A DNA stretch of 64,000 bases from Vitreimonas sp. GTDB taxonomy: Bacteria > Patescibacteriota > Microgenomatia > UBA1400 > PJMF01. Under the pieces are notes generated by a model, which was given only the letters and a program-made list of their open reading frames with translations, was not told the origin of the DNA and ran no database searches. The DNA is taken from contig DASPLQ010000012.1 in NCBI GenBank assembly GCA_035627515.1, forward strand, positions 1,098,331 to 1,162,330. Reading direction: 5' to 3'. Both the position numbers and the translations under genes were made by a program. Of the stretch, positions 1-64,000 are shown piece after piece. Every line of letters starts with the position of its first letter. The first letter of the stretch is position 1.

Positions 1-199
1 GGTAACAAACCAAAGCCCCCTACAAAAAGAGAGGGAACTCAATGGAAGTGGAGAGAAGAAAAAGCTAAACCTAAGAAAATAAACGAAAGGAAAAAATGAG
101 AATGTGGATTTTTAACATGCTTAGTTTATTTAGGGATAAATCTTGGGTGCATCCTCAATTAAGAGGTGTAGTTGATTGGATTCGTTATGAGGTACTTTT

Positions 200-343
200 A
201 TGAAGTTAATTCAATTTTTAATAACACTAATGTTGATAATAATTATTATTTCATTTAGTTTTTGGTTTACATTTAATATGCCTTGCTGGGTTTATACCTA
301 TTCCCAAGTACCAGGAAGATGTGTTAGTTATTTTGTTACATAG
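200..343 (+). CDS. small hydrophobic peptide ORF, 47 aa (MKLIQFLITLMLIIIIISFSFWF...), not in the ORF track
   Basis: ATG at 200 to TAG at 341-343; a single predicted TM helix; upstream of the terminase genes; may not be expressed. Confidence 0.2.
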   Translation: MKLIQFLITLMLIIIIISFSFWFTFNMPCWVYTYSQVPGRCVSYFVT

Positions 344-349
344 GAATTC

Positions 350-1027
350 ATGACAGAAGAAAAAGAAAAAAATACCAAAGGTGGAAGAAAAAACATAGAT
401 TGGCAATCTGCTTTTCGTTTTTATTGCTTACCTGATGAAAAGGGGCAGCTTAGAAGTTACTCTGATGTTGCAAAAAAATTTGAGGTTTCTGAGGTTTCTG
501 TAGAAACTCATGGGTCAAATGAGGGGTGGGTGAAACTTAGGGAAAACTTAGGGAGAAAAGAGACTGCTCAGTTCCTTGAGGATAGAGCGGAAGCCCAAAA
601 ACAGGCAAATTTGAGACAGTTTGCTGCTTATCAAGAGATGCAGAGAGTTCTAAAAAATGAACTACTTTCTTTTGGAATTATGCAAGAAACTAACTCACCA
701 CATCGTGATGTTGGAGATCTGAAAAAAATAGCTGAAGCATTCAAGTTAGCAATGGATGGGGAACGAGTTATTTTAGGTCTCCCAACTAGCGTTAGTAAGT
801 CGGAAGTTGACAATAAAATCAGAACTTTGGGAGAAGTATTAGATGATTTAGACAAAAAAGATCCTTATGAAGATTACTCAAGCCAGGTTGGCGAGCAAAC
901 TGTGGAGAATGAACCACCTGTACAAGATCAAGAACAAGCAGGGCAACCTAGTGACCTACAAAATGAACCCGGTTCAGAAGAAGCACGTCTTGGAGAGATC
1001 GAAACACAGGTACAACCTAATCCTTAA
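350..1027 (+). CDS. putative terminase small subunit or DNA-binding packaging protein
   Basis: 225-aa basic N-terminus and acidic C-terminus, immediately upstream of and overlapping the large terminase; position-based call. Confidence 0.4.
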   Translation: MTEEKEKNTKGGRKNIDWQSAFRFYCLPDEKGQLRSYSDVAKKFEVSEVSVETHGSNEGWVKLRENLGRKETAQFLEDRAEAQKQANLRQFAAYQEMQRVLKNELLSFGIMQETNSPHRDVGDLKKIAEAFKLAMDGERVILGLPTSVSKSEVDNKIRTLGEVLDDLDKKDPYEDYSSQVGEQTVENEPPVQDQEQAGQPSDLQNEPGSEEARLGEIETQVQPNP

Positions 1028-2426
1028 AGCTCGTCAGCATGGAATGACCACACACTATTGTATTGAGCTCCTCGATGATGCGCTCTGGGTGCCTGGTACC
1101 TCATGTGCCATTATTGCTCATGAACGAGAGGCTCTTGATCGTATTTTTGAGATTGTTAAGAGAGCATATGTTAATCTTCCCAAGGAAATCAAACCTGAGA
1201 CTAAAACAGATACTAAACGGGCATATTATTTTGCAGAGCGATTTGATGGTAAGGTACTCGACAGTAGCATCTATGTTGCTTTAAAGCTTCGCTCGGGTAC
1301 TGTGCAGCATCTACACATTACTGAAAGTTCCAAAATCAAGGATCGCCAAGAGCTAGTTTCCGGTAGTAAGCAAGCTGTTCCTCTAACTGGTCGAATCAGT
1401 GAGGAAACAACGGGTAATGGGTACGAAGGTTTCTACGATGCATACATGCAGGCTCACTCAAACCTAAATCCGGGTGATCTAGACTATAAAACCTACTTCT
1501 ATCCGTGGTTTGACAACCCAGAATACTCAATTGAGGGAGAGCTTGATGAATTAAGTGCCCACGAAAAGGAATTGGTGGGAAGATATAAACTTACTCCTGG
1601 TCAGATCCTTTGGAGACGATGGAAAGTACGAGAGCTTGCTCAGGGCAATACCGTCTTTGGATTAACAGGTGAGCAGCTTTTTAAACAAGAATACCCTAGC
1701 ACTATTCAGGAAGCATTTCAGTCTGCTGCAGGCAATGTATTCACAGCTGAAAAACTTGATTCACTTAATCAAAGCGCTCCAATTCGAAGCACTGAATTTG
1801 GTCTCAAAATTTGGAAAGAACCCATTGCTGATCACAACGAGGTTAATCCTGACACGGGGCGAGAGGAATTTGTTAAAGCTCACAACTACATTGTGGGGGT
1901 AGATCCGAGTGATGGTAGTGGAGCCGACTTTGGATGTATTGACGTTTGGGATGAAGAGACTTTTGAACAGGTCGCACAATTCTACGGAAAAGTGCGTCCG
2001 GACGAACTATCAGAAACCATCAAAAAGGTTTGTGAACTATATAACAATGCATACGTTGGAGTGGAAAATAATATGCTCTCGACTATTCTCTTTTTGTCAA
2101 AGATCTATGATAATTATTATTCAGAAGTGGTCATTGATGAGAAAACAAATAGGCGAACTAAAAAGCTTGGATGGAATACAAATAGTAAGACGCGCGATGT
2201 GATGGTTGATGACTTTATTGTGTATTTTGAAGAGGGTCATTTAAAAATTAATTCGGCTATCACTATATCGGAAATGAAAACTTTTGTGAGAAAGGACAAT
2301 GGGAAAAGGGAACATGCTGACGGCAAACACGATGATACTTTAATTGCAGCGATGATAGCTCTGCAAATGAAGAAATATCGAAAGCCAAGAGCACGAGCCT
2401 TCGAAAATAAAGCAGAGGGATTTTAG
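867..2426 (+). CDS. terL: terminase large subunit (ATPase + nuclease)
   Basis: N-terminal Walker-A-like LKARQHGMTT, ~520 aa, acidic nuclease-type C-terminal half (GVDPSDGSGADFGCIDVWD); start uncertain (ATG 867 or ATG 963), out-of-frame overlap with the preceding ORF. Confidence 0.85.
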   Translation: MKITQARLASKLWRMNHLYKIKNKQGNLVTYKMNPVQKKHVLERSKHRYNLILKARQHGMTTHYCIELLDDALWVPGTSCAIIAHEREALDRIFEIVKRAYVNLPKEIKPETKTDTKRAYYFAERFDGKVLDSSIYVALKLRSGTVQHLHITESSKIKDRQELVSGSKQAVPLTGRISEETTGNGYEGFYDAYMQAHSNLNPGDLDYKTYFYPWFDNPEYSIEGELDELSAHEKELVGRYKLTPGQILWRRWKVRELAQGNTVFGLTGEQLFKQEYPSTIQEAFQSAAGNVFTAEKLDSLNQSAPIRSTEFGLKIWKEPIADHNEVNPDTGREEFVKAHNYIVGVDPSDGSGADFGCIDVWDEETFEQVAQFYGKVRPDELSETIKKVCELYNNAYVGVENNMLSTILFLSKIYDNYYSEVVIDEKTNRRTKKLGWNTNSKTRDVMVDDFIVYFEEGHLKINSAITISEMKTFVRKDNGKREHADGKHDDTLIAAMIALQMKKYRKPRARAFENKAEGF

Positions 2427-2432
2427 GAAATT

Positions 2433-3929
2433 ATGGCAACACCAGCTCAGACAAACCAGCAGAAAACTCAACCCGTTATCCAGGGGCTTACTTTTCCATA
2501 TGAGGCAAGTAAAGGACGCATCGATCAGTACGCCTTCTATCAAAAAATATTTGAGGGACAACATTTCGAGGCTTTTAGTATCAAAATTGATAGTGAAAAG
2601 TTTACTAAGGAGTATGGAAAGCTTAAATATATTGTAGCCAACTTTGGTGGATTAATCTCAAAGGTTGTTGCAGATATGCTTTTTTCTGAGCCTCCAAAAA
2701 TTACAGTACCAGATGGAGATCAGGAGTGGGTAGATGGGTTAATTGAAGAAAATAAACTGCACATTCAGAACTATGAGTCCGCTCTCTCAAATTCAGCCAT
2801 TGGTGATGCGCTTTATAAAATGCGTACTGGAGACCGAGAAGAATCTTCAGATGAGCAAAGAATTTTTATAGAAGATATTACCCCAAGTATTTATTTTCCA
2901 CTTATTCAAGAAAATAATGTCCGTGGTAAACCAACTGTTGAAGAATTAGCTTGGGTTATTAAGATTGGTGATAAAAAGTACCTAAGAAAAGAAATTCACG
3001 AGCCGGGAAAAATCACAAACAAACTTTATTTATTAGAGAATGAAAAGATAATGGCTGAGGTAGATCTCTCCTTACTTGGCAACAGCGCTCCTCCAAAAGA
3101 AGTGGATACCGGAGTTAATTTCAACCTGATCTATCACACTCCAAATTGGAAAACTGGAAGACATTATTTTGGAGTAAGTGACTACGCTGACATCTTAACT
3201 CTGATTTATGCCTTAAATAATCGGCTAACAAAAGTTGATAATATTTTAGATAAGCATTCTGATCCAATTTTAGCTTTACCTGAGGGTGTATTGGATGAGA
3301 AGGGTAAAGTGAAACGGTCATCACTCCATATGTTTGAGGTTCCTGCGGGCAGTGGTGAAAAACCTGAATATGTTGTATGGAATGCTAGTTTAGAGGCAGC
3401 TTTTTCAGAGATCGATAAATTGGTCGAGTTTATGTTTATGTTCTCTGAAATCTCACCAGACTCAATGGGAATGGGTAAAGGGCAATCAGATTCTGGTCGG
3501 GCACTAAAGCTTAAGTTAATGCGTACCATTGCCAAAACAGCTCGCAAACGACTTTACTACGACCAGACGTTGAAGGATTTGATCTTCGACGCTCAAGTAT
3601 TGGGTAAAGAGCACGGGATCAAAATCAACGGGAAAACCCTATCCAAAGAGCCCGTTCGACCTGAAATTGAGTGGTTTGACGGCTTGCCAATTGACCAATT
3701 CGAACAAGTTCAACTAGAAGAAATGAAGATTAGCGCGGGTTTAAGTAGTGAAGAAGATTCGATTATGAGAATTGAAGGGGTTGATGAGGACTCAGCTAAA
3801 AACAAAGCTAAGGAGATACGAGAAGGCAAGCAAATCAAAATGGTGGAGATGGGTTTCTCTAATATAAAGAAACCAGCTGCCAAAGATGATACTCTTTCAG
3901 ACAAAAAAGAGGCTAAGCCAGCTCAATAG
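2433..3929 (+). CDS. portal protein
   Basis: 498 aa directly downstream of terL, acidic C-terminus; canonical gene order. Confidence 0.75.
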   Translation: MATPAQTNQQKTQPVIQGLTFPYEASKGRIDQYAFYQKIFEGQHFEAFSIKIDSEKFTKEYGKLKYIVANFGGLISKVVADMLFSEPPKITVPDGDQEWVDGLIEENKLHIQNYESALSNSAIGDALYKMRTGDREESSDEQRIFIEDITPSIYFPLIQENNVRGKPTVEELAWVIKIGDKKYLRKEIHEPGKITNKLYLLENEKIMAEVDLSLLGNSAPPKEVDTGVNFNLIYHTPNWKTGRHYFGVSDYADILTLIYALNNRLTKVDNILDKHSDPILALPEGVLDEKGKVKRSSLHMFEVPAGSGEKPEYVVWNASLEAAFSEIDKLVEFMFMFSEISPDSMGMGKGQSDSGRALKLKLMRTIAKTARKRLYYDQTLKDLIFDAQVLGKEHGIKINGKTLSKEPVRPEIEWFDGLPIDQFEQVQLEEMKISAGLSSEEDSIMRIEGVDEDSAKNKAKEIREGKQIKMVEMGFSNIKKPAAKDDTLSDKKEAKPAQ

Positions 3930-3932
3930 GCT

Positions 3933-4793
3933 ATGGCTAGACCAACTGAAGTACCAGTTAATGAGAGAGAAATAGCACGCATTACGTCCGTCTATAAAAA
4001 TGCGTATGCTGGTGTTTTGGACTCAATTCTTAAGTCGCCATTACTCAATAATTTTCATAGAACCCAAGTACTAGCTCAAATCAAAGAAATTCTCAAAGAA
4101 CTAGGCCATGAGACTCAAGACTTTACTGATGGATTTATCAAGGCTCGCTATGAAAGTGGGTTTCAAGATGCGACGACTGAACTTAGCAATATGGGTTTAC
4201 TCAATAAAACGGGATTTAGTCTTATTCATAAGGAAGCGGTGTCTGCTCTAGTAAGTGAAACGCAAATGGCTTTTGGTGAAAGTATATCCGGAGTTTACCG
4301 ATCAGCAACTAACTTACTTAGTCAGGCAGTGAAAGAGCAAATTAAAGCTCGTCTCGCTGAAGGAACAATCACAGGTGAAACCAGGAAAAAAATCTCGGAC
4401 ACAATTAAGGCAACTCTATTAGATGAAGGCATGAGTGCTCTAGTAGATAAGGGTGGAAAGCAGTGGACTCTAGATCGATATGCCGAAATGTTAGTTAGGA
4501 CAAAAGCTGTTGAAGCTAGAAACACAGCGCTTGCAAATAGAATGCTTGAAAACGGCTATGATTTAGTTGAAGTTAGCGATCATCATTCAAAACACAAATC
4601 TTGCGCTGATTGGGAAGGCAAAATTTTATCCCTAACGGGAAGTACTCCAGGATACCCCACATTAGATCAAGCTAAGAAAGCCGGTCTATTTCATCCCAAC
4701 TGTAAACATGCGATTAATGTTATTCACTTCGATCTTGCTGCACAAACCAGTGCATATAGCTCACGTTCGCTTACCTATTCTAACCCTCAGTAA
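3933..4793 (+). CDS. head morphogenesis protein (SPP1 gp7 / Mu F-like minor head protein)
   Basis: 286 aa immediately after the portal; typical position and size for the F-like head morphogenesis domain. Confidence 0.55.
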   Translation: MARPTEVPVNEREIARITSVYKNAYAGVLDSILKSPLLNNFHRTQVLAQIKEILKELGHETQDFTDGFIKARYESGFQDATTELSNMGLLNKTGFSLIHKEAVSALVSETQMAFGESISGVYRSATNLLSQAVKEQIKARLAEGTITGETRKKISDTIKATLLDEGMSALVDKGGKQWTLDRYAEMLVRTKAVEARNTALANRMLENGYDLVEVSDHHSKHKSCADWEGKILSLTGSTPGYPTLDQAKKAGLFHPNCKHAINVIHFDLAAQTSAYSSRSLTYSNPQ

Positions 4794-4938
4794 CATCACT
4801 TTAATTAACTAAAGTGTATCAAAAATGATGTACTTCTTTGTATTCTAAATTGCTTTCACAATTGTCAAAATGATGATGCACTAAATTAGATGTTTGTTGT
4901 TCTTTGTTATGAAATGACATAGGCAATTACCAAATAAT

Positions 4939-5676
4939 TTGATGCAAATTATTCCTGTAGTGGGCAGACCACGTAAAAAACTGAATAAGGAATTTATGAC
5001 TGAGGCTAATGCACCTGCCCAAAGTACACCACCAACTGGGGATCAAAACCCACAAGGAGGAGCAAGCACACCTAACACCGATAGTTCGAGCGATTCAAAC
5101 AGTAATGCGCTTACTGATGATCAAATTGAACTTGCGTTAAAAGATGAGCGCGTATGGAAACATCCTCGATTCAAGGAAACCCGTGAGCAAGCAAAACTTG
5201 CTAAACAGCTCCAAGAGGAGAAGCGATTGGCAGAAGAGCAGCAGCTAAAGGATCAGAACAAGTGGAAAGAGATTGCTGATAAAAAAGAAGGCGAAATTCA
5301 ACAAATCAAGACGAAGGCAGCGGAAACTGCAATAACTGCAGCCATTCAAGCAAAAGCCGTCGCCAAGGGTATTGTTGACCCAGACGCAGCAGCTAAATTA
5401 ATTGATCGTTCAAAGATCAGTTTAAGTGATGAAGATTGGTCTATTAGTGGAGTCGAAGAAGCAATTGATTCTTTAATCAAGGATAAACCTTACTTGGTTG
5501 CTAAAAACGCTCCTAAACCGCCAATTGGCTCACCAACAGCTCCCGCAGATGGTAATCAACCACCCATGAAATTCAAACTCTCACAGCTCAATGACCATAA
5601 GTTCTACAAAGAGCATGAAGCTCAAATAGTACAAGCGATGAAGCTTGGGCTCGTTGAGAATGACATGCAACAGTAG
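4939..5676 (+). CDS. scaffolding protein (putative)
   Basis: 245 aa, highly charged and coiled-coil-like (EEKRLAEEQQLKDQNKWKEIADKKEGEIQQIK), directly before the major capsid gene. Confidence 0.5.
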   Translation: MMQIIPVVGRPRKKLNKEFMTEANAPAQSTPPTGDQNPQGGASTPNTDSSSDSNSNALTDDQIELALKDERVWKHPRFKETREQAKLAKQLQEEKRLAEEQQLKDQNKWKEIADKKEGEIQQIKTKAAETAITAAIQAKAVAKGIVDPDAAAKLIDRSKISLSDEDWSISGVEEAIDSLIKDKPYLVAKNAPKPPIGSPTAPADGNQPPMKFKLSQLNDHKFYKEHEAQIVQAMKLGLVENDMQQ

Positions 5677-5694
5677 TACTAATAAGGAGGCAAA

Positions 5695-6612
5695 ATGCCT
5701 GAGAATGTATTAAATAACACAACTAACGCAGTTTTTATCCCAACTCTGATTGCTAACAAAGCTCTTGGACGTTTTTCTTCGTACTTAAACCTCGGTAAAA
5801 CCGTTGCTCGTAGTTCTGATTATGTGACTGCTCAAGTCGGTCAAGTAATTCAAGTTCCAAAGCGTGGTACTTTGAGTGCTAATGATAAAACCGCTGGTAA
5901 TGAATATACAAAGCAAAACCCAACTGCTACCAATGTAAGCGTTACCTTGAACAAGCATAAGGAAGTTACCATCGCCATCGATGACGTGACTAAAGTGTTA
6001 GAAAATCAAAATACTTTAGATGGTTACGCCGAAGACGCTGCTATTGCTTTAGCTGAGGCTGTTGAGGATGAATTGGCTTCATTGCACTCTTCATTAACCA
6101 ACACCGTCTCTTTTGATGCAACTTCCAGTGCTACTAAAAAGGCTTCTCTGTTAGCTCTCCGCAAACGTTTTGTAGACAACAAAGTACCTAAAGTAGAAAA
6201 CAAGTATCTCTATGTTGACCCTAGTGTCATGAATGAGTTACTTGAGGAAGCAGACTTCACTCAGCAACAAACCATCGGTCAAGCTCAAAACACCATCGAA
6301 GGTCGTGTTATGCGCTTATATGGTTTTGACATCTTTGAGTCTCAAAGTGTGAAACGATCTGGTTCTCCAGGTTCATTACACAACTTAGCTTACACTCGAG
6401 ATGCTTTCGTGTTGGCTTCCCGCCCATTACCTCAAGTTGGTCCTGGATTGGGTACAGTGTCAACTGTAGTGAATTCTGAAGATGTAGGTTTGAGTCTCCG
6501 TGTGAACATGCGCTATGACGGTTCAATTGGCGCTCACATCGTTACTTTAGACTTGCTCTTCGGTGTCGCTGTCTTAGACACTCGCCGAGTTGTTGAATTA
6601 GAGAGTTTCTAA
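5695..6612 (+). CDS. major capsid protein
   Basis: 305 aa, strong RBS (AGGAGG), follows the scaffold; followed by a GC-rich stem-loop at ~6640-6675. Confidence 0.7.
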   Translation: MPENVLNNTTNAVFIPTLIANKALGRFSSYLNLGKTVARSSDYVTAQVGQVIQVPKRGTLSANDKTAGNEYTKQNPTATNVSVTLNKHKEVTIAIDDVTKVLENQNTLDGYAEDAAIALAEAVEDELASLHSSLTNTVSFDATSSATKKASLLALRKRFVDNKVPKVENKYLYVDPSVMNELLEEADFTQQQTIGQAQNTIEGRVMRLYGFDIFESQSVKRSGSPGSLHNLAYTRDAFVLASRPLPQVGPGLGTVSTVVNSEDVGLSLRVNMRYDGSIGAHIVTLDLLFGVAVLDTRRVVELESF

Positions 6613-6689
6613 ACTCTTTAGTTAATTAAGCAAAAAAACCAGGGGGAGGGGTCCTTAAGTGGGCCCTTCCCCAGATAAATTAGGTAATT

Positions 6690-7910
6690 ATGATTTTAAA
6701 AAATCAAGGTGGTAGATTGGTCGAGATTGATAGCGAGAAAGAAGTTCAACAGCTACTCGCCACCCACCAATTCACCATCCCTACTCCTCAAGAACAAGAA
6801 GAATACCGAAAAGAAAAAGAATATCGCTATAAACTAATCACAGGCGTTATCCCTCACCCCGAAGAACAAACACCCGGCAACACAGACTACGAAGTTTACT
6901 TTAGTAGTGTCAATGAAAGTGCTGATGGCTATGGAATGAGTCGTCAACACATCAAGTCGGAGTTGCAAAAGTTGGGTGTGAAGATTTCCGAAGAGTTTAA
7001 ACACCAGAAAATAGGCTTTTTATACCACAGCCCCTATGCTGTTAAGCGTTTGGAGAACCCAATTAAAGTACTTTTCACAATGTTTGAGAGTGACAAGATT
7101 CCTGAAGACTGGGATGAATATTTGCGCCATGTTGACAAAATAATTGTTCCTTCTGAGTGGTGTGCTAATGTTTTCAGAAAAAGAGGATTTTATCCTGAGG
7201 TGGTTCCGTTAGGCTACAACACCAAAGCTTTCAACTACGTAGAGAGAAACGACAAAGAGAAAACGCATGAGCCATTTGTATTTCTCCATTACAACGCATT
7301 CAATCTGAGAAAAGGTTTTACTGAAGTGGCTAAAGCATTTATTAAAGAATTCCAACCTGACGAAAATGTAAAAATGATCTTCAAAACCACGTTGGAGCAT
7401 GCCCCGCTTCCGTTCCCACCCAGCAAATACCCGAATATAGAAGTGCAGTTAGGTAAGGTCAGCGATAAAGAGTTGGCAAAACTATGTGAGAAAGCGGACT
7501 GTTTTGTATTCCCGAGTAGAGGTGAGGGTTTCGGAATAACTCCTCTTGAAGCTATGGCTACTGGATGCAGTGCAATTGTGCCAAATGCCCATGGCATAAC
7601 TGAGTACTTTAATCCTGAGTATATGTACGAGGCCAAAGTTCGTGAAATGTGCCCGGCTGTCTATAGTCGCTACAAAGGCAGAGATGTTGGAAAAATGGTG
7701 ATTTGCGATGAAGATGACCTTGCAGCAAAAATGCGTTATGTAGTTAGCCACCTTGAGGAGTGTCGAGCAAAGGGGAAAGCAGCGTCAGAGTACGTCAAGA
7801 AATATAGTTATGAGGAAACGGCTACTAAGCTCAAGTTGATTTTTGACAACTTAGTCAAAAACAAGATCAAAGACTCGAATAGTAATCAAATTAAATTGGA
7901 GGAAATATGA
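6690..7910 (+). CDS. glycosyltransferase, GT4-type (GT-B fold)
   Basis: C-terminal signature FVFPSRGEGFGITPLEAMATGCSAIVP (E-x7-E motif of Glycos_transf_1). Confidence 0.7.
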   Translation: MILKNQGGRLVEIDSEKEVQQLLATHQFTIPTPQEQEEYRKEKEYRYKLITGVIPHPEEQTPGNTDYEVYFSSVNESADGYGMSRQHIKSELQKLGVKISEEFKHQKIGFLYHSPYAVKRLENPIKVLFTMFESDKIPEDWDEYLRHVDKIIVPSEWCANVFRKRGFYPEVVPLGYNTKAFNYVERNDKEKTHEPFVFLHYNAFNLRKGFTEVAKAFIKEFQPDENVKMIFKTTLEHAPLPFPPSKYPNIEVQLGKVSDKELAKLCEKADCFVFPSRGEGFGITPLEAMATGCSAIVPNAHGITEYFNPEYMYEAKVREMCPAVYSRYKGRDVGKMVICDEDDLAAKMRYVVSHLEECRAKGKAASEYVKKYSYEETATKLKLIFDNLVKNKIKDSNSNQIKLEEI

Positions 7911-8179
7911 AACCAATCGAGAAAACCACTGCTGTAGTTGTTGAAAATGCTAAAGAGAACAGTGTCCAAGAAAAGTTAGTTAAACAACGACCAAGATTCG
8001 CCTACATACACGTAGGCTGTTCGGGACATGCTTTTTATTTGCATGCCAAGCCAAGATCTGGAGAGCCCATCCAGGGCTTTGACTACGAAGGCAATCCATT
8101 AAAAGGTGAAGTTAAGTGTAAGAGTTGTGGTGCAAAAATGAGTCATTTTAAGACTGAAAATATTATTGAATTAAAATAA
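7907..8179 (+). CDS. small Cys/His-containing protein (possible zinc-binding), unknown function
   Basis: 90 aa, CSGH...CKSCGAKM pattern; translationally coupled between two GT genes. Confidence 0.3.
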   Translation: MKPIEKTTAVVVENAKENSVQEKLVKQRPRFAYIHVGCSGHAFYLHAKPRSGEPIQGFDYEGNPLKGEVKCKSCGAKMSHFKTENIIELK

Positions 8180-9318
8180 TGAGTCATACTAAAGCTCAAA
8201 AAACTGGCAAAATTGGTGTTAAATACACTGGTGCTTTTCTAGATTTCTCAGGATACGGAGAAGCTACTAGACATGACATTGGTGCGTTGCATGAAGCTGG
8301 AATAGCTATTCAAACGGAGTACGTCCATTTTACTCATGAGGTTGCTGATTATGGTCGATTGGGCTCGCTTTGCAAACGCCTGCAAAATATTTCTGAGAAT
8401 TACAGAATCAAAATTCTTCATCTCACTCCAAACATTTTTCCTCGTTTTAAAGAAGAGGGTTGTTACATGATTGGTAGGGTCTTCTGGGAAACCGACAAAT
8501 TGCCACCCGACTTTGCTCAAGGTTGTGAGGTTCTTGATGAAATATGGACTGGAAGCGAAACAAATAAAAAAGCGATTGTAAATGCAGGGGTAAATAAGCC
8601 AATCTTTATTATTCCTGAGGCTATTGAAACTACTGTTTTTCCTCCTGAACCATATCAGGAAAGTGTAATTAATGGAAAATTTGCTTTTTATTCTATTTTT
8701 GAGTGGACGACTAGAAAAAACCCCGATGCCCTTTTAAGAGCATATTTTCAAGAGTTTAATGAGCAGGACAATGTATGTCTCATGCTCAAAACCTATGTAG
8801 ATGACTTCACTTCTAACAAAAAGGATGAAATTAAAAGTGAAATAAAAGCTATTATTGCCAGCCTCAACCTCAGTTATCGACCGCCTATTTATTTATATAC
8901 AGACCTTATGGATCGGCATCAAGTGCATCGATTTCATGCTTCTGGTGACTGCTTTATCAGCACAACCAGAGGTGAAGGGTGGGGTGTTCCTCAAATGGAA
9001 GCTATGTTATTTGGAAAACCGGTTATCACTACGCAGTCAGGAGGAATTGCAGACTACTTAACACACGAGGAATCAGCACACATACTTCCTACCTTTCCCG
9101 AAAGAATCACTCACTCCTCGAGAAACTCACAGTGGTACCGCTCAGATCAGAATTGGAGTGGAGTTTTGATTAAAGATGTACGGGAAGCCATGAGAAAAAT
9201 TTACAGTGATGCTGAATACAGAAATAAAATCGCTGAAGGGGGTAATAAGCTTGTCAAAGAAAGATTTAGTCTCAGCGCTGTTGGTGAATTAATGAAATCT
9301 AGACTTGAGGAAATTTAA
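8179..9318 (+). CDS. glycosyltransferase, GT4-type (GT-B fold)
   Basis: FISTTRGEGWGVPQMEAMLFGKPVITT (E-x7-E motif). Confidence 0.7.
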   Translation: MSHTKAQKTGKIGVKYTGAFLDFSGYGEATRHDIGALHEAGIAIQTEYVHFTHEVADYGRLGSLCKRLQNISENYRIKILHLTPNIFPRFKEEGCYMIGRVFWETDKLPPDFAQGCEVLDEIWTGSETNKKAIVNAGVNKPIFIIPEAIETTVFPPEPYQESVINGKFAFYSIFEWTTRKNPDALLRAYFQEFNEQDNVCLMLKTYVDDFTSNKKDEIKSEIKAIIASLNLSYRPPIYLYTDLMDRHQVHRFHASGDCFISTTRGEGWGVPQMEAMLFGKPVITTQSGGIADYLTHEESAHILPTFPERITHSSRNSQWYRSDQNWSGVLIKDVREAMRKIYSDAEYRNKIAEGGNKLVKERFSLSAVGELMKSRLEEI

Positions 9319-9320
9319 AT

Positions 9321-10325
9321 ATGAAGATTTTATACATTTCATGCCATCAAGTGCTCGAATACGACGAAGTTAAGCTTTTTCATGAGCTGGGTTTTGACGT
9401 TTTTTCAACGGGAACCTATGCTTACCCCCACTTCCGACCGGGGATGATTCGCCCTGGTTTACCAGAACTTACTCACTATCCTGAGTTAGAACGATTGGCG
9501 AGTACGATTGTGAGTAGTGGCTATGCAATTCCCTCAGAGCTTATTGAATGGGCTGACACCATCATTTTCATGCATCTACCCGAAGCAATGGAAAAAAATT
9601 GGGAAAAACTGAGACATAAAAGAGTTATTTTTAGATCAATTGGTCAATGTGTTGCACATCAAGAGAGAATTCTGGCTAGGTTGGTAAAAGAAGGTCTTCA
9701 GATAGTACGTTACTCACCTATGGAACAGGAGTTACCGGATTTTGCTGGCTTGAACGCAACTATTCGCTTTTATAAAGATCCGAGCGAGTTTCGAGGTTAT
9801 ACAGGAGAAAATCCTCTAGTAATTAACTTTTCCCAATCAATTTTACAAAGGCAATCGGAGTGCCATTATCAAGAAATTAATCAGATCATGAGTGGTTTCG
9901 ATGCAAAAATATTTGGAACAGGAAACGAGAACTTGGGATCAATGAATGGGGGGCAGGTTTCGTATGAGGAAATGAAACGCCTAATGAGAGAAAGTAGGGC
10001 CTTTATATATGGCGGAACCTGGCCTGCACCCTACACTTTGTCATTAATTGAAGCAATGATGTCAGGAATTCCCGTCGTTGCTCTAGGGAAAAAACACGCA
10101 GAGCTTGATCGAGGACTAAGTTTTTATGAAGTTCATGACATTATACAAAACGGCGTGCACGGGTTTGTTTCCAACGACGTCAGTTACTTAAAGAGCCAGG
10201 TCGAATACTTAATCAACCACAAAGAGACAGCAATTAAGATTGGCGAGCAGGGGCGACAACGCGCAATTGAATTATTTGGCAAAGAAACTATTAAAAACCA
10301 ATGGGAGAGCTTTTTGAAAGGCTAA
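9321..10325 (+). CDS. glycosyltransferase-like protein (GT-B C-terminal domain, degenerate)
   Basis: FIYGGTWPAPYTLSLIEAMMSGIPVVALG resembles the GT4 nucleotide-sugar binding region but lacks the first Glu. Confidence 0.45.
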   Translation: MKILYISCHQVLEYDEVKLFHELGFDVFSTGTYAYPHFRPGMIRPGLPELTHYPELERLASTIVSSGYAIPSELIEWADTIIFMHLPEAMEKNWEKLRHKRVIFRSIGQCVAHQERILARLVKEGLQIVRYSPMEQELPDFAGLNATIRFYKDPSEFRGYTGENPLVINFSQSILQRQSECHYQEINQIMSGFDAKIFGTGNENLGSMNGGQVSYEEMKRLMRESRAFIYGGTWPAPYTLSLIEAMMSGIPVVALGKKHAELDRGLSFYEVHDIIQNGVHGFVSNDVSYLKSQVEYLINHKETAIKIGEQGRQRAIELFGKETIKNQWESFLKG

Positions 10326-10327
10326 TC

Positions 10328-11077
10328 ATGAAAGAACCAATTGTTGCCGGAGTAACCTACCAACTTATGCAAATGGATCCAGAACTGGCTTTATTTGATG
10401 AAGGAAAGTGGGGAGGAACAGAAAGTGAGTTTTTAGCTTTTAATGACGCTGGTGTCGAGATGGAGGTTGGAGAGTTCTTTTACTCGATGGTTCGACTGCT
10501 AAAACCCAATCGCGTACTGGAGACAGGAACACACTGGGGTATTGGAGCTATGTATATGGGTATGGCTCTCAAGCACAATCAAAAAGGGAAGCTAACTACT
10601 ATTGAGTTTTTGCCACCAATCTTCGAGAAGGCCAAGGCTCGAATCGAACAGTTGGGGTTAGGGGAATATGTTGAAAATCTGCTTCAAGATGTGGTAACTT
10701 ATCAGCCTACAGAGAAGTTTCAATTTATATTGTTAGACACTGAGCCACAAACCCGATTTGCGGAGATGGGAAAGTTTTGGGATTCGCTTGATGAAGGTGG
10801 GTTCTTATTTATCCATGATTTGCACCGTCACATGCACCAAATTCCTAATGATGAGCACGGTTTTGCTTGGCCATATGGTCTAGTTACAGACTTTATGCAC
10901 AACCTGGTAATAAATGGAAAAGCTCGACCAATTCATTTTTCAACTCCTCGAGGTCTAACGGGATTTTATAAAGTTAGTCAAGCAGATTACAACTGGAGTC
11001 GAAGTGTTGTCCAATCATCTGTTCCTGGTCACTACCATAGTGGAAATAACATATCTATTGAAAGCAGTAATGTCTAG
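10328..11077 (+). CDS. class I SAM-dependent O-methyltransferase (TylF/MycF macrocin-O-methyltransferase-like)
   Basis: Motif I VLETGTHWGIGAMYMG; ORF track start 10301 overlaps the upstream gene, ATG at 10328 follows its stop. Confidence 0.55.
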   Translation: MKEPIVAGVTYQLMQMDPELALFDEGKWGGTESEFLAFNDAGVEMEVGEFFYSMVRLLKPNRVLETGTHWGIGAMYMGMALKHNQKGKLTTIEFLPPIFEKAKARIEQLGLGEYVENLLQDVVTYQPTEKFQFILLDTEPQTRFAEMGKFWDSLDEGGFLFIHDLHRHMHQIPNDEHGFAWPYGLVTDFMHNLVINGKARPIHFSTPRGLTGFYKVSQADYNWSRSVVQSSVPGHYHSGNNISIESSNV

Positions 11078-12134
11078 AACTGCCCTACTCCCTTCTTCTG
11101 GCGATCCCTTCTTATTAACCTTCTGGTTTGGTCAGTTCCTAAAGGTGTGGCAAAACGAGGTAGATGAGTTGATTATTCATTTAAATGGGTATGCTGAGGC
11201 AGAGGTGGTCGAGTATGTTCGGCAGATGGTATTGTTGAGCCCCAAGGCAAAGTTTATACACACACCCTCAACAGTTACTCATGGAAATTCGATTGATCTT
11301 ATGTTGGATGAGGTAAAAACGGATTTAGTGGTTTTGCTTGAAGAAGATGCCCCAATATTTAAACCTGGAACCATTGACTACTGCTTTAAATACATAGAAG
11401 AACAAGGCTATGAAGTAGTGGGGTCTAAGCGAGGCAGCTGTGCGTTAGAGATCTTAGAGCGGGCAAAAGAAGTGTGGGGCTTGGACTACTCTGGTTATGG
11501 TGATCAGGGGTGCAATTTTTGGCCTTGTTTTCTCTTCACTAAAACCCAAATTTTAAAAGATACTGACAGGAATTTTGACAGTAAACAATGGAAGGCTGGA
11601 ACCTATATTCCCGAGCTTGATTGGACCACTTCTACCGATGTACACGGCGACACCTTCGTTAATACTTCGCTACAACTTCGTGCGAAGAAATGCCGAATAA
11701 AAGAAATCCCACAATATCACTGTTATACCGACGACATGCCAGACTATGAAAAGAAAATGGGGATTTATGATGGTTATGCCCCATGGGTTCACATTGGTTC
11801 TCTCTCAAGTTGTTTTAATGGAGCTTTGGTTGATGATACCAATAGGGCACTGGGTAGAAGATTGGTTGAAGCACCCAAATCGGACTACCCTCTCCAGGCA
11901 AATACGGTAGGGGAGAAGCAAGAGTGGGAAAGAAGATTGGTTTGGCTTTCTATTGCATATTCGGGTTTTCACTCAAACGATTATTTAAGCAAAGAAACCA
12001 AAGACATTCTCAAAGTATTTTCAATTGAGTACGGAAATGCGCTAGAAAAAGCAGTCAGATATTTAGGACTAAATAAGGAGAGGATGTTCCAAAGAATGAA
12101 GATTTACTTGGAATTACTTAATAAATATGTTTGA
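11070..12134 (+). CDS. hypothetical protein in glycosylation cassette (possible glycosyltransferase)
   Basis: ~355 aa, 8-nt overlaps with both neighbours; no motif recognised by eye; ORF-track start 11004 replaced by in-frame ATG 11070. Confidence 0.35.
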   Translation: MSRTALLPSSGDPFLLTFWFGQFLKVWQNEVDELIIHLNGYAEAEVVEYVRQMVLLSPKAKFIHTPSTVTHGNSIDLMLDEVKTDLVVLLEEDAPIFKPGTIDYCFKYIEEQGYEVVGSKRGSCALEILERAKEVWGLDYSGYGDQGCNFWPCFLFTKTQILKDTDRNFDSKQWKAGTYIPELDWTTSTDVHGDTFVNTSLQLRAKKCRIKEIPQYHCYTDDMPDYEKKMGIYDGYAPWVHIGSLSSCFNGALVDDTNRALGRRLVEAPKSDYPLQANTVGEKQEWERRLVWLSIAYSGFHSNDYLSKETKDILKVFSIEYGNALEKAVRYLGLNKERMFQRMKIYLELLNKYV

Positions 12135-12837
12135 CCTCATCGTCACCTGGCCAACCCACTGCGATTATCCTATTTTCAGAAAGTTAATTAGAGAAAATAG
12201 AAAACGATTTGGAGAAGTAATCATCACATTTAGTGATGCAAACAATATCTTTAATAGAGTTGACTTTGTGAAGCAAACAATGAAAAAAGATGATGTTACT
12301 TTCTTGCGAGCTAACTCTAGGGGTGGTGATTGGAGAAATGAAGCAATTCAAGAATCTCTAAAAGAGAGTCAATCCAAGTGGGTTTTGTTTATTGAACAAG
12401 ATTTTATTATCCATAAGCCAGAGCAGTTTTTCTTCAATCTTAATATTGAAATGCCTAAATACGATGTTATTGGTTTTAAAGAAGGAGAGAGATTGCACCC
12501 TGGTTTCTTGTTAATTAGAAGAGAGTGCTTAAATCAGACCTGTCTAGATTTCGGGATAGTACCCAACAAACTTGATCATTTTGGTCTGATAACAAAAGAC
12601 ATTACTCGCCTTGGATTTAAGGTTGGGCTACTTGACGACTTAGGCCTTGAGAGAAAGAAGCACTATTATCACATGAATGGTTTGAGTCACAACCTAACTC
12701 TTATGCAGCAAGGCGAAAAAGTTACCTATCAGCCGGATATGTTCTTAAGTTACCTAAGAAGTTGTGCTCAAGCTGGCATCGAGCTTCCCAGCGACTTCTT
12801 TTTGTACTATCACCGTATGAAAGAAACAAATGCTTAA
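12127..12837 (+). CDS. hypothetical protein in glycosylation cassette (possible GT-A-like)
   Basis: 236 aa; VLFIEQDFII acidic motif reminiscent of a GT-A DxD region; overlapping start/stop coupling. Confidence 0.3.
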   Translation: MFDLIVTWPTHCDYPIFRKLIRENRKRFGEVIITFSDANNIFNRVDFVKQTMKKDDVTFLRANSRGGDWRNEAIQESLKESQSKWVLFIEQDFIIHKPEQFFFNLNIEMPKYDVIGFKEGERLHPGFLLIRRECLNQTCLDFGIVPNKLDHFGLITKDITRLGFKVGLLDDLGLERKKHYYHMNGLSHNLTLMQQGEKVTYQPDMFLSYLRSCAQAGIELPSDFFLYYHRMKETNA

Positions 12838-13924
12838 AGTTTTTGCCGACTTTCATCACGCATCCCTATTACACTCGCTGATCATGGTTTTTGAGGGTAG
12901 ATTTGGTGGTGAGTTATATCGACCAATAGGGATTGAGTGGGCTGAAAAAGGATTTTGGAAAGTATTCGACCACCCTGCTACTCAACAACAGTATTTGGCA
13001 ATCGGCGGCGCGACACCAGATGGAACTAAACCTCTCAACGAAGTAGAAAGCTCAGAGGCCTGGTCAAATAGGATCCCATCTGATCATGTGTACCATTGCA
13101 AAGATATTGATAGTGGTTTTACCAATAAAGCGATCACATTTGATGGCTTTATGTCAATGCCATTTGACTTTGTGATTGCTTCACTACCTCAACACATTGA
13201 ACCATTTCGTAAGCTTTGTGACCTACATCCTAGCAAACCAAAGCTTATTTATCAAATTGGAAATCAATGGAATATTGAACCCCACTTCGCTCACATGATT
13301 AATGGAGTAATGGCATCTGCTCAAGTTGTTCACAATTACCCCGTAAGAACTATTCAATACCATCAAGAGTTTGACCTCAAAACCTTTTACCCACATAAAT
13401 TTGAGGGCACTAATGAGATACCCAAGGAAAAAACAGCTTACAGTTTCATTAACGTACATCAAGACATGCCAGACTACAGTCTCTTTCTCTCCTTAGAGGC
13501 AAGTAGACCAGACTGGAATTTTAAAACTTATGGGGGTCAATGCAGAGACGGATCGATGGATGGCAGTGAGCAGCTGGCTAACAAAATGAGAGAGGCGATG
13601 TTCATTTGGCACGTTAAAGCAGGTGGAGATGGGTATGGTCATGTTTTATACAATGCAGCTGCTATAGGCAGGCCTGTTATTGTTAAAAAATCATACTACT
13701 CTGGCAAACTAGGTGAAGAACTATTAATTGATGGTAAAACGTGCATTGATGTTGACGGTCTAAATTTAGACCAGATTTGGTCTAAGCTAGACCATTATAG
13801 TCAACCTGAGCAGTACATAGCTATGAATGAAAATGTGATTAGTAACTTTAAAGAGAAAGTAAATTTTGATTCAGACGCCCTGAAAATCAAGTCATTTTTA
13901 GATAATTTGTTAGAAATCTATTAA
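12830..13924 (+). CDS. hypothetical protein, possible GT-B-like glycosyltransferase
   Basis: 364 aa; C-terminal GGDGYGHVLYNAAAIGRPVIV resembles a GT-B sugar-nucleotide binding segment. Confidence 0.3.
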   Translation: MLKVFADFHHASLLHSLIMVFEGRFGGELYRPIGIEWAEKGFWKVFDHPATQQQYLAIGGATPDGTKPLNEVESSEAWSNRIPSDHVYHCKDIDSGFTNKAITFDGFMSMPFDFVIASLPQHIEPFRKLCDLHPSKPKLIYQIGNQWNIEPHFAHMINGVMASAQVVHNYPVRTIQYHQEFDLKTFYPHKFEGTNEIPKEKTAYSFINVHQDMPDYSLFLSLEASRPDWNFKTYGGQCRDGSMDGSEQLANKMREAMFIWHVKAGGDGYGHVLYNAAAIGRPVIVKKSYYSGKLGEELLIDGKTCIDVDGLNLDQIWSKLDHYSQPEQYIAMNENVISNFKEKVNFDSDALKIKSFLDNLLEIY

Positions 13925-14054
13925 TTTGCCCAAAACTCCCTTTTTTTGCTAAAGATTGCCAAGGTTTGCGAAATTTCTTTAGCTATCTCCTGTTGCTAAA
14001 CTTATTTTAATGAAACCTTGTGTTGAAGTATTCAATAGGTAAAAGGTAAAAAAT

Positions 14055-14606
14055 ATGGCAGCAACATTCGCATTCGACAGAGATCACGGTACACAAACTG
14101 GCTCACCTACTCGTGGAACCACTACTAGCGCTGGTGTTACTGACGTAAACTGGAAGAATTCCGACACAGAAGCAACTGCGTACTCCGCTGCCCCGATCAC
14201 TGCAGGTAACAACTCTTATGATAATTGGCTTTTTGGTCATTTCTCTGGTACTTACAACCAAATCTCAGCGGGACTTTGGGCTCACACCGCAACGGCATTT
14301 GGTACAGGATTAACTCTAAAGAGCACTCCAGCTTGCACTGGCGATGGTGACCGCTTACTGTATACAACTCCCTCTGCTTCAGCTAACGCTAACTTAACCG
14401 TCGATGCCACCTCAGCAATTGCCATTGGGTCGGGAGTAGCAGTATTTTTCGGCGCAACTGGTCCCTATGCTACAGGCAAAGCCTCTTCAACGACTTCAAA
14501 CCCAGCGTACACCAACTATCTGACTACTCAATTGCAAACATCGGGTAGTGCAGCAGCTGGTGATACAGCAACCGTCACCATGACTTTGCAATACAACGAA
14601 AACTAA
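14055..14606 (+). CDS. Thr/Ser/Ala/Gly-rich virion structural protein (decoration or minor capsid protein candidate)
   Basis: 183 aa, very low complexity in hydroxyl residues (TTTSAGVTD, KASSTTSNPAYTNYLTTQLQTSGSAAAGDTATVTMTL); preceded by the conserved intergenic motif. Confidence 0.4.
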   Translation: MAATFAFDRDHGTQTGSPTRGTTTSAGVTDVNWKNSDTEATAYSAAPITAGNNSYDNWLFGHFSGTYNQISAGLWAHTATAFGTGLTLKSTPACTGDGDRLLYTTPSASANANLTVDATSAIAIGSGVAVFFGATGPYATGKASSTTSNPAYTNYLTTQLQTSGSAAAGDTATVTMTLQYNEN

Positions 14607-14613
14607 GGAATAT

Positions 14614-14853
14614 ATGGAAAAACTAATCTTTAACGCTCAACTCCAAAAAGAAACCACTCACACTCTTGAGGTTGACGATAACAACGAAATTGTAGCTACC
14701 TGCACTGAAACAGGCCGACAACTGAAATTCCCTAACGTTTCTGAAGCAGAATTTGATGTTTTGGTTGCCAAACATAATGAGTCTAATGTTGGTCAAAGAG
14801 CAAAGAAACCTTTATTTGGAGGTGCTACTGAGGAAGCTTCTCAACCCGAATAA
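14614..14853 (+). CDS. hypothetical phage protein
   Basis: 79-aa ORF with RBS GGAA; position only. Confidence 0.35.
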   Translation: MEKLIFNAQLQKETTHTLEVDDNNEIVATCTETGRQLKFPNVSEAEFDVLVAKHNESNVGQRAKKPLFGGATEEASQPE

Positions 14854-14925
14854 CATGCTTGAAGGCTTATCAAAAGGCGTTTAGTCAAAAACACATCGCA
14901 ATGCAATGCGAGAAAGCCCAATACA

Positions 14926-15393
14926 ATGGCAACACAATTCGGTGATAAAAAACTCAAACTTAAATATCTTTTCACAGCATTTTTTGAAGATGGTCATGTC
15001 ATAAGTCAAACTCCGGAAGATGTTTCAACAATAGATCCAGAAAAAAGATCCGCTTTTTTTGATGTACTTGAGTATGAAAAAAAATCAAAATTGATGGCAT
15101 TTAACTTACTTAATCCTGTGCTTAAAGAATATATTGAAGTGAATTTGAATACAGGCGAATTTGATGTTCACGGCATAAAAATCAATATTGCAGATCAAAA
15201 CTTCGAACCCACCGAACCATTAAGACTTGTTTACTTTCGAGAAACTCGTATCGAAAGCGATGTAAAGATGATAGCTGGTCAAAAAGATGATTTATTGGCT
15301 CAAAGGTTTTACGTTAATAATTACTTCATTGGATGGCAAACCACCGTAGATGGTAAGAATGTTCAACGGACTATTGCGTTAGGCGGTACATGA
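14926..15393 (+). CDS. hypothetical phage structural protein
   Basis: 155 aa; overlaps the start of the next gene (ATGA). Confidence 0.35.
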   Translation: MATQFGDKKLKLKYLFTAFFEDGHVISQTPEDVSTIDPEKRSAFFDVLEYEKKSKLMAFNLLNPVLKEYIEVNLNTGEFDVHGIKINIADQNFEPTEPLRLVYFRETRIESDVKMIAGQKDDLLAQRFYVNNYFIGWQTTVDGKNVQRTIALGGT

Positions 15394-17855
15394 AGCAAGT
15401 AGCCACTGGAAGAAACGGGAATAACCTTGTAAATAACGCCACACGTTATAACCCTCTATTTTTTCCCGACCTTCAGTCAGGTTATTCAGCAACCGCTACA
15501 GACTTTGAACAGATCATCCCTTCTACTGGAAAACTTAGAAATCTTAAAGTAAAGATAGATGCAGTTGCTGGCGCAGCTAAAAGCTACACATTCACTGTTA
15601 TGGTTAATGGCGTTGCTTCTTCATTGGCGGTAACCATTTCTGGAGCAACCGACACAAGGGGGTTAGACACTGACGAAATTTCTGTCAGTGCCGGCGATCG
15701 TGTCAACCTTCGAACTACTGCTTCTGGTACCCCTACAGCCACCCCTTCCTCGTGGTCGGTTGAGTATGAATCTGACACCGCACAAAGATTTATAGTTATG
15801 GGTGCATCAGGGGGAAACGTAGATGCGGCTGGCACAAGATATAATGCTCTTTTTCCCCGTCAAAACATTTGGCAGTCTGCCTCCACGACTTATCTTGTAA
15901 GATCTGTAGCCCCTATTGAGGCTACTATTAAATCTTTCTATGTCAATTTAAATGGATCTCCAGGGGCGGGAAAGAGCTATGCAATTTCTATTATGAAGAA
16001 CAACTCGGAAGAGGCTTCTTCAATTGTAACAATTGCCGATGCTGCTACATCTGGAAATGTCACTGGTTTGAGCATCAACGTGGCTCGGGGAGACTATTTC
16101 ACAATAAAGGTAACACCTACGGGCACTCCAACTGCTCGTCAAGTAAGATGGGGTGTTGAATTTCAGCCCGACACTGATGGTGAAAGTTTTATTTCCTCTT
16201 CTACAGATCACTCTTTTGGCACCGACCACTATGCGGGTATGGGAAGTGTTCCCAATGATGGTGGCACTGAAAGTCAAGTCAAGGGTATCGTAGGACCAAC
16301 AGCATACGTAATCAAAGATTTGTACGTTAAATTGTTACTGGCCCCAGGTGCGAGTAAGAGCACCGACGTTTATTTTCGCGTTAATGGATCAAGCACTGCT
16401 CTGTCAGCTTCCATAAGTGGCACCAACACCGTGGGTGAAGACACTACCGACGAAATTACGCCTGCAGAAAACGATGAAATAAACTTTTTCATTGACAACG
16501 TGAATACACCAGCCCACTCGGGTGAGTTAATGAGTGTAATTCAATATATTGCTCCTGGCGGAGGTGATGTCACAACACCTCAAACAATTACAGGTAAAGC
16601 TAGGATAGAGAAAGCGGTAAGTCAAACCGTGACAGGTAAGGCGAGAATTCAAAAAGCAGTAACTCAGACTATTGCCGGTCTAGCCAGAATCACTACCTCG
16701 GTTGCTAGAACTATTAATGGTGTGGCAAACATCAACAATAATACTTTACAAACCATCACTGGCAAGGCGAGGGTTCAGAAGGCAGTAACCCAGACAATTC
16801 AGGGCATAGCCCGCATCACAGTTTCCACCCTCCAAACTATTCAAGGTAAAGCTTCAATTCTTAAATCAACCACCCAGAATGTCCAAGGGGTCGCTCGAAT
16901 TGAAAAAAATGTTACACAGATTGTCCAAGGTGTAAGTCGTATTCAAAAAGCAGTGACGCAAACAATCCAGGGTGTAGCGCGAATCACCGCGTCAGCCTCT
17001 CAAGTCATTCAGGGAAAAGCACGAATCACGGCAAGTACAAGTCAAACGATGCAAGGCAAAGCCAGTATCTTAAAGTCAGTTTCTCGCACTATTGATGGTG
17101 TTGCTTCGATCGTAGCTGGTGCTACTCGTGATATTACAGGTGTGGCCCGCATCACTGCTTCAACTCTTCGCACGGTTACTGGTAAAGCATCGATTCTCAA
17201 AGCTGTCACACAAACGATTCAAGGAACTGCCCGGATTCAAAAGTCAGTTACTCAAACAGTACAGGGCGTTGCCCGGATTGCCAAAGATGTAACCCAAACA
17301 ATTACGGGCAAATCAAGAATTGAAAAGAGCGTGGCACAAACCGTGACGGGCTTAGCTCGAATTGAGAAAGCCGTCACTCAGCTAATTACGGGCTTAGCTC
17401 GAATCACGGCAAGTACAAGTCAAGCGATTCAGGGTAAGGCCCGTATTGAAAAATCAGTAACCCAAACAATTACAGGAAAATCACGCGTTGAAAAATCCAC
17501 AGCGCAGAACATTGTGGGTGTCTCTCGATTACAAAAGGCTGTCAGTCAATTAATTACGGGCTTAGCCAGAATTCAAACCACTCCTACCCAAACCATTCAG
17601 GGGACTTCCCGAATTGAAAAGTCTCAGAGCCAGATCATAACTGGTGTCTCAAAAATTTCTGCTGTTGTTCAAAGAACAATCACGGGTAAAGCTTCCGTTT
17701 TGTCACCTTACCAAACCCAAACTATCTCTGGCAAAGCATACATTTTGAAAAGACGTTGGAACCTCAAGAGGGTTGTAACATGGTATAGTAAAAATACACC
17801 TATTTGGTCTATCAAAACTAATCAAATCTGGTACAAAAGGAGCACAACAGAATAA
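15390..17855 (+). CDS. large repeat-containing fiber/decoration protein (3 tandem ~115-aa domains + ~26 x 15-aa repeats)
   Basis: 821 aa; three paralogous N-terminal domains each ending in ...TPTGTPTA...W..E..D; C-terminal array of xTQTIxGxARIxKxV 15-mers from about nt 16566 to 17760. Confidence 0.6.
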   Translation: MKQVATGRNGNNLVNNATRYNPLFFPDLQSGYSATATDFEQIIPSTGKLRNLKVKIDAVAGAAKSYTFTVMVNGVASSLAVTISGATDTRGLDTDEISVSAGDRVNLRTTASGTPTATPSSWSVEYESDTAQRFIVMGASGGNVDAAGTRYNALFPRQNIWQSASTTYLVRSVAPIEATIKSFYVNLNGSPGAGKSYAISIMKNNSEEASSIVTIADAATSGNVTGLSINVARGDYFTIKVTPTGTPTARQVRWGVEFQPDTDGESFISSSTDHSFGTDHYAGMGSVPNDGGTESQVKGIVGPTAYVIKDLYVKLLLAPGASKSTDVYFRVNGSSTALSASISGTNTVGEDTTDEITPAENDEINFFIDNVNTPAHSGELMSVIQYIAPGGGDVTTPQTITGKARIEKAVSQTVTGKARIQKAVTQTIAGLARITTSVARTINGVANINNNTLQTITGKARVQKAVTQTIQGIARITVSTLQTIQGKASILKSTTQNVQGVARIEKNVTQIVQGVSRIQKAVTQTIQGVARITASASQVIQGKARITASTSQTMQGKASILKSVSRTIDGVASIVAGATRDITGVARITASTLRTVTGKASILKAVTQTIQGTARIQKSVTQTVQGVARIAKDVTQTITGKSRIEKSVAQTVTGLARIEKAVTQLITGLARITASTSQAIQGKARIEKSVTQTITGKSRVEKSTAQNIVGVSRLQKAVSQLITGLARIQTTPTQTIQGTSRIEKSQSQIITGVSKISAVVQRTITGKASVLSPYQTQTISGKAYILKRRWNLKRVVTWYSKNTPIWSIKTNQIWYKRSTTE

Positions 17856-17859
17856 CTAT

Positions 17860-18555
17860 ATGTCATCACGTCGTCAATATTTAGCACAATCAGAACTCGT
17901 AGAGTTCGCAAACATCACCATCGAAGATGCCACAGAGGCCGATGATCAGATTTCTCAAGCGGAAGAGTTAATCGATTCCTATGTTGGTTTTGTCCAACCA
18001 TTTTTTTGCGGAAAATTAGAGGGTAAAGCTTTTGCGGGATCAGCAACATCTATTACTCTAGAGAGTGTTCACCAAAATGCGTATGATGACAATTACTTCA
18101 CCTATTGTTTCGTTGAAATCATTGGTGGGACAGGTGCGGGTCAAAGACAAAAAATTACTGCTTCAACTAAGGCAGGAGTACTAACTACAGAGACATTTTC
18201 AACCCCACCAGACAGTACTTCATTTTATCGTATTTTTCAGTTGGGTAAGTTTCCTCGAGAGAAAGATGTGACTTCCTACAATCGAACAGCACCTACAACT
18301 TACTATAAGAGTATTCCTGAGGCAGTTAAGAGAGCAACTGCCGCACAAGTTGAATATAAGATTGAAATGGGAGAAAAGTTCTTCTCTACAGACTCTAGCG
18401 ACAAAACATCAGAAAGTTTGGGTGACTATTCCTACACTAAAGAGGGTCGTGGTGATCAGGGAATTGGTAATAAATTAATAGCACCTAAGGCAAGAAACTT
18501 ACTCAGAGGATTAGTCGTTAGATTTGGACAATTTGATCTAGAAAACACCATATGA
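17860..18555 (+). CDS. head-tail connector / DNA-packaging gp6-like protein (putative)
   Basis: 231 aa, first gene of the head-tail joining block; position-based. Confidence 0.35.
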   Translation: MSSRRQYLAQSELVEFANITIEDATEADDQISQAEELIDSYVGFVQPFFCGKLEGKAFAGSATSITLESVHQNAYDDNYFTYCFVEIIGGTGAGQRQKITASTKAGVLTTETFSTPPDSTSFYRIFQLGKFPREKDVTSYNRTAPTTYYKSIPEAVKRATAAQVEYKIEMGEKFFSTDSSDKTSESLGDYSYTKEGRGDQGIGNKLIAPKARNLLRGLVVRFGQFDLENTI

Positions 18556-18869
18556 TAAGCCAACTTCAGAACCAGACTGTTACTTTATATTCTAAATCCA
18601 GTTTAGATCGGTATGGTCGTGAAGCGTTTGGAGCAACTAGAACATACAAGGTAAGAATACAAGAAGTTTCTAAATCAAAATTCCTTGGGAACGGCCAAGT
18701 TGTACCAGTTCTTGCAATTGCCTATTTTGCTCCCGAGGTCACAATTAATGTTGATGATCGAGTGGATTACGGAAGCAATAACTATAAAGTATTTGGGAAA
18801 AATGTAGCCTATGGGGCTGACGGAACAGCTCATCACATTAAAGTGGAATTAATCAAATGGCAAATGTAA
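18552..18869 (+). CDS. head-tail adaptor / head closure protein (putative)
   Basis: 105 aa, overlapping coupling; canonical position. Confidence 0.3.
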   Translation: MISQLQNQTVTLYSKSSLDRYGREAFGATRTYKVRIQEVSKSKFLGNGQVVPVLAIAYFAPEVTINVDDRVDYGSNNYKVFGKNVAYGADGTAHHIKVELIKWQM

Positions 18870-19213
18870 ATTTAGACATTAGTGACTTTTTGAAAAAATC
18901 AGGAGACTTGCTGAACAAAGTTATTAAAAGCAGTCCTGAAGCTCTTGAGGTGGTTGCTGATGAGATATTACGACTTTCCCAAAGAGAAGTTCCTCACGAT
19001 GAGGGTGGTCTCCAGAACAGCGGACATGTAGAACCGAGAAGTGAGGAGGTGTTGGTGGGTTACAACAAACCCTATGCTGCTCGGCTACATGAACATCCAG
19101 AATATAACTTCCAAAAAGGAAGAAAAGGGAAATATCTTGAGGATCCAATTAAAAACAATTTAAATATTTTTAGAATGATGTTCTCTCAAGATTTATCAGG
19201 AGCATTTAAATGA
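18857..19213 (+). CDS. head-tail joining protein (HK97 gp10-like, putative)
   Basis: 118 aa; canonical position. Confidence 0.3.
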   Translation: MANVNLDISDFLKKSGDLLNKVIKSSPEALEVVADEILRLSQREVPHDEGGLQNSGHVEPRSEEVLVGYNKPYAARLHEHPEYNFQKGRKGKYLEDPIKNNLNIFRMMFSQDLSGAFK

Positions 19214-19593
19214 GTAGTTTGATAACTGATATTGTCGATTATTTAGATGACCAGGGCATTGGAACCACAGGTACTAATTTATTTGAAGGCTATATTCCTG
19301 ACGCACCAGATACTTGTATTGCTGTGCTGAATACCGGTGGAACCAGGCCTGATCCAGACATTCCTACTAAGTCACCAACCTTTCAGGTATTTATTAGAGC
19401 AACAAGTTTCGCAGCGGGACAATCTAGATTAGACCAGGTGCGAGAAGCTCTTCATAGACAGTCAAATATAGAGTTTGTTACTGACGAAACCTATGTTTAC
19501 TACGTTTTAGCACTTGCAGAGGGCGGTCATGTGGGTAGAGATGAAAATGGAAGAGATTTATTTAGTATTAATTTTAAGGCACTCACCAGATGA
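19210..19593 (+). CDS. tail completion / tail terminator protein (putative)
   Basis: 127 aa; canonical position before the tail tube gene. Confidence 0.3.
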   Translation: MSSLITDIVDYLDDQGIGTTGTNLFEGYIPDAPDTCIAVLNTGGTRPDPDIPTKSPTFQVFIRATSFAAGQSRLDQVREALHRQSNIEFVTDETYVYYVLALAEGGHVGRDENGRDLFSINFKALTR

Positions 19594-19829
19594 TAGAAGA
19601 AGTAAAAAAATTCTATCGTGAGTTACGATGCAAAAATTGCCGGCGCCTACTGGCACAAGAATACCTTCTTGATGGTCGCATCGAAATTAAATGTGGAGCG
19701 TGCAACAGTATTAACTCTTTTGACTTCAAGCATTTGAAGCAATTAAAGAAAAAAAATACTGTGATCGTGCTGGAGAAGAACCCGGGTCTTCCCCAGAATA
19801 CAACTAGTCGGGAGAAAGGAAAAAAATAA
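19590..19829 (+). CDS. zinc-ribbon protein (Com-like CxxC...CxxC)
   Basis: 79 aa, CKNCRRLL...CGACNS four-Cys ribbon followed by a basic tail. Confidence 0.45.
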   Translation: MIEEVKKFYRELRCKNCRRLLAQEYLLDGRIEIKCGACNSINSFDFKHLKQLKKKNTVIVLEKNPGLPQNTTSREKGKK

Positions 19830-19830
19830 T

Positions 19831-20340
19831 ATGGCAGACATTTCTAACGTTAAAGTGGGAGTCTGTAGTGTCACCTTCGGTGGAACTGACTTAGGTCATA
19901 CCAAAGGGGGAGTTGAGGTTACTTACGAACCCGTACACAAAGACGTCATGGTTGATAAATTTGGTGAAACGATTGTTGAGAAATATCTCATTGGTGAGAA
20001 ACTCACTGCTAAAGTTCCTTTGGCTGAGTACACAATCGCTAACCTACGAAGATCCATGCCCCAAGCTACCTTTGCTGGAGCCGCTAACGCCCGGATTACT
20101 CTTGGTGCTAGTGCAGGTCAACGAGCTTCTACTGATGCCCTACAATTGGTGTTACACCCAATTAATGAAGGTACTAGAGCTTTCGACATCGTGTTCCACA
20201 AGGCATATGTCGCTTCTGAGATTGTTCTTAATCATAAAATTGATGAAGAAAAAGTCATCGAAGTGGTATTTGAAGCATTGCTCGACGAATCTAAGTCCGA
20301 TGGTAACTACCTAGGTCTTATTGGTGACTCGACTGCGTAA
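19831..20340 (+). CDS. major tail (tube) protein (putative)
   Basis: 169 aa directly upstream of the chaperone pair and tape measure; size typical of siphovirus tube proteins; no sheath gene present. Confidence 0.5.
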   Translation: MADISNVKVGVCSVTFGGTDLGHTKGGVEVTYEPVHKDVMVDKFGETIVEKYLIGEKLTAKVPLAEYTIANLRRSMPQATFAGAANARITLGASAGQRASTDALQLVLHPINEGTRAFDIVFHKAYVASEIVLNHKIDEEKVIEVVFEALLDESKSDGNYLGLIGDSTA

Positions 20341-20358
20341 AGAAATGGCAATGAGGCC

Positions 20359-20763
20359 TTGAGCCCGCCATTATTAACATATATGAAAAAAATCAATTTA
20401 GAGACACTAGAAAAAGAAGTTGAAATTAAAAAATTACCTATTGGCAAGTATGTTGAAGTGCTAAAAGCTTTGAATAATTTACCAAAAGAAATTTCAGGGT
20501 TAGAAAACATAACTCCTGAAGGAATAATTCAAAGACTTCCTAGCATAATTGCAAACAGCTTTGATGAACTGTGTAAAATAGTTTCTATCGCTACAGATAT
20601 GACTGATGATGAAGTTAAATCTATTAGTCTAGATGAACTAACAGAAATTATTATCACGGTAATTGAAGTAAACAAATTTGCTTCCATCGCCGATCGAGTA
20701 AAAAAAGCGTTCAGCCTAGCACCTCAAAAAACATCGACTATGATGAGTGGATCTGCTGGGTGA
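20359..20763 (+). CDS. tail assembly chaperone (G-like)
   Basis: 134 aa, acidic, immediately upstream of the tape measure region; contains slippery A AAA AAA at 20700-20706. Confidence 0.5.
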   Translation: MSPPLLTYMKKINLETLEKEVEIKKLPIGKYVEVLKALNNLPKEISGLENITPEGIIQRLPSIIANSFDELCKIVSIATDMTDDEVKSISLDELTEIIITVIEVNKFASIADRVKKAFSLAPQKTSTMMSGSAG

Positions 20764-21050
20764 TCGATACTCTAGCTTCTGAATACGGGTGGACCAAAAA
20801 AAGCATCTTAGAAGATGTTTATCTTGACGAACTTCCCCTGTTATTCAAAGCTAGAGAGCGGAGAAAGAACGAGGAACATAAAACTCTCCTGGCGATAATT
20901 CAAAATCCACATGTTAAGAATCCTCAGGAATTATGGCAGTTGTTTAATGCATCAAATGATGATAAAAATGAGTCAAAAGAACTAGATAAGCAAGCTTTTG
21001 CTCTATTTAAGGCGACTATCTCAAAAAATAGCAGCATACTTGTAAAATAA
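20760..21050 (+). CDS. tail assembly chaperone frameshift extension (GT-like), -1 frame relative to 20359..20763
   Basis: Frame -1 is open from the slippery site onward; the ORF-track start (GTG 20760) is probably not used. Confidence 0.4.
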   Translation: MIDTLASEYGWTKKSILEDVYLDELPLLFKARERRKNEEHKTLLAIIQNPHVKNPQELWQLFNASNDDKNESKELDKQAFALFKATISKNSSILVK

Positions 21051-21057
21051 GGAATAA

Positions 21058-21537
21058 ATGCAAGTAAACAAAACAACGTTGTTGGTTATCGGAGTATCAG
21101 CTCTGATGCTCAGTGCTTGCACTCCTAAAACCACTTCTTCCTCAGCAACTGAAAGTACTATGCAAACATCACCTAGCCCAACGATTTCAACCCCAGAGCC
21201 CACTCCTACCCCTACCTCAGAGGCTGTCTTATACGAGGAACTTCTTCATAAAGATCATGAAACGTATGAAACCAGATACTTGGTTTATAAAGGATCAGAT
21301 ACATCTGAGGTTTTTATTGAGAAACTATTAAGAGATATTGAGAAAAACAATTGCAAGGTAGCCTGCAATCTCTATTTATATGACAACAGAGAAGCAGCAT
21401 TACTTGAGATAGACGTTCATAACGGTAAAAAAACATTCACTCAACAAGAAAAAGATTATGCAAATGCGCATAGTATCGCTAACATAATCTTTGAAAAGGA
21501 TAGTGTTGAGGGAACCTTCATATACTATAAAAAGTAA
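21058..21537 (+). CDS. lipoprotein (moron) with Pro/Thr-rich linker
   Basis: Signal peptide + lipobox LSAC (MQVNKTTLLVIGVSALMLSAC), PTPTPT linker, ~100-aa C-terminal domain; inserted between chaperones and tape measure. Confidence 0.6.
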   Translation: MQVNKTTLLVIGVSALMLSACTPKTTSSSATESTMQTSPSPTISTPEPTPTPTSEAVLYEELLHKDHETYETRYLVYKGSDTSEVFIEKLLRDIEKNNCKVACNLYLYDNREAALLEIDVHNGKKTFTQQEKDYANAHSIANIIFEKDSVEGTFIYYKK

Positions 21538-21613
21538 GTTTGTTTCCAGACTAACTGTAATTGTTTGCTAAAGTTTGCCAAATTGTCCTTTCTGATCTTA
21601 AAAGTCATACTTT

Positions 21614-23752
21614 ATGAGTATGAGTTTCGATTTAGGTTCCGTAGTTGCACGCGTAAGTGCTGACATCTCAAATTTTAAAGAGGGCATTACTGAAGCAAAA
21701 GGCCACCTTTCTTCTTTTGGTGACAAATTAGGAACAGTTACGTCAAGTATCAGTGATTTTAGTAATAAGGCTGCAGTATTCACAACGGTAGTAGGCGCTG
21801 GTTTTAGCTTGTTAGCAAAAGAGACAATAGCAACAGCTGCTAATTTTGAACAAACGGGAATTGCTTTCAGTACGATGGTAGGTGACGCCGAAAAGGCAAA
21901 GGATCTTTTAAAAGAGATTTCTAAATTTTCCCGGGAAACACCTTTTGAACTTGAACAAGTGCTAGAAGGATCAAAACGTCTTCTTGCATATAACGTGGCT
22001 GCTAAAGATGTTATTCCAACAATGGAGATGTTGGGAAATATTTCTTCAGGCGTTGGAAGAGACAAGTTGCCTCAGCTGATCTTAGCCTTTGGTCAGGTAA
22101 AAGCGGCTACAAAATTGACTGGGGCTGAGTTGAGACAGTTTTCTGAAGCTGGTGTCCCCCTTTTACAAGCACTTGTTGATGAAGCAAATAAGGGTGGGGG
22201 CATGTTAGTTAAGGTTGGAGATTCATCCAAGAAGGCGAAAGTAGATGTGGGCGAACTCAATGACAAATTGGGCATTGCTAAAAAGAGACTTGAAGAGGCT
22301 ACAAAAGCAGGTAAAGCCAAAGAATCTACAATGATGAGTTTGAAGAACACAGTTCAAAATTATGAGCAAAAAATAGGTAGCGCTACAGCGGCCACAGCGG
22401 CAGCCGGAACAGGCTTTAAAAGAGTTAAGGTCTCCGCTGCAGAGATGATTGCAGCAGTTAGTGATGGGCAAGTAAAGTTTGAGGATGTACAAAAAGCTCT
22501 CTCCGGAATGACTGCAAAGGGTGGCAAGTTCTTTGATCTTATGAAAAGGCAAAATTCAACATTGCCAGTTGCCCTATCAAATATTAAACAATCATTTCAA
22601 GAGTTATTTACTACAATACTTGGTGTAAGCGTTACCGGCGAAGTTGCGGATGGATCTATTTTTCAAAAATTAACTGTAGCTGCGTTAGATTTTATGAACT
22701 TCATAGAGTCAGCACGGCCTCAGATCACAGCCATGGTGCAAGGCGCCATTGCAGAAGCAGGGGCGTTCTTTGTAGGACTCTACAACACTCTTAAACCTAT
22801 TGGTGAATGGATTACTGCCAACCAACAAACAGTAATTACCTTTTTACAAGGTTTGGGAATTGCGCTGGGAGTTTTGTTGTCTGTTGGAACAATTACATTG
22901 TTACTTGCTGCTCTGCTAAACCCTTTGGTGTTAGTATCCTTAGGTATCGCTGCTTTATATACTGCATGGCAAACGAACTTTTTAGGTATTCAGACAATCA
23001 CTCAACAGGTAGCTGATTTTTTAAAGTTTGTGTTTGAAAACTTCATTCTACCTATCTTTAACTCCTTTATTGCCTGGCTTAATGAAGTATTTCTTCCCGC
23101 ATTTAACGTTGTCTTCAATGGGGTATTGGTTCCCTTATTTAACTCGTTTGTGGGATGGTTCAAGGATAGGTGGACCTTCATCACTTCGATGATTGATGGG
23201 GCTTGGAAAATTATTTCTGGAATCATCTTAATAGCGTGGAACACCATAAGCGGCTTCTTAACAGCAGGTCTACAGCTCTTGGCTGGAAACTGGAAAGGAG
23301 CTTTTGAAACATTGGTAAATATTACTGTTAACAACAGTGAGGCAATTAAGAGAATTTTTAGTGGCATCGTTGAGTTTGTGAAGGGGTGGGGTGGAACATT
23401 CTATAACGAACTAGTAAAACCATTTCAAGATGCCTGGAACAAAATTCAAGAATTAATCGATAAAATAAAAGATAAAGTTGACCTTACCAAGCGTCACTCA
23501 CCTTCCGTCCTCGATATTGTTAAAAACGGTGTCTCCAAAGTAAATAAAGCCTTAGGAGAGCTATCTGTATCTACTAACCTAGAGCCGAGAATAGCTGGAG
23601 CAGCTATCTCTAATAGCGCATCTACAAACATGACTCATGTCACAGTTAGTCTCGATGGGGCAATGATTGGAGATGAATTTAGCGCCATGAGAATGGCTGA
23701 GACTATTGGAAATGGAATTATTAAAAAACTTGGTCAAAACGTGAGGTATTAA
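21614..23752 (+). CDS. tail tape measure protein
   Basis: 712 aa, typical TMP N-terminus (MSFDLGSVVARVSADISNFKEG), coiled-coil middle, hydrophobic C-terminal region; follows the chaperone pair. Confidence 0.8.
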   Translation: MSMSFDLGSVVARVSADISNFKEGITEAKGHLSSFGDKLGTVTSSISDFSNKAAVFTTVVGAGFSLLAKETIATAANFEQTGIAFSTMVGDAEKAKDLLKEISKFSRETPFELEQVLEGSKRLLAYNVAAKDVIPTMEMLGNISSGVGRDKLPQLILAFGQVKAATKLTGAELRQFSEAGVPLLQALVDEANKGGGMLVKVGDSSKKAKVDVGELNDKLGIAKKRLEEATKAGKAKESTMMSLKNTVQNYEQKIGSATAATAAAGTGFKRVKVSAAEMIAAVSDGQVKFEDVQKALSGMTAKGGKFFDLMKRQNSTLPVALSNIKQSFQELFTTILGVSVTGEVADGSIFQKLTVAALDFMNFIESARPQITAMVQGAIAEAGAFFVGLYNTLKPIGEWITANQQTVITFLQGLGIALGVLLSVGTITLLLAALLNPLVLVSLGIAALYTAWQTNFLGIQTITQQVADFLKFVFENFILPIFNSFIAWLNEVFLPAFNVVFNGVLVPLFNSFVGWFKDRWTFITSMIDGAWKIISGIILIAWNTISGFLTAGLQLLAGNWKGAFETLVNITVNNSEAIKRIFSGIVEFVKGWGGTFYNELVKPFQDAWNKIQELIDKIKDKVDLTKRHSPSVLDIVKNGVSKVNKALGELSVSTNLEPRIAGAAISNSASTNMTHVTVSLDGAMIGDEFSAMRMAETIGNGIIKKLGQNVRY

Positions 23753-23754
23753 TA

Positions 23755-25185
23755 ATGGCATACAGTATAACCATCGCCGGATTAGATCGAACTGCAGATG
23801 TGACCAACATGTCTCCTTCGATTACCGATGATCTTAATGACCAAGCTAATTCGCTACAATTCACTTTGGTTGACTTAAGTGGTCAAGGATTGCCTGAACT
23901 AGAAGATGAGGTTGTTATTACTTTGGCCGATGATAGCAAGATTTTCGGAGGAACTATTATCTCCACTAACTTAAAAAAGAAAGAGATGGGAACGGTTGCA
24001 GCAACAGTTCAGTGCATTGATTACACTCGATTACTCGATTCAAATCTTGTGGCAACTTCTTATCAAAACAAAACTGATCAGTTTATTATTCGTGATATTG
24101 TTTCAAACTATTGTGCCGGCACTGGGATCACCACGGCAAACGTTGGCCTCGGGGTGACAATTGACCAGATCACCTTTAATTACTTACAGCCTTCACAGTG
24201 TTTTAGAAAAATTGCTGAATTAACAGGGAGAAATTGGTACATCGATTATGATAAAGACGTACACTACTTTGCTTCTACTGAAAATGCCGCTCCTTTTGAC
24301 ATAAATAGTTCTAACGCTGAATATTTTGATTTAAATATTAGCAAGGATGCAAGTCAAATTAAAAATCGTGTGTACGTTCGGGGAGGAACTTACTTAAGTG
24401 ATACTTTCACTTTCGAAGAAAAAGGTGATGGAAAAAAAAGATCATTTACCCTGCCTGATAAACCACATGACATCACTTTTGCAATTAATGGAGTAAGTAA
24501 GTCTGTTGGTATTAAAAACGTAAATCTAACTGGTTTTGATGCGTATTTGAACTTTCAGGAAAAATATGTTGAGTTAGACGCCTCAATTACAACACCCACA
24601 GACTCTGACACTCTGACATTTACCTATCAATACGATATTCCAATTTTAGTAGCTGTAGAAGATTTTGATTCCATTGAGACTTATGGTCAAAAAGAATTTG
24701 CTATTTTTGATAAAACAATCAGAACAACTCAAGCGGGGCGCGATAGAGCTCAGGCTGAACTAACAGATTATGCAAATAACGTTATTGAGGGAAATTTCAA
24801 AACTCATACAACAGGATTTGTCTCAGGTCAATTTTTAAACATCAATCTTCCTGAGTATGGGGTAAATGCAGACTACTTAGTCCAAAGGGTTTCTGCAACC
24901 TCAATGGGTGGTGGAATGTATGAATACTCTGTAGACATAGTTAGTGCCAAAACCGTTGGCATTATTAAATTCTTAATCGAGTTGTTAGAAGCAAATAAAA
25001 ACCTAGTCGAGCTTAATGATGATGAAGTCGTGGATGAATTATTTTCAGCCACTGATTCCCTCAACTCAGACTCATTAACCGATGCTTTAACTATCGACTC
25101 CCAGGGAGCTTACTTCACTTGGGCTACTGACTCTTTAGAAATAACACAAACAAGGTTGAGGTGGGATCTCGGTCAATGGGGATAA
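23755..25185 (+). CDS. distal tail / baseplate hub-like protein
   Basis: 476 aa immediately after the TMP (ATAATGG overlap). Confidence 0.45.
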   Translation: MAYSITIAGLDRTADVTNMSPSITDDLNDQANSLQFTLVDLSGQGLPELEDEVVITLADDSKIFGGTIISTNLKKKEMGTVAATVQCIDYTRLLDSNLVATSYQNKTDQFIIRDIVSNYCAGTGITTANVGLGVTIDQITFNYLQPSQCFRKIAELTGRNWYIDYDKDVHYFASTENAAPFDINSSNAEYFDLNISKDASQIKNRVYVRGGTYLSDTFTFEEKGDGKKRSFTLPDKPHDITFAINGVSKSVGIKNVNLTGFDAYLNFQEKYVELDASITTPTDSDTLTFTYQYDIPILVAVEDFDSIETYGQKEFAIFDKTIRTTQAGRDRAQAELTDYANNVIEGNFKTHTTGFVSGQFLNINLPEYGVNADYLVQRVSATSMGGGMYEYSVDIVSAKTVGIIKFLIELLEANKNLVELNDDEVVDELFSATDSLNSDSLTDALTIDSQGAYFTWATDSLEITQTRLRWDLGQWG

Positions 25186-25186
25186 T

Positions 25187-25666
25187 ATGAAAAACATTCA
25201 ATCTGAATCTCAACAATATATTCAAATCAAAGGTGAGCTAGAAATCATTTTGGAAAATGTGGTAACTGGCAAGAAACAAGTTTTTAAACAACATAATGTC
25301 ATTACTTCTTTAGCAAAAACTTCCATAGCCATGGCCCTAAGAGGTGATACGAGTAATAACCGGGGAACAATTACGTACTGTGCAGTAGGCACAAACACAG
25401 TTGCTCCCACAGCCGCAGACACCCAATTGGGAGCTGAGTTATTTAGAAAACAGGTCTCTGTGCGATCCAACTCTGCCAACGAGGCAGTTTTCCAAACTTT
25501 CTTCACCACATCTGAGGCGAATGGAACTTTGCGTGAAGCTGGTTTATTTGGATATGACGCTAGCGCTACTCCAAACTCAGGAACTTTATTTTCTAAGATA
25601 GCTATTAACAGAGTGAAAACCTCAAATGACACACTCACATTTAGGTGGACTATAACAATAGGATAA
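25187..25666 (+). CDS. tail tip/baseplate protein (putative)
   Basis: 159 aa; position. Confidence 0.3.
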   Translation: MKNIQSESQQYIQIKGELEIILENVVTGKKQVFKQHNVITSLAKTSIAMALRGDTSNNRGTITYCAVGTNTVAPTAADTQLGAELFRKQVSVRSNSANEAVFQTFFTTSEANGTLREAGLFGYDASATPNSGTLFSKIAINRVKTSNDTLTFRWTITIG

Positions 25667-25675
25667 GGAGTAATT

Positions 25676-26068
25676 ATGGTGCAATCAAGTGCTGTGGTAG
25701 CTGGAACTAACGCAACAGCAGACCAATACAACAAATTAAGAAATGATGCCCTCTTAGGGCTTAAAAGCGTGTCTGCTATTGCAACTGGCGCTGTTGACCT
25801 TTCCATAACAAACGATTGGGACATTACTCTTGATGATGCTTCTACTACCGTTGTATTTTCTAACGCAACAGTTGGTCAATGGTTTCAGGTGACAGCTATT
25901 CAAGATGCGACTGGAGGGCGGCTAATTACCTGGCCCGCAGGAATCAAATGGCCTGGAGGCGTTGCCCCAACTCTCTCTACGGCAGCTAACGCCATCGATA
26001 CGTTTATTTTCAAATGCACCGCTACCAATGTGTATCGGGGTTATTTTGGTGGATTTAACATGTCCTAA
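25676..26068 (+). CDS. tail tip protein (putative)
   Basis: 130 aa; position. Confidence 0.3.
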   Translation: MVQSSAVVAGTNATADQYNKLRNDALLGLKSVSAIATGAVDLSITNDWDITLDDASTTVVFSNATVGQWFQVTAIQDATGGRLITWPAGIKWPGGVAPTLSTAANAIDTFIFKCTATNVYRGYFGGFNMS

Positions 26069-26091
26069 TTATTATTAAAAAGAAAGACAAG

Positions 26092-26292
26092 ATGACTAAA
26101 TTCAAAACAGTTTTTAAATATTACTTAAATGCATTCGACAATAAGATTGGGGATGTGATTGAGAACAAAGTGCCAATTAGCCTTTTTGCTGATTCGGAAA
26201 AGGAAGCTTTAGATAGAGCCAAGAAGCACGTATCGCGGAAAAAGTATGAGGTGGTAGAAGTTCAAGAAATTGTTGATGATACAAAACGTTAA
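26092..26292 (+). CDS. hypothetical small protein
   Basis: 66 aa, charged. Confidence 0.25.
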   Translation: MTKFKTVFKYYLNAFDNKIGDVIENKVPISLFADSEKEALDRAKKHVSRKKYEVVEVQEIVDDTKR

Positions 26293-26295
26293 ATT

Positions 26296-27570
26296 ATGTT
26301 GACGCCTAATGTAACTATTCCATACGATAGCACCCACGCCTCAATACCAGGCGGTTTTTCTCGTGAGACCACACTTGATGGTAAATATCCCAAAGGTGCG
26401 CCAAATCTCACAAACCCTGGTGGCGCAGGTGGAGCATCAACACATACACATACTTCACCAAGCCACTCACACAGCTTTGCGTCACATACTCACAATATCA
26501 GCACCTCAAGCAACTTTCATCAGTTATTAATTCCAAACAATCAGTCTGATTCTGGCGGCAGTTCAATCGGACGAGGAACCCACTCTCATACGGGAACAAC
26601 ATCAGCTTTGACAAGCGAAACAGTTTCAAGTGAGGCTGTAACATATTCGAGTCAATCAAATGACCCCCCTTATTACGAAGTGATATTCATTAAATCGGTT
26701 GGTTATAACTCATTGCCCAATAATGCTATGTTACTCAACTCAGCAACTAGTAGAAATGGAATGAGTTTTCATACAGCTTCAGCAAATAGATTTCTCAAAG
26801 GAGCCGGCACGGGAGCTAATGCAGGTGGAACTGGAGGAAGTTTAACTAATTCTCATACAGTCAGTCACACGCACTCAACCTCGCACGGTCATACCGGAAC
26901 CACAGGCAACAATAGCGGTGGAACAATTGATCGTCAAAGTGGTTCTAACACTCCTCAGGGTTTATCCACTCATAGTCACGCCTTCTTATTGGATAATGCT
27001 TCAGTAACTTCTGATTCAAATAGTGCCATTACCTCACAATCGGAATCTGTTCAACCAGCTTTTAGAACTTTAAACGCGTTTAAGAACACCTCAGGATCAT
27101 CTATTGGTTTACTTCCAGGAGACATTGCCATGTGGCTTCAAAGCCTAGCTACCATACCAATAGGATGGGTTTTGTGTAATGGCAGCAATGGTACCCCTGA
27201 CATGAGAGATCAATTTTTAAAGATTCCAGCCTCAGCGTCTGCCACTACCACAGGAGGTAGCAATACACATACCCACGCAGCTCAAAGCCACACCCATACT
27301 GTTTCCTCCCATACTCATACAGGATCTGTTTCGCCGGCTGTGGAAACAACTTCTCGTAAAGCATCGGGTGATCAGGGAGATTGTTGGGGTGGTCCGAATG
27401 CTACAGAAATACCCAACCACACCTTATCAAGTATTTCCAGTACAGCAGGATCACTTCAGGCCGCTAACACTACAGCTAATTCATCTGATAACCAACCTGA
27501 ATACATTACTGTGGCGTTTATTCAATTTCAATATAGCCTGGGAGGTGCACCATTAGCATTCTTGATGTAA
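26296..27570 (+). CDS. tail fiber / receptor-binding protein with multiple His-x-His motifs
   Basis: 424 aa, Ser/Thr/Gly/His-rich; STHTHTSPSHSHSFASHTHN, GTHSHTGT, SHTVSHTHSTSHGHTGT, SNTHTHAAQSHTHTVSSHTHTG. Confidence 0.55.
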   Translation: MLTPNVTIPYDSTHASIPGGFSRETTLDGKYPKGAPNLTNPGGAGGASTHTHTSPSHSHSFASHTHNISTSSNFHQLLIPNNQSDSGGSSIGRGTHSHTGTTSALTSETVSSEAVTYSSQSNDPPYYEVIFIKSVGYNSLPNNAMLLNSATSRNGMSFHTASANRFLKGAGTGANAGGTGGSLTNSHTVSHTHSTSHGHTGTTGNNSGGTIDRQSGSNTPQGLSTHSHAFLLDNASVTSDSNSAITSQSESVQPAFRTLNAFKNTSGSSIGLLPGDIAMWLQSLATIPIGWVLCNGSNGTPDMRDQFLKIPASASATTTGGSNTHTHAAQSHTHTVSSHTHTGSVSPAVETTSRKASGDQGDCWGGPNATEIPNHTLSSISSTAGSLQAANTTANSSDNQPEYITVAFIQFQYSLGGAPLAFLM

Positions 27571-27576
27571 ATAATT

Positions 27577-27879
27577 ATGGAAATAGCCTGGAACGAAATA
27601 CTAATGACACTTTTGCCGCAACTTGGATTTGCGAGTGTGTTTATGTATCTCTATCACAAGGAAAAAGAAGAAAATAAAGAAAACATCAAGACTAGAGATA
27701 ATCGCATTCAGCAAATGACCGACAACTTAATGGAAGCCTACAGGAAAAATGGTGAGATTTGTGAGTCCCTTCAGAATGCTGTTGATAATAATACTAGAGC
27801 TATTGAACGCAACACAGCATCAGTCCAGAGCTTAAGTGAGAAGATACATACAACAATTACTTCTAGAAATGGGTCGTAG
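27577..27879 (+). CDS. membrane protein of lysis cassette (holin/antiholin or spanin-like)
   Basis: 100 aa; one N-terminal TM (LMTLLPQLGFASVFMYLY) then a charged coiled region. Confidence 0.35.
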   Translation: MEIAWNEILMTLLPQLGFASVFMYLYHKEKEENKENIKTRDNRIQQMTDNLMEAYRKNGEICESLQNAVDNNTRAIERNTASVQSLSEKIHTTITSRNGS

Positions 27880-27930
27880 GGTTGCTTAGAATGGTAGGTA
27901 GAAATATATCGAAGGAAAACAAAACAGATC

Positions 27931-28248
27931 ATGACAGATGATAGCATTCGAATACTAAACATCATTTTCGCTCTTGGGTCACTCCCTCCAACAGCAATTC
28001 TTTTGGTGTCACTCATTGCTGAGTATAAAAAAGCCCGCCTTTTATTAAAACCAACACTCACTGCACTCATCTTCTTGTTTGGAACATTTTTAGCTATTTC
28101 AATTGCTAATACGATAATCTCATTTTTTTTCTTAACTAATCAGGATCAATTAGCTACTCACTATTCATTACTACGTACGTTGTTTTTTGATGCAAGCTGG
28201 TTTACTGTATCATGGTCGTTCTTACTGATTCGCAGTAAATCAAAATAG
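27931..28248 (+). CDS. holin-like membrane protein
   Basis: 105 aa with ~3 predicted TM helices, directly upstream of the peptidase. Confidence 0.4.
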   Translation: MTDDSIRILNIIFALGSLPPTAILLVSLIAEYKKARLLLKPTLTALIFLFGTFLAISIANTIISFFFLTNQDQLATHYSLLRTLFFDASWFTVSWSFLLIRSKSK

Positions 28249-28263
28249 TGCTACTATTATTGT

Positions 28264-29361
28264 ATGCTGCCCACAACTCCTTTTAAAGGTGGTTATCGCC
28301 TTACCCAAACTTTTGGGAAACGTCCTGAGTATTACAGGCAATTTGGCTTTAATGGGCATGAAGGTTTAGATTTAGTTCCCCTCGTAAATAAAGTTCTCGA
28401 AGACAAAGACATTTATGCCGTTGAAGACGGTGAAGTTTTACGTGACGTTGACCCTGGCGAAAGATTCGATGCGTACGGCTATTTGACCGCCGTGTGGAAT
28501 CCATTAACTAAGCGCTGTTGGTGGTATGCCCACAACGCTTTCAACTTAGTGGAGCCAGGGCAAAAAATCAAACGAGGTCAAAAGATTGCTCGAATGGGCG
28601 GAAGCGGAAATGTACAAGGAGATCATCTCCATTTGGGCTTAACGATGAGTGATGAAAACAAGGTGAGATTAAATCAAACTAATGGCTATAAAGGATTTAT
28701 TGATCCTGAGCCAGCTCTAAAAGAGCTAAATCAAGGGGGAGTAGTTATGGCAAATACAATGACTATTGATACTGTTTTGTTCAGCAAACTGGTAGGAAAC
28801 AGTGGGAAATGGGACCTAACGGTCAAATATGTGGAGTTGCCCACCGACCCAGCTCTTACCTCATTTGAGGATGTTCAGAGGGTAGTTGCAGGGTATAAGT
28901 CTCGAGGAACTGATGTTCAGAACCAGATCAATGCAGCCACAGCAGAGCTCTCTAATAGAGTAGAGCAAGTTAGCAGACTTAAAGATCAAGCGCTAAACGA
29001 CCTAAATGTGCAAAAGACCCTACTGGACAACGCAATTTCAGCACGAATAAAAACCGAAGAAAGCCTTGGGGTAGTACAGGGGCAAGTAGTTCTAAAGCAA
29101 AACCAGATTGACGCTATAGCAAAGGAAAAAGGTGAATTAAATACTCAGTTGGTTGTTGCACAAAACTCCGCAAGTGATTGGCAAAAAAAGTATAACGACC
29201 TACTAACTACCCATGCGGTGGCTCATATCACCCTAGCTGATGCCATATTAATCTTGGCAAAATCCTTCTTTGGTTGGGCAAAGAATGTCCAATTGAAAAA
29301 AACCGAAGACTTAATAGATGTAGAAGAACTTATGGCAAAAGTTAACCCAGCAATTCAATAA
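28264..29361 (+). CDS. M23-family metallopeptidase (putative endolysin) with C-terminal coiled-coil region
   Basis: GFNGHEGLDL (HxxxD) and GDHLHLG (HxH) motifs in the N-terminal 150 aa; C-terminal ~170 aa Gln/Leu-rich coiled-coil. Confidence 0.7.
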   Translation: MLPTTPFKGGYRLTQTFGKRPEYYRQFGFNGHEGLDLVPLVNKVLEDKDIYAVEDGEVLRDVDPGERFDAYGYLTAVWNPLTKRCWWYAHNAFNLVEPGQKIKRGQKIARMGGSGNVQGDHLHLGLTMSDENKVRLNQTNGYKGFIDPEPALKELNQGGVVMANTMTIDTVLFSKLVGNSGKWDLTVKYVELPTDPALTSFEDVQRVVAGYKSRGTDVQNQINAATAELSNRVEQVSRLKDQALNDLNVQKTLLDNAISARIKTEESLGVVQGQVVLKQNQIDAIAKEKGELNTQLVVAQNSASDWQKKYNDLLTTHAVAHITLADAILILAKSFFGWAKNVQLKKTEDLIDVEELMAKVNPAIQ

Positions 29362-29384
29362 AGGCTTTAATAGCAATTACATTA

Positions 29385-29412
29385 AAGCCGTCCTAGTATG
29401 ACGGCTTTTTTG
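29385..29412 (+). terminator. rho-independent terminator after the lysis gene
   Basis: Stem AAGCCGTC / GACGGCTT with a 7-nt loop followed by TTTTTT. Confidence 0.5.
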
Positions 29413-29425
29413 GTCAAAGGAGTTT

Positions 29426-29839
29426 ATGGTAACACTTGAACACGCAATTGAGGGAGTCCTCAGACAAGGTCAAAATAGGCGAGCCTGGCAAGAAGGAGAT
29501 ACTGTTGAAGAAGTCTATAAAATGCTAGAGAACGAGCTTAAGGAGCTTTGGGGCGGACTAATGGAATCCTTTGTTACAGGTGATGTTTGGCCAGTGGCAA
29601 GTGAGGTTGGAGATATTCTTTTTCTTTTAATTAGGTTTTGTGAGTTGTGTGGATTGGAACCGGCTGATGTGCTTGATATGAAAACCAAGAGAAATGCTAA
29701 AAAATATGATGACGCCATTTGCAATGACGGATACTTGCCTGAGCAAGTTCCTGGAGTAGCAAAACAATCTTGGAAAGCGATGGGTGGTGACTACATGTTC
29801 TCAAACATTTATCTAGACTACCTAGCTCACGCCGACTAA
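29426..29839 (+). CDS. MazG-like nucleotide pyrophosphohydrolase
   Basis: 137 aa; EELKELWGG...DILFLLIRFCELCGLEPADVLDMKTKRNAKKY matches the MazG/dCTPase all-alpha NTP-PPase core. Confidence 0.6.
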   Translation: MVTLEHAIEGVLRQGQNRRAWQEGDTVEEVYKMLENELKELWGGLMESFVTGDVWPVASEVGDILFLLIRFCELCGLEPADVLDMKTKRNAKKYDDAICNDGYLPEQVPGVAKQSWKAMGGDYMFSNIYLDYLAHAD

Positions 29840-29891
29840 TTGGTTCCTTCCTACAGTTTAGTAAAGAATCGCATGGTATCCTCGGGGAAAT

Positions 29892-30071
29892 ATGAAAATA
29901 CTTCCTCCCCAAACCATGGTTAAATTACAGCACTTAGTGGGTTATTTCCCGTGTGCCTGGTGCATAAGTGAAAGATACAGGAAAATCAGCAATAAACTTA
30001 AAATGAGCCATGGAATCTGTGAAAAATGCGCACACGAACATTTCTATTCCTTACTTGATACAAGCCCATAG
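29892..30071 (+). CDS. small zinc-ribbon protein (59 aa; CAWC...CEKC), not in ORF track
   Basis: ATG 29892 to TAG 30069-30071; two CxxC pairs; tail-to-tail overlap (21 nt) with the integrase 3' end. Confidence 0.3.
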   Translation: MKILPPQTMVKLQHLVGYFPCAWCISERYRKISNKLKMSHGICEKCAHEHFYSLLDTSP

Positions 30072-31082
30072 TCCCGCTAATTGTTGCTCGAGAACAACCA
30101 TATCAAATCGCTTATCCTGCTCTAACTTAAAGCTCCTCACGGCATCAATTGCCTGTTTCAACAACTCGGGGGCAGGTATGTTATTTCGAATCATTGGATG
30201 CATGAAAGTAGCTTTTCTAAGTGTTTCATCTGCTAAATGAGCATAGTTATTAAAGGTTGTTTGAATGTCTTTATGACCAAGAAGGTCGGCAACTTTGGTA
30301 ATTTCCACCCCTGAAGAGAGCAGCTGAGTCGCAAAGGAATGTCTAAAAAGGTGTGGATGGACACGTTTAGTGACTTTTGCATCAACTGCCCTTCTTTTCA
30401 GATCTGGAATAAATTCTTGCTCACGTATCTTGGTATTCATCATGCTTGTGAAAATAAGGTCGGTTCGTTCCTTTTTCTCTGAATCAATAATGTATTGAAG
30501 TTCTGAAACCAAAGGCTCTGATATGAAAGCAAGTCTATATTCTGTGTTTTTAGTTTTAATGAATCTGGCTTTACCATTTGAAATGTCAAGGTTTGCAAGT
30601 GTTAAGCTGGCGCACTCATCATATCGGCAGCCTGTTGTGGCTAAAAAGCGGATCATTGCTTTATAAACAGTGTTCAGTCTGCTGCAATCTCTACCTCTAA
30701 AATTACCATAACTCATATCGATAGAGAGTATCGCCTCAATTTCATTAACAGAAAGTACATCAATTACTGGTTTAATTTTGGGAAAAGACTTAATACCTTT
30801 AAGAAAATCTTCAGTTTCTGGCTCACGATCCCTTAGGTAAGCTAGAAGTTGCCGAAGCATAAAAATGTATGTATTAATTGTGTTAGTGTGGAGGCCTTTA
30901 TTTTTCAGTTCAAAGAGAAACCGCTCAATATGATTGACAGTGATGTTTGTGACAAGGTTTTCGGGTTTTTCACACCACTCGATGAATATACCAAGACGAC
31001 TCAACACGTGCCTGATGGAGCTATCCGAAATACCCTGCTTTATCGTGATAAATTGGATAAAATCAGCAGAGTTAATTTTCAC
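30051..31082 (-). CDS. int: tyrosine-type site-specific integrase
   Basis: Catalytic region HPHLFRHSFATQLLSSGVEITKVADLLGHKDIQTTFNNYAHL (R..H..R..Y); N-terminal SAM-like domain; last phage gene before the host genes. Confidence 0.85.
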   Translation of the reverse strand: MKINSADFIQFITIKQGISDSSIRHVLSRLGIFIEWCEKPENLVTNITVNHIERFLFELKNKGLHTNTINTYIFMLRQLLAYLRDREPETEDFLKGIKSFPKIKPVIDVLSVNEIEAILSIDMSYGNFRGRDCSRLNTVYKAMIRFLATTGCRYDECASLTLANLDISNGKARFIKTKNTEYRLAFISEPLVSELQYIIDSEKKERTDLIFTSMMNTKIREQEFIPDLKRRAVDAKVTKRVHPHLFRHSFATQLLSSGVEITKVADLLGHKDIQTTFNNYAHLADETLRKATFMHPMIRNNIPAPELLKQAIDAVRSFKLEQDKRFDMVVLEQQLAGLWACIK

Positions 31083-31221
31083 CTTTTCCTACTTCATTTA
31101 ACATATTAAAGGTTATGCTTCAGTTATAAAACCCGAAACTTTGCAAGCATACTTTCATTAAAAAACAATTAACATTTGATAGGTAGAAATAGGACAATTG
31201 GAGCAGGTCAAAACTGCTGTA

Positions 31222-31250
31222 TTGACAGCCGTTCTGAACAGTTGTACTAT
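31222..31250 (+). promoter_or_regulatory. sigma70-like promoter (TTGACA - 17 nt - TACTAT)
   Basis: TTGACA at 31222-31227, 17-nt spacer, TACTAT at 31245-31250, ~140 nt upstream of the 31394 gene. Confidence 0.35.
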
Positions 31251-31393
31251 GAAGCATATCGGTACTAACTAGCACTTTAAATACACTTCTAAGCATAGTT
31301 AGTGACAAGACATTAAAATTCTTCTTTAAATTGAGACTCCGTTGAGATTCCCGCTTTCTTGAGGCAGAAGTAATTAACACACTACCACAACGC

Positions 31394-32284
31394 ATGTTGA
31401 ATGAAGAGCAAACTTCTTTATACGATAGTACCCAACCAGTGATTTTGGGTGCTGAATGGCTCGCAAGATCTCTCATTTTAACTCAGAGTGAGATGGCTGT
31501 TTCTGACATAGACTCACTTGAAGAATGTTTACCTCAGTTAGCTGCAGCTATTACTTTACAGGCTGAGTATTTGTTCATTCCCCGTCATAGTGGGACACAA
31601 ATGAGATTGACAAGAGGTTTACCAATTAATGCAGATGTCATTGCCACGACTGGGTTAGCGACTTTTCTTTCTGAAGCAGTATCAGAAAGAAAAAAAGGTA
31701 TCAATGACAAGGAGCTCGAGATTGTGATGTTAATTGGGCACCAAGGTTCGGGAAAAGGAGTGGTGGCAGAATACTTTGAAGCCCAAGGATACACGATTTT
31801 AACGATGTCAGAAATTGTCAGACAAGTTGTTGAGGCTTGGGGATTAAATTCCAGTTTAACGGAAGACAAGATTGTTGGGGGACAGATATTAAAACAGTAT
31901 TTTGGTTTAGACATTTTAGTGAGGTTAGGCATTGATTACTTACAAAGATCAGGAAAATCTAAGATCTTGATCGATGGACCTCGTGTTCCCGAAGAGGTTG
32001 AAGCTGCAAAAATGATGGGTGCTAGACTTTATGGAATTGTCACTGATTTAGACGGTGAAAAAGATCGTCTTCGACGGAAAGAGTTAATAATCAAACGATC
32101 ACAGGAAGATGTAAATCGCGCTCAAGACGCAGTTAAATTTGATATTCGCGAAGCCCAAGAGGCAGATAAAATAAATGCTTTATTGCGGATTGAAAGCGTT
32201 AAGATCTTTGTTAATAATGCCCCAAGTGTGGGTGAGCTTAATGCAGCATTAGATGTTTTTTTTGCCCAAGAACGTGCTACTTAA
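31394..32284 (+). CDS. P-loop nucleoside/nucleotide kinase-family protein with ~100-aa N-terminal extension
   Basis: Walker A IGHQGSGKG and a lid-like ILIDGPRVPEEVE segment; precise family not determinable by eye. Confidence 0.35.
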   Translation: MLNEEQTSLYDSTQPVILGAEWLARSLILTQSEMAVSDIDSLEECLPQLAAAITLQAEYLFIPRHSGTQMRLTRGLPINADVIATTGLATFLSEAVSERKKGINDKELEIVMLIGHQGSGKGVVAEYFEAQGYTILTMSEIVRQVVEAWGLNSSLTEDKIVGGQILKQYFGLDILVRLGIDYLQRSGKSKILIDGPRVPEEVEAAKMMGARLYGIVTDLDGEKDRLRRKELIIKRSQEDVNRAQDAVKFDIREAQEADKINALLRIESVKIFVNNAPSVGELNAALDVFFAQERAT

Positions 32285-32371
32285 GCCTATTGTCTCTTAG
32301 TAAGTTCAATAGTATTCTCATTGCAGTTATTCTTTCCCCGCTGTTAAGCAAAGACATTTTCTCTACAGTTC

Positions 32372-32773
32372 ATGCAAGAATCTGGAGCTATAACTGTATC
32401 TATGCAAGATAAACATTTTTTACTTCTCCAAAATAATATTGAAGATATCAAAAAGAATCTCAATGATTTTAAGGATGAGATCAAAGAGGTTTTGTCAGAA
32501 ATGTTAGTTAGGGTTGGTGAAAAATTTGATGAACAAGATAAACGTTTTACAAAGATTGAGAAGAAGCTTGAAGAACATGACACGCGTTTTGATAGGATTG
32601 AAATAACCTTAGCAAACCATGATCGGCGATTTGATGCCATTGACCAACGATTGGATCGTCATGAGTTAAAAATTGAAAAACTTGATCTTAAATTAGATTT
32701 ATTTAAGGCTGAGGTTAAGAAAACGTATCTTACTAAAACTGAGTTTAATGATTACAAAAAACAACGCCGGTGA
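32372..32773 (+). CDS. small coiled-coil protein with four 14-aa repeats (xLxxHDxRFDxIxx)
   Basis: KLEEHDTRFDRIEI / TLANHDRRFDAIDQ / RLDRHELKIEKLDL periodicity. Confidence 0.4.
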   Translation: MQESGAITVSMQDKHFLLLQNNIEDIKKNLNDFKDEIKEVLSEMLVRVGEKFDEQDKRFTKIEKKLEEHDTRFDRIEITLANHDRRFDAIDQRLDRHELKIEKLDLKLDLFKAEVKKTYLTKTEFNDYKKQRR

Positions 32774-33632
32774 GTGTGATATAGTACCGGTTAGTTATAG
32801 TTTTTTGCACTATATGTCAAATGCGGAACTCCTCACTCATTTAAAAGCCATGATAGCTAGAGGCGGGCAAGTATTAGCTACGGCTCGTCACAATCAAGAG
32901 CTTGATGCCACCACTGGGAAAATTAACTCCAAAGGCAATGAAACGCTAGCTATTGATATCGCAGTTGAGAAAAAGTTGATTGAGTACGCCCAAGCGCAAA
33001 CTTTGCCCGTTGTCATTTATTCAGAAGAAGCTGGGATAGTTAATTTTCATCCTGATCCTCTTTATACCCTGGTTATGGATCCTCTTGATGGCAGCAATAA
33101 TCATTTACAGGGACAAGATTTGTTACCTTATGGTATTTTTTTGGCGATGTATCAGACTCTATCGCCAGATATTGATGATGTGTTAGTGGCTGCAGCCTTA
33201 GAACACACACGTCAGTTAAGTTTCTACTTTGATGGTGAGAAAACTGTTGATGGTCACGGTCAGACGGTGAAGTTGCGGACTGATTGGAAAGTGGATCGCA
33301 AAACTCCTGTATATTTAGAAACTTTTGATTCTGGCTATGGGCAGTTTTTAGCTTTAGCCAGAACGATTTTTATCCATAATCAAGGAGCCTTAGTAGGAAG
33401 TTTAGGATACGTCCTCAAAGATGCGGCAGCAGCGATGGGTGGGATTGCGGTCAAGAGTGAAGAAGTGGGAGCGATTGTCGCTCTCATTGAAGGAGCCGGT
33501 GGTAAAGTCGTTGATTTACAAGGCAACAGTCTCAGAGACCAACCACTGGATCATACTCGTAAATATGAGCTGATTGGTGGTGCCCCAGTGATTGTGGATC
33601 ATATTGTCAAAGTTTTAAATGGTTACAGCTAG
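32748..33632 (+). CDS. inositol monophosphatase / FBPase-family phosphatase
   Basis: VMDPLDGSNNH metal-binding motif; start may be further downstream than the ORF-track start. Confidence 0.55.
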   Translation: MITKNNAGECDIVPVSYSFLHYMSNAELLTHLKAMIARGGQVLATARHNQELDATTGKINSKGNETLAIDIAVEKKLIEYAQAQTLPVVIYSEEAGIVNFHPDPLYTLVMDPLDGSNNHLQGQDLLPYGIFLAMYQTLSPDIDDVLVAAALEHTRQLSFYFDGEKTVDGHGQTVKLRTDWKVDRKTPVYLETFDSGYGQFLALARTIFIHNQGALVGSLGYVLKDAAAAMGGIAVKSEEVGAIVALIEGAGGKVVDLQGNSLRDQPLDHTRKYELIGGAPVIVDHIVKVLNGYS

Positions 33633-33648
33633 AAAAGTCTAAATTATC

Positions 33649-34080
33649 ATGAATGTTTCAGCAGAGTTAAACAAGCTTATTTTTAGGATTGAAACCAGAT
33701 ATCAAGCAACACGAAGGAATAAGTTCGAGTTACCTAACTTAAGTCAGGTGCAAATCATTGAGGAAAATGGTTTAGCTGCTGAGTGGACAATTGATCGAAG
33801 TGGTCAAACGGATGAGGGCATTATTTATTCTGGTTTAGTAATGATCTTTTTTAATGACCAAGGGATCTTAATTCCGCCAATTCAAGTAGAGCATTATGAG
33901 ATTCGGCCTGAAAAAGGTTATGGTCATGTTCGCTTTGGAGAAATTGATGAGCATGGAGATGTTATTCCTCATGCAGAGAAAGATGCGTTAGATAGTGCCT
34001 TAATTGTGGATATCATCAGAGAAATGGCGCGTGGTATTCCTGATTTGCCCGCTGACTCCACTGTGTTAAAATACCCCTAA
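33649..34080 (+). CDS. hypothetical protein
   Basis: 143-aa ORF. Confidence 0.35.
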   Translation: MNVSAELNKLIFRIETRYQATRRNKFELPNLSQVQIIEENGLAAEWTIDRSGQTDEGIIYSGLVMIFFNDQGILIPPIQVEHYEIRPEKGYGHVRFGEIDEHGDVIPHAEKDALDSALIVDIIREMARGIPDLPADSTVLKYP

Positions 34081-34089
34081 GTTAATAAA

Positions 34090-34306
34090 ACCGCATGAGC
34101 TAAGCTATCACTTAGCCAGGTGCCTACAGAACACTTTGAAAAGTTAGTAGACTAGGCCGGGTAAGCCCGTCAACGCAGGAAGCAAGTATTTCACGCCGAG
34201 ATTTCACATTTCACGCGTGAAAACACAAGGTTGGTACCTTTCTCATCAGCCGAGAAGCCTTTTTGATTCATTAATTTTAGTGAGTCGAAAAGGCTTTTTT
34301 GTTTGG
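34090..34306 (+). promoter_or_regulatory. candidate T-box-like leader with intrinsic terminator upstream of ileS
   Basis: AAGGTTGGTACC (34227-34238; UGGU matches tRNA-Ile ACCA end), terminator AAGCCTTTT (34255-34263) / AAAAGGCTT (34288-34296) + TTTTGTTT; ATC in a hairpin loop at 34107-34109. Confidence 0.35.
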
Positions 34307-34341
34307 TAGGTTAGTAAGTTCTGTTAAAAACTAAAGGATCT

Positions 34342-37164
34342 ATGCCCAAAGTCACCGATTTTAAACAAACCCCAGAATTTCCTTTACTCGAAGAACAAGT
34401 ATTAGAGTTTTGGCAAAAAAATAATTCTTTTGAAAAGTCAGTGGAGATGCGCTCTGCTGATAAATCTTATGTGTTTTATGATGGACCACCGTTTGCCACC
34501 GGGTTGCCACATTATGGCCATTTATTAGCGTCAACTACTAAGGATGTGGTGCCACGTTACTGGACGATGAAAGGGTATCGTGTGGAGCGAGTGTGGGGTT
34601 GGGACTGTCATGGTTTGCCGATCGAAAATATGATCGAAAAGAAATTGGAGATCAAAGGTGGTAAAAAAGGTATCGAAAAGTTGGGCATCGATACTTTCAA
34701 TGCAGCCTGTCGTGCTGAAGTGCTGCGTTTGGATAAAGAATGGGAAAAAATTATTGGCCGCTTGGGCAGATGGGTGGATTTTGAGAACAACTATAAGACT
34801 ATGGACACGACCTTTATGGAATCTGTCTGGTGGGGGTTTAAGCAGCTATATGATAAGGGTTTGACGTATGAAGGCCGTAAGGTTATTTTGTACTGTCCTC
34901 GTTGTTCGACACCGTTGTCCAACTTTGAGATCGCGATGGATAACTCATATAAGGAAGTGACAGAATCGGGCACGACGTATAAATATAAGCTTGTTGGTCA
35001 AGATAATACGTATTTATTAGCCTGGTCCACCACACCTTGGAATAAAATTGTTACACCAGCTTTGGCGGTCAATCCTGAGTTGAGTTACGTTAAGGTTAAA
35101 CAAGGCAATGAACACTATGTGTTAGCTGAAACGCGTTTGGAGAGTTTAAGCAGTGATCACTATGAAGTAGTGGAGCGCTACACAGGCAAAGACTTAGAAG
35201 CGTTTGTATTTGAAACTCATTATCAATTTTTTCCGTTGCAACCCGGTGAAAAAGCTGGCGTGGTGATTGCAGATCCATTTGTAACTGCCGAAGAGGGGAC
35301 AGGTGTAGTGACATTGGCTGTCTATGGTGAAGATGACTATCGAGTGATGAAGGCGCACAACATCCAGTTGGCTGAGCATGTGGATGATGAAGGTCGTTTG
35401 AAAGCCGAGGTCACTCCATGGGCAGGTATGGATATCTTGAAAGCTAATCCATTAGTAAATGACGACCTAGCTGAACGCGGTTTAGTTTATAAAGATGAAG
35501 CTTATACCCACAGTGTGCCCACCTGTTACCGGTGCGCCACGCGTTTATATAACGCGCCGTTGCCGGCTTGGTTCATTAAAGTTGGCCACTTACGAGATGA
35601 GTTAATTGCCCAAAATGAAAAAGTGAATTGGTTCCCTGGTCATCTCAAAGAAGGTCGGTTTAGAAAAGGACTCGAAAACGCGCCTGATTGGAATATTTCT
35701 CGTTCGCGGTATTGGGGAACTCCCATGCCGATTTGGGAAGGTGAAGACGCGCATGGTAAAAAAATTCGGCGAGTGATTGGTTCACTTGAAGAGCTTCAAA
35801 CCTGGGCAGTTGAACCTAAAAAAGCTGCTAAACTAACCGATATTCATCGTGAATTTTTAGATGGCATTGAAGTCTGGGTTGATGAAGATAAAACCGTAAA
35901 AGGTAACAGAGTGGCTGAAGTCTTTGATTGTTGGGTGGAATCGGGCTCGATGCCATTTGCGGCCCTTCATTATCCGTTTGAAAATAAAGCTCACTTTGAA
36001 GCTAATTTCCCGGCTCAGTTTGTGAGCGAGTACATCGCTCAAACTCGGGCGTGGTTTTATACCATGCATGTGATGTCAGTAGGGGTGTTTGGTAAACCAT
36101 CATTTGAAAATGTGCTCACTACCGGCACGATCCTCGCTGAAGATGGTTCCAAAATGAGTAAATCGAAAAATAACTATCCTGATCCCATGATCTTGATCAA
36201 TAAATATGGTGTAGATAGCTTGCGTTTGTATCTGATGAGCTCTACGGTGATGAAAGGTGAAAACCTTAACTTTAGTGAAAAAGACGTCGCTGATCTGCGT
36301 CGCAAGGTGTTTGTGATTTGGTGGAATGTGTTTGCGTTTTATCAAAATTTTGCCAACCACAAAGCCGGTTTTGCGCAGCCAGACTTTGAGCCTGAACATG
36401 TGATGGATAAATGGTTGCTCAGCCGTGTTAATCATCTGACACAGCAAGTCACCAAGTATATGGATAACTATGACGTGGTTCGCGCTAGCCGGACGCTGAT
36501 GGAGTTTGTGGACGAGCTGTCGACTTGGTATTTGCGATTGAGTCGCGAACGCATCAAAAATGACGAACAGGGCCAAGCCAGTCAAGTATTTGGATACACT
36601 TTATATACTTTGGCTCAGTTGTTTGCGCCATTAGCACCCTTTTTCTCGGAGGTGATCCACCACACCATGGTAGATACTAAAACTTCAATTCATCACACTG
36701 ATTGGCCAAGTGTCAACAAAGCAGCGCTGCAGCCTGAATTGGAAACCAAAATGACCGAGGTCCAAAAAGTAGTCGAAAAAGGTCACGCTGTGCGCAAAGA
36801 AGCGGGAGTAAAAGTTCGCCAACCACTCGCAGAAGTCAAAGTAGTTTCGCCTGTCACCGCGCCTGCTGATAAAGTTCTTGAGGTTCTAAAACAAGAACTC
36901 AACGTCAAAGCTGTCAGCTGGATGAAAGCCGAAGAAATGAGCGTCAGCTTAGATCTGAATCTCACTCCCGAACTCGAAGCCGAAGGCAAAGCTCGTGACC
37001 TGATGCGTAGCATCCAAAACTTACGCAAAGAGGCGGGACTGGCGGTAGGTGATGTAGCAACTGTTACTGCACCTGAATGGCCAGCTGAGTGGCAAGCTGA
37101 AATCGAAGCCAAGACTAAGACGAAGTTGGTGAAGGGTGAAAGCTTGGCGTTGGTTAGCTCATGA
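34342..37164 (+). CDS. ileS: isoleucyl-tRNA synthetase
   Basis: Class I motifs PPFATGLPHYGH and KMSKS; CP1 editing-domain-like region; 940 aa. Confidence 0.9.
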   Translation: MPKVTDFKQTPEFPLLEEQVLEFWQKNNSFEKSVEMRSADKSYVFYDGPPFATGLPHYGHLLASTTKDVVPRYWTMKGYRVERVWGWDCHGLPIENMIEKKLEIKGGKKGIEKLGIDTFNAACRAEVLRLDKEWEKIIGRLGRWVDFENNYKTMDTTFMESVWWGFKQLYDKGLTYEGRKVILYCPRCSTPLSNFEIAMDNSYKEVTESGTTYKYKLVGQDNTYLLAWSTTPWNKIVTPALAVNPELSYVKVKQGNEHYVLAETRLESLSSDHYEVVERYTGKDLEAFVFETHYQFFPLQPGEKAGVVIADPFVTAEEGTGVVTLAVYGEDDYRVMKAHNIQLAEHVDDEGRLKAEVTPWAGMDILKANPLVNDDLAERGLVYKDEAYTHSVPTCYRCATRLYNAPLPAWFIKVGHLRDELIAQNEKVNWFPGHLKEGRFRKGLENAPDWNISRSRYWGTPMPIWEGEDAHGKKIRRVIGSLEELQTWAVEPKKAAKLTDIHREFLDGIEVWVDEDKTVKGNRVAEVFDCWVESGSMPFAALHYPFENKAHFEANFPAQFVSEYIAQTRAWFYTMHVMSVGVFGKPSFENVLTTGTILAEDGSKMSKSKNNYPDPMILINKYGVDSLRLYLMSSTVMKGENLNFSEKDVADLRRKVFVIWWNVFAFYQNFANHKAGFAQPDFEPEHVMDKWLLSRVNHLTQQVTKYMDNYDVVRASRTLMEFVDELSTWYLRLSRERIKNDEQGQASQVFGYTLYTLAQLFAPLAPFFSEVIHHTMVDTKTSIHHTDWPSVNKAALQPELETKMTEVQKVVEKGHAVRKEAGVKVRQPLAEVKVVSPVTAPADKVLEVLKQELNVKAVSWMKAEEMSVSLDLNLTPELEAEGKARDLMRSIQNLRKEAGLAVGDVATVTAPEWPAEWQAEIEAKTKTKLVKGESLALVSS

Positions 37165-38129
37165 GGCCAGAGCATTTATCGTATTTCATCGCTCGGAAAA
37201 CTGGTTCACTCAAAGCCAGAACTGAGCGGGGTGGATTTCGAGCGGGGTTTAGAGCCCGGACACGAAAAGATGGTCGGACGGCGTCACATACCGAAACAAG
37301 CTGGCCGCCCGAAGCATTGCCCTATGTGAAGCAATCAATTCAGAAGTTACTGGAGAAATTCCACCCAAGCCCCAACGAGTACGATCTAGGTGGCCTTGAT
37401 AAATGGCGACGGTTATTGAGTGTCAAAAACATTCGCCCTGATTTTATTCGAGTGGCGGCTCTGAATGTGGGAGAAAAAGTCATCACCGTTGCTTTGGAAA
37501 ATCCTGAGTTGTTAATTCCTTATTTCTCGATGTTAAAACAAGGTGGTGGTGACGGGTTTGGCAATGGGATTGGTAGATTACATAGTTTAATAGAGCATAT
37601 ACAGGCGACCAGAGATCCCCATCTTTCTGATCGCGAGATCATACAGAATGTCCTCACTGAAAAATTTCCTGAGCTAATGAATTGGGATAATTTTATTGGG
37701 ACTCATGTGGTTCTTAATGACGCTAATGATGCTTATGAAGTTTTTTGTCTTGGTAGAGAAGTGGCAAGAGCGATTGAAAAAGGTGCGTTGTTGTATTGTT
37801 TACAACAAGGATTGCCACCCACGTTGGGGGTCAACTCTTTTCCTAATAAATATTTAATTGCAGGTGTGCAGAATAAGATTAAAGAATATCAGCCGCATCT
37901 TATCAACATGGTTAATGACAAGCTATTTCTTACGAGGATAGTTAGAGAACTATTCAGTGAATTAAAAATTGCCTATGGTTATCAAAATTATGCGGGTGTG
38001 TTGAAAATGAGTGCTGAGGAAGTACTGGCCGATGAGAAAAATAAAGATCACCAAGATCTGTGGGCGGCTGCTTTTTGGAATCTGTGTATTGAGCAAGCTT
38101 TGCTGACTACCGCTTCGCCCCATACCTAA
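37161..38129 (+). CDS. hypothetical protein
   Basis: 322-aa ORF; the Arg-rich N-terminal ~50 aa overlapping the ileS end may not be translated. Confidence 0.35.
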   Translation: MRPEHLSYFIARKTGSLKARTERGGFRAGFRARTRKDGRTASHTETSWPPEALPYVKQSIQKLLEKFHPSPNEYDLGGLDKWRRLLSVKNIRPDFIRVAALNVGEKVITVALENPELLIPYFSMLKQGGGDGFGNGIGRLHSLIEHIQATRDPHLSDREIIQNVLTEKFPELMNWDNFIGTHVVLNDANDAYEVFCLGREVARAIEKGALLYCLQQGLPPTLGVNSFPNKYLIAGVQNKIKEYQPHLINMVNDKLFLTRIVRELFSELKIAYGYQNYAGVLKMSAEEVLADEKNKDHQDLWAAAFWNLCIEQALLTTASPHT

Positions 38130-38142
38130 ATATAATACGTAC

Positions 38143-38982
38143 ATGAAGTTTCGATGGTTCTGGACAATACTCACAACTTTAACAGTGGTTTTTGTCTGTG
38201 CTGTCTATGTGCTACTGAGATTTCACCGCTATCGCACCGGCGATTTAGATTCTGTTTGCGATGCCCGGCCAGAAAATGCTTCAGTGGATGAATTAAGGTG
38301 GAACCAAGGTGTGTATCAGTTTTTCTCGATTTCAAATCAAGGCTTAGTATCTCAGCTTAGCAATCAAGAAGAAGCAACCGTTATCATTCCAGGTGAAGTT
38401 AAAACCTTTAGATTGGTTAAAGCTACCAACCAACTTGTCTATGTTCAGGGTCAAAAGTTATGGCTAAGTGATAATGAGGGAAAAAATAAAAGCGAGTTAT
38501 TGTCAATTCCTGGAGATAAAGAACTAGTAATTCACGGATTGAGCGAGGATGATCAAACACTATTAATTGGTTTTCAAAATAGTGATTTATCACAAGAACG
38601 TGATCCTTATAATGACGACTTACGTGTCATTAATTTACAAAAACGACAAGGTCAACAACGAGCTGGTCGTTTCCCTGAAGCAATTAATGAACTCGGAATT
38701 ATTCGAATTCCTTATCCGGTCAAAAGCACCAGTGATGATAAAAAGGCGAGTATTCAGTTAGTAGGCGGCTCATTTCAAATCAATAACAAGGAACTTTTTT
38801 ACTGCGGAGTAGTGAGGGGAACATTAGAGGCAAGCGGCCCGGCGTGTTATGACCATCAATGGTTACCTGACAATGAACATATTTTACTTGATTTATGTGG
38901 CCCAGTGATTGTTGAGCCAGCCACAGGTAAAATTGCGCGCCTAAATCGCAGCTGGGGAGTTGAGTGGCAAATGGTTAAGTAA
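38143..38982 (+). CDS. hypothetical membrane-anchored/secreted protein
   Basis: N-terminal TM (FWTILTTLTVVFVCAVYVLL). Confidence 0.4.
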   Translation: MKFRWFWTILTTLTVVFVCAVYVLLRFHRYRTGDLDSVCDARPENASVDELRWNQGVYQFFSISNQGLVSQLSNQEEATVIIPGEVKTFRLVKATNQLVYVQGQKLWLSDNEGKNKSELLSIPGDKELVIHGLSEDDQTLLIGFQNSDLSQERDPYNDDLRVINLQKRQGQQRAGRFPEAINELGIIRIPYPVKSTSDDKKASIQLVGGSFQINNKELFYCGVVRGTLEASGPACYDHQWLPDNEHILLDLCGPVIVEPATGKIARLNRSWGVEWQMVK

Positions 38983-38992
38983 GCAGTAAATT

Positions 38993-39334
38993 ATGATAAG
39001 AAAAACACTGATTGTGTTAGCAGTACTAGGGTTATTAGTACTTCCTCTAGTTTTATTTGAAATATGGGCGCGATGGTATAACCAAGCGATGCTTAAAAGA
39101 GTTGAAAGCTTTGCACATCAACTTGAAGCCTATCATCGGCAAACCGGCCAACTTCCTCATACATTACAGGAACTAGATTCAACGGCAGATCAAGAAATAA
39201 TTTATCAGCGAGATTTGGAAGAATACACTTACTTTCAGATTACTTTTGACACCAAAGGCTTAGAAAATAAAGCTAAAGGTTATAAGTACCATGCTGAGAC
39301 GGGCCTGAAGTACTTTAGCTTTAATTATTGGTGA
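38993..39334 (+). CDS. hypothetical small membrane-anchored protein
   Basis: N-terminal TM (LIVLAVLGLLVLPLVLF). Confidence 0.35.
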   Translation: MIRKTLIVLAVLGLLVLPLVLFEIWARWYNQAMLKRVESFAHQLEAYHRQTGQLPHTLQELDSTADQEIIYQRDLEEYTYFQITFDTKGLENKAKGYKYHAETGLKYFSFNYW

Positions 39335-39341
39335 GCTGAAC

Positions 39342-40139
39342 TCATTTAAAGCTTAACTTAGCAGGCAAAGGTGGCCGACCATCAAACATATTTTCAGGTC
39401 GGAACTCTCGGGGATTAACATTAAACTCAACTTTGATTTGGTTATTGCTTGAGAGGTGAGTTAAGGTTACTTCACGTTTGGTTTCATCAAGTTGAATAAA
39501 TTCGATCCGGACCGCCGCTAACTTAACTGTCATTTCTTGTGAGGTATCAAACTCGGAATCTATAATGGTTTGGTGAGATTGTTGATGATATAAACTGACT
39601 TGTGTTCTTAACTCGCCATGTTCTGCAGGTACCAAACTGCTACCTGGATGTTTTATCCTCGAGCTAGCAAAGAAGATAGATCTATAGGGTAAAGAACTTA
39701 ACGCGCCGGGCAAGGAGGAAACATGAAACTCAAAGACACTGGAAACTTTTATGACAGGACCATCTGTATGCGTTAAGGGATTTTCTTCAGGATAATAAAG
39801 AAAATCTGTTCGAATGAGCGGAAATAAATGGTTTTTTTGCAGGCCCTCAAAGTATGTGTGGTGGTGAAAACTTCTAATGAGGCCATTACTGGTGAAAATG
39901 AGTGTTCCAGCAGCTAATTGTTTATTAGCTTGCTGGTTAATAATCTGATGAGTATATAAATCTTTCTCAGGTTGAAAATTGGGATGACGAGCCAAACTCA
40001 AACTTGTGAGTGGCTCAGTAAATGGCTGACTCTGCCCTGAGTTTAACCAGTATTGGCGAGTTGCCTCAGGAATAAAGGTGGCCCATTCCAGTGAGTTAAA
40101 TGGTTGCTCTGGAAAGCGTTTAAGGTGTTCTTTGCCCAT
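39342..40139 (-). CDS. hypothetical protein
   Basis: 265-aa ORF on the minus strand. Confidence 0.4.
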   Translation of the reverse strand: MGKEHLKRFPEQPFNSLEWATFIPEATRQYWLNSGQSQPFTEPLTSLSLARHPNFQPEKDLYTHQIINQQANKQLAAGTLIFTSNGLIRSFHHHTYFEGLQKNHLFPLIRTDFLYYPEENPLTHTDGPVIKVSSVFEFHVSSLPGALSSLPYRSIFFASSRIKHPGSSLVPAEHGELRTQVSLYHQQSHQTIIDSEFDTSQEMTVKLAAVRIEFIQLDETKREVTLTHLSSNNQIKVEFNVNPREFRPENMFDGRPPLPAKLSFK

Positions 40140-40191
40140 ATATACTTATTAGTTCTGGTATAGTTAAGGGGCTTATTATATCAATACCTTC

Positions 40192-41256
40192 ATGAAAATC
40201 TGGTTTTTACCCGCTCTTTTATTAGTCTTATCCCTAATGAGCATTTTGACGCTCAAAAGTGTGGCGCCTACGTTAGCAACACAACAAGTAGTCTATTTTT
40301 TATTGGGTGGCGCGATTTTTTATGGGGTGGGACAAATTAAGTTTGAGAACTGGCTGCTGTTAGGTCCCATAGCCTACGTGGGAGTGTGTTTGTTACTGCT
40401 TGTGCCTTTAGCTCTCGGTACTACTACCCGGGGCATTGCTGGGTGGATTGATATTGGTACTCTATTTTCTATTCAACCTTCTCAGTTAGCAATTCCTGCA
40501 GTGACGCTGTGGATTGGTCAGTTACTAACCCAGTACTCATTAAAAAAACTTAATTACTTAGCGATTGTGCTAGGTTTAATTGGTTTACCGGCGGTATTAA
40601 TTTTGCTTGAACCTGATTTGGGTACGACCATTGTGTACTTAGCTAGTTTGGGAAGCTTAGTGTTTGCTAGTGATATTAAATGGTCATATTTAGTGGCTTT
40701 GGGCAGCATGGCAGTGATGGTGGCGGTGTTGAGTTGGGCGTTTGTGTTGGCAGATTACCAAAAAGATCGTATTACCTCATTTATCTCACCCACGGCTGAC
40801 ACTGATGCTAGTTATAATGCCCAGCAGGCAATGATTGCGGTAGGTTCAGGACAAATCTTAGGACGTGGATTAGGGCAGGGAGTACAATCACATTTGCGCT
40901 TTTTACCCGAGCGCCAAACTGACTTTATTTTTGCGTCTTTAGCCGAGGAATGGGGTTTGTTAGGGTCAAGTTTAGTAATCAGTTTATATGCGGCCTTGAG
41001 CAGTTTTTTGCTGTGGCTCAGTTGGCAAACCACTCACCCGGCAGCAAAATGGTACTGTTTAGCTGCAGCGGTGATGACTGCAGTACAATCAGGTATTAAT
41101 ATTGGTATGAATATGGGGTTGTTTCCCATTACGGGTATTACCTTGCCTTTACTTTCTTATGGCGGTAGTTCCATCTTAGCCCTTTGTGGTATGTACGGCA
41201 TCATTTGGTCGATCGCTCGTGAACGCACCACTCGGGTAGCTCGGCATTTTACCTAG
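40192..41256 (+). CDS. SEDS-family peptidoglycan polymerase (FtsW/RodA)
   Basis: ~10 TM helices; GRGLGQG and LPERQTDFIF SEDS signatures. Confidence 0.75.
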   Translation: MKIWFLPALLLVLSLMSILTLKSVAPTLATQQVVYFLLGGAIFYGVGQIKFENWLLLGPIAYVGVCLLLLVPLALGTTTRGIAGWIDIGTLFSIQPSQLAIPAVTLWIGQLLTQYSLKKLNYLAIVLGLIGLPAVLILLEPDLGTTIVYLASLGSLVFASDIKWSYLVALGSMAVMVAVLSWAFVLADYQKDRITSFISPTADTDASYNAQQAMIAVGSGQILGRGLGQGVQSHLRFLPERQTDFIFASLAEEWGLLGSSLVISLYAALSSFLLWLSWQTTHPAAKWYCLAAAVMTAVQSGINIGMNMGLFPITGITLPLLSYGGSSILALCGMYGIIWSIARERTTRVARHFT

Positions 41257-41303
41257 GTAAAAATGTGTTATAATCATCATTCGAAACAAAAGAGAAAGTT
41301 TGT

Positions 41304-41621
41304 ATGAAAAAGTACGCCATTATTCAAATTGCAGGAAAACAATATCGAGTTGCCGAGGGTGATATGGTCACTATTGACCGTTTGCCTCAAGCTCCAGATG
41401 AAAAAATCGTCGTTACCGACGTGTTAATGACTGGCAATGGTGATCAAATTTCTATTGGCTCACCTCTGGTAAGTAAAGCTTCTGTGACCTTGAAAGTAAC
41501 TGGTCAAAGCAGAGGCGATAAGATTCGTGTGGCAACCTACAAAGCTAAATCACGCTATCGGAAGGTTCGTGGCCACCGACAATCTCTCAGCACCGTCGAA
41601 GTGGTCAGTATCACTGCCTAA
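41304..41621 (+). CDS. rplU: 50S ribosomal protein L21
   Basis: MKKYAIIQIAGKQYRVAEGD canonical L21 N-terminus; 105 aa. Confidence 0.9.
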   Translation: MKKYAIIQIAGKQYRVAEGDMVTIDRLPQAPDEKIVVTDVLMTGNGDQISIGSPLVSKASVTLKVTGQSRGDKIRVATYKAKSRYRKVRGHRQSLSTVEVVSITA

Positions 41622-42835
41622 TGTCGACTTATTATTGTCTCCTCGGTAATACTCCTGATTTATCAGCAGCAGAAATTGCGGCCTTTTTTCCTGATGCACC
41701 TCAAGAGTTAATTTTGCCTCACATCCTTAAGTTAGAAATTGAAGGTGAACTCGATACTTCTGAGTTACTCTACTTTTTAGGAGGCACAGTCAAGTTACTT
41801 AAAGAACTTACTCCTCTAGAGATGGAGATAGCTCGAGATGAGGACAAACTGGCTGAGGCTCTGGCTGATCAATTCATGAGAGCAGTACCTGAAGGCAAAA
41901 TCACCTTTGGAATTGCTGAACATGGCCGAGATCATTTACCACGTTTAGAAGCTGCTTACATCAAGAGTTTGCTCCAGAAACAAGATGTAACCGCCAAATA
42001 TTATGAAGACTCTCGGACGGGTTTATCTGCTGCCATTTTGATTCATCATCCTAAAGTAGTTGAGCTTCACATTATCCAAACTGCTGAACAAGTAGTGATT
42101 GCTCGCACTGTAGCTGTACAAGATATTGAAGAGTGGACGTATCGTGATCGAGAAAAACCTTATTTTGATCGCAAAAAAGGCATGTTGCCACCCAAAGTGT
42201 CTCGGATGATGGCTAATATTGGTTTAGGGACATTATTGAAGCTGAGAGGCGACAAACAATCATTGCCTACCTCCAGTAATAAAACCCTCAACGGTCAATA
42301 TTTGCTCTATGATCCTTTTTGCGGTACAGGCACAGTCTTAGCAGAAGCACTGTTAACGGGTGCAAATGTAGTGGGTTCGGATAGTGATGCGGTCGCAGTA
42401 AAAGGAACGCAAGCTAACCTTCAATGGCTTGAGAAAAAATATGATGTAGAAGAGCGCTATAAGGTGTTTACGAGTGAAGTAGCCAATGTGCCACCCACTC
42501 AATTGCCCAGTAAAATCGATGTCATTGTCACCGAGCCGTTTTTAGGCAAGCCTACACCACGTCCTGTCGAGCTTCCTAATATTTTCAAAGGTTTGGAAAA
42601 ATTATACTGGGGTGCTTTTCGCAAATGGACACAGATATTACAAGCTCCCGCTGTGATTGTGATTATTTTTCCAGTCGTAGAAAGTGAAAAACACACCTTC
42701 ACTCTCGAGAACTTAATTGACAAGCTGGCTCCTCTTGGGTACACTATACTGTCTGAGCCAATTATTTATCGTCGGCCACAAGCTGTGGTTCAACGCCAAA
42801 TCTGTTTATTTAGCTTTAATCCGGTTCAAAAATAA
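41621..42835 (+). CDS. putative RNA methyltransferase (SAM-dependent, DPFCGTGT motif)
   Basis: Motif [27 protein letters not shown] and motif IV-like VTEPF; sits between rplU and rpmA. Confidence 0.45.
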
Positions 42836-42849
42836 GCACATGGAGCTGT

Positions 42850-43107
42850 ATGTCAAAAGTCAAAGCATCAGGTAAAGTCAATCAACACCCACAAAGCCGC
42901 CGTCGCGGTAAACGTTTAGGTGTTAAAAAATTTGGTGGTGAAAAAGTCACTACCGGAAACATCATTTTGCGTCAACGTGGTGCCCAATACAAACCTGGCA
43001 AAGGTGTAGGGATGGGTAAAGACCAAACTATTTTTGCCATGATGGTTGGAGTAGTGAATTTTAGTAAACGTTTTGGTCGCACAGTGGTCAATGTTATCAA
43101 CTCATAA
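42850..43107 (+). CDS. rpmA: 50S ribosomal protein L27
   Basis: [23 protein letters not shown] canonical L27 core. Confidence 0.9.
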
Positions 43108-43201
43108 CTCTCTTTAGAGTAGATTTTGAAATGAAACAACTCGGGGGAAACCCCGAGTTTTTGGTGGTGCAAAACTTTTCTCAGTGTGCTATACATGATG
43201 T

Positions 43202-44041
43202 ATGGCAGATAGCGTTCAATTTCTCTCCATTTCCTTAATACAACCCAACCCTTTTCAACCTCGGAGTACTTTCGACAAAGAAGCTATCGAGGAACTGAAA
43301 CAATCCATCGTAGCGTATGGTGTGCTTGAGCCTTTGGTAATTGCCCACACTCCAGCTGGCTATCAAATTATTGCCGGTGAACGGCGGTGGAGAGCGGCGC
43401 GTGAAGCTGGGTTAGAAGAAGTGCCTGTCATTATTAAAAAGACCACACCTAAAGGAATGTTAGAAATGGCATTGGTGGAAAACGTCCAGCGTGTGGACCT
43501 CCAACCTATGGAACGTGCACAGGCTTTTCGGCAGTTGATGCGCGATTTTGGCTTTACGATCTCACAATTAGCCAGCAAAATAGGTAAATCCTCTGCCTAT
43601 ATCAGTAATAGTATTCGTTTGCTCGATTTACCTGATGCTATCAAAGACGGTTTAGTAGGGAACATGATTACTGAAGGCCATGCCCGAGCCCTGGCTGGTA
43701 TTCCCGATGAAAAACAAATGATCGAGTGCTACAAGATTATTTTACGCGAAAGTGCGTCTGTGCGCCGTGCTGAAGAGTTGTCACGCCGCTTTCGTGAGAC
43801 ATCAGAAGACAAGTTATCAGAGAAAGGTCGACCAAAGCCTTTAAATGATGCTCAGCTCCGCCAATGGCAGAAGAAGTTTCAAGAGTTATTTCATGCTAAA
43901 ACACAGTTTAAATTAGTTCGCTCTACTCGACAAACTCGAGTTTCCTTTACGATGCGAGGAACGCCAGAAGAAACTCAGGCCGATCTAGAAAAGATTTTAG
44001 CCTTTGCTGAACTTTCGCCAGCCGAAGGTAATCAAGAATAA
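43202..44041 (+). CDS. parB: ParB-family chromosome partitioning / nucleoid occlusion protein
   Basis: IIAGERRWRAAREAG ParB box; HTH region. Confidence 0.8.
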   Translation: MADSVQFLSISLIQPNPFQPRSTFDKEAIEELKQSIVAYGVLEPLVIAHTPAGYQIIAGERRWRAAREAGLEEVPVIIKKTTPKGMLEMALVENVQRVDLQPMERAQAFRQLMRDFGFTISQLASKIGKSSAYISNSIRLLDLPDAIKDGLVGNMITEGHARALAGIPDEKQMIECYKIILRESASVRRAEELSRRFRETSEDKLSEKGRPKPLNDAQLRQWQKKFQELFHAKTQFKLVRSTRQTRVSFTMRGTPEETQADLEKILAFAELSPAEGNQE

Positions 44042-44113
44042 TCACAGTTATTTTCCCGACGTTATTAAGCAAGGATGTATTAGTATCCACTTTGATCAGT
44101 GGCAATGAGTGGT

Positions 44114-44698
44114 TTAATACTTTGCGGAGCGAATGATCTGAGCTTTACTGAAGGGCCAATAGCGGAAAAAAGCACGACCCACAATGTCAGTCTTACGAAT
44201 AGGTCCCCATGCACGAGAGTCACTGGAGTAGGTGCGATTATCACCGACCACAAAGTATTCATCGGGGCCTAAAGTGACAGTTTTATTTTTAGTATACGCA
44301 CCTGGAAGTGTTTGATAATCTGCGGGGATGTATGTCTCTTGAATAGGAGTACCGTTGACAATGATGTGGTTATTATCAACTTGGACGCTCTCTCCAGGAA
44401 CTGCCAAGACACGTTTGATAAAGTCACAGCCAGTCCCTTTAGGGCAGTTGGCTGTTTCTGGAGCGTGAAAGACCACGATATCTCCTCGTTGAGGATCGCG
44501 TAGGCGATAACTAATTTTGTCAGTTAACACATACTCACCGCTCAAAAAATAAGGCACCATTGATTGCCCGTTGACCTCATGTGGTTGCATAAAGAACAAA
44601 TAAACCACCAAAAAAATGGATAAAGCAATCACAATTGTCTCGATAATATCGAGGAAAAACTCGCCAATAGTTCTCAGCAAATAAGGCATAAAGATCAT
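44114..44698 (-). CDS. lepB: signal peptidase I
   Basis: N-terminal TM, GDNRTYSSDSRAWGP box E motif. Confidence 0.85.
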   Translation of the reverse strand: MIFMPYLLRTIGEFFLDIIETIVIALSIFLVVYLFFMQPHEVNGQSMVPYFLSGEYVLTDKISYRLRDPQRGDIVVFHAPETANCPKGTGCDFIKRVLAVPGESVQVDNNHIIVNGTPIQETYIPADYQTLPGAYTKNKTVTLGPDEYFVVGDNRTYSSDSRAWGPIRKTDIVGRAFFRYWPFSKAQIIRSAKY

Positions 44699-44713
44699 TA
44701 TCCTTTTTCCCTA

Positions 44714-45967
44714 GTGGCGATGCAACGGGCAAATGGGCATAATATGGACATGGGTTATACGCGTAACGTTGTGAGTGGTTTTAGTTGGCAAACGGTTTTG
44801 AAAATTGTGACCAATGTCATCACGTTGGTGAAGATCATGATTTTGGCACGGTTACTGGCTGTAGAAGAGTTTGGTTTGTTTTCACTGGTGATGATTGCAC
44901 TGGGCTTAACGGAGTCATTTACCCAAACCGGTGTCAACGTCACCATTATTCAATCAAAACATTCCATCGAGTACTTTATTGATACAGCTTGGGTGATTGC
45001 GATTGTCAGAGGTATGCTGATCGCGGTATTGACGTTAGTGCTGGGAGTAGGGATGAGTCATTTTTTCCAAAGCTCGGAACTACTCTTTTTAATAGGGCTC
45101 GTTTCCTTAGTACCTTTCATCAAAGGTTTTATTAATCCAGCCATTATTTCACCTTACAAGGAGTTAGCTTTTTTCAAAGATACTCTGTATCGTTTTTCGT
45201 TGTCACTCACGGACAGTATAGTATCTATTGTATTGGTGTGGATGGTAGGGACAGTGGCGGGGTGGGTGGCAGCCTTAGTTTTGACAGCTGTATTTGAAGT
45301 AGTGATCTCATTTGTTTTCTTTCGCCTTCGCCCACGTTTTCTCTATATCCCTAGCCGGGCTGCGCTGATTTATGCTAATGCCAAAAGTATTGCTACGGCT
45401 AGTGTCTTGAATTACTTAAATGATAATGCCGACAATTTATTGATTGGCAAAATGGCAGGAACATATGGGCTGGGTTTATATCAAAACACCTATGCTTTAT
45501 CTCATGAGCTTAATTATGAGGTGACCAAGTCAGCTCATCATGGCACGTTTCCGGTTTATACCAAGATTGTAGATGATAAGCTCAGATTGAGACGTGCTTT
45601 TCTCAAAACTCTACTTTTTACTACTTTCTTATCCTTGGCTCTCTCATCCCCGTTATTGTTTTTCCCTCAGTTTTTTATTCCCCTCATTTTTAGTGCTAAG
45701 TGGATCCCTGCGATTCCTTTAGTGCCTTGGTTGGTGATGGCAGGGTTAATCCATAGTTTCGCGCTGATGTGTTATGGACCATTAGTAGCTAAGAATCATC
45801 TTCTACCGGTAAATGTCCATTCCTTTCTAAGTTTTGTGTTCATGATTGGGGGTATCTGGTGGGGAGGACAGTACTGGGGGCTCGTAGGTAGTGTAATAGG
45901 ACTTTGCATCTCCCGGCTAATGGCGTTACCATATTTACTATGGAGTACGTGGCATGAAGTGGTATGA
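44714..45967 (+). CDS. polytopic membrane protein, oligosaccharide flippase (Wzx/MOP-like) candidate
   Basis: ~12 TM helices, 417 aa, upstream of GT/ligase genes. Confidence 0.4.
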   Translation: MAMQRANGHNMDMGYTRNVVSGFSWQTVLKIVTNVITLVKIMILARLLAVEEFGLFSLVMIALGLTESFTQTGVNVTIIQSKHSIEYFIDTAWVIAIVRGMLIAVLTLVLGVGMSHFFQSSELLFLIGLVSLVPFIKGFINPAIISPYKELAFFKDTLYRFSLSLTDSIVSIVLVWMVGTVAGWVAALVLTAVFEVVISFVFFRLRPRFLYIPSRAALIYANAKSIATASVLNYLNDNADNLLIGKMAGTYGLGLYQNTYALSHELNYEVTKSAHHGTFPVYTKIVDDKLRLRRAFLKTLLFTTFLSLALSSPLLFFPQFFIPLIFSAKWIPAIPLVPWLVMAGLIHSFALMCYGPLVAKNHLLPVNVHSFLSFVFMIGGIWWGGQYWGLVGSVIGLCISRLMALPYLLWSTWHEVV

Positions 45968-47436
45968 AAAACAGAGATTTTGATTGGTCACCAGCTAGTT
46001 TTCTAGGTTTAGCTAAACAATATTGGTTATTAGTTATCATCATGGTTTTGGCGACATGGGTGAGAGTGTGGCGGCTGGATACACATGCCATTTTCTTTGG
46101 CGATGCGGCTCGTGATTTACGCGTGGCGATTCAAGCCGTGGATAATCGCGAGATTCCTTTGTTGGGTATTCCCTCGAGTGTACCTCGCTTTAAACAAGGC
46201 CCTTTGAGTATTTGGTTTCAAATGGCTATCTATACAGTATTTGGGAATCATTTATTTATTTTTTCCCTGTTTTTTGCACTTATTAACTTGGCAGCATTAA
46301 TGGCCATTTATGAGTTTGCGACCATTCATTTCTCTCAGCGGGCTGGTTTAATAGCCGCCACCTTATATGCTTTTTCGCCCCTGACAATAGCTCAAGCTCG
46401 TATGCCCTATCATACTAATCCTATTCCACTGGCTCTGACCCTTTACTTGTTTGCCTTGGTTAATTTATGGCAAGGTAAAAAGTGGGGAATGTTACTTGCG
46501 GTACTAGGGTGGTGCTTAGTGTTTCAGTTTGAGTTGGCGGTGTTTCCATTAGTACTATTGATACCGTATGTAGTGTGGCGTCAGCAACAGAAAGTGACAA
46601 AGGGCTTGATCATTCAAGCTGGAGCAGGATTCTTTTTAGGATTGTTGCCTCAGTTACTCTATGACATAACACACAGTTTTGCTCAGCTGGGTGGATTTGG
46701 GGTATGGTTGGTTTATCGCAGTCTAAGTGCTTTACTCATTGGTGGCCGCCATGGCTTAGGACCAAGTAAATTAGCTGGCGCTTTAACTCATTTTTGGACC
46801 TATCTGCAACGCATCTTTAGTTTTGATCAACCATTCGTAACAGTGGCATTCTTAATTATCTTAGGCTTAGCACTGGTGTTTTGTTATCAACGTTGGCGCC
46901 GACACCACCTGGAACCAAGTGCCGAAATTGTCGCTATGGCTACCGGTTTATTAACTGTAGGTTATATTGTCCATGGATCACCTTCAGAGGCTTATTTTCC
47001 GCCTTATTTTATTTTATTACCCTTACTGATTAGTTATTATTTAATGCATTTTTCTGACAAGGTTCAGCGCTGGATAATACTTGGATTGGGAATATGGGCG
47101 GTCATGAATATTACTAGTCTTTTCACCCATAATTTTTTCGTGAGTACTCATCGAGCTTTTAATTATGGACCTGGTGTGGGTGAGCAGCGAGCCGTGGTAG
47201 AGTATCTGACTACTCAAGAAACAACGTTTTATTTTTCTACTACCCAAGATGGTGCACAATTTGAATCATATTTTGATAACTATCGATACTGGGTATCGCA
47301 ACTTCGCCATCAAGAACAAAAAAATGGCGGCAGTCCGGTCTATATTGAATCAAAAAATTCTCAATTAGCTAATTATCCAGGCATCAAGAAAATTGGCTTT
47401 AGAAGTGTGGACGTTTATCAATTGGAGTTGCCATGA
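45964..47436 (+). CDS. membrane glycosyltransferase, GT39/ArnT/PMT-like
   Basis: 490 aa, N-terminal multi-TM region with a large loop; overlaps neighbours. Confidence 0.4.
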   Translation: MKNRDFDWSPASFLGLAKQYWLLVIIMVLATWVRVWRLDTHAIFFGDAARDLRVAIQAVDNREIPLLGIPSSVPRFKQGPLSIWFQMAIYTVFGNHLFIFSLFFALINLAALMAIYEFATIHFSQRAGLIAATLYAFSPLTIAQARMPYHTNPIPLALTLYLFALVNLWQGKKWGMLLAVLGWCLVFQFELAVFPLVLLIPYVVWRQQQKVTKGLIIQAGAGFFLGLLPQLLYDITHSFAQLGGFGVWLVYRSLSALLIGGRHGLGPSKLAGALTHFWTYLQRIFSFDQPFVTVAFLIILGLALVFCYQRWRRHHLEPSAEIVAMATGLLTVGYIVHGSPSEAYFPPYFILLPLLISYYLMHFSDKVQRWIILGLGIWAVMNITSLFTHNFFVSTHRAFNYGPGVGEQRAVVEYLTTQETTFYFSTTQDGAQFESYFDNYRYWVSQLRHQEQKNGGSPVYIESKNSQLANYPGIKKIGFRSVDVYQLELP

Positions 47437-48137
47437 CATCTCACTTACTGCCGGTAACGGTAGTGGTGATCACCGATAGAAATGATGAGCGCCTTCAACG
47501 ATGTTTAGCTTCGGTATCGTGGGCAAAAGAGGTGCTAGTAGAAGACTACAGTGGCCAAAAAATTACTGATTTTAGCTTGGTTCGCAACTTGGTTTTACAA
47601 AAAGTTTCTCAACCATGGATTCTCTTTTTAGATAGTGACGAGTGGTTGGAAGACAAAGCGGCCACAGAAATTGCTCACGCTATCACCCAACCCTGCCAAG
47701 GCTTTTATTTACAACGTAAAGACATTTTTTTGAACAAAGTCATGAATTGGGGCGAAGTCAGAAATGTATGGTTATTAAGATTAGCTCGTCGGGGTGCAAT
47801 TCATTTTAAGCGTGCAGTTCATGAAGTTCCTCAGGTAGGTCCAGCTACCGCACGGTTAGAGTCACTTATTTATCACCACTCTCACCTTTCTCAAACGGAT
47901 TTTATGTCTAAGGTCAGCTACTATGCATCACTGGAAGCTAAACAACGTCCGCCACTGTCAAAATCGAGTTTACTACTGCAATTATTATTTTTCCCCCCTG
48001 GAAAGTTACTGTATAATTTGTTTATTAAATTAGGTTTTTTAGACGGTTGGCGGGGGATAGTTTACATCTGGATGATGAGTTTGCACTCGTTATTAGTGCG
48101 CGTTTATCAGTATGAGAACAAAACTGTGGCAAAGTGA
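47433..48137 (+). CDS. glycosyltransferase family 2
   Basis: VVVITDRNDE ... LDSDEWLED (DxD) GT-A signatures. Confidence 0.55.
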   Translation: MTSHLLPVTVVVITDRNDERLQRCLASVSWAKEVLVEDYSGQKITDFSLVRNLVLQKVSQPWILFLDSDEWLEDKAATEIAHAITQPCQGFYLQRKDIFLNKVMNWGEVRNVWLLRLARRGAIHFKRAVHEVPQVGPATARLESLIYHHSHLSQTDFMSKVSYYASLEAKQRPPLSKSSLLLQLLFFPPGKLLYNLFIKLGFLDGWRGIVYIWMMSLHSLLVRVYQYENKTVAK

Positions 48138-49299
48138 GTGGTTGCTCTTCCTTTTTTTATTAATCCTGGGGCAGTTACAACGCTGGCAAGTAACAGGTAG
48201 TGTCGCTGTTTACCTTCACGAAATGGTGATGGCAATGATGATGGGTAGTTGGCTATTGTCTCTCTCATTATCAGAACTGAGGAGGAGGTTTTTTAGAATC
48301 TTCACGCTGCCGTTAAAGTTACTGTTGTGCTGGTTAATACTGGGATGGGTGATGGCAGGGGTGTCGGGAGTATCGTTGCTAGTTCCAGCGCTTTACACAA
48401 TCCGGTTAGCCTTTTACTTATTTTTTATCTGGATGATGTCACAGCAAACTGTGCTTCCTCAGCCAACTGTCAAAAAACAGGTCGTGGCAGCTGGTTTAAC
48501 GATGATGTTACTAGGGGTGCTGCAGTACATCTTTTTACCTGATACGCGCTTTCTATTCATTTTAGGCTGGGATGATCATTATTATCGATTGATTGGCACA
48601 CAGTTTGATCCCGGATTTGCTGGCATGTTGATAGTATTAACGCTCATTTTTGGTTTTAGTTATTTACACAAGACTATTCTCTGGTGGCAGTATGCATTGG
48701 CTGCGCTCCTAGTGATGGCTACAGCGATGACGTTTTCTCGGGCTAGTTTTTTATGTCTGGGTGTAGCGTTAGGTCTATTTAGTTTGCGATTTCTAGTTCA
48801 GCGCAGGATAGCCCACTTTGCCTTCACACTTATGCTAGTAGGTATTTTTGGAGTTACGCTGTGGATGCTTCCTAAACCAACAGGCGAAGGTGTCAGACTT
48901 GCCCGCACTTCCAGTGTGGAAGCCAGAGCCACAGCTTCTCGATTAGAGTTGCAGTCATTAACGCCACTGCAAACCATCATCGGTCGGGGCTTATTTGTCC
49001 CACGATCAGATCATGACCTAGACAATCCATTGCCCAACCACGCTCGCGTACCTGATAACGTAGTGATTAGCTTGCTGGTTTATCATGGCCTATTGGGCAC
49101 AGTCATGATCCTGGGCTGGTTTTTATGGCAGTTGCCTGAGTTGTGTCATCGTGATTATGAGGGCTTTGTGGCCGTTTTAGCAGTTCTGACCCACAGTTTC
49201 TTTAACAATACTTTGTTACAACCCTTTGTATTATTGTTCTTAGGATTGGGTTTGGTTTCGAGTGTGAGAGAGATAAGAGTGAAAAAAACTAAGGTTTAA
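48112..49299 (+). CDS. O-antigen ligase / polymerase-like membrane protein
   Basis: ~10 TM helices with a periplasmic loop. Confidence 0.4.
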   Translation: MRTKLWQSEWLLFLFLLILGQLQRWQVTGSVAVYLHEMVMAMMMGSWLLSLSLSELRRRFFRIFTLPLKLLLCWLILGWVMAGVSGVSLLVPALYTIRLAFYLFFIWMMSQQTVLPQPTVKKQVVAAGLTMMLLGVLQYIFLPDTRFLFILGWDDHYYRLIGTQFDPGFAGMLIVLTLIFGFSYLHKTILWWQYALAALLVMATAMTFSRASFLCLGVALGLFSLRFLVQRRIAHFAFTLMLVGIFGVTLWMLPKPTGEGVRLARTSSVEARATASRLELQSLTPLQTIIGRGLFVPRSDHDLDNPLPNHARVPDNVVISLLVYHGLLGTVMILGWFLWQLPELCHRDYEGFVAVLAVLTHSFFNNTLLQPFVLLFLGLGLVSSVREIRVKKTKV

Positions 49300-50074
49300 A
49301 AGTAACTTTGAGTTCAGTTTCAGTAGTGTTATCAGCACGATCTTTAGCTTGAATCAGGAGTGTATTTTCTCCTTCTTGAAGTTGATAGGTAGTGCTGAAA
49401 TTACCATCGCTTGCTGGATTAACAATTCGACCATTTATTAAAATTCTTACGCCGCCATTTTCATCCGTAGAACCTTTAATACTAATTACCTGATTCTTGC
49501 GGGTCTCGTAGGTTTGGCCATTAGTTGGCTCGGAAACTTCCAGCTTGGGAGGTTCAGGGTCAAAACTAACCGTATACGTTTTACTAGTGGATGATTCATT
49601 TCCGGCCGCATCTACCGCATAAAGTGCTAACTTATTGTCACCTTCTGTTAAATCAATGATAAAGTTGAAACTGCCATCATCTCTAACTTTTTCTCGAGAA
49701 TCCTCAGCCTCATTTACTAAGACCACTAGCTCACTACCTGCTTCACCGTAGCCAGAAACAGCCAGTGTCGCACTACTAGTAGCCGGAACTGGGGCAGAAA
49801 TAATGGGAATTTGGGGCGGAATAGTGTCATCAGAAGTAATTTGTTTGGTATCACCAAAAAAGGAGGTCATGAAGCGGATCAATCCAGGCACAATCACAAA
49901 TAAAAACACTACAAACAGGATCACCGCTCCACTGGCTATTAACAACGTTTGGCGCAACATGCGTTTTTGCTCATGTTTAGTAAGGCGGGAAGAGACTTGG
50001 CTGGTTCTTTTCATAAACTCATCGGATGAAGGATATAACGCATCGCGGACGGTTTGCATGTTTTGTTCATTCAT
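49289..50074 (-). CDS. membrane-anchored surface protein with repeated beta-sandwich-like segments
   Basis: N-terminal TM (LLIASGAVILFVVFLFVIVPG), two similar segments (YTVSFDPEPPKLEVSEP / ...LKVTFKP). Confidence 0.4.
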   Translation of the reverse strand: MNEQNMQTVRDALYPSSDEFMKRTSQVSSRLTKHEQKRMLRQTLLIASGAVILFVVFLFVIVPGLIRFMTSFFGDTKQITSDDTIPPQIPIISAPVPATSSATLAVSGYGEAGSELVVLVNEAEDSREKVRDDGSFNFIIDLTEGDNKLALYAVDAAGNESSTSKTYTVSFDPEPPKLEVSEPTNGQTYETRKNQVISIKGSTDENGGVRILINGRIVNPASDGNFSTTYQLQEGENTLLIQAKDRADNTTETELKVTFKP

Positions 50075-50102
50075 AGTATCAGAGTTATAGCCTCTAGAAC
50101 AG

Positions 50103-50178
50103 TGGAGCCAAGAAGGGGGCTCGAACCCCTGACCTGCGGTTTACGATACCGCTGCTCTACCAGCTGAGCTATCTTGGC
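50103..50178 (-). tRNA. tRNA-Thr (anticodon CGT), CCA encoded
   Basis: Manual cloverleaf: acceptor GCCAAGA/TCTTGGC, anticodon stem GCGGT/ACCGC, loop ATCGTAA, T-arm AGGGG-TTCGAGC-CCCCT. Confidence 0.8.
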
Positions 50179-50183
50179 TTGGG

Positions 50184-50255
50184 AGCGGGTGACCGGGCTC
50201 GAACCGGCGATCTTCTGCTTGGGAAGCAGACATTCTACCACTGAACTACACCCGC
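50184..50255 (-). tRNA. tRNA-Gly (anticodon CCC)
   Basis: Acceptor GCGGGTG/CACCCGC, anticodon stem TCTGC/GCAGA, loop TTCCCAA, T-loop TTCGAGC, discriminator U; no encoded CCA. Confidence 0.8.
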
Positions 50256-50291
50256 GGTTTTTCCGAAGCTGTTGTATTGTAGCAAGAAATC

Positions 50292-51020
50292 TTATTTCTG
50301 ATTAGCAGGAGGTAACTCGAGCTCTACAGCAGGGTAAATTAAGTCAGGATTGTAACCAATTACACTGCGATTGCGATCATAAATCTCGACCCAGCGATAA
50401 CCACTGCCAAGTTCACGCTCAGCGATCTTCCATAAACTATCACCTTTGACGATAGTGTAGCGGCCTGATTGAGGTTGTGCGGGCTGAGTTGGAGTTGCAT
50501 CGGGCGCGGTAGGAACTTGTGGGGCCTCAGGTGCCTGAGGTGCTTGGGGAGGCACAGGTGCAGTAGCAATATCTGGTGAAGTAGTAGCTTCAGGTGTTGC
50601 CATCAAAGATTCTTTGATAGTGGTATTAGGAATCATTAACTCTTGCCCAACTTCTAAGCCCTGGTCAGGTTGGAGACCGTTAGCTAGTTCGATATCTTTA
50701 TAGTTGAAAGCTGTGCCATAAAAAGCTTGAGAAATTTTCCAGGTGGAGTCACCGGGCTGGACAATATACTTCGCAGGTAAACCAGCTGCAAACTTACGAC
50801 CATTTTCTTCATAATAGGTAATTTGACGAGGTAAGTCTGAAAGGACAGGTAGAGCCATTGGAGATGCTTCTGGTTGCATTGGGGCTTTAGCACTTCGCCA
50901 CGACCAAAAAATCAATAAACAAGCGGCGGCAAATACTAAAGTGAAGCCAGTAGCTAAGGCCATCAGCGTATCTTTAGTACGTAAACTTTTAATATATTGC
51001 TTGAGGTTGTAGGAATCCAT
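50292..51020 (-). CDS. LysM-domain peptidoglycan-binding protein
   Basis: N-terminal TM, two LysM motifs (YIVQPGDSTWKISQAFYG; YTIVKGDSLWKIAERELG) separated by a Pro-rich linker. Confidence 0.65.
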   Translation of the reverse strand: MDSYNLKQYIKSLRTKDTLMALATGFTLVFAAACLLIFWSWRSAKAPMQPEASPMALPVLSDLPRQITYYEENGRKFAAGLPAKYIVQPGDSTWKISQAFYGTAFNYKDIELANGLQPDQGLEVGQELMIPNTTIKESLMATPEATTSPDIATAPVPPQAPQAPEAPQVPTAPDATPTQPAQPQSGRYTIVKGDSLWKIAERELGSGYRWVEIYDRNRSVIGYNPDLIYPAVELELPPANQK

Positions 51021-51238
51021 ATCTGCCTAAAATAACTACTTAGTAATAAGAAATACAAATAGTATTGGGCAGATACTGCTGTGATTGTAACAAACTAGAT
51101 CAGTTTGTCGAGAGGGCAGAGGTATGTAAAAATGTACATTTTGACTGTAATGACATGTGTCCAGATTCACTTTTGAAGGAAGGTGTAACGCACCCCTCGC
51201 CGAAACGAGGGGTGGTTGAGGAGTAAAGGTGTTGAAGA

Positions 51239-51661
51239 TTAGCGACCCGTGTAGCGGAACTCGCACAAGGTTACGCCAGGGTTAACGTAGAAAGCGCCAT
51301 ATGTTTTTCCCGGATTTTCAACTCTGAAGGTTGTTCCAATGAGTAAGGGGTTTAAATCACCCTTGCCGTTTCCTTCGGGGTCAAAATAAAACGGACATCC
51401 TTCAGTGACTTCATACGTTCCCGCACGCCAAAAGGTGATGGAGTAGGTAATTCCATACTCTAAAGGTTCATCAATACTGAACCGAAGCAACCGATTACTA
51501 TTCTCCCACCGTATTTCTAGATGAGGATATTCGCTGGGAAGTAAATCCTTAGCGGTGAAGGTTCTTGGAGAATAGGCTTCGTTTTGGGGAGTTTGTGCTG
51601 ACACCGTACCACCTCCTAGTAAAACAATTAACAGAATCAGTCGTAGGCTTTTCCGTAACAT
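51239..51661 (-). CDS. secreted hypothetical protein
   Basis: Signal peptide MLRKSLRLILLIVLLGGGTVSA. Confidence 0.4.
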   Translation of the reverse strand: MLRKSLRLILLIVLLGGGTVSAQTPQNEAYSPRTFTAKDLLPSEYPHLEIRWENSNRLLRFSIDEPLEYGITYSITFWRAGTYEVTEGCPFYFDPEGNGKGDLNPLLIGTTFRVENPGKTYGAFYVNPGVTLCEFRYTGR

Positions 51662-51928
51662 GACTTAGGCTCCCGCCACAGGGGAACGAGAAAGCAATTC
51701 AAAAGATCTATGCTTCCTTCAGTCCTGCGGCTATGTCAAACAACCAAAAATTGCCTCACGTAGCCGCAGGGTATACACCTTTACCTTATTAAAGAGCTTT
51801 CGACGCACTGCACGCACATGTGCGACGTCAAACGCCTCTACAAGGTAATTATCGTCATTTGTAAAAGAATTCAGTGAGAGATGAGAAAGAGTTAAGCTTT
51901 TAGTAAGCTGATAAAATCAGCATAAATA

Positions 51929-52204
51929 ATGCCTAAAAACCCAGAGTTTAATCTTCCACCTCACTCAAAACTAACACATAAGCCAGAGGGCAAGCTGTGG
52001 TTTAGAATAGATGAGACACGTTTTCATCCACTTTTTTTTGATAAGCTGGGAAATCCTACAATGAGTCCCTATTTTGGCTGTGCTTGGGTAGAAACAGCTG
52101 AAGGAGGAGAATTTGTTTGTAATGGTTTCATTCTGTTAAGGCTTGTGGGCGATGATATTTACACAGGTGATTTTTTCAGTACCTGGGAAGAGGTGATGAA
52201 ATAA
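51929..52204 (+). CDS. hypothetical protein
   Basis: 91-aa ORF. Confidence 0.3.
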   Translation: MPKNPEFNLPPHSKLTHKPEGKLWFRIDETRFHPLFFDKLGNPTMSPYFGCAWVETAEGGEFVCNGFILLRLVGDDIYTGDFFSTWEEVMK

Positions 52205-52992
52205 ATATCAGCCTGAGGTATCGATAAATGGTGTGGGGTAATTATCACCCCACTCGCTCGACAAAACTCCAACAGATACCATTCAAGTGCTGCTTCCCAA
52301 ATACCAACATGAGCTAGAAATGAATCGAAAAGCGTGGCGGTTACCGCACCGACCTGATCAGGTTCACTTAAGTGTAAGTAACAGATTCCAGTTAAAGGTG
52401 AAAGCCGGTGAGGAGAAATAATTGGTTTGACCAAACCTGGGACAACGCGCAACTCAATTTCTGGATCGAATACCTCTTCGTTATTAATATGTCGCTGTTT
52501 GAAGTTGGCACCAATAGTTTCAGCTAAATGTCTCAGTAACACTTTATCAACTTGAAACTCACCAAAACCTGAAATTAAAAAATGATGGCGTGGTCCCCCT
52601 GGGCTAATGAATGAGGCCGTAACAGTCTTTAATACTTTCACCTCGGTATCTGGACCAAAAACCTGATCAATCCGAGTCTGCTCACTCTTAAGATTCGTTG
52701 TATTTTCATGGGCAGAAGTAGCGGGTGAATGCTTTATTGACAGGGTTGGTAAATCTAACGCATCCGCACTTAGCATCGCTTCTACTAAGAATTCAAACGG
52801 AATCTGCCCCCACTCAGTTAATAATTCTCGGCCAATAATATCTACCCAGTCGCCGGCCAGATATTTGCGCAAAGATGCACTAAGCTCTGGTAAATCAGGT
52901 TGTAAACTTGGATCTTCCAGAATATCTTCGACTCTCAATGATCTTCTATGCAAAATGATTGATAAAAGTTCGTTTTCCGCACTTCGGGCCAT
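52159..52992 (-). CDS. hypothetical protein
   Basis: 277-aa ORF. Confidence 0.4.
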   Translation of the reverse strand: MARSAENELLSIILHRRSLRVEDILEDPSLQPDLPELSASLRKYLAGDWVDIIGRELLTEWGQIPFEFLVEAMLSADALDLPTLSIKHSPATSAHENTTNLKSEQTRIDQVFGPDTEVKVLKTVTASFISPGGPRHHFLISGFGEFQVDKVLLRHLAETIGANFKQRHINNEEVFDPEIELRVVPGLVKPIISPHRLSPLTGICYLHLSEPDQVGAVTATLFDSFLAHVGIWEAALEWYLLEFCRASGVIITPHHLSIPQADIYFITSSQVLKKSPV

Positions 52993-53044
52993 AGGCCAGA
53001 AATTGTAGCATGAGTAATAAAAAGGTTAAAAAAATTAAGTTTAC

Positions 53045-53120
53045 TGGCGACCTCGACCGGAGTCGAACCGGCGATCTCCTCCGTGACAGGGAGGCATGTT
53101 AACCACTACACCACGAGGCC
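53045..53120 (-). tRNA. tRNA-Asp (anticodon GTC), CCA encoded
   Basis: Acceptor GGCCTCG/CGAGGTC, anticodon stem CCTCC/GGAGG, loop CTGTCAC, T-arm GCCGG-TTCGACT-CCGGT, discriminator G. Confidence 0.8.
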
Positions 53121-53199
53121 AATTAGGTTTTCTATTATACGAACACTTTCCTTTCTTGCCAAGCCCGAACCCAGGGCTAAGATGTGCTAGCATACAGGT

Positions 53200-54219
53200 A
53201 TGCAACTCACACTCCACAAACACATGACCAACCAAGAAATTGCTGATCTTTTTAATTTTATTGCCGGTGTATTGGCCCTCAAAGACAGCAATGTTTTTAG
53301 AAGCCGAGCGTATCAGAATGCCGCGACAGTGATCGAACAATATCCCCAGCCTCTTCATGAAATGTTTTTAAATAACCCAGATTTTGATAAATTGCCAGGA
53401 ATTGGTGATACTCTCAGTGAAAAGCTGGGCGAGTTATTTACTACGGGAAGTATTAAAGCCTTTGAAAAGTACGTGGCAGATTTACCCGCTGGCATGTGGC
53501 CGTTATTTAAACTACCGGGGATTGGTGTCAAAAAAGCCTTTGTATTAGCTGTGCATTTCAAGCTTGATGACGAAGCGACCGCCTTGTCTAAAATTCTTGA
53601 GCACGCTCAACAAGGTGAGATTAGACAGTTAGAAAAATTTGGTGAAAAGAGTGAAAAAGACTTAATAAGCATTATTGAAAGTTATAAGCCTAAAAACCGC
53701 TTACCATACATGGAAGCCAAACAAGTCGCAGATGAATTAAAAGCCGAATTAGAAAAATGTGAGGCAATTTCACGCGTCGATGTCTTAGGCAGCTTGCGGC
53801 GCCAAAGTCCGACGGTTGGTGATATCGACCTTGGCATAGCGACCGATAATATGGATCTGGTGAAAAGTTTCGTGAAAAATATGAAAATTGTGAAAAGAGT
53901 AGCAGCCGCTGGCGAACAACTAATTCGCATTGTGATGACCAATGACTATCAAGCTGATATCAAGGTCTCTACGCCCGATGAGTGGGGAGCCTTTTTGCAA
54001 CACTTCACTGGGTCCAAAGAACACAACATTAAACTGCGAGAGCTGGCGCTTAAACAAGGCAAATCATTATCGGAACACGGCATTAAAGAAGAACATAATG
54101 GTCAACAAATCTTAAAAAAATTTGCCGATGAAGAAGCGTTTTATAAATACTTGGGATTACGCTGGATCGAACCATCAAAACGGGCAGGTGGCGAGGAAAT
54201 TGATCAGGCGAAGTTATAA
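53200..54219 (+). CDS. family X DNA polymerase core (Pol beta-like nucleotidyltransferase), no PHP domain
   Basis: Helix-hairpin-helix motifs (LPGIGDTLSEKLGE; LPGIGVKKA) and GS..RR....GDIDLGI nucleotidyltransferase motif. Confidence 0.6.
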   Translation: MQLTLHKHMTNQEIADLFNFIAGVLALKDSNVFRSRAYQNAATVIEQYPQPLHEMFLNNPDFDKLPGIGDTLSEKLGELFTTGSIKAFEKYVADLPAGMWPLFKLPGIGVKKAFVLAVHFKLDDEATALSKILEHAQQGEIRQLEKFGEKSEKDLISIIESYKPKNRLPYMEAKQVADELKAELEKCEAISRVDVLGSLRRQSPTVGDIDLGIATDNMDLVKSFVKNMKIVKRVAAAGEQLIRIVMTNDYQADIKVSTPDEWGAFLQHFTGSKEHNIKLRELALKQGKSLSEHGIKEEHNGQQILKKFADEEAFYKYLGLRWIEPSKRAGGEEIDQAKL

Positions 54220-54262
54220 CTAAAATATTGTATACTTAAGGTATCTTTACCAAAGGAGAACT

Positions 54263-54850
54263 ATGTCAATGATGATGATTTTATTAGCAGCTGGAGCCGT
54301 AATCGCTTTATACGTGATCACGCTTTATAACTCCCTGCAACGCTTAAAAACACAAATTGCCGCCAGCATTCAGGAAATTGGTAATCAATTGAAACGCCAA
54401 GCCTCGCTGATTCCTAATCTGGAAACCTCAGTCAAAGGGTACTTAAAACATGAAAAAGGGATTTTCGAGATGTTGACCGATGCTCGTAAAGCCGCTGTCA
54501 AAGCTTCCCAAAGTGGTACCGCTAAAGATATCGAAGCTGCCTCAGCTAAGCTGCAAGCAGTCGTCCCTCAATTAGCGATTGCTGTCGAAGATAATCCTGA
54601 ACTCAAAGCTGATCAAACCGTGATGCGTTTCATGGAAGAGTTAACTGATACTGCCGATAAGTTAATGTATGCTCGCCGCACGGTGATTGATTTGACCCAA
54701 GCTTACAATGAAAAATTAGTCACGTTCCCATCGAACATCATTGCCGGCATGTTTGGCTTCAAACCAGAAAAAGGGTTAGAAACTCCGATGAGTGGTGATC
54801 ACGTTTCTGTCAGCGAAGCCGAAACCAAAGACGTCAAAGTGAATTTGTAA
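54263..54850 (+). CDS. LemA-family protein
   Basis: N-terminal TM + LYNSLQRLK..., 195 aa. Confidence 0.6.
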   Translation: MSMMMILLAAGAVIALYVITLYNSLQRLKTQIAASIQEIGNQLKRQASLIPNLETSVKGYLKHEKGIFEMLTDARKAAVKASQSGTAKDIEAASAKLQAVVPQLAIAVEDNPELKADQTVMRFMEELTDTADKLMYARRTVIDLTQAYNEKLVTFPSNIIAGMFGFKPEKGLETPMSGDHVSVSEAETKDVKVNL

Positions 54851-54882
54851 TTTACTTACTTAGTTACTCAATTACTCAACGT

Positions 54883-55788
54883 ATGACTCATTACGATTTA
54901 GTTGCCAGCAACAAACGTAAATCACTCTATGTGGTGACCTTGTTTATTGCCTTTATTGTTGGGGCAACATACCTAATGGTGACTGGACTTGGTTATAGTT
55001 TAGACATTGTGGGGATAGCCCTGATTATTTCCGGCCTCACGTCTTTTGCATCCTATTGGTGGTCAGACTCTATTATTTTAGCTATCAGTGGCGCTCGCCC
55101 GGCTACTCGTAATGAGTTTTTTGACTTTTATACAGTGACTGAAAACTTAGCCATGTCGCAGCGAATGCCGATGCCTAAGTTATACGTCATCGATGATACC
55201 GCTATGAACGCTTTTGCCACTGGCCGCGACCCTGAGCACGCGGTGGTGTGTGCCACGACTGGAATCTTGTCACGGTTAACGAGAGCTGAGTTGGAAGGCG
55301 TGGTGGCACATGAACTGTCACACATTCAAAACTATGACATTCGTTTAATGTCGATTGTGACCGTCCTGGTGGGGTTCATAGCCTTGATGGCGGACTGGAT
55401 GTTGCGAATGACAGCGTGGGGCGGCTCTCGCAAGCGAGATGACAATGGTGGTGGTCAACTCCAGATCCTTTTCTTTATTGCGGGGCTGACATTAGCTATT
55501 TTGTCCCCCTTGGTGGCGCAGTTAATTCAGTTAGCTATTTCTCGTCGGCGAGAGTTTCTGGCTGATGCCACTGGTGCCAGCATGACTAAAAACCCTGAAG
55601 GTTTAGCACGCGCGTTAGAAAAAATTAGTCATGATCACGAACCTTTGGAAGCAGCTAATAAAGCAACCGCTCATCTTTATATTGCTAATCCCTTAAAAAA
55701 TGTCCATGGCGGCATCGGCATGTTTGCCAGTTTATTTGCCACACATCCACCCGTGGCGGAGCGATTGAAAGCGTTGAGAGGGAAATAA
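54883..55788 (+). CDS. htpX: M48 zinc metalloprotease HtpX
   Basis: HELSH zinc motif (VVAHELSHIQNYD), 4 TM topology. Confidence 0.8.
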   Translation: MTHYDLVASNKRKSLYVVTLFIAFIVGATYLMVTGLGYSLDIVGIALIISGLTSFASYWWSDSIILAISGARPATRNEFFDFYTVTENLAMSQRMPMPKLYVIDDTAMNAFATGRDPEHAVVCATTGILSRLTRAELEGVVAHELSHIQNYDIRLMSIVTVLVGFIALMADWMLRMTAWGGSRKRDDNGGGQLQILFFIAGLTLAILSPLVAQLIQLAISRRREFLADATGASMTKNPEGLARALEKISHDHEPLEAANKATAHLYIANPLKNVHGGIGMFASLFATHPPVAERLKALRGK

Positions 55789-55836
55789 ATTCAATCTGTA
55801 CAAACAATGCTAACCAGCTAAAATATTTTACTTCTT

Positions 55837-56145
55837 ATGTCGAGTCATATTACCAAACAACAAGTTCAACACGTCGCTCAATTAGCCAATATTCCTCTTT
55901 CTGATGAAGAAGCAGCCAACTTTGCCAAAGCTTTTGATGAAACCTTAGACGTCATTGATGAGCTAAAGGCTGTAGACGTGACAGGTGTGGAACCTACTAG
56001 TCAGGTGACTGGCTTAGAAAATGTGTTTCGCGATGACGTGGTCAATAATGAGACAATGTTTAGCCAAACTCAAGCCTTAGCTAATGCCAAACAAACCCAC
56101 GATGGTTTTATTGTGGTACCACAGGTGATTGATCAGGGAGATTAA
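55837..56145 (+). CDS. gatC: Asp/Glu-tRNA amidotransferase subunit C
   Basis: ~100 aa, VAQLANIPLSDEEAANFAKAFDETLDVIDEL. Confidence 0.75.
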   Translation: MSSHITKQQVQHVAQLANIPLSDEEAANFAKAFDETLDVIDELKAVDVTGVEPTSQVTGLENVFRDDVVNNETMFSQTQALANAKQTHDGFIVVPQVIDQGD

Positions 56146-57526
56146 TATGTTGAATACCTTAACGTTAACTGATGCCTTAGCAAAAATTGCTGCCAAAGAA
56201 GTCACCGCGCAAGAAATTATTGATGATGTGCTAAAAGTTGTGGCTGAGAAAAACCCAGCTTTAAATGCCTATTTAACCCTCAATGACCAAGACTTAGCAA
56301 CAGCTCTCCCTAACGCCAGTAAACTACCATTAAAAGGTGTGCCTATTTCAGTCAAAGATAACTTTAGTACGCAAGGTTTGCGAACAACTGCCTCTTCTAC
56401 AGTATTGGACAGTTTTATCCCACCCTATGACGCAACAGTGGTTAAGAAGTTAAAAGCGGCGGGAGGATATGTAGTTGCCAAAGCCAACCTGGACGCCTGG
56501 GCACATGGTTCATCAACTGAAACTTCACAGTATGGCCGTAGTCTTAATCCACGTAATACTAATTATTTACCCGGTGGTTCGTCAGGTGGCAGCGCAGCTG
56601 CAGTAGCTGCCGATATGTGCTTAGCCAGCATTGGTTCAGAAACAGCCGGCTCGATTCGTCAGCCAGCGGCATGGTGCGGAACAGTTGGTTTGAAGCCGAC
56701 GTATGGCCGTGTTAGTCGCTTTGGTGTGGTCGCCATGGCATCATCTACCGACAGCCCAGGTCCTATCACCAAAACAGTGGCAGACGCTGCGTTACTCCTT
56801 AACCACATTGCCGGTCATGATGATCGTGATGGCACCACTACTACTCAGCCTGTGCCAGATTTCACCCAAGCTCTCAATAAAGATATTAAAGGCTTAAAAG
56901 TCGGAGTGGTTTATTTTGATATCGAGGGTTTGGAAGGTGTAAAGAAGTACTATGAGCCAGCCTTAAAAGTTCTGGAAAATTTAGGTGCTGAAATAGAATA
57001 TACAACAGCCCTTGATCCACATCATGCTATTAGTGTGTACACTGTAGTTCAGCGTGGCGAAGTCAGTAGTAATTTAGGTCGCTATGATGGTATCCGATAT
57101 GGGAATGATCGTTCATTTTTGGGCGCTGAGGCTAAACGCCGGATTATGTTAGGCACGTACACACTGTCTAAAGGGTATGCTGATAAATATTACTTGTTGG
57201 CTCAGAAAGTCCGGACGTTGTTTATGGAAGATTTCCATCGCCTGTTTGCTAAATATGATGTCGTAATTTCACCTACCTCACCTGGGTTTGCGAAGAAGAT
57301 TGGCGCCACCGAGGGTGCGGCCATGTTTGGTGAGTTAGAGGATATGTTATTGGAACCGACCTCGATTACAGGTTTCCCTGGTATCAATATTCCTTGTTAT
57401 CGTGATCCCGAGACTAATTTATTTTTGGGTCTCAATATCGTGGCTAATATGTGGCGGGAAGATGTAATGATTCAGGTCGCAGATGCCTTTGAAAAGGCGA
57501 CTAACTGGAATACTTGGCGCCATTAA
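56129..57526 (+). CDS. gatA: Asp/Glu-tRNA amidotransferase subunit A (amidase)
   Basis: Amidase signature GGSSGGSAAAVAADMCLASIGSETAGSIRQPAAWCG; real start probably ATG at ~56147. Confidence 0.85.
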   Translation: MIREINMLNTLTLTDALAKIAAKEVTAQEIIDDVLKVVAEKNPALNAYLTLNDQDLATALPNASKLPLKGVPISVKDNFSTQGLRTTASSTVLDSFIPPYDATVVKKLKAAGGYVVAKANLDAWAHGSSTETSQYGRSLNPRNTNYLPGGSSGGSAAAVAADMCLASIGSETAGSIRQPAAWCGTVGLKPTYGRVSRFGVVAMASSTDSPGPITKTVADAALLLNHIAGHDDRDGTTTTQPVPDFTQALNKDIKGLKVGVVYFDIEGLEGVKKYYEPALKVLENLGAEIEYTTALDPHHAISVYTVVQRGEVSSNLGRYDGIRYGNDRSFLGAEAKRRIMLGTYTLSKGYADKYYLLAQKVRTLFMEDFHRLFAKYDVVISPTSPGFAKKIGATEGAAMFGELEDMLLEPTSITGFPGINIPCYRDPETNLFLGLNIVANMWREDVMIQVADAFEKATNWNTWRH

Positions 57527-57551
57527 CTCCTAAACTCTGATCTCTTGCTAA

Positions 57552-57989
57552 TTGCCTCTAGAACCAGTAATCTTAATGATAATGGTAGATTTTTCGCCCG
57601 GTGAACTAGCGCGTTTTCAAAAAGTTATCACAGATTTTCTGCATGTGATCTTAAAAATTGTGGGGCATACTGGTGACGAGCTCGATGAGAGTGTTCAGGA
57701 GCTGCAAAACTTTATTTTCACGACTGCACTCTCTTACGCATTGATGAAAAAACCCAAAGAAGAACGTGACCAGTTGTTAGCTCAAATTAAAACAGTCACC
57801 ACACCTCAGGGTATGGGTGAAGTTTTAAGTGGTCAATTTACCTTTGAGCAAATGGAGGCATCCTTCAAAGAAGCTGCCACTGACGTCTTGGAAAGCTATT
57901 TCCAGGAAATCACAGCTGAGTTGACTCAAGATCAAAAAAACCAGTTAATCAACTTTGCTCAGCAAGTTAAGGAATTGAAGTTTTCATGA
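57552..57989 (+). CDS. hypothetical protein
   Basis: 145-aa ORF between gatA and gatB. Confidence 0.3.
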   Translation: MPLEPVILMIMVDFSPGELARFQKVITDFLHVILKIVGHTGDELDESVQELQNFIFTTALSYALMKKPKEERDQLLAQIKTVTTPQGMGEVLSGQFTFEQMEASFKEAATDVLESYFQEITAELTQDQKNQLINFAQQVKELKFS

Positions 57990-58840
57990 TTAATGAAGTA
58001 AATCGCCAACCAGTCACACAAGAACATGAGTCAACTGAATCAGGGTTTCTTGGGCAGCTGTCGGGCAAAATAGCAGAGCGTTTTGGCCTTTTAGCCCCTG
58101 AAGTGATGGGTATAGTAAGTGCCTTAGTAATAAAAAATACTGAGTTTCAAGAATTTAACTCCGAAGCTATGGCATATGTGGTGTTAGGTCTCTTTACTTT
58201 GGCAAGTGTGCAATATGCAGAGATTAAAGCAGGGAGGGAGAAAGATGATCTGAGTTTTAAAGATTATGCTTTTCGCATGGTTACAGCTTTGGGTGCAGCT
58301 GTTTTTACTGCTGTTGGGGGCTTAGAATTTACTGCTAATCAAGTCAGCACAGCTATTCCCAATATTTCTAACCAAGATTTGCGTGAACTTGCAGCACAAA
58401 TTCCGCGACCTAATTTAGAAGTATTAAAAAATATAGACTTACCTTCATTATCAGATTTGCCTAGTCCTGACATCACTCCCAGTCGTGAACAATTAGCTAA
58501 AGTAGCCGAGTATATTTACAACGCCAAAGTCCCTTTACTTAGCTTAACAGGGCTTTCGTTCCTTGGATACAATATGCAGGAGGATAAGCCTATAGGCAAA
58601 GTAGCTCGAGCTGCTTGGAGGGGAACTAAAGCTGTAGGGAGAGGAATGGGAACAGTTACTAAAACTGGGTTAGGTATTGCAGGATCTGTGATAAATACTG
58701 GAATTGAAGGAGCTAAAGCAGTCCATAGTGGGTATAAACGGAGTAAGGAAGCAATTAAATCATTAAAGAATTTGCGAGTAAGAGTCGAGTGGAAAAACGA
58801 CAATGATCAAGCAATAGACCTTAATCGGTGGAGCAGATAG
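57986..58840 (+). CDS. hypothetical protein (possible membrane/Gly-rich)
   Basis: 284-aa ORF overlapping the previous stop. Confidence 0.3.
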   Translation: MINEVNRQPVTQEHESTESGFLGQLSGKIAERFGLLAPEVMGIVSALVIKNTEFQEFNSEAMAYVVLGLFTLASVQYAEIKAGREKDDLSFKDYAFRMVTALGAAVFTAVGGLEFTANQVSTAIPNISNQDLRELAAQIPRPNLEVLKNIDLPSLSDLPSPDITPSREQLAKVAEYIYNAKVPLLSLTGLSFLGYNMQEDKPIGKVARAAWRGTKAVGRGMGTVTKTGLGIAGSVINTGIEGAKAVHSGYKRSKEAIKSLKNLRVRVEWKNDNDQAIDLNRWSR

Positions 58841-59295
58841 TTGAGTCGTTGGGTTTTTCTACGATTATTTTTGATAACCAACAGGTTATAAAAAATAAAT
58901 GCCAAGCCAACTGCTGGCATAACATAACTTATTCCTATTTTTGCAGCATCAATTAAATAAGTTCTTGGTTTATTAAGTTCTTCACTAGTTAAGTTTTTTG
59001 AAACAAAAGGGTTGAGCTCATGAATGGGAATTTCTTCAACTTCATGTTTGTCTTTAAGTTCTTTTATTGCTTTAATGACTTCATGAGTGGAGATGCGATC
59101 CAGTATAGCTACTAGACCCACTAACCCTGAGCTTATGAGCGGTAAGTAAGCATCAATTTCATCAAGATGAGTAATAATTTGGGTATCTAGCAAGATATAG
59201 GCCATAACAGCTGCAATCAAATTAGCACTCGTTTCATACCACTGTGTAGGTATTTCTTCTTTAGCTTGCTGGTAAAGTTCAGATCCATCGATCAT
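58807..59295 (-). CDS. hypothetical membrane protein
   Basis: 162-aa ORF on the opposite strand with hydrophobic segments. Confidence 0.3.
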   Translation of the reverse strand: MIDGSELYQQAKEEIPTQWYETSANLIAAVMAYILLDTQIITHLDEIDAYLPLISSGLVGLVAILDRISTHEVIKAIKELKDKHEVEEIPIHELNPFVSKNLTSEELNKPRTYLIDAAKIGISYVMPAVGLAFIFYNLLVIKNNRRKTQRLNYLLHRLRSIA

Positions 59296-59322
59296 AGTTT
59301 TCAGATTGTGTCCGTTAAATAA

Positions 59323-60702
59323 TTGACTATAATAAGGTGTGATTTTATGAACAGCAATTATACCTCATCTGGCAATTTTTCCTTGGTTTGTGGCTTAGAA
59401 GTCCACGCGGAACTGAAAACAGAGACTAAAATGTTCTGTGGGTGTAAGAATGATCCCTTTTTTGCTCCAGGGCCAAATACGTATACGTGTCCGGTGTGTT
59501 TAGGTATGCCAGGGGCATTGCCAGTGGCCAATAAAAAGGCTATTGAGTGGACCATTCGCTTGGGGTTGGCACTGGGCTGTAAGATTAATTTATTTTCTAA
59601 ATTTGATCGCAAACATTATTTTTATCCTGATTTACCCAAAGGGTACCAAATTAGTCAGTATGACTTGCCTTTTTGTTATGAAGGACTGTTAGAGACATCT
59701 TTTGGGCCTGTCCGTATTCGTCGCATTCATTTAGAAGAAGATACGGGAAAACTGCAACACAAAACAGTAGAGGGACAAAAAGTCAGTTTAATAGATTTTA
59801 ATCGCAGTAGCGTGCCACTCATAGAAATTGTGACTGAGCCAGATATCAAATCTCCTGAACAAGCTAAGGAATATGGTAAGAAACTCCGTCAATTACTGCG
59901 CTACCTGGATATTGCTGATTGTGACATGGAACAAGGTGGCATGCGGTTGGAGGCAAATATCTCGGTTCGGACTGCTGAACAAGCTGAAAAGGATGAGTTG
60001 CCTACCTACAAAGTAGAAGTCAAAAACATTAATTCTTTCCGGTTTATGGAACAAGCCATTGGCTTCGAAATTCAACGCCAATCACTAGTACTCATGGACG
60101 GTGAGACTCCCAAGCAAGAAACTCGTGGCTGGAACAGTAGTAATAACACCACTTTCCCGCAACGAACTAAAGAAGACGCCGAAGATTATCGATACTTCCC
60201 AGATCCAGATTTACCGCCCATTAGATTCACCCAAAAACAAATCGATGAGTTGAGCAAACAGAATCCTGAGTTACCAGAAAAGGTTGTTAGCCGCTGGCAA
60301 AAAGAATATAAAGTGGAACCACGCTTTGGGGAAGCGTTAGTCGATTCAGTGCAAAGTGTGTTTTTTTATGATGAATTATTTTCCTTAGCTCTCGAAAATA
60401 AACTTGATGCTAATAAAGTAGCCTCCGCTATCATCAATAAAAAAACCAAGGTGGTCGAAGGGGATGTCAAACTCACCCTGAGTGACTTCCAACAACAAAA
60501 TCAAACTGATTTAATTGATGAAAGCGTAGTGATGACTCTTATTTCGGAACTTAAAACTGAGTTCCCGGCTGAAACAACCCGTTTCCAGCAAGGTGAAGAA
60601 AAGTTACTCAACTTCTTTTTTGGTCAGTTAATGAAGAAATTGGGTAAAAAAGTAGATGCCGGGCAGTTGCGAGCATTATTAATGACCGAACTCAAGTCCT
60701 AG
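59323..60702 (+). CDS. gatB: Asp/Glu-tRNA amidotransferase subunit B
   Basis: GLEVHAELKTETKMFCGC...CPVCLGMPGALP GatB signature. Confidence 0.85.
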   Translation: MTIIRCDFMNSNYTSSGNFSLVCGLEVHAELKTETKMFCGCKNDPFFAPGPNTYTCPVCLGMPGALPVANKKAIEWTIRLGLALGCKINLFSKFDRKHYFYPDLPKGYQISQYDLPFCYEGLLETSFGPVRIRRIHLEEDTGKLQHKTVEGQKVSLIDFNRSSVPLIEIVTEPDIKSPEQAKEYGKKLRQLLRYLDIADCDMEQGGMRLEANISVRTAEQAEKDELPTYKVEVKNINSFRFMEQAIGFEIQRQSLVLMDGETPKQETRGWNSSNNTTFPQRTKEDAEDYRYFPDPDLPPIRFTQKQIDELSKQNPELPEKVVSRWQKEYKVEPRFGEALVDSVQSVFFYDELFSLALENKLDANKVASAIINKKTKVVEGDVKLTLSDFQQQNQTDLIDESVVMTLISELKTEFPAETTRFQQGEEKLLNFFFGQLMKKLGKKVDAGQLRALLMTELKS

Positions 60703-60743
60703 CGATTCCCTTCGGTAAATCTTCCTGTTAGACTAATACCATC

Positions 60744-63700
60744 ATGGCTGCTGATTTTGTTCATCTTCACGTCCACACCGAGTTTTCGATGCTCGATGGT
60801 CTGACGCGTATCCCACAACTAGTGGAAAAAGCCAAAGAGCTTAAACAACCAGCGATTGCTATTACTGATCATGGGGGTATGTACGGGGCAATTCACTTTT
60901 ACAACGCCTGCAAAAAAGCCGAGCTTAAGCCAATTATTGGTGTAGAAGCCTATGTAGCAGCAAACTCTCGATTTGATAAGCAAGTCAAGATGGGTGGGGA
61001 TCAGTTCCACATGACTTTATTGGCTCAAACCACGGAGGGATATAAAAACCTGATGAGATTAGTTTCGATTGCTAACATCGAAGGATTCTCATACAAGCCG
61101 CGGATTGATAACGATTTACTCGAAAAATATAACGAAGGCCTCATCGCTACCAGCGGCTGTATGTCCAGCATTATTAATCGCTTATTACTAAGCGGTAAAC
61201 GCGAAGAGGCTATTAAAAAACTCATTTATTATAAAGAACTGTTTAAAGATCGTTTTTATATCGAACTACAAAACCATCCACATATTGGTGAGCTCAAAGA
61301 ATTAAATAAAGAATTAATTACTCTAGCTCGAGAATATGAACTGCCTATCGTAGCTACCAACGATGTCCATTACCTCAACCCAGATGATGCAGAGGCTCAA
61401 GATGCACTACTGTGTGTGCAAACTCGCAAATTGATTGCCGACGAAAAACGGATGTCGATGATGAACTCACCTGATTTTTATTTACGTTCTGGTAAAGAAA
61501 TGGCCGAGCTCTTTCATGATCTGCCGGAAGCTCTCAAAAATACAATGGTGATTGCCGAACAATGTAATGTAGAAATTCAAACTGGTAAGCTTAACTTTCC
61601 TAAGTTTCCATTACCGAGTGGTGAAACTGAAAGTTCATACTTTGAAAAGTTAGCTCGGGAAGGCTTACACAAAAAGTTTACTGAAATTACTCCTGAAATT
61701 GAAAATCGTCTTAAATATGAGATGGAAGTCATTAATCAAAAAGGGTATGCGGCTTACTTTTTAATTACCCAAGACTTTGTCAATTGGGCCAAAAACAATG
61801 GCATTGGAGTCGGGCCAGGTCGTGGGTCAGCGGCGGGGTCATTAGTATCATATGTGCTCAATATCACCACCATGAACCCTTTTCAACATGGCTTGCCGTT
61901 TGAGCGGTTTTTAAATCCTCAACGACCAACTCCACCCGACATTGATATGGACTTTGCTGATGATCGTCGTGATGAGGTTTTAAGCTACGTCGCAGACAAG
62001 TATGGTGCTGACCACGTTGCTCAAATCATTACTTTTGGAAGAATGGAAGCTCGGGTCTCGATTCGTGACATTGGTCGGGTACTGGGTTTGCCCTATGAAG
62101 ATCCAGATAAAATAGCCAAGTTAATTCCTAATGATCCAGGACATAAGACCTCCCTCGAAACTGCCGTAAATACCGTGCCTGAGCTAGCTGAGTATTACAA
62201 GCAACCTAAATTTAAAAAACTCATTAATTTAGCTAAAAAAGTAGAGGGCGTAGTCAGGCACAACTCTGTCCACGCCGCTGCAGTAGTCATCGCTGACAAA
62301 CCTCTCACCGAATACACACCAATTCAAAAAGATACTAAATCTGGTAAAACTATCACCCAATATGACATGTACGTTTTAGACTGTAATGTTTCTGACGATG
62401 CGATTGGGTTATTGAAGTTTGACTTTTTAGGTCTTCGTAATTTGTCTATTATCCAACGCGCGCTTCAATTAATTAAAGCGACCAAAAACATTGATTTAGA
62501 TTTAGACAGCTTACCCCTTGATGATGCTAATACTTACGAGTTGCTCTCGAGTGGTGAAACCATGGGTGTCTTCCAACTTGAGTCTGCTGGCATGAGACGG
62601 GTTGCTCGCAGTTTACGTCCTAATCAGTTTTCTGACATCACCGCTATGGTAGCCCTTTACCGGCCTGGTCCTATGGATCTGATTCCTAAGTTTATTGAAG
62701 GCAAGCACAAACCTGAAAGTGTGGTCTATCCTCATCCTTCGCTGGAGCCAGTACTGAAAGAAACCTACGGCATCATGGTCTACCAAGAGCAGATTCTGCA
62801 GATCGCTAATCTGATGGCTGGCTATTCCTTAGGTGAAGCCGATATTTTACGCCGGGCCATTGGTAAAAAGAAAAAGAAGTTACTGGACGAAAATAAAAAA
62901 CGCTTCATCGAACAATCAGTGGAAAAAGGGTATACCAAAGAAGTTGCCAGCCAGGTCTGGGGCTTCATTGAAGCCTTTGCTAACTATGGCTTTAACAAGG
63001 CACATGCTGCCAGTTATGCCATGATTTCATACCAAACAGCCTACCTCAAAGCAAACTACACTATCGAATACATGACAGCCTTACTGAGTGTTGAATCCGC
63101 TTCTCATGCTATGAACAGAGATGAAAAAGTTTCTATTGGCGTGGAAACCTGCAAAAAGTTGGGCATTCAAGTCTTGCGCCCTGATATCAATTTATCGACT
63201 CAAGATTTTACGATCGAAGCATTAGAAAGCTCTTTAAATGGCTTAGCTGTTCGCTTTGGTTTTTCTGCGATTAAAAATGTGGGCACGGCCGCGATGGAAA
63301 ATATTGTCAGCACCCGACAAAGAATCGGCAAATTTGAGTCATTAACTCAATTTATTACTGAAACTGACGGCCGGAAGGTCAACAAAAAAGTCCTGGAGTG
63401 TTTAATCAAAGTCGGAGCAATGGATGATTTTGGTACACGAGCCAGTATGTTGGAAAATCTCGAGACTATTCGTCAGCAAGCAGCCCAATTTGAATCTGAT
63501 GTAGATGGTCAAGATCATTTATTTTCTGGCGTGGCTACTACTACCAAGACCCAGCAAGATACTTTTCCCACGCTTCCCGAGTATCCCCGTCAAGAGTTAC
63601 TGTCATTCGAAAAAGAACTATTGGGCATGTATCTTACTGAACACCCTATGGCCAAAGCTCTGCAAGCAGTCTCTAAGCAAGCCAACAAAACCATTAGTGA

Positions 63701-64000
63701 ACTAGATGGCAGCATTCACGCCAATCACATTTTCCAGTTTGGGGGAGTGATTACCAAATTACGACAAGTGTTAACTAAGAAAAATAACTCTGAAATGGCT
63801 TTTGGGACCCTGGAAGACCCGACAGGTTCACTGGAGTTTGTAGTTTTTCCCAAAGCCTATGAACAATATAAACCTTTACTCAAAACTGATACGGTCGTAC
63901 TCATCAAAGGCAAAGTGGAAGTCCGTGAGGAGGAAGTGTGTTTGACAGTTGATAAAGTCAGCGTTCCGAGTGAACTAGAACTCAACCATACTGCTTCTGC
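60744..64000 (+). CDS. dnaE: DNA polymerase III alpha subunit (partial, runs off window)
   Basis: PHP domain start FVHLHVHTEFSMLDG...ITDHG; polymerase core GIGVGPGRGSAAGSLVSY; open in frame to the window end. Confidence 0.85.
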   Translation, partial: MAADFVHLHVHTEFSMLDGLTRIPQLVEKAKELKQPAIAITDHGGMYGAIHFYNACKKAELKPIIGVEAYVAANSRFDKQVKMGGDQFHMTLLAQTTEGYKNLMRLVSIANIEGFSYKPRIDNDLLEKYNEGLIATSGCMSSIINRLLLSGKREEAIKKLIYYKELFKDRFYIELQNHPHIGELKELNKELITLAREYELPIVATNDVHYLNPDDAEAQDALLCVQTRKLIADEKRMSMMNSPDFYLRSGKEMAELFHDLPEALKNTMVIAEQCNVEIQTGKLNFPKFPLPSGETESSYFEKLAREGLHKKFTEITPEIENRLKYEMEVINQKGYAAYFLITQDFVNWAKNNGIGVGPGRGSAAGSLVSYVLNITTMNPFQHGLPFERFLNPQRPTPPDIDMDFADDRRDEVLSYVADKYGADHVAQIITFGRMEARVSIRDIGRVLGLPYEDPDKIAKLIPNDPGHKTSLETAVNTVPELAEYYKQPKFKKLINLAKKVEGVVRHNSVHAAAVVIADKPLTEYTPIQKDTKSGKTITQYDMYVLDCNVSDDAIGLLKFDFLGLRNLSIIQRALQLIKATKNIDLDLDSLPLDDANTYELLSSGETMGVFQLESAGMRRVARSLRPNQFSDITAMVALYRPGPMDLIPKFIEGKHKPESVVYPHPSLEPVLKETYGIMVYQEQILQIANLMAGYSLGEADILRRAIGKKKKKLLDENKKRFIEQSVEKGYTKEVASQVWGFIEAFANYGFNKAHAASYAMISYQTAYLKANYTIEYMTALLSVESASHAMNRDEKVSIGVETCKKLGIQVLRPDINLSTQDFTIEALESSLNGLAVRFGFSAIKNVGTAAMENIVSTRQRIGKFESLTQFITETDGRKVNKKVLECLIKVGAMDDFGTRASMLENLETIRQQAAQFESDVDGQDHLFSGVATTTKTQQDTFPTLPEYPRQELLSFEKELLGMYLTEHPMAKALQAVSKQANKTISELDGSIHANHIFQFGGVITKLRQVLTKKNNSEMAFGTLEDPTGSLEFVVFPKAYEQYKPLLKTDTVVLIKGKVEVREEEVCLTVDKVSVPSELELNHTAS

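Follow-up and report, generated by a model that had tools for sequence, protein, structure and literature searches.

An eight-gene glycosyltransferase cassette behind the capsid gene of a Patescibacteria siphovirus prophage, a candidate system for virion glycosylation

The window, the whole stretch of 64,000 nucleotides that was analysed (assembly GCA_035627515.1), lies across an integrase-bearing siphovirus prophage of about 38.4 kb in a 1.41 Mb Patescibacteria (CPR) genome. Capsid, cassette, IleRS and FtsW genes have consecutive accessions on a single contig of 1,409,795 bp, and a second assembly (1,409,690 bp) contains the same phage-host junction. An independent contig of the same phage (38,366 bp) ends 272 nt past the integrase gene. 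The six closest relatives of IleRS that bear a phylum-level name all belong to Patescibacteria groups (67-72% identity), and the NCBI label Vitreimonas is wrong for the host. A contig shared by phage and housekeeping genes, with an integrase where they meet and a host marker closest to CPR sequences, identifies the element as an integrated prophage of a Patescibacteria host.

The early region of the prophage encodes a replication initiator, a DnaQ-like exonuclease and HTH proteins. The late genes run from terminase, portal, minor capsid protein, scaffold and a P22-like major capsid protein to the cassette, followed by Ser/Thr-rich and repeat proteins, head-tail adaptors, the major tail protein and the tape measure. 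Features and their coordinates are listed in the table.

Table. Features of the cassette and its surroundings (positions counted from the first nucleotide of the window)
Feature	Position	Strand	Evidence and remarks
Major capsid protein (P22-coat-like HK97 fold)	5695..6612	+	Pfam P22_CoatProtein 1.1e-18, Phage_capsid_2 6.8e-7; directly before the cassette
Post-capsid GC-rich hairpin, 12 bp	6643..6672	+	RNA fold -27.6 kcal/mol, z -2.4; 17 nt before c1 start
c1, GT4 (GT-B) glycosyltransferase	6690..7910	+	Pfam Glycos_transf_1 1.7e-15 (57.4 bits), Glyco_trans_1_4 1.1e-11; PHROG 2170 glycosyltransferase 2.1e-35
c2, 90-aa zinc-ribbon-like protein	7907..8179	+	CSGH aa 38-41, CKSC aa 71-74
c3, GT4 (GT-B) glycosyltransferase	8179..9318	+	Pfam Glycos_transf_1 1e-11 (45.1 bits); PHROG 2170 1.8e-24
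c4, divergent GT-B/GT4-like glycosyltransferase	9321..10325	+	Pfam Glycos_transf_1 1.4e-6 (28.4 bits), Glyco_trans_1_2 1.1e-5
c5, class I SAM-dependent methyltransferase, family-3 / Methyltransf_24 O-methyltransferase type	10301..11077 (alternative start 10328)	+	Pfam Methyltransf_24 9e-9, Methyltransf_3 5.2e-5
c6, GT-A-like glycosyltransferase, paralogue of c7	11070..12134	+	hhalign c6 family vs c7 family 91.5% probability, E 8.8e-7
c7, GT-A fold (GT2-like) glycosyltransferase	12127..12837	+	invariant DWR (aa 68-70), E-Q-D (aa 90-92)
c8, fourth GT-B glycosyltransferase	12830..13924	+	family without Pfam model; GGDGYGH aa 265-271
Optional insert d1-d4	14055..17855	+	no Pfam or PHROG function
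Head-tail adaptor, head-closure and connector genes	17860..19593	+	PHROG 541 head-tail adaptor 1.8e-12, PHROG 793 2.6e-5, PHROG 2595 connector 5e-15; downstream bound of the block
Tyrosine integrase	30051..31082	-	Pfam Phage_integrase 8.9e-31; prophage end, host genes begin just past it

The cassette consists of eight genes on the + strand, namely six glycosyltransferases, one methyltransferase and one small zinc-ribbon-like protein. From c1 to c8 the junctions measure -4, -1, +2, -25, -8, -8 and -8 nt; the -25 nt overlap of c4 and c5 becomes +2 nt if c5 starts at ATG 10328, the start used by NCBI. A preliminary description of this DNA had reported a seven-gene cassette of co-directional, coupled genes within the late structural operon. 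Its open reading frames, their common strand, the tight junctions (-25 to +2 nt) and the position between the capsid gene and the head-tail adaptor and tail genes were all recovered, but the genes number eight, as do those in the list of the description itself. The GC fraction of the cassette is 0.401 (prophage 0.403). No transmembrane segment above threshold was detected in c1-c8; the cassette lacks membrane components, and its pathway would be fully cytoplasmic.

The products of c1, c3 and c4 match Pfam Glycos_transf_1 above its gathering cut-off of 26.4 bits, in agreement with the three GT4/GT-B enzymes named earlier. The E-x7-E motif announced for two enzymes was located in c1 (EGFGITPLE, aa 279-287, nt 7524-7550) and c3 (EGWGVPQME, aa 266-274, nt 8974-9000) and occurs in these two only; c4, with 42-60% identity to its counterparts in relatives, retains the second Glu alone (LSLIEAM, aa 240-246). 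The product of c8 had no Pfam match and was previously an unknown with weak GT-like features; its two Rossmann-like domains superpose on known GT-B enzymes, which makes it a GT-B glycosyltransferase by fold. From its sequence, D-x7-N was read at the place equivalent to E-x7-E, and among viral proteins its fold is closest to giant-virus GT1/CgeB-like enzymes.

The other two earlier unknowns are c7, a GT-A enzyme, and its paralogue c6. Each folds as a single Rossmann-like domain in which strand 4 is followed by an acidic DxD-type motif. In c6 an invariant L-x-E-x-D (LLEEDA, aa 89-94) is accompanied by an additional C-terminal half. Against Pfam Glycos_transf_2, c6 gave a weak hit (0.0025; 18.2 bits, below the cut-off of 23.3) and c7 none, and the c6 sequence had no match in PDB. 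Both are GT-A by fold and lie outside the Pfam GT2 family as modelled; with c8 they constitute three glycosyltransferase families without a Pfam model.

The methyltransferase c5 (249 aa in the NCBI annotation) exceeds the cut-offs of Methyltransf_24 (36.6 vs 26.3 bits) and Methyltransf_3 (23.1 vs 22 bits) and matches PCMT weakly. It carries the SAM-binding glycine-rich motif (LETG, aa 73-76) and has as nearest PDB entries family-3 (cation-dependent) O-methyltransferases (e.g. 8c9v at 2e-5). Neither TylF (PF05711) among the Pfam matches nor MycF/TylF among the PDB matches was found; the O-methyltransferase of the preliminary description therefore stands, together with its several glycosyltransferases and their late-operon position, but not its TylF/MycF type. 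The substrate of c5 is presumably a sugar hydroxyl. The small Cys/His protein, c2, has no match in Pfam or PHROG and proved to be a family-conserved zinc ribbon: in about 22 of 24 relatives c1 and c3 are separated by a small homologous ORF that encodes CxxC...CxxC, the window having CxxH...CxxC.

Related metagenomic loci were defined by a capsid identity of at least 40%. Whether homologous phages carry the same insert at the same site had been raised as a check, and c1 lies directly after the capsid gene in all 33 of these loci; the full gene set recurs in the same order in nine of the ten loci with at least 8.5 kb downstream, and viral contigs have the same capsid-cassette pattern. Divergence of the cassette parallels that of capsid and portal (Mantel r 0.58-0.88; capsid vs portal 0.76). 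It is a vertically inherited core module of this phage family. Relatives with 40-44% capsid identity keep the site, occupied instead by a fused GT4-GT2-GT4 protein and a methyltransferase; in L104 and L106 the fusion is a single protein of 971-987 aa. Variable accessory tailoring genes also occur in relatives (GT8, a CmcI-type sugar O-methyltransferase, an extra GT4 beside a collagen-like fibre). Among 211 ORFs of the cassette region in 35 loci no multi-pass membrane protein was found; hydrophobic segments, one or two per ORF, occurred in just three small ORFs (66-120 aa), and the 35 loci contain no priming phosphoglycosyltransferase, flippase, polymerase or ligase.

In three relatives the cassette adjoins the head-tail adaptor directly (33-275 nt), and thus the ancestral order is capsid-cassette-adaptor. 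The insert d1-d4 is missing in L060, L082 and L090 and is replaced in L055 and L059 by collagen-like or 1506-aa proteins. In the window, d1 has 183 aa with 28% Ser+Thr, d2 79 aa, d3 155 aa, and d4 821 aa, in which a 14-aa repeat occurs about 27 times. All four are presumed head decoration or fibre proteins and might be extra glycan acceptors, but since they are optional in the family the Ser/Thr-rich proteins cannot be the conserved target. The major capsid protein is a candidate acceptor; it is 53-65% identical among family members, in which Ser/Thr patches and a C-terminal E-x-E-S(-F) are invariant, and its sequence has no obvious Ser/Thr-rich tail.

The hairpin after the capsid gene is followed in relatives by a U run, forming an intrinsic terminator at the same place in six of six checked. 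An own promoter of the cassette is unlikely because only 17 nt here, and about 25-70 nt in relatives, separate this element from c1. A consensus scan for promoters and terminators gave background levels without excess, and CPR promoters may differ from the consensus. In relatives, the terminator before the cassette could point to late expression that is regulated and not constitutive.

Capsid linkage in 33/33 loci, co-divergence, the lack of room for a promoter and the absence of membrane, flippase or polymerase proteins favour a virion-linked role. Virion-protein glycosylation, also proposed in the preliminary description and partly supported here, is the best reading of the cassette, and we would give it an even chance. 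In this reading the cassette would be the core glycan-assembly module, with predicted late expression, of a large siphovirus family of about 38-42 kb. Late transcription would read through the hairpin or terminator, so that the eight products would be less abundant than the capsid protein. The four GT-B (GT4-like) and two GT-A (GT2-like) transferases would draw on host nucleotide sugars and assemble an oligosaccharide stepwise in the cytoplasm on virion proteins, probably O-linked to Ser/Thr, the likeliest acceptors being the major capsid protein and, where present, head fibres or decoration proteins. A sugar would be O-methylated by the family-3-type enzyme c5, c2 may serve as an accessory, perhaps an adaptor, and the progeny would leave with a glycan coat. 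As the same block recurs at this site in dozens of uncultured relatives, such sugar-coating would be its most likely purpose. With slightly less assurance than an even chance, we propose that a capsid (and head-fibre) glycan coat is ancestral and universal in this large uncultured CPR/Patescibacteria siphovirus family, produced by a dedicated viral cytoplasmic pathway with three profile-less glycosyltransferase families (c6, c7, c8) and a zinc-ribbon cofactor.

The enzymes might instead serve the host envelope, as auxiliary metabolic or lysogenic conversion genes. The soluble transferases would then extend or alter a lipid- or wall-linked host glycan by way of a host priming enzyme, flippase and ligase, a role that we hold to be unlikely though far from negligible; the effect, to be given no more weight, would be changed adhesion to the partner of the CPR cell or a block of superinfection or progeny trapping. 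The phage is temperate, with an integrase, and integrated in a 1.41 Mb genome, the best structural matches of the cassette enzymes include lipid-linked or wall-glycan enzymes (PimA, WlaC, WbnH, TarP, RmlT), and a host surface-glycan locus near the prophage, at 44.7-49.3 kb, encodes a flippase, a Wzy-like protein, PMT_2 and GT2. Surveys of CPR/DPANN viruses find glycosyltransferases common and, in their passages on these genes, treat them as scattered host-helping auxiliary metabolic genes, with modification of the host surface as the usual reading; the same passages, on the same host group and gene class, describe neither a multi-gene capsid-adaptor cassette nor virion glycosylation (PMC11310336; PMC12911398). 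Against a host target stands the lack of all export and priming components in the 35 cassettes, and the site between capsid and adaptor, not near att/int, offers no promoter room and no GC difference. Unlike exchangeable morons, the cassette is found universally and has diverged in step with the structural module, and homologues of c6 and c8 have so far appeared on phage-sized rather than cellular contigs. Conversion modules such as Gtr clusters and the S. aureus prophage TarP have 1-3 genes and membrane proteins (GtrA/GtrB/GtrC); they occupy accessory sites close to att or tail-fibre genes, have a patchy distribution and are expressed during lysogeny. Nothing of the kind was seen here, where a Gtr/O-antigen-type module would have shown membrane components and a patchy accessory locus with its own promoter and terminator. 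All conversion modules known to us are far smaller than seven or eight genes, which also counts against this reading.

Another cytoplasmic target (host proteins, in takeover or anti-defence, a non-structural phage protein or a small molecule) would suit the solubility of all the enzymes, and the C-terminal part of c1 alone passes the Pfam model 'GT4 in conflict systems' (39.8 bits). Effector-type glycosylation normally adds one sugar, whereas six transferases and a methyltransferase imply a multi-sugar product; the placement in the morphogenesis operon, not among early genes, and the strict capsid linkage even in distant relatives with different enzyme architecture further make such a target improbable. 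As for DNA hypermodification, with sugars added T-even style to hydroxymethylated phage bases against restriction, the relevant fold matches come after those to ordinary GT4 enzymes and result from the GT-B fold that they have in common. No T-even-type partner enzyme (dCMP/dUMP hydroxymethylase, TET/JBP), thymidylate-synthase-like or DNA polymerase gene was found in about 35.7 of 38.4 kb (the prophage in the window plus 4.6 kb upstream), and we know of no DNA glycosylation pathway that reaches six transferases and a sugar methyltransferase. Modification of DNA is accordingly very improbable.

To our knowledge, phage particle glycosylation has been demonstrated so far only in mycobacteriophages, where it is treated as a curiosity tied to antibody recognition. 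If virion glycosylation by the cassette is true, it would be the first such system outside actinobacteriophages and would make the process a widespread environmental phenomenon with an evolutionary origin unrelated to mammalian immunity. Sugar-coated particles would matter in groundwater and freshwater phage ecology beyond antibody shielding, for example in particle stability, adhesion to the partner cell of the episymbiotic host, or evasion of grazing or defence, and CPR-phage glycosyltransferases scored as auxiliary metabolic genes in virome surveys would need re-reading. If the host surface is remodelled instead, the cassette would be an unusually large core-encoded conversion system bearing on episymbiont-partner attachment. 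The locus contributes three glycosyltransferase families hitherto unannotated and, for a Patescibacteria genome, one of the rare firm links between phage and host; its enzyme set is much larger than that of mycobacteriophages and stays with the capsid gene throughout a whole family, whose hosts belong to the bacterial radiation that is least understood.

Among eukaryotic giant viruses, chlorovirus PBCV-1 likewise encodes several soluble transferases and a sugar O-methyltransferase, a host-independent machinery that there acts on the major capsid protein; its A064R has two rhamnosyltransferase domains and a methyltransferase domain and its A111/114R three transferase domains (PMC7826918), multidomain enzymes that the fusions of L104 and L106 beside a methyltransferase resemble. 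Its atypical glycans are N-linked, however, its genes are scattered in a 330 kb genome (PMC7826918) and there is no sequence relationship. The fibril clusters of Megavirinae (mimivirus type) share the clustering of viral glycosyltransferases and target capsid-attached fibrils (PMC10117803; PMC9614988); in some of the phage relatives the cassette is immediately followed by genes for collagen-like or very long fibres and by an additional GT4. In contrast, the giant-virus clusters also encode nucleotide-sugar synthesis, which is lacking in the window cassette but present in L057 and L058, and fibres are optional in the phage family.

The precedent among phages is virion glycosylation in mycobacteriophages (Che8/Cluster F1, Corndog-type Cluster O; Freeman et al. 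2023, as summarised in PMC11600133 and PMC11256854): in Cluster O an O-methyltransferase and three tandem glycosyltransferases modify capsid and tail tube (PMC11600133). Common to both are a siphovirus, tandem phage glycosyltransferases with an O-methyltransferase, and cytoplasmic enzymes without export machinery, an O-linked glycan on capsid and tail proteins being the proposed product. The host is a member of the Patescibacteria here and of the Actinobacteria there; this cassette has eight genes and six transferases, three of them (c6, c7, c8) without a Pfam model, and a fixed capsid-adaptor site, whereas in F1 phages the genes are situated towards the right end of the genome (PMC11256854). 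No homology to characterised enzymes of mycobacteriophages was found: among 50,697 GenBank phage records, c6 and c8 had no match, and c1 (tblastn, E<=1e-5) had none in Mycobacterium phages and matched glycosyltransferases of Streptomyces and Rhodococcus phages and archaeal viruses at 23-27% identity.

The cassette was found to consist of eight co-directional ORFs, designated c1 to c8, and not of the seven genes counted in the preliminary description, whose placement of the block between the capsid gene and the decoration and tail genes was correct, since structural genes flank it on both sides. The junctions from c1 to c8 are -4, -1, +2, -25, -8, -8 and -8 nt, and that of c4/c5 turns from -25 to +2 with the c5 ATG at 10328, the start in the NCBI model. 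The base composition of the cassette was the same as that of the remaining phage.

Positions of the prophage and host features and of the related loci discussed in the text
Sequence	Feature	Position	Strand	Remarks
Window	Small-terminase-like gene, large terminase, SPP1-type portal, minor capsid protein 2, scaffold			Upstream of cassette
Window	P22-coat-like major capsid protein	5695-6612		Directly upstream of cassette
Window	Hairpin	6643-6672		Strong, 12 bp, GC-rich; directly after capsid gene, 17 nt upstream of c1 start
Window	Cassette, c1 to c8	6690-13924	+	Eight ORFs
Window	d1	14055-14606		183 aa, 28% Ser+Thr; unannotated
Window	d2, d3			Between d1 and d4; unannotated
Window	d4	15390-17855		821 aa, about 27 copies of a 14-residue repeat; unannotated
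Window	Head-tail adaptors	from 17860		Then connector proteins, Ig-domain major tail protein, chaperones
Window	Tape measure, tail fibre proteins, M23 peptidase			After chaperones
Window	d18, tail-fibre-like protein	26296-27570		PHROG 5795 at 3e-32; 25 histidines, 29% Ser+Thr
Window	Tyrosine integrase	30051-31082	-
Window	Host part	31400-64000		About 42% GC
Window	IleRS	34342-37164
Window	Host surface-polysaccharide locus	44714-49299		13 kb from prophage; Polysacc_synt_3 flippase, PMT_2 family glycosyltransferase, GT2, Wzy_C-like protein
Window	Host tRNA-Thr and tRNA-Gly	50103-50255
Window	Host family X (pol beta-like) DNA polymerase	53200-54219		Adjoins tRNA-Asp
L104	GT4-GT2-GT4 fusion	3671-6634		987 aa
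L106	GT4-GT2-GT4 fusion	6019-8934		971 aa
L055	Genes between c8 and adaptor	11134-16273
L022	d1 homologue	19077-19628
L057	Cassette copy	1685-11038		IMGVR_UViG_3300012359_000030; 53-kb viral contig
L058	Cassette homologues in larger sugar island	3708-18215		IMGVR_UViG_3300014656_002088

The cassette encodes six transferases (four GT-B and two GT-A), an enzyme of the O-methyltransferase type, and a zinc-ribbon protein. All eight proteins are soluble, as no transmembrane-like segment was detected in any of c1 to c8. Proteins c1 and c3 were clear GT4 members (Pfam Glycos_transf_1, 1.7e-15 and 1e-11; PHROG 2170, 2e-35 and 2e-24, respectively) with E-x7-E motifs at residues 279-287 and 266-274, and c4 was a divergent Glycos_transf_1 member barely over the Pfam cut-off; the three GT4/GT-B transferases, two of them with this motif, that had been read from the sequence alone were thus recovered. 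Protein c5 was a class I SAM methyltransferase of the Methyltransf_24/Methyltransf_3 kind, with family-3 O-methyltransferases as nearest solved structures; the Pfam search gave no TylF signal, and therefore the TylF/MycF-type assignment made earlier is not supported. Across its N-terminal ~170 residues c6 is paralogous to c7 (hhalign 91.5%, E 8.8e-7); in addition, it shows an invariant E-x-D and matches Pfam GT2 below threshold. Protein c2 is a small zinc ribbon: about 22 of 24 relatives have a homologous CxxC...CxxC ORF in the interval from c1 to c3, and the version in the window is CxxH...CxxC with an insertion. PHROGs and NCBIfam assigned no function to c2, c6, c7, c8, d1 or d3.

Relatives with 53-65% identical capsids were obtained by capsid-based and c8-based scans of IMG/VR, and a capsid-profile scan of JGI metagenomes gave further such relatives and a few distant ones at 30-44%. 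One relative, L084, comes from the 0.1 um fraction of Hainich groundwater. The presence of the insert at the same position in homologous phages, a check suggested in the preliminary description, was confirmed. In every one of the 33 loci that had a capsid identity of at least 40% and no less than 600 nt of sequence downstream, the next gene was c1, at a distance of 70-687 nt from the capsid gene. Where the downstream sequence reached at least 8.5 kb (ten loci), c1, c3, c4, c5, c6, c7 and c8 were present in the same order in nine. Duplicates, in which one phage was recovered from several samples or collections, inflate these counts. Pairwise divergence values of c1, c3, c4 and c5 were correlated with those of capsid and portal (Mantel r 0.58-0.88, p<=0.0005; capsid versus portal, r = 0.76), statistics likewise inflated by duplicates in the set. 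The sole exception in gene order, L104, and its sibling L106, with capsid identities of 40-44%, carry a compact version at the same site, in which a GT4-GT2-GT4 fusion replaces the separate genes and is followed by a methyltransferase-domain protein (365 and 376 aa, respectively) and then directly by the adaptor.

For c8, 551 homologues were found, and among the 119 matches listed besides the window's own, all contigs were of 42.5 kb or less, many of 38-42 kb. Neither c6 nor c8 had a match in 50,697 GenBank phage records, and megablast of positions 5600-14700 against GenBank phages gave none. The nearest cultured capsid relatives were Gordonia phages (28% identity), in which the adaptor directly follows the capsid gene without an insert; c1 homologues of Streptomyces phages are located outside the capsid-adaptor interval. 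As judged from its distribution, synteny and co-divergence among relatives, the cassette belongs to the core of an uncultured phage family, in which it is old and has been inherited vertically, and is not a recent insertion.

Cassette homologues were also present on two further viral contigs. L057 contains c4, c5, duplicated c6, duplicated c7 and c8, together with a second methyltransferase and an NDP-sugar epimerase/dehydratase, and no capsid gene was recognisable within 10 kb. In L058, c3, c4 and two c8 homologues are part of a larger sugar island, together with an intein-containing GT9, an intein-containing GDP-mannose 4,6-dehydratase, a DegT aminotransferase, a sulfotransferase and a Gfo/Idh/MocA oxidoreductase.

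Downstream of c8, the relatives differ in their Ser/Thr-rich and fibrous genes. In L060, L082 and L090 the adaptor begins 33-275 nt past c8, without d1-d4, which were for that reason rejected as the conserved acceptor. A 1506-aa protein follows c8 in L059 and a Ser/Thr-rich protein of at least 636 aa in L018. The corresponding region of L055 encodes a collagen-repeat protein (737 aa, many G-x-T triplets, Pfam Collagen 1.4e-32), a Ser/Thr-rich protein of 601 aa and an additional GT4; there is a resemblance here to BclA and other collagen-like surface proteins that are glycosylated. The relatives differ in accessory tailoring genes too: L059 carries a GT8, and L060 a sugar O-methyltransferase of the CmcI type. 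Since the genes adjoining c8 are variable and absent in three loci, the ancestral order, as reconstructed from these loci, is capsid-cassette-adaptor, with optional fibres added behind.

The protein d1 shares 90.7% identity (~80% at DNA level, the differences being mostly synonymous) with its L022 homologue, while the flanking genes share only ~31-55% protein identity, a pattern that suggests separate (mosaic) exchange of this decoration-type gene. The repeats of d4, at residues ~397-775, are in tandem with a consensus near TQTIxGxARIxKxV, and TRF detected no tandem repeat at DNA level; d4 is probably a head or neck fibre.

A hairpin with a U-tract was present at the same place, ~25-70 nt before c1, in the six relatives checked (L018, L020, L022, L023, L055 and L059); unlike these canonical terminators, the window hairpin has no U run. 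Partial terminators are commonly found behind capsid genes, and the post-capsid hairpin looks like one of them. There is little room for a separate cassette promoter. From the hairpin and the short gap to c1 we infer that late transcription continues into the cassette at a reduced level. A scan for sigma-70 consensus promoters and for terminators gave nothing over background, although CPR promoters may not match that consensus.

The capsid gene, the cassette, IleRS and FtsW are encoded by consecutive accessions on a single 1,409,795-bp contig, and a second assembly (1,409,690 bp) has the same integrase-host junction. In public databases the organism is recorded as 'Vitreimonas sp.' ('MAG TPA'), an alphaproteobacterial genus, and this label was rejected: IleRS was 67-72% identical to proteins of the Patescibacteria group, Paceibacterota, Woesebacteria, Pacebacteria and others on contigs of 1.1-1.4 Mb. 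On the basis of this affinity, the 42% GC and a gene content typical of small genomes, the MAG is mislabelled and the host is a CPR bacterium, linked to the phage by one integrated copy. A 38,366-bp contig of an identical phage from a separate read set (L063, Logan contig SRR7003767_52849) ends 272 nt past the integrase, and therefore the prophage size is ~38.4 kb; this contig suggests an excised or free phage form, or a prophage-free strain in that sample. With the capsid protein as query, a scan of genome contigs yielded no further host links, since all matches were to distant capsids of the Prevotella type (26-46% identity over parts of 59-143 residues).

Glycosylation of virion proteins is the best-supported reading, to which we give about an even chance: late in infection, the enzymes of the cassette would build up a partly O-methylated oligosaccharide on structural proteins of the phage while these are in the cytoplasm. 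It is favoured because linkage to the capsid gene is strict and ancient, the cassette co-diverges with the morphogenesis genes, the capsid-adaptor site persists despite a different enzyme architecture, membrane proteins for priming, flipping, polymerising or ligating a glycan are wholly absent in 35 cassettes, and base composition is that of the rest of the phage. Direct precedent is given by Cluster O mycobacteriophages, whose capsid and tail tube are modified by three tandem transferases together with an O-methyltransferase (PMC11600133); the window cassette is similar in pairing an O-methyltransferase-type enzyme with tandem transferases. A further functional analogue is A064R of chlorovirus PBCV-1, with two rhamnosyltransferase domains and a methyltransferase finishing the capsid glycan (PMC7826918).

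Remodelling of the host envelope is rather unlikely, although this is a temperate phage, enzymes acting on lipid- or wall-linked glycans are numerous among the structural neighbours of c7 and c8, the host has its surface-glycan locus at 44.7-49.3 kb, and CPR-phage glycosyltransferases were read in this way in virome surveys (PMC11310336, PMC12911398). Arguing against it are the absence of membrane components, a position inside the late operon, the occurrence of the cassette throughout the family, and the size of the module. Soluble enzymes could act on some other acceptor in the cytoplasm, for instance host proteins or a small molecule, but this is improbable given the poor fit to a multi-enzyme pathway and the placement in a morphogenesis operon. 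The T4 glucosyltransferases among the GT-B structural matches would point to DNA glycosylation, which we consider very improbable: they rank below ordinary GT4 enzymes, no hydroxymethylase, TET or polymerase gene was found in ~35.7 of the 38.4 kb of phage, and the early region comprises a replication initiator, a DnaQ-like exonuclease and HTH proteins.

Glycosyltransferases of CPR viruses were recorded in bulk in the same surveys, and virion glycosylation is established for mycobacteriophages (PMC11256854, PMC11600133). The literature, as far as it was covered, contained no account of CPR phages with a multi-enzyme cassette conserved between the capsid and adaptor genes, nor any of glycosylated virions outside the actinobacteriophages.

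If the conserved acceptor is a virion protein, it should be a core protein, the candidates being the capsid protein and the major tail protein, and the fibres would be additional putative targets. Reading of the sequences revealed no common motif in the C-termini of capsid and major tail proteins. The capsid protein has the invariant Ser/Thr patches NNTTNA, KQNPTATNVSVTL and TFDATS, and an invariant C-terminal E-x-E-S(-F).

Follow-up and report, generated by a model that had tools for sequence, protein, structure and literature searches.

The window analysed here, a 64,000-nt stretch of DNA from a tiny-genome Patescibacteria (CPR) bacterium, contains an integrated temperate siphophage, and the fibre gene examined in this work belongs to that prophage (Table 1). 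The name 'Vitreimonas' attached to the source was rejected for the host. The first-pass annotation had placed an 821-aa fibre ORF at 15390-17855, and this is a real and intact gene in a single reading frame. Its start codon shares an ATGA with the stop codon of the 155-aa ORF upstream, and only 5 nt separate its own stop from the start of the next gene. The identical protein (P0001) is encoded on two contigs, of 1.41 Mb and 38.4 kb. An earlier worry that a frameshift or pseudogene fusion lay behind the Trp-rich tail is dispelled, since both alternative frames are closed past 17700 and at least 14 homologs terminate in 4-6 Trp at the same W-x7 octad spacing. The fibre gene closes a conserved cassette of four genes, in the order p183, p79, p155 and fibre.

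Table 1. Coordinates of the fibre gene, its domains and neighbouring prophage features in the window
Feature	Position	Strand	Description
Major capsid protein	5695-6612		P22-like, 305 aa
Block between capsid gene and cassette	6690..13924	+	Three GT4 glycosyltransferases, methyltransferase, weak GT2-like ORF, two unknown ORFs
p183	14055..14606	+	First cassette gene, 183 aa, Thr/Ser/Ala/Gly-rich, hyperconserved
p79	14614..14853	+	Small cassette ORF
p155	14926..15393	+	Cassette protein, translationally coupled to fibre gene
Fibre gene	15390..17855	+	821 aa, single unbroken ORF
Domain D1	15390..15782	+	aa 1-131, C1q/TNF/BclA-like jelly roll (predicted)
Domain D2	15783..16175	+	aa 132-262, D1 paralog
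Domain D3	16176..16553	+	aa 263-388, most diverged of the three paralogs; AF2 strands 265-386
Linker PGGGDVT	16554..16574	+	Gly-rich, joins head module to shaft; pLDDT <50 at residues 391-395
Shaft	16575..17750	+	27 in-register 14-residue units and one shifted unit
C-terminal cap	17751..17852	+	Basic, 34 residues, Trp octad repeat (W-x7): W790, W798, W806, W814
Head-tail adaptor	17860..18555	+	Enlarged, 231 aa; PHROG 541, E = 1.8e-12
Tail-fibre-like genes	25187-27570		Canonical place after tape measure; PHROG 9017, E = 8e-18; PHROG 5795, E = 3e-32

Searches of Pfam, NCBIfam, PDB and GenBank phages with the fibre returned no match, and in PHROG it matched two families only, both of unknown function (E about 1e-3). 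No homology to any described head-fibre or decoration family was detected in these five resources, and none of the tail-fibre families in PHROG and Pfam was matched. GenBank phage records also gave no match in tblastn and megablast searches with the fibre, the N-terminal module, p183 and the first 20 kb, and a single-protein scan of GTDB species genomes gave one weak 65-residue match, in an Ottowia chromosome. PDB sequence searches with profiles of the N-terminal module and shaft, plus p183 and p155, produced chance-level matches only. The 14-residue repeat of the shaft and the domain combination in which it occurs are both uncharacterised.

The three tandem paralogous domains proposed for the N-terminal half are confirmed, each about 125-130 aa long, by local alignment scores against shuffles (z = 21 for D1/D2, 10.6 for D1/D3 and 8.3 for D2/D3), and all of the motifs quoted for them were found. 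The AF2 model of this module has a pLDDT of 90.5 and a pTM of 0.89, the latter indicating a fixed packing of the three domains. Structure comparison of the model matched each domain to TNF/C1q/BclA-type jelly rolls, including phage fibre knobs and receptor-binding heads, and the predicted beta-sandwich superposes on members of the C1q/TNF/BclA family. As modelled, the module is a series of three tandem C1q/TNF-like jelly rolls within one chain. No Pfam family, C1q and TNF models included, reached threshold in any of the 21 members tested, and the single-chain TNF and Cbln1 trimers and the STIV triple jelly roll align to the model over one domain only. The complete three-domain unit was found in 32 proteins with other C-terminal parts, at the extreme N-terminus in nearly all of them. 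An alternative N-terminal module of ~380 aa (N2) was also considered as a diverged triple jelly roll, and this was rejected (hhalign probability 2.5%).

The shaft is an uninterrupted array, as had been described, but with a period of 14 residues (42 nt) rather than 15 (45 nt). Identity in the protein autocorrelation is 45%, 43% and 46% at lags 14, 28 and 42 as against 5% at lag 15, and the DNA autocorrelation is 0.50 at lag 42 versus 0.22 at lag 45. The 15-mer reported previously, xTQTIxGxARIxKxV, counts the V of the following unit twice; the unit consensus is V/T-T-Q-T-I-T/Q-G-K/V-A-R-I-x-K-S. The earlier estimate of ~26 units at 16566-17760 is revised to 16575-17750, where units 1-27 keep perfect register, starting at aa 396 (nt 16575), and a 28th, offset by one residue, ends at aa 787 (nt 17750). 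The shaft contains one Gly per 14 residues and has a pI of 12 and a net charge of +45, or about +1.6 per unit, a basic character that is conserved in homologs. Among 1,783 pooled homolog units, the logo gives G7 at 99%, T4 at 85%, R10 at 81%, A/S9 at 95% and I/V/L11 at 99%, and the spacing between units is 14 in 1,369 of ~1,660 intervals. The shaft occurs in about 1,200 protein clusters (50% identity) and is without a Pfam, named PHROG family or PDB relative. The AF2 model of the shaft monomer has a regular strand-turn-strand in each unit but low confidence (pLDDT 51, pTM 0.27), and it predicts a unit made up of the strand TQTI, a Gly turn and the strand ARI. Foldseek with this low-confidence model returned generic solenoids only (TM at most 0.3), which we treated as meaningless.

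Mean identity between shaft units is 50% at the nucleotide and 48% at the amino acid level, third codon positions are 33% identical, and 37% of identical residues share a codon. These values bear out the earlier view that the DNA copies are old and synonymously diverged, and the third-position divergence alongside a conserved protein points to purifying selection on the fibre. TRF identified no 42-nt array in the shaft DNA, just a 14-nt blip, as expected given the diverged units. Of the suggestion that recombination among repeats could vary fibre length, the variation is borne out: unit number ranges widely, from 5 to 36 among 93 homologous proteins, and reaches 44 in IMG/VR loci. For this copy, recent recombination is unlikely, given that no exact DNA repeat within the shaft is longer than 24 nt. 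In 93 proteins the shaft is joined to other N-terminal parts, including ConA/LamG-like, Cip1-like, GH18+CBM and phosphoesterase domains, and in two loci (L011 and L018) it is encoded as its own ORF.

Uncultured siphophages of ~40 kb carry the cassette in their head/neck module. Its first gene, p183, is found in >1,521 clusters (80-95% identity), unnamed and unassigned in Pfam; at least 90% identity is found in 115 of 183 alignment columns, and p183 proteins are 73-85% identical in loci where the other genes are 30-60% identical or unrelated. Kinship of p183 to either N-terminal module was rejected (probability <1%). Homologs of p155 are present in 45 of 47 related loci at 28-42% identity, and an ORF with the 14-residue repeat occurs in 28 of the 31 IMG/VR loci with sufficient sequence downstream of p183. 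Throughout the loci compared, the cassette precedes the genes for adaptor, head closure and tail terminator, and in none of them is it found downstream of the tape measure or Dit gene. The proposal of a head or decoration fibre, originally made from gene position, is partly supported: the gene lies between those for the major capsid protein and the head-tail adaptor, in the head module beside capsid or connector genes as are head fibre and decoration genes, and its homologs keep the head-module position in L001, L004, L005, L008, L009 and L010.

Homology of the 231-aa adaptor protein to its family is confined to residues 146-218. The W-x7 cap and an adaptor of the type found in the window occur together in six of six loci, the N-terminal arrangements of which differ, and none of about 20 other loci pairs such a cap with such an adaptor. 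By these sequence comparisons, cap type, rather than the N-terminal module, tracks the connector lineage, and the N-terminal module is the exchangeable part. This co-variation makes the enlarged adaptor a candidate docking partner for the Trp cap.

We put the chances at about even that the fibre is an accessory virion fibre of the prophage, most likely seated on the head or neck and not at the tail tip. Anchoring would probably be by the C-terminus, because phages of the lineage with these connector genes retain the Trp cap but exchange the N-terminal module. As cap type follows the connector lineage while syntenic phages exchange the N-terminal module, the Trp-octad cap, possibly with the help of p183 and p155, may fix the fibre to the virion. 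The shaft could then serve as a rigid spacer with a length set by the number of units, and its cationic charge would favour contact with anionic cell-surface polymers. Judged from its fold class, the lectin-like N-terminal head may contact host surface glycans reversibly, and such contacts could make encounters more frequent ahead of the commitment to infection by the canonical tail-tip proteins. Several points weaken this interpretation. Common descent combined with N-terminal shuffling could give the same co-variation without contact between cap and connector; conventional phage, adenovirus and reovirus fibres have their anchor at the N-terminus; trimeric capsid cement (KHP40 gp16, Pam1 cement) is built from jelly rolls of this fold class too; and in L004 and L005 the fibre gene does not adjoin the adaptor gene.

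The opposite polarity, in which the triple jelly roll forms a pseudo-trimeric, cement-like base on three-fold or quasi-three-fold sites of the capsid, the shaft points outward and the Trp cap is a distal sugar-binding tip, would agree with the extreme N-terminal location of the module in nearly all of its carriers, which is that of usual fibre anchors. The gene also comes after the block of capsid genes, like gene 8.5 of phi29, and aromatic repeats are frequent carbohydrate binders. We nevertheless consider this arrangement rather unlikely, as the same N-terminal module is found beside sequence-unrelated capsid proteins (P22-like and of 305 aa here, of 674 aa and after the portal gene in L001), and it is the cap type that tracks the connector lineage. 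Moreover, L008, a syntenic relative with an adaptor 58% and a tail tube 61% identical to those in the window, retains the shaft and Trp cap but has an unrelated ConA-like module in place of the jelly rolls (hhalign probability 2.5%). A location on the tail or baseplate, as a side tail fibre or main receptor-binding protein encoded in the head module, appears improbable. The lectin-like, CBM and glycosidase domains carried on homologous shafts are typical of receptor-binding proteins, but the cassette is invariably placed ahead of the tail genes, separate tail-fibre-like genes occupy the canonical place, and no tail-fibre family in PHROG or Pfam is matched.

It is very improbable that the product lies outside the virion, as a moron-encoded repeat protein that is secreted or displayed on the cell surface, or that the gene is a decayed fusion. 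The composition of the shaft resembles that of bacterial surface repeat proteins, and Foldseek listed S-layer and autotransporter solenoids that were not significant. Against this, no signal peptide is evident at the N-terminus when the sequence is read by eye, and the gene is translationally coupled inside a late structural operon where a promoter and terminator scan (5500-21000) gave signal counts equal to those of shuffles; the intact frame, conserved tail and purifying selection also argue against decay.

Phage head fibres and decoration proteins are non-essential projecting appendages thought to help adsorption, and in T4 Hoc the C-terminal domain provides the anchor while the adhesive domains project. 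Proteins of this class (phi29 gp8.5, the S. aureus P68 head fibres described in PMC6795507, T4 Hoc, T5 pb10 and phage L Dec) are likewise encoded beside capsid or connector genes. These proteins are built from alpha-helical supercoils, Ig domains or an OB fold with a beta-helix and have no sequence or family match to the fibre, and the cationic beta repeat of 14 residues, the triple C1q-like head and the Trp-octad cap are each absent from all of them. The adenovirus fibre, reovirus sigma1 and PRD1 P5 resemble the fibre in pairing a jelly roll of the TNF/C1q class with short beta repeats whose turn residue is invariant, and the invariant Gly/Pro turn and alternating apolar positions of the triple beta-spiral are found here as G7, A/S9 and I/V/L11. 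The period is 15 or more in those proteins and exactly 14 in 27 consecutive units here, so the analogy to a 15-residue, adenovirus-type shaft fails as stated. Triple beta-spiral fibres carry one C-terminal jelly roll per chain of a homotrimer, whereas three tandem N-terminal copies are present in one chain here, and the shaft is followed by just the 34-residue Trp-octad tail in place of a C-terminal globular knob.

BclA and collagen-like proteins of the Bacillus exosporium, giant viruses and phages also combine a fibrous repeat with a C1q-like domain, in their case at the C-terminus, but the fibre lacks GXY collagen repeats, has the reverse domain order and carries the domain in triplicate in one chain. 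Monomeric beta-rolls with 12-15-residue coils, such as the Lolium perenne ice-binding protein and insect T-x-T antifreeze proteins, share the ~14-residue period, Gly turn and T-x-T strand, and the shaft of one homolog gave a weak, sub-threshold Pfam match to 'Grass antifreeze beta roll' (E = 3e-4). They differ in that homology is absent, the fibre shaft is highly charged and its AF2 monomer is not confident; as a beta-roll, the 28 coils of the fibre would stack an Arg ladder at a spacing of 4.8 A.

To our knowledge, almost nothing is known about host recognition by phages of CPR bacteria, which are very small and often episymbiotic hosts. The shaft family and p183, with about 1,200 and >1,500 clusters, mark a large group of uncultured phages, and the fibre and p183 are concrete candidates for the adsorption apparatus of this group. 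Both the cationic 14-residue repeat and the Trp-octad cap may represent new fibrous protein folds, and the pattern of module swapping offers a natural blueprint for fibre retargeting.

The glycosyltransferase block immediately upstream of the cassette prompts the idea of a putative glycosylation. In BclA and Mimivirus fibrils, sugars are attached by dedicated enzymes. In common with the virion glycosylation systems of Che8-type mycobacteriophages, chloroviruses and Mimivirus, and with glycosylated repeat adhesins (SRRP/Sdr with GT4 enzymes), GT4 and methyltransferase genes lie here within a late structural operon beside genes for Thr/Ser-rich structural proteins. In a cluster F mycobacteriophage, glycosyltransferases were taken to imply capsid glycosylation (PMC11256854). 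In contrast to virion glycosylation systems, homologs of the block are found in only 6 of the 47 related loci (L008, L010, L011, L027, L028 and L036), so that it is not supported as a constant companion of the cassette; other related loci bear different sugar or sulfate enzymes, including an APS kinase, a sulfotransferase and a nucleotidyltransferase. These, together with the GT4 glycosyltransferases and methyltransferase here, are the candidate modifying enzymes. A joint interpretation, improbable as a whole, would unite the fibre and p183 in a head or neck appendage that is coated with glycans and particular to a large group of uncultured Patescibacteria phages, in which late-operon enzymes O-glycosylate the Thr-rich cationic shaft, the Thr/Ser-rich p183 or both. 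The polarity would be inverted: the enlarged adaptor would take up the Trp cap, and the C1q head, an exchangeable pseudo-trimer within a single chain, would form the distal end. The fold of the 14-residue unit would be a fibrous one not seen before. Modification of the virion by the adjacent glycosyltransferases, if it does occur, would mean that virion glycosylation is not confined to actinobacteriophages and giant viruses.

The protein encoded by this gene is best classed as a phage accessory fibre. It joins a triple C1q-like head in one chain to a cationic beta repeat of 14 residues and a Trp-octad cap, all three uncharacterised. The 821 codons of the gene are uninterrupted, its ATG and the stop of the preceding 155-codon ORF overlap, and the downstream gene begins 5 bases past its own stop; the gene is genuine, intact and strongly constrained. 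The window genes form a single array from terminases to integrase, and promoter-like or terminator-like sites between 5500 and 21000 are no commoner than in shuffled sequences.

Features of the prophage and its host flank, in window coordinates
Feature	Coordinates	Strand
Small and large terminase, portal, minor head protein, scaffold		+
P22-type capsid protein	5695-6612	+
Three GT4 glycosyltransferases, methyltransferase, weak GT2-like ORF, two unknown ORFs	6690-13924	+
p183	14055-14606	+
p79	14614-14853	+
p155	14926-15393	+
Fibre	15390-17855	+
Shaft array of the fibre	16575-17750	+
Head-tail adaptor	17860-18555	+
Head closure, neck, tail terminator proteins		+
79-aa ORF	19590-19829	
Ig-type tail tube, tape measure, tail-tip proteins		+
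Tail-fibre-like genes	25187-27570	
M23 peptidase	28264-29361	+
Region of integrase and isoleucyl-tRNA synthetase, with host flank	30051-64000	
Integrase	30051-31082	+
Isoleucyl-tRNA synthetase	34342-37164	

The three tandem paralogous domains proposed in the first-pass annotation are borne out. The N-terminal 390 residues comprise three segments (D1 to D3) whose local alignments give z values over 200 shuffles of 21 (D1/D2), 10.6 (D1/D3) and 8.3 (D2/D3), and the motifs quoted for them are present. Searches of Pfam, NCBIfam and PDB sequences gave no family covering this module. A confident AlphaFold2 model derived from 21 aligned members of the family (pLDDT 90.5, pTM 0.89) contains three beta-sandwich domains, and so high a pTM suggests that the three are arranged in a fixed way. 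When compared by Foldseek with predicted viral structures, each domain superposes at 1.5-2.7 A and 20-31% identity on C1q/BclA-like ends of giant-virus and phage collagen-like proteins; for the STIV triple jelly roll, and for TNF or C1q trimers engineered as single chains, alignment to the module spans one domain only. The triple jelly roll is also found without the 14-residue shaft at 10001-11554 of locus L007, on an unrelated contig with a family A DNA polymerase and a 1,822-aa protein, and is thus common to different phage types.

A C-terminal array is present as first described, although it repeats every 14 residues (42 nt) and not every 15. Self-identity of the protein is 45%, 43% and 46% at lags of 14, 28 and 42 versus 5% at lag 15, while that of the DNA is 0.50 at lag 42 versus 0.22 at lag 45. 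From residue 396, 27 units run in perfect register, followed after a one-residue shift by a 28th that ends at residue 787, and Gly occupies position 7 in 27 of the 28. The view that the copies are diverged also held: mean identity among units is 50% for DNA, 48% for protein and 33% at third codon positions, no exact DNA repeat exceeds 24 nt, and TRF reports no array. The units are old. Pooling 1,783 homolog units gives the logo T/V-T/S-Q/R/K-T-I-T-G-K/V/L-A/S-R-I/V-x-x-T/S, with conservation of 99% at G7, 85% at T4, 81% at R10, 95% at A/S9 and 99% at I/V/L11. With a pI of 12, the shaft carries a net charge of +45 across 392 residues, and homologous shafts average +1.6 per unit.

In a single-chain AlphaFold2 model of the shaft (pLDDT 51, pTM 0.27), every unit forms a four-residue strand, a Gly turn and a three-residue strand; this low-confidence model had no meaningful match among PDB structures, and a profile sequence search for solved structures returned no relative. 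The shaft is possibly a homotrimeric beta-spiral or beta-helix, or possibly a monomeric two-sheet roll of 14-residue coils. The latter is the fold of the grass ice-binding protein, to which one shaft homolog has a weak, sub-threshold Pfam match. We lean towards an oligomer, because a monomeric roll would stack the Arg ladder and because the monomer model is poor.

Within the final 34 residues, Trp occurs at 790, 798, 806 and 814. A check for a frameshift had been called for in this Trp-rich tail past 17760. A frameshift is ruled out, since the remaining two reading frames are closed across the tail and the W-x7 spacing, with 4-6 Trp, forms the end of at least 14 homologs; this stretch thus represents a conserved element, the Trp octad repeat.

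A word-seeded search recovered 131 relatives of the fibre protein, and a profile search run exhaustively over 1.84 billion representatives yielded 1,221 clusters at E <= 1e-3 (327 at E <= 1e-30), among which there were no named proteins and some proteins of up to 3,670 residues. The complete three-domain unit is present in 32 proteins, nearly always at residues 1-385 and with different C-terminal parts, and the shaft in 93; only four other proteins join both. The two halves of the fibre travel independently. Most shaft carriers open with a ConA/Cip1-like module of ~380 residues, for which kinship with the jelly-roll module was ruled out (hhalign probability 2.5%), and shaft carriers may additionally contain Laminin_G_3, GH18 plus CBM_4_9, phosphoesterase or Gly-rich domains. 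Unit counts range from 5 to 36 among shaft proteins and reach 44 in IMG/VR loci. In some related IMG/VR phage loci, L011 (11873-14912) and L018 (11878-13162), shaft and cap constitute their own ORF, starting with the conserved peptide MARLG.xQPFKPL, after a separate globular-domain ORF, an arrangement implying that head and shaft would assemble non-covalently. Several repeat ORFs in related IMG/VR loci (L012, L028) appear short or seem to follow long gaps under the standard code; split genes, assembly errors or recoded stop codons may account for this.

The fibre is part of a conserved cassette in a large uncultured phage group infecting Patescibacteria. This cassette, in which p183, a small ORF and p155 precede a protein with 14-residue repeats, recurs in six related loci (L001, L004, L005, L008, L009 and L010), always in the head module, and the head genes of cassette phages vary from P22-type capsid plus scaffold to HK97-type protease-capsid fusions and Mu-type protease plus cement. 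The conserved position lends some weight to the earlier suggestion of a head fibre, an identity that is plausible but unproven. More than 1,521 clusters of p183 were found, all of ~183 residues and 80-95% identical, with 115 of 183 columns at least 90% identical; the genes beside it are 30-60% identical or unrelated between loci. It occurs in 41 IMG/VR loci, with a repeat ORF within 6 kb in 28 of the 31 that have at least 2.5 kb of downstream sequence, and 45 of the 47 loci have p155 homologs. Deposited phage genomes yielded no match to p183 or the N-terminal module. The p183 protein is Thr/Ser/Ala/Gly-rich, lacks annotation, greatly exceeds every adjoining phage gene in conservation, and is common to phages whose capsid genes are unrelated. 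Separate tail-fibre-like genes are present in the tail module, whose compact tip region encodes small tail-fibre-like proteins of 159, 130 and 424 aa, followed by the M23 peptidase, probably a lysin or tail-associated hydrolase.

The protein family of the downstream gene co-varies with the type of fibre cap. The W-x7 cap closes the fibre in each of the six loci whose adaptor is of the window type (41-61% identity; the window, L008, L010, L011, L021 and L027). At the N-terminus these loci vary, having the triple jelly roll, a module of the ConA-like kind, a third type or a split gene. A second downstream-gene cluster pairs with 'TVL'-type fibre ends, and the jelly-roll module is found alongside unrelated capsid proteins. 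The co-variation is as anticipated for a fibre in which the Trp cap would be the virion-specific end and the N-terminal modules would be exchangeable ligand-binding heads, a polarity opposite to that of most tail fibres and akin to that of T4 Hoc. C-terminal anchoring of this kind and the conventional orientation appear about equally probable. Common descent of the cap combined with shuffling of the N-terminus would produce the same co-variation without any contact, so the polarity is something we only infer. The adaptor itself has 231 aa, about twice the usual size, with adaptor homology confined to residues 146-218 and an extra domain at 1-145.

A further proposal is that operon-encoded enzymes glycosylate the virion, as in mycobacteriophages, whose virions are modified by operon-embedded glycosylation enzymes. 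The GT4 and methyltransferase block (~7 kb) lies inside the late operon between capsid gene and cassette, as it does in the five relatives of the connector lineage whose upstream sequence is visible, and other cassette phages encode GT2, methyltransferases, APS kinase, sulfotransferase and nucleotidyltransferase nearby. The shaft (25% Thr+Ser) and the likewise Thr/Ser-rich p183 would be the candidate substrates. In a cluster F mycobacteriophage, glycosyltransferases have been taken to imply capsid glycosylation (PMC11256854). Only 6 of the 47 loci, however, carry homologs of the window's block, and we regard such glycosylation as unlikely. The homologous block is confined to the closest lineage. 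At 8266-10017 of L005, a nucleotidyltransferase-like protein, APS kinase and sulfotransferase-like protein are encoded directly upstream of the repeat fibre, which hints at sulfated modifications.

The window comprises a prophage and host flank on a contig of 1.41 Mb, with a mean window GC of ~41%. 'Vitreimonas', the label in the public record, is rejected as the host: the isoleucyl-tRNA synthetase shares 67-72% identity with proteins of Patescibacteria, Woesebacteria, Pacebacteria and Paceibacterota, and by this sequence match the host is a Patescibacteria/CPR bacterium. Microgenomates-type CPR prophages were first reported in 2019 (PMC6509639). A further run yielded a 38.4-kb contig that also encodes the fibre protein and may be the free phage genome. 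The 79-aa ORF that lies after the tail terminator gene and before that of the tail tube has a weak Com-type zinc-ribbon match in the public annotation of the identical contig.

Follow-up and report, generated by a model that had tools for sequence, protein, structure and literature searches.

The closest described counterpart of the locus analysed here is gene 15 of phage HK97, the founding "moron". In the HK97 record, the GT frameshift product (7472-8145) is followed by Gp15, annotated as "moron product" (8203-8391), a putative terminator and the tape measure gene (8435-11704). The prophage expresses Gp15, which becomes inserted into the inner membrane and prevents the entry of a genome; this effect depends on the tail region of the infecting phage (PMC3594210). 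Its homologues (YebO) are mostly non-phage proteins, and gp15 itself has diverged in its C-terminal part (PMC3594210). The textbook features of a moron are defined in the same source, in which lambda Lom and Bor are given as morons serving host phenotypes (PMC3594210).

A second precedent is Ltp of the Streptococcus thermophilus phage TP-J34. The gene of this lipoprotein is transcribed while the phage resides as a prophage; Ltp blocks DNA injection, and the tape measure protein is reported to be its target. The ltp genes are held in the regulatory/integration neighbourhood of Gram-positive phages. Genes of the sie2009 type are also found in such a neighbourhood. T5 Llp blocks the receptors of both the infected cell and cell debris, so that the progeny phages are not wasted. 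Llp and the Cor proteins (phi80, N15, HK022) prevent superinfection; they are small phage lipoproteins, or proteins associated with the outer membrane, and their genes are located near tail genes.

The stretch of DNA analysed in this study (the window) comprises 64,000 nt of contig DASPLQ010000012.1. Its first 31 kb constitute a siphovirus-type prophage, which is followed by bacterial genes (IleRS, FtsW, ParB, GatA/B and tRNAs). The features of this prophage, and of the lipoprotein gene inserted in its tail gene block, are collected in Table 1. The lysis cassette (27577-29361) contains the holin and M23 endolysin genes. Judging from its gene content, the element is temperate, since it encodes a tyrosine integrase.

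Table 1. Features of the prophage and of the chaperone/tape-measure junction (window coordinates)
Feature	Position	Strand	Basis or remark
Small and large terminase, portal, major capsid	350-6612		
Head-tail connector and tail terminator genes	to 19593		
Zn-ribbon ORF and major tail protein	19590-19829 and 19831-20340, respectively		as ordered in the prophage
Tail assembly chaperone, G-like ORF	20359-20763	+	PHROG 1442, E 4.9e-7; start probably ATG 20386, otherwise TTG 20359
Candidate -1 slippery heptamer A_AAA_AAA for G-T fusion	20700-20706	+	read from the sequence
T-like chaperone part (-1 frame)	20760-21050	+	C-terminus collinear with that of relatives
Shine-Dalgarno-like AAGGA	21049-21053	+	sequence; overlaps the T stop codon, 4 nt 5' of the lipoprotein ATG
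Predicted signal peptide (residues 1-20) and codon of the lipidated Cys21 (21118-21120); lipobox L18-S19-A20-C21	21058-21120	+	PS51257-type and G+LPPv2 patterns
Pro/Thr/Ser-rich tether, residues 22-55	21121-21222	+	26/34 residues P/T/S; pLDDT 55-68, without secondary structure
Predicted folded alpha/beta C-terminal domain, residues 56-159	21223-21537 (with stop)	+	AlphaFold2 pLDDT, family alignment, profile
CxxxC of the C-terminal domain: C99, C103	21352-21354, 21364-21366	+	invariant in the family alignment
Spacer of 76 nt made by the insertion	21538-21613	+	terminator/promoter scan: no canonical terminator; weak fold, z = -1.5
Tape measure protein	21614-23752	+	Pfam TMP_3, E 1e-22; start probably ATG 21620
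Distal tail proteins	23755-27570, after the tape measure gene		
Two small membrane proteins, then M23 endolysin	endolysin 28264-29361		
Tyrosine integrase	30051-31082	-	

The two chaperone ORFs and the heptamer form what is, by sequence, a classical G/GT arrangement, with the -1 frame open from 20667 to 21050, i.e. across the heptamer. Homologues of the G-like chaperone were found at the equivalent position in L001, L002, L009, L012 and L045-L050. The tape measure protein probably begins at ATG 21620 (MSFDLG...) rather than at 21614; its homologues, which are 54-56% identical and come from phage contigs of 30-40 kb, begin with MAFDLG.... The homologues of the major tail protein in IMG/VR display 68-80% identity.

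The junction was compared in 12 related phages and prophages (the P0003 contig, L001, L002, L003, L009, L012 and L045-L050). In each of them the stop codon of T is separated from the tape measure ATG by 3-24 nt, as against 563 nt in the window. The T C-termini of the relatives, NPRIIVK(S), and the N-termini of their tape measure proteins are collinear with the corresponding termini in the window (NSSILVK and MSFDLG...). Since T and the tape measure gene lie only 3-24 nt apart in all these relatives, the lipoprotein gene, which is about 480 nt long, is a clean insertion of approx. 563 extra bases (21051-21613) that left both neighbouring genes intact. Direct repeats bordering the inserted DNA were not found. 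The gene is placed 7 nt 3' of the stop codon of the T ORF and 76 nt 5' of the tape measure gene.

An earlier, sequence-only reading of this region had described the gene as a moron inserted between the tail chaperones and the tape measure gene, in an otherwise invariant gene order. The insertion itself was borne out by the comparison with the relatives, all of which lack the gene and retain the adjacency. The term moron fits in part. Additional DNA relative to collinear relatives, i.e. the first feature of a moron in the sense of Juhala and Hendrix, is present, but neither an own promoter and terminator nor a deviant base composition could be identified for this gene. The GC content of the gene is 0.375 (GC3 0.33), as compared with 0.36-0.41 for its neighbours, and the cosine of its codon usage with that of the phage genes (0.88) falls inside the range of the neighbours; its codon use is ameliorated to the phage. 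A sigma-70-like promoter was not detected on the + strand between 20529 and 21057 (the promoter type of the host may differ), nor was a + strand terminator between 21538 and 21613. The gene seems, therefore, to add "more on" without the remaining textbook features of a moron.

Because no promoter was detected and the late gene in front of it ends only 7 nt away, the lipoprotein gene may be active solely in the late phase of lytic growth. A late lytic function, with transcription of the gene as part of the tail operon and translational coupling to it, is nonetheless decidedly unlikely. In that case the protein could block receptors on the infected cell and debris as Llp does, which would spare the progeny, or it could aid the disruption of the envelope at lysis. 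The short gap, the tail-like composition and the failure to find an own promoter or terminator speak for such a role, as does the precedent of T5 Llp, a lipoprotein encoded beside tail genes. However, the homologues described below mostly adjoin regulators and integrases rather than late genes, the gene is located outside the lysis cassette, and its absence from 12 otherwise similar phages shows that it is dispensable for the lytic cycle. An o-spanin (Rz1-like protein) was considered as well and ruled out, given the distance of 6 kb between the gene and the lysis cassette and the confidently predicted domain of 105 aa.

The slot occupied by the lipoprotein gene is identical to that of HK97 gene 15: in both phages a GT frameshift chaperone is followed by an extra gene and then by the tape measure gene. 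The two products share further traits, i.e. both are extra relative to related phages, both are membrane-associated (by prediction in the case of the window protein), both have homologues in and outside prophages, and in both the phage copy is diverged. They differ in that gp15 is a 62-aa transmembrane peptide, whereas the window gene encodes a 159-aa lipoprotein with a folded domain, and BLASTP produced no alignment between the two proteins at E <= 100. Moreover, HK97 gene 15 is preceded by a gap of 57 nt and followed by an annotated terminator, in contrast to the gap of 7 nt and the lack of a detectable terminator in the window.

The same junction has accepted other genes. In the Cluster O mycobacteriophages (Corndog and its relatives) an HNH gene separates the tail assembly chaperone from tmp (PMC4351075). 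This resembles the window in that the same junction accepts an insertion in unrelated siphoviruses, but the cargo is a homing-type nuclease and not an envelope protein. An independent insertion of approx. 225 nt was identified at the T/tape-measure junction of L014 (5609-5832, as compared with 3360-3380 in L013). It carries an ORF of 59-68 aa with a C-terminal transmembrane helix (GMGLVFAISLCAIIWFI), i.e. a small membrane protein, which is absent from L013, a near-identical prophage labelled as Patescibacteria. Since HK97 gene 15, the Cluster O HNH gene and the L014 ORF all occupy this junction, the chaperone-tape measure order is conserved yet not invariant, contrary to what the sequence-only reading had assumed, and membrane proteins recur as its cargo. 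In another IMG/VR relative (L047, 4606-5226) a 206-aa ORF separates the major tail gene from the chaperone gene; this insertion, at a junction different from that of the window, shows by sequence comparison that the region is mosaic.

The ORF of the inserted gene (21058-21537, + strand) starts with ATG, includes its stop codon within these limits and encodes a protein of 159 aa. Its N-terminus, MQVNKTTLLVIGVSALMLSAC, matches the PROSITE PS51257-type rule and the Gram-positive lipoprotein pattern G+LPPv2, with K5 in the n-region, a hydrophobic stretch at residues 6-20 and the L-S-A-C lipobox ending in Cys21. This agrees with the definition of a type II signal peptide (a positive n-region, a hydrophobic h-region, the lipobox [LVI][ASTVI][GAS]C and the Cys at approx. 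15-35). The PS51257-type rule was matched by only 2 of the 155 window ORFs of at least 60 aa, the second match resembling a transmembrane segment. By these sequence rules the product is a lipoprotein. The tether that follows contains 7 P, 11 T and 8 S among its 34 residues (76%).

For the structure of the C-terminal part we used an AlphaFold2 model based on a 20-sequence alignment of the family, as prediction from the single sequence reached a pLDDT of 40. In this model the pLDDT exceeds 90 for about residues 55-159 (approx. 105 aa), the N-terminus is disordered, and the domain is predicted to adopt the fold beta-beta-alpha-beta-alpha-alpha-beta-beta. Besides the two Cys residues, the domain carries D109, invariant in the family, and H138. 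Thus, the lipobox lipoprotein with a Pro/Thr-rich tether and a small C-terminal domain proposed in the sequence-only reading was recovered in all its parts.

Foldseek identified no PDB fold resembling the domain model (best E 0.3). In BFVD it produced one match, the uncharacterised siphovirus protein A0A8S5M948 (E 1.5e-5, TMt 0.81), which confirms, at the level of predicted models, that this fold is present in phages, and gives no indication of its function. The whole protein matched no Pfam family at E <= 0.1 and no PHROG. Searches of 50,697 phage records by blastn and tblastn, for the window lipoprotein and for two family members, were likewise negative. Among approx. 15 billion proteins the lipoprotein is a singleton at 90% identity, and a word-index protein search returned only the protein itself; a look-up of contigs by its exact sequence gave no entry.

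An exhaustive HMMER phmmer scan of 1.84 billion representatives revealed about 20 related proteins (110-210 aa, E 2e-11 to 8e-4), and a profile search together with a metagenome scan extended this set to approx. 25 distant homologues. One candidate, P0123, was discarded, since its match was confined to the low-complexity tether. All family members are predicted to be membrane-anchored at the N-terminus: most by a transmembrane helix preceded by a positively charged end, and 5 of 24 by a lipobox (including LSAC in P0141). The common design consists of this anchor, a variable linker and a domain of approx. 100 aa, in which C-x3-C and an Asp are invariant and a His and a Trp are near-invariant. 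With a profile from which the window protein had been left out, the full protein reached 81 bits and the C-domain alone 59 bits, whereas the highest-scoring of 1000 shuffles reached 10.7 bits. Because the C-domain so clearly outscores the shuffled sequences in a profile made of its homologues only, the ORF is to be regarded, at the sequence level, as a real gene and not a chance ORF, and its product as a member of an undescribed membrane-anchored CxxxC-domain family. No consistent match for the family was found in Pfam, PHROGs or PADLOC, a profile search of PDB sequences yielded only noise, and a scan of IMG/VR with the family alignment found no relatives.

The window protein is the most diverged member of this family (81 bits, as compared with 105-222 bits for the others). 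It retains C99, C103, D109 and H138, but has F127 in place of the conserved Trp, DYANAH in place of the family NYVYVADH, and ends with FIYYKK where other members have the C-terminal YYPYKDWYY motif. By alignment it is therefore a diverged, C-terminally shortened family member. The divergence of a copy in which the Cys-Cys-Asp-His set is kept is consistent with retargeting after capture by the phage; the loss of family-conserved residues could equally mean decay. That the gene is a hitchhiking or decaying insertion without a current function is an improbable explanation. The lowest score in the family, the loss of W127 and of the C-terminal YPYKDW motif, and the singleton status of the protein argue for it. 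On the other hand, the ORF, the Shine-Dalgarno-like site, the signal peptide and the lipobox are all intact, the Cys-Cys-Asp-His core is kept, the fold is predicted confidently up to the last residues, and the codon use is ameliorated to the phage.

Flanking genes could be interpreted for approx. 14 distinct family loci. In half of them (L019, L025, L027, L028, L030/31, L039, L042) the family gene is divergent from a Cro/CI-type HTH_3 gene located directly upstream on the opposite strand. Large serine recombinase genes were identified in six loci, downstream and on the same strand in L019, L027, L028, L039 and L042, and upstream on the opposite strand in L030. Terminase genes adjoin the family gene in L026 and L042, and a gene for a small-terminase-like HTH protein does so in L032/33. 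Besides its HTH_3 and recombinase genes, L027 contains a restriction-modification pair and an excisionase-like HTH_17 gene. In this locus (1019-2700) the HTH_3 gene heads the N4/N6 methyltransferase and MvaI/BcnI restriction pair, and its product, instead of being a phage repressor, may serve as the controller protein of restriction-modification. About one third of the family members (L022 and the P0145 and P0139 contigs) are placed in chromosomal-looking contexts without phage marks. Given the HTH_3, serine recombinase and terminase genes that accompany the family genes, the neighbourhoods indicate that temperate phages and integrative elements are the main carriers of the family, which they have as cargo at their regulatory/integration module.

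These neighbourhoods also bear on the view that the product is a cytoplasmic tail-assembly factor or a virion component whose signal peptide is not used. The only point in its favour is the position of the gene inside the tail gene block. The lipobox conforms to the rules, the homologues are all membrane-anchored and are encoded outside structural modules, and the 12 relatives build their tails without this gene; such a role is highly improbable, and the virion component was rejected for a predicted exported protein that the relatives lack.

Envelope superinfection exclusion appears, by analogy, to be the best-supported function of the window lipoprotein, with a probability of roughly 0.4. This interpretation is suggested because HK97 gp15, which occupies the same slot, and Ltp, which shares the design of anchor, spacer and domain, act in this way, and because the homologues adjoin phage regulators, integrases and terminases and the second insertion at the junction (L014) also encodes a membrane protein. 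One argument against it is that, in sequence and structure searches of Pfam, PHROGs, PADLOC and the PDB, the protein has no homology or fold likeness to characterised exclusion proteins. Others are that no promoter for expression in the prophage was detected, that about one third of the family members are placed in chromosomal-looking contexts, and that the window copy has lost several family-conserved residues. Superinfection exclusion has been demonstrated for gp15, while for the window protein it is inferred.

[quoted passage not shown] In this position it could act at the envelope against an incoming phage and so shield the lysogen or infected cell. The step most likely to be affected would be channel formation or DNA injection, which involves the tail tip and the tape measure protein; masking of a receptor is the alternative.

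Of the described exclusion proteins, gp15 and Ltp are, by analogy, closer precedents than Llp and Cor. Ltp resembles the window protein in having a lipid anchor, a spacer and an extracytoplasmic domain and in being encoded by a temperate siphovirus, and both ltp and the homologues of the window gene are found in lysogeny/integration modules; the window gene itself, in contrast to ltp, lies in the tail operon. The repeat domains of Ltp were not recognised in the window protein, either by Pfam (E <= 0.1) or by comparison with PDB folds (Foldseek best E 0.3). Llp and Cor inactivate FhuA, an outer-membrane receptor of E. coli, whereas the host of the window prophage may lack an outer membrane. Neither homology nor fold likeness to Llp or Cor was detected (no Pfam, PHROG or PDB fold match, and an empty tblastn of 50,697 phage records). 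The parallel with these proteins drawn in the sequence-only reading thus holds only as an analogy. Its proposal of a lysogenic-conversion or exclusion gene is plausible because the element is temperate, and, beyond the window sequence, it gains support from the homologues in regulatory/integration modules of other mobile elements; exclusion itself stays an inference.

A form of lysogenic conversion other than exclusion, exerted by an envelope lipoprotein carried as mobile-element cargo, is also possible, if rather unlikely. The protein might, for example, remodel the surface, serve in adhesion or attachment to a host, contribute to stress tolerance or inhibit a wall hydrolase. The presence of family members in chromosomal contexts without phage genes points in this direction, as do the host phenotypes that lambda Lom, Bor and further morons serve, the absence of matches to exclusion families, and the conserved Cys-Cys-Asp-His and aromatic-rich motifs, which could form a metal or ligand site. 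However, no enzyme or binding fold was recognised, and the nearby phage regulators, integrases and terminases, together with the identity of the HK97 slot, fit a phage-phage conflict better.

It is worth mentioning a broader form of the exclusion hypothesis, which we regard as unlikely: the CxxxC domain would define a new, widespread family of membrane-tethered exclusion proteins of temperate phages and integrative elements in low-GC uncultivated bacteria, possibly Patescibacteria. [quoted passage not shown] The concept of an accessory envelope gene at the chaperone/tape-measure junction has been known since HK97; what is new is a family without a database name or a solved fold, its systematic location, in low-GC uncultivated lineages, next to HTH and integrase genes, and the convergence on the HK97 slot. 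If exclusion were correct, the junction would be a convergent docking site for envelope exclusion genes of very distant phages (in HK97 of E. coli, in the low-GC uncultivated host of the window prophage and in L014), a function would be assigned to a database-unnamed family that occupies the hub of regulation in many small integrative elements, and a concrete candidate for prophage-mediated protection would be available in uncultivated lineages.

The analysis of the window also revealed several features of the prophage outside the junction. The window has a GC content of approx. 40%, its source contig is 1.41 Mb long, many of its host ORFs have no Pfam match, and several relatives of the tape measure protein come from MAGs labelled as Patescibacteria. 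Because of these features, the NCBI label Vitreimonas sp. (an alphaproteobacterium of the Hyphomonadaceae) may be wrong.

Between the major capsid and the tail genes (6690-13924), the prophage carries a cassette of seven or eight genes, encoding three GT1/GT4 glycosyltransferases, a Methyltransf_24 protein, a weakly matching GT2 protein and two unknowns. The location of this sugar-modification block in the structural module recalls the virion-glycosylating mycobacteriophages; glycosyltransferases of Corndog are listed in PMC4351075. Further downstream (15390-17855) an 821-aa protein without a significant Pfam match is encoded, the C-terminal two-thirds of which consist of about 25 tandem repeats of approx. 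14 aa (TQTIxGxARIxKxV); it may be a fibre or decoration protein. A 424-aa protein of the distal tail region (26296-27570), also without a Pfam match, is rich in HTHT, SHSH and SHTH. The small Zn-ribbon (Com-like) ORF (19590-19829), which follows the tail terminator gene and precedes the major tail gene, is kept at the equivalent place in L001, L002, L009 and L012.

Follow-up and report, generated by a model that had tools for sequence, protein, structure and literature searches.

A three-repeat phage tail protein with a conserved histidine ladder is probably a single-chain, pseudo-trimeric fibre tip

The window, by which we mean the whole 64,000-nucleotide stretch of DNA analysed, carries a siphovirus-type prophage, and the gene studied here is its last tail gene. 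In the ORF list it spans 26296..27570 (+ strand, stop codon included), starts with ATG and encodes a 424-aa protein. Upstream lies the gene for a tape measure protein (21614-23752), followed by one for a YQBQ-like tail-tip protein (23755-25185); between the latter and the 424-aa gene are three small tail ORFs. On the 3′ side of the 424-aa gene come two membrane ORFs, both small, and an endolysin of the M23 peptidase type. The gene is the last structural gene ahead of the lysis genes, as it is in loci L001, L004 and L006. The original prediction had placed it at the tail-tip end of the operon, and the upstream tail genes together with the downstream lysis region bear this out.

Two of the neighbouring small ORFs belong to a conserved tail-tip cassette. 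The 159-aa ORF (25187..25666, + strand; PHROG 5417, E 6e-25) looks like the N-terminal part of a tail (collar) fibre protein, weakly matching the N-terminal regions of PHROG 4176 and 1780, and is 44-46% identical to the syntenic ORFs in L004 and L006. The 130-aa ORF (25676..26068, + strand) matches PHROG 9017 ‘tail fiber protein’ (E 8e-18) and is similar to C-terminal domains of tail fibre proteins; its syntenic homologues have the Pfam domain Phage_phiTE_241_C. Immediately 5′ of the 424-aa gene, across a 3-nt gap, is a 66-aa ORF (26092..26292, + strand), and a 62-70-aa homologue of it (26-46% identity) adjoins the homologue of our target on the upstream side in L001, L004 and L006. This ORF had no family match in Pfam, PHROG or NCBIfam and gave a poor single-sequence AF2 model (pLDDT 68, pTM 0.48); its product is a candidate adaptor or chaperone. 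PDB sequence searches returned nothing usable for the 159-aa, 130-aa and 476-aa neighbours, an NCBIfam scan matched neither the 424-aa protein nor the tail-tip cassette, and a promoter and terminator scan of 23000-31500 yielded counts at or below chance.

The length and coordinates of the 424-aa ORF are exactly as the original prediction gave them, and its description as Ser/Thr/Gly-rich, with recurrent HxH clusters, also holds. The protein contains 70 S, 55 T, 45 G and 25 H, with Ser, Thr and Gly together making up 40% of its residues, and every motif string quoted earlier was found in it. There are ten HxH motifs, starting at aa 50, 57, 64, 96, 191, 197, 226, 325, 332 and 339, compared with 1.41±1.12 in the shuffled protein (shuffle maximum 7; at least ten in 0 of 20000 shuffles). 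No genuine H-x-H-x-H run occurs in the protein, ‘THTHT’ being one HxH. The motifs fall into six clusters, such that each repeat of the protein, as described below, has an ascending triple and a descending single or half motif.

Profile matches place the 424-aa protein in the phage tail-collar fibre-tip superfamily. Residues 6-421 align with positions 396-827 of the 968-position profile of PHROG 5795 ‘tail protein’ (E 3.1e-32), and PHROG 1800 ‘tail collar fiber protein’ is matched with E 8e-13. Pfam Collar (PF07484) reaches 13.5 bits (E 0.073) over aa 275-298 only, below its gathering threshold of 24 bits, while 51 of 115 homologues match it at E<=0.01 (best E 2.8e-7) and the relative P0153 scores 26.1 bits. 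The family is large: we collected 895 homologues, the best 120 of them full length, and the module that makes up the protein occurs in 882 clusters at 50% identity (E<=1e-30), beyond which there are 8127 weaker relatives. Some relatives string two or three modules in one chain, and others are fused to Tal-like proteins (Prophage_tail, Sipho_Gp37, YQBQ) or bear CBM_4_9 or Laminin_G_3 domains; BLAST and HMM searches of 255 relatives found no fusion of the module to any of its neighbours in the window, the Tal-like and lectin-like partners being the sole ones seen. We infer that the 424-aa protein attaches to the tail; neither Pfam nor PHROG recognises an N-terminal anchoring domain in it.

The protein consists of three tandem, diverged repeats, which hhalign relates to one another with probabilities of 99.3-99.6% (R1 vs R2, E 2.6e-20; R1 vs R3, 7e-25; R2 vs R3, 9.5e-21), and no other ORF in the window matches the repeat HMM. 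All features within the gene are on the + strand. Repeat 1 (aa 1-135, 26296..26700; repeat-HMM domain at aa 2-135, E 2e-36) comprises a degenerate collar N part, the motifs H50/H52, H57/H59 and H64/H66, a distal loop, H96/H98 and the C strand ‘NDPPYYEVIFIK’. Repeat 2 (aa 136-265, 26701..27090; repeat-HMM domain at aa 137-269) has the ladder N185/H187, H191/H193 and H197/H199, a distal loop, H226/H228 and the C strand ‘VQPAFRTLNAFK’. Repeat 3 (aa 266-411, 27091..27528) holds the PHROG 1800 match (aa 265-409) and the weak Pfam Collar match (aa 275-298), and runs from a canonical collar motif ‘IPIGWVLCNGSNGTPDMRDQFLK’ through H325/H327, H332/H334 and H339/H341, a distal loop and P373/H375 to the C strand ‘NQPEYITVAFIQ’. 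The ‘GW.LCDG’ signature of the collar is lost in repeats 1 and 2. The repeat alignment equates the C strands as ‘PPYYEVIFIK’, ‘QPAFRTLNAFK’ and ‘QPEYITVAFIQ’. In each repeat the collar N part and the C strand stand about 90-100 residues apart, flanking an inserted region, and covary with each other (Y31-D123, F166-Q253 and F307-Q400). The linkers between repeats are 6-11 residues long, with hardly any length variation across 249 aligned modules. A C-terminal tail, ‘QYSLGGAPLAFLM’ (aa 412-424, 27529..27567; consensus ‘gg..l’), follows repeat 3; its sequence is variable (entropy 3.06 bits) with a Gly-Gly and hydrophobic pattern kept, AF2 models aa 418-423 as a helix at lower pLDDT, and a role as docking peptide is speculative.

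The original prediction had named a lack of HxH conservation in homologues as a result that would refute it; the motifs are essentially invariant. The 20 HxH histidines, H187 and H375 are 98-100% conserved in 120 homologues of 39-62% identity, and 22 ladder histidines are at least 95% conserved in the 249 modules, where only positions 185 and 373 vary. The ascending ladder of repeat 1 (aa 49-67, 26440..26496) carries three HxH motifs at 7-residue spacing, with His 50, 52, 57, 59, 64 and 66 being 99-100% conserved; that of repeat 3 (aa 325-341, 27268..27318) has His 325, 327, 332, 334, 339 and 341 at 98-100%. The corresponding ladder of repeat 2 (aa 185-199, 26848..26892) has Asn at its first position, where 161 of the modules have Asn and 83 have His and which covaries with the repeat-3 residues Q330 and T392. 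Between the two histidines of an HxH, the modules have T, S, N or G. hhalign sets the ascending motifs in register as 50/52, 185/187 and 325/327 (layer 1), 57/59, 191/193 and 332/334 (layer 2) and 64/66, 197/199 and 339/341 (layer 3). The descending motifs make up layer 4 (96/98, 226/228 and 373/375), which by the repeat alignment consists of H96/H98 (26581..26589), H226/H228 (26971..26979) and the half motif P373/H375 (27412..27420), position 373 being His in 119 of 249 modules. The repeat alignment thus puts the ladder histidines in four layers of 5, 6, 6 and 5, so that two layers are one His short in the 424-aa protein. The modules carry 22 (104 modules), 23 (67) or 24 (54) ladder histidines, and the layers are 6, 6, 6, 6 in 54 of the 249 aligned relatives.

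Between the ascending and descending motifs lie the three distal loops: loop 1 at aa 68-94 (26497..26577; entropy 3.28 bits, gap fraction 0.32), loop 2 at aa 201-224 (26896..26967; 3.18 bits, 0.23) and loop 3 at aa 343-372 (27322..27411; 3.02 bits, 0.37). Their entropy of 3.0-3.3 bits, with many indels, compares with 1.3-1.9 bits in the collar and ladder of the 249 modules. Low AF2 confidence is limited to these loops, with pLDDT 54-74 in loop 1, about 54 around aa 211-225 in loop 2 and 47-49 at aa 350-370 in loop 3. By analogy with fibre tips, the three loops would form a receptor-contact tip.

The AF2 monomer model, built on a 115-sequence alignment, is compact (pLDDT 88.7, pTM 0.82), although AF2 is possibly biased to close repeats into known trimer folds. 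Mean-field DCA of the 249 modules revealed cyclic coevolution between the repeats. Inter-repeat pairs make up 62 of the top 100, and 23 of these join R1 to R3. In the top 150 there are 88 cross-repeat pairs, of which 61 recur at the equivalent position of another interface when each repeat is matched to the next and R3 to R1, compared with 10.3±4.2 for random pairs (maximum 27), 39±4.4 for partner shuffles (maximum 53) and 27 for the swapped orientation. The contacts are equal at R1→R2, R2→R3 and R3→R1, and the ring is therefore closed. Exact coevolving triplets occur, for example D123-K168, Q253-K309 and Q400-K33, and show acid-base covariation (D-K to N-R), and the terminal strands of the protein covary with each other as well (V6-I409). 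AF2 and DCA draw largely on one alignment, so these two lines are not independent. Among 255 relatives the repeat number is 3 (248 relatives), 6 (four), 9 (one) or 2 (two), and the two 2-repeat relatives look N-terminally truncated because they are short and start inside a module. On the model and the coevolution, the three repeats probably fold on each other in cis, as opposed to building a homotrimer with chain-interdigitated HxH motifs. With the three tandem repeats folded in this way, the ten HxH motifs would most likely form four sites, all within a single chain, and not the ten expected of a trimer. A domain-swapped oligomer that meets the same contacts between chains is unlikely.

Two readings of the histidines were set aside. 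A low-complexity or non-structural His-rich product is ruled out because the ladder histidines are conserved, the fold is confident and synteny is kept. A metallo-enzyme is without support: no catalytic family was matched, and the histidines sit in a repeated ladder.

We propose that the 424-aa protein, as the distal tail protein of the prophage, is probably a collar-needle built as a pseudo-trimer from one chain, which would have about four metal sites and whose three hypervariable loops would be the receptor-binding tip. Each repeat would take the part of one subunit of T4 gp37, T4 gp12 or C24, the homotrimeric relatives, contributing collar strands on its N-terminal side, an ascending strand that bears three HxH motifs, a distal loop, a descending HxH strand and a C-terminal collar strand. 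The repeats would pack round a pseudo-threefold axis, with the C strand of each repeat docking on the ‘Y/F-x-K-G’ strand of the next and repeat 3 docking back on repeat 1. This packing would stack the histidines in four layers of 5, 6, 6 and 5 imidazoles, each of which would be expected to bind one metal ion octahedrally, as in gp37 (Fe) and gp12 (Zn), and the ions would staple a thin needle with little hydrophobic core. At the far end, the three differing loops would form an asymmetric receptor-binding tip, a role suggested by where the gene lies, by how variable the loops are and by analogy.

The classical reading, implied by the original prediction, takes the protein for a homotrimeric fibre: each HxH would meet its two copies from the other chains, to give about ten metal sites in three successive trimeric domains. 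Such an assembly would agree with all the solved relatives, PDB 6ov6, 9qgo and 9nxk having three identical chains each, and with T4 gp37 and gp12, both homotrimers, and it fits the HxH conservation equally well. The topology of the repeats argues otherwise: a collar-needle repeat starts and finishes in the collar, and linkers of 6-11 residues are too short to pass the needle, therefore the chain cannot go from one needle to the next. Strong R1-R3 coevolution and identical contacts at three interfaces would likewise be unexpected for domains in line, and the compact monomer model and the repeat numbers of 3, 6 or 9, apart from the two seemingly truncated relatives, also speak against a homotrimer, which we regard as highly improbable. 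The original prediction of a metal-stapled fibre of the gp37/gp12 kind accordingly survives in part: membership of the fibre-tip superfamily and the gp37 motif order stand, whereas the chain-interdigitated homotrimer gives way to cis repeats and cyclic contacts.

Two further alternatives keep the single-chain pseudo-trimer and differ in what it does. It could serve as a tail-tip cap stiffened by metal, or as a needle that pierces the envelope, sitting on the threefold axis of the tail-tip protein and recognising no receptor. It would then work like the apex of the spikes P2 gpV and Mu gp45, with its HxH-iron site, or like PAAR, which is itself one chain with internal pseudo-threefold symmetry that caps a trimeric spike and binds metal at its tip. 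The far end of our protein has three long, indel-rich hypervariable loops and no conserved sharp apex, and relatives with two or three modules and inserted carbohydrate-binding or lectin-like domains are typical of adhesins; the closest solved relative, moreover, is a receptor-binding tip, and a Pfam scan at E<=1 found no PAAR_motif in the 424-aa protein. We therefore consider a cap or needle rather unlikely, even though fusions to Tal-like tail-tip proteins occur among the relatives, the protein stands alone without an anchor domain, and spike-tip HxH-iron sites are thought to lend rigidity in membrane puncture (PMC11821841). Alternatively, the same fold might hold a His ladder that lacks a permanent structural metal, as a core of H-bonded or stacked imidazoles or as a pH- or metal-sensitive switch at host contact. 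That two of the four layers have five histidines and that position 185 is Asn in most modules would suit this reading, but six inward-facing histidines with a small polar x are the pattern that binds Fe in gp37 and Zn in gp12, and 95-100% conservation at 22 positions in sequences 39-62% identical exceeds the usual demands of packing. A ladder without permanent structural metal thus appears very unlikely.

If the single-chain pseudo-trimer is correct, triplication and fusion have reduced a collar-needle fibre tip to one chain, leaving its three tip loops free to diverge, an outcome comparable to double-jelly-roll capsid proteins or PAAR. To our knowledge, the collar-needle fibre tip has so far been known only as an intertwined homotrimer that needs dedicated chaperones. 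‘Ferrojan horse’ calculations of phage metal reportedly count HxH motifs and assume one ion per motif per trimer; if three motifs of one chain share one ion, each protein would hold about 4 ions, compared with 10-12 per fibre. A monomeric, self-contained and modular receptor-binding scaffold would also be attractive for retargeting phages and tailocins. We know of no characterised phage receptor-binding protein for Patescibacteria hosts, and the presence of the module in a Patescibacteria prophage and in 882 clusters would give access to uncultivated phages, with the Actinoplanes phage phiAsp2 as a cultivable model that has the same module. A broader generalisation, which we offer as a tentative possibility, is that this is a natural single-chain metal-stapled tip with four ions, no trimerisation chaperones and three independently evolving loops, a portable bead of one to three modules that tolerates insertions between repeats, is fused to various tail proteins and is widespread in uncultivated phages, including CPR prophages. 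Equally tentatively, the incomplete outer layers, where five His are joined by Asn or another residue, might serve as exchangeable or sensory sites through which metal or pH acts on infection.

Nothing relevant came up when the literature was searched for collar or HxH fibres that are pseudo-trimeric or have internal repeats, and no description of the three-repeat module was found in the searchable literature. The known systems nevertheless offer several points of comparison. PAAR spike-tip proteins are an analogy and not homologues, their fold and motifs being unrelated and their small conserved cone lacking hypervariable loops. T4 gp12 is a homotrimer with one metal site, in which an HxH from each of the three chains binds one Zn, and the collar motif of gp12 and Pfam Collar is present in repeat 3.

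As related in PMC11705849 (citing Bartual 2010), T4 gp37 is a homotrimer whose HxH motifs bind seven Fe, with six His from three strands per ion. The order of elements in its tip is that of each repeat here, from a collar motif to HxH outward, a variable tip, HxH back and a C-terminal collar strand. The collar motif is of the kind ‘..IP.GW/F....G....PDMR..xlKg’, the gp37 C strand ‘N.aFNYIV’ compares with ‘QPEYITVAFIQ’, and gp37 also has S, T or G as the x of HxH. In contrast to the gp37 homotrimer, three repeats of one chain would stand in for the subunits here; gp37 has seven sites against four layers, the ascending motifs of our protein are packed 7 residues apart, and gp37 comes from a T4-like myovirus while the 424-aa protein comes from a siphovirus prophage. 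Direct homology between the two did not emerge: the repeat HMM gave no significant match to gp37 (with that one sequence searched, the best domain had i-E 0.06 and a negative score), and neither gp37 nor gp12 is among the PDB sequence matches of the 424-aa protein or the R3 profile. Kinship to gp37 runs via C24/6OV6 and the common motif order.

C24, the prophage tip from Bizionia argentinensis (PDB 6OV6), is the closest solved relative of the 424-aa protein, and PMC11821841 describes it as a receptor-binding protein that resembles the tip of the T4 long tail fibre. Among the matches of the R3 profile, 6ov6 is aligned from collar N part as far as C strand (E 2.3e-11), followed by 9qgo (E 4e-10) and 9nxk (E 2e-5), and Foldseek matched 6ov6 with probability 0.99 over one repeat’s worth. 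C24 differs in having one collar in each of its identical chains, in covering one third of our model (TMq 0.20), and in that its aligned region is without the triple ascending ladder, a single HSH preceding the C strand.

In tblastn searches of isolated phages, only the short collar motif was matched, except in phiAsp2, whose Pas28 and Pas29 are true family members with the whole three-repeat module. Each has exactly 12 HxH motifs, or 3 x (3+1), such that all 24 ladder positions are His, and both fall in PHROG 5795 by profile coordinates. Searches of the literature found no structural or repeat analysis of either protein. The two proteins, 936 and 1291 aa in length, surround the module with a long N-terminal part and a C-terminal part of ~140 aa, the module of Pas29 lying at aa ~380-790, and their host is an actinomycete. 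The GenBank note on Pas29 calls it a possible receptor-recognising protein with HxH motifs, and when superposed on our whole model, the BFVD monomer models of the two proteins give TMq 0.75 and E 1e-27 for Pas29 and TMq 0.65 and E 1e-25 for Pas28.

The target gene (26296-27570, + strand, ATG start in the ORF list) encodes a 424-aa protein that is 40% Ser, Thr and Gly (Ser and Thr make up 29%) and holds 25 His. Twenty of these build ten HxH motifs, starting at aa 50, 57, 64, 96, 191, 197, 226, 325, 332 and 339; shuffled versions of the protein carried 1.41±1.12 HxH (maximum 7), and ten were reached in 0/20000 shuffles. The motif strings quoted in the original prediction are all present except the H-x-H-x-H run, which was not found in the 424-aa protein. 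A search of 5.8 billion proteins returned 895 relatives, the best 120 of which are 39–62% identical over their full length and nearly all 410–440 aa long. The 20 HxH His, together with H187 and H375, are 98–100% conserved in these best 120 of 895, and the same 22 His are at least 95% conserved in an alignment of 249 modules, a module being a complete three-repeat unit. The loss of HxH motifs in homologues that would have spoken against a metal-stapled fibre is therefore not what was found, and the motifs are under strong selection.

When the family alignment was cut into thirds (aa 1-135, 136-265 and 266-424), profile-profile comparison matched these to one another with 99.3–99.6% probability (E 2.6e-20, 7e-25 and 9.5e-21). 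Each repeat runs in the same order, from an N-terminal collar part (canonical in repeat 3 only, 'IPIGWVLCNGSNGTPDMRDQFLK') through 'TGGS' and three HxH spaced 7 residues, then a variable loop and a single HxH, to a long strand and a C-terminal strand ('NDPPYYEVIFIK', 'VQPAFRTLNAFK', 'NQPEYITVAFIQ'). The repeat alignments place the target's His in register in four layers of 5, 6, 6 and 5 His: L1 (H50, H52 / N185, H187 / H325, H327), L2 (H57, H59 / H191, H193 / H332, H334), L3 (H64, H66 / H197, H199 / H339, H341) and L4 (H96, H98 / H226, H228 / P373, H375), and it is from this register that we infer the imidazole geometry. Across the 249 modules the ladder varies at two positions only, 185 (N 161, H 83) and 373 (H 119), and 54 modules have the full set of 24 ladder His. 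N185 (26848-26850) shows covariation with Q330 (27283-27285) and T392 (27469-27471), both in repeat 3: Asn at 185 pairs with Q330 and T392, and His with N/A/T/G330 and I/V392, which suggests a compensated change at the first predicted metal site.

The original prediction had the HxH motifs of three interdigitated chains meeting along a homotrimer, a reading that is probably wrong: five lines of evidence favour a single chain forming the whole needle. AlphaFold2, given one chain and 115 homologues, produced a compact model (mean pLDDT 88.7, pTM 0.82, 311 residues with pLDDT >90), in which only the three distal loops (aa 75-92, 211-225 and 350-370) have low confidence. Mean-field DCA of the 249 modules (Neff 245), which rests on largely the same alignment as the AlphaFold2 model, assigned 62 of the 100 strongest couplings to residues in different repeats (R1-R2 15, R2-R3 24, R1-R3 23, where R1, R2 and R3 are the successive repeats). 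The top 150 couplings contain 88 cross-repeat pairs. Read in the orientation Rn→Rn+1 and closing with R3→R1, 61 of these have a counterpart at the matching position of another interface, and 41 have one at both remaining interfaces; for the former count, random pairs gave 10.3±4.2 (maximum 27 in 1000 trials), shuffled partners 39.0±4.4 (maximum 53) and the opposite orientation 27. The inter-repeat couplings of the module are cyclically equivalent. They include an exact triplet, D123-K168 / Q253-K309 / Q400-K33, an acid-base pair that covaries from D-K to N-R, as well as a second one, G29-G171 / N164-A312 / D305-P36; V6-I409, a covariation between the first and last strands of the module; and the ladder-adjacent couplings F61-V336, V115-V189, V189-T392 and E108-L387. 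Linkers between repeats are 6–11 residues and nearly invariant in length across the 249 modules, and in the collar-needle topology a repeat has its two ends in the collar, so that the next repeat must begin alongside its predecessor rather than past it. A single-repeat HMM scan of 255 relatives counted three repeats in 248, six in four and nine in one, the sole exceptions being two relatives with two repeats, which look N-terminally truncated because they are only 288–295 aa long and start inside the module.

The collar itself has solved relatives. The target scored 13.5 bits against Pfam Collar, below threshold, and 51 of 115 family members matched it; repeat 3 hits PHROG 1800, 'tail collar fiber protein' (E 8e-13). 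The repeat 3 profile also matches C24 (6OV6, from a Bizionia prophage; E 2.3e-11, from the N part of the collar through the C strand), a receptor-binding protein likened to the T4 long-fibre tip (PMC11821841), and 9QGO (E 4e-10) and 9NXK (E 2e-5), all three being fibre proteins solved with three identical chains per entry. A Foldseek search of the PDB with the model returned 6OV6 alone, over one repeat only (TMq 0.20, probability 0.99), and no chain with the whole three-repeat fold. Since the solved homologous collars are threefold assemblies, a ring of three repeats linked in cis closes on itself. That the target is instead three trimeric domains stacked linearly, a homotrimer in trans, is highly improbable, as such stacking explains neither the R1-R3 contacts nor the ring closure.

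An exhaustive profile search of 1.84 billion cluster representatives found 882 relatives at E<=1e-30, 8127 at E<=1e-10 and 17429 at E<=0.001, and Actinoplanes phage phiAsp2 is the one isolated phage that carries the complete module. Its Pas28 (1291 aa) and Pas29 (936 aa) carry 12 HxH each in a 3 x (3+1) pattern, and their BFVD monomer models match the whole target model (TMq 0.65 and 0.75, respectively); a 2004 GenBank note calls Pas29 a 'possible receptor recognizing protein; contains HXHY motifs'. Some relatives string two or three modules on one chain, with nine repeats in P0121. The giant relatives P0121 (2022 aa), P0122, P0123, P0124 and P0226 hold two or three complete modules, with extended runs of a short 'AKA(S/R)I(K/Q)..' repeat or other domains in between. 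Foreign domains also sit between repeats of one module (CBM_4_9 in P0165, an unassigned domain in P0167), and modules are fused to YQBQ-like, Sipho_Gp37 plus Prophage_tail, or Laminin_G_3 sequences. Such stringing, insertion and fusion fit the behaviour of a self-contained domain.

The gene belongs to a complete-looking siphovirus-type prophage (350-31082) reaching from the terminase region to the integrase: terminase (867-2426), portal (2433-3929), major head protein (5695-6612), head-tail adaptor (17860-18555), major tail protein (19831-20340), tail chaperone (20359-20763), tape measure (21614-23752), YQBQ-like tail-tip protein (23755-25185), three small tail ORFs (159, 130 and 66 aa), the target, two small ORFs, an M23-peptidase endolysin candidate (28264-29361) and a tyrosine-type integrase (30051-31082, - strand). 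The predicted place at the tail-tip end of the operon was borne out, the target being the last tail gene with lysis genes downstream. Its homologues hold that position in three other phage contigs, with a 62–70-aa ORF directly upstream and lysis genes downstream, and two of the three (L004, L006) have homologues of the 159-aa and ~135-aa genes upstream. A conserved four-gene tail-tip cassette (159 aa, ~130 aa with Phage_phiTE_241_C, ~65 aa and ~420 aa) spans 25187-27570 in the window, 5913-8248 in L004 and 5904-8284 in L006; the ~65-aa ORF, a candidate adaptor or chaperone, adjoins or overlaps the target gene at 4/4 loci. The endolysin candidate has its M23 peptidase domain at the N terminus (aa 32-128), and the ~200 residues that follow gave no family match above threshold; the syntenic phages encode Amidase_3, Peptidase_C39 or Glucosaminidase lysis enzymes instead. 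Between the major head and connector genes, 6690-13924 holds two glycosyltransferase genes (6690-7910 and 8179-9318; PHROG 2170, E 2e-35 and 2e-24) together with several ORFs that lack annotation, and may be a virion-glycosylation cassette; in phiAsp2, glycosyltransferases sit right after the Pas28/29 tail genes. An 821-aa ORF (15390-17855), which follows the head genes and precedes the head-tail adaptor, drew no meaningful PHROG annotation.

Downstream of the integrase, the host part (31100-64000) carries ileS, rodA, gatA and gatB; GC content is ~0.41. The target's exact sequence is deposited as 'hypothetical protein' on a 1.41-Mb contig of a MAG labelled 'Vitreimonas sp.', a doubtful NCBI label that looks wrong, the host being most likely a Patescibacteria (CPR) bacterium, because IleRS (34342-37164) is 67–72% identical to proteins that carry the names Patescibacteria, Paceibacterota, Woesebacteria and Pacebacteria and are encoded on contigs of 1.1–1.4 Mb.

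The most variable regions of the module are the three loops that join an ascending to a descending strand of the ladder (aa 68-94, 201-224 and 343-372), with an entropy of 3.0–3.3 bits, a gap fraction of 0.23–0.37 and a mean insertion of ~5–6 residues, compared with 1.3–1.9 bits for the collar, ladder and C strands over the 249 modules. Because the target is the last tail gene and akin to receptor-binding fibre tips, and because its relatives have lectin-type companions and the distal loops are variable, a receptor-binding tip is the best reading, and a spike cap or piercing device is unlikely. In such a tip the His ladder would serve as a structural staple of the needle; that it is metal-free, or has a sensing role, we consider very unlikely. 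The target lacks an N-terminal anchor domain; its C-terminal Gly-Gly and hydrophobic tail are a candidate tail attachment, and the always adjacent 66-aa ORF is, by synteny, a candidate attachment partner.

Trimeric fibres and spikes with metal-binding HxH sites are already well known. The literature searched did not describe a collar or HxH fibre tip triplicated within one chain, and Pfam and NCBIfam held no curated family for the three-repeat module. The likeness to T4 gp37 put forward in the original prediction holds in part: direct comparison did not detect gp37 from the target family by sequence, but the gp37 tip and the target repeats share their order of elements. In gp37, the collar motif ends 'IPDMRGQTIKG', seven HxH with S, T or G as the middle residue are found, and the C-terminal strand is 'NIAFNYIVRLA'; there, as reported in PMC11705849, seven iron ions are bound by HxH motifs from three chains.
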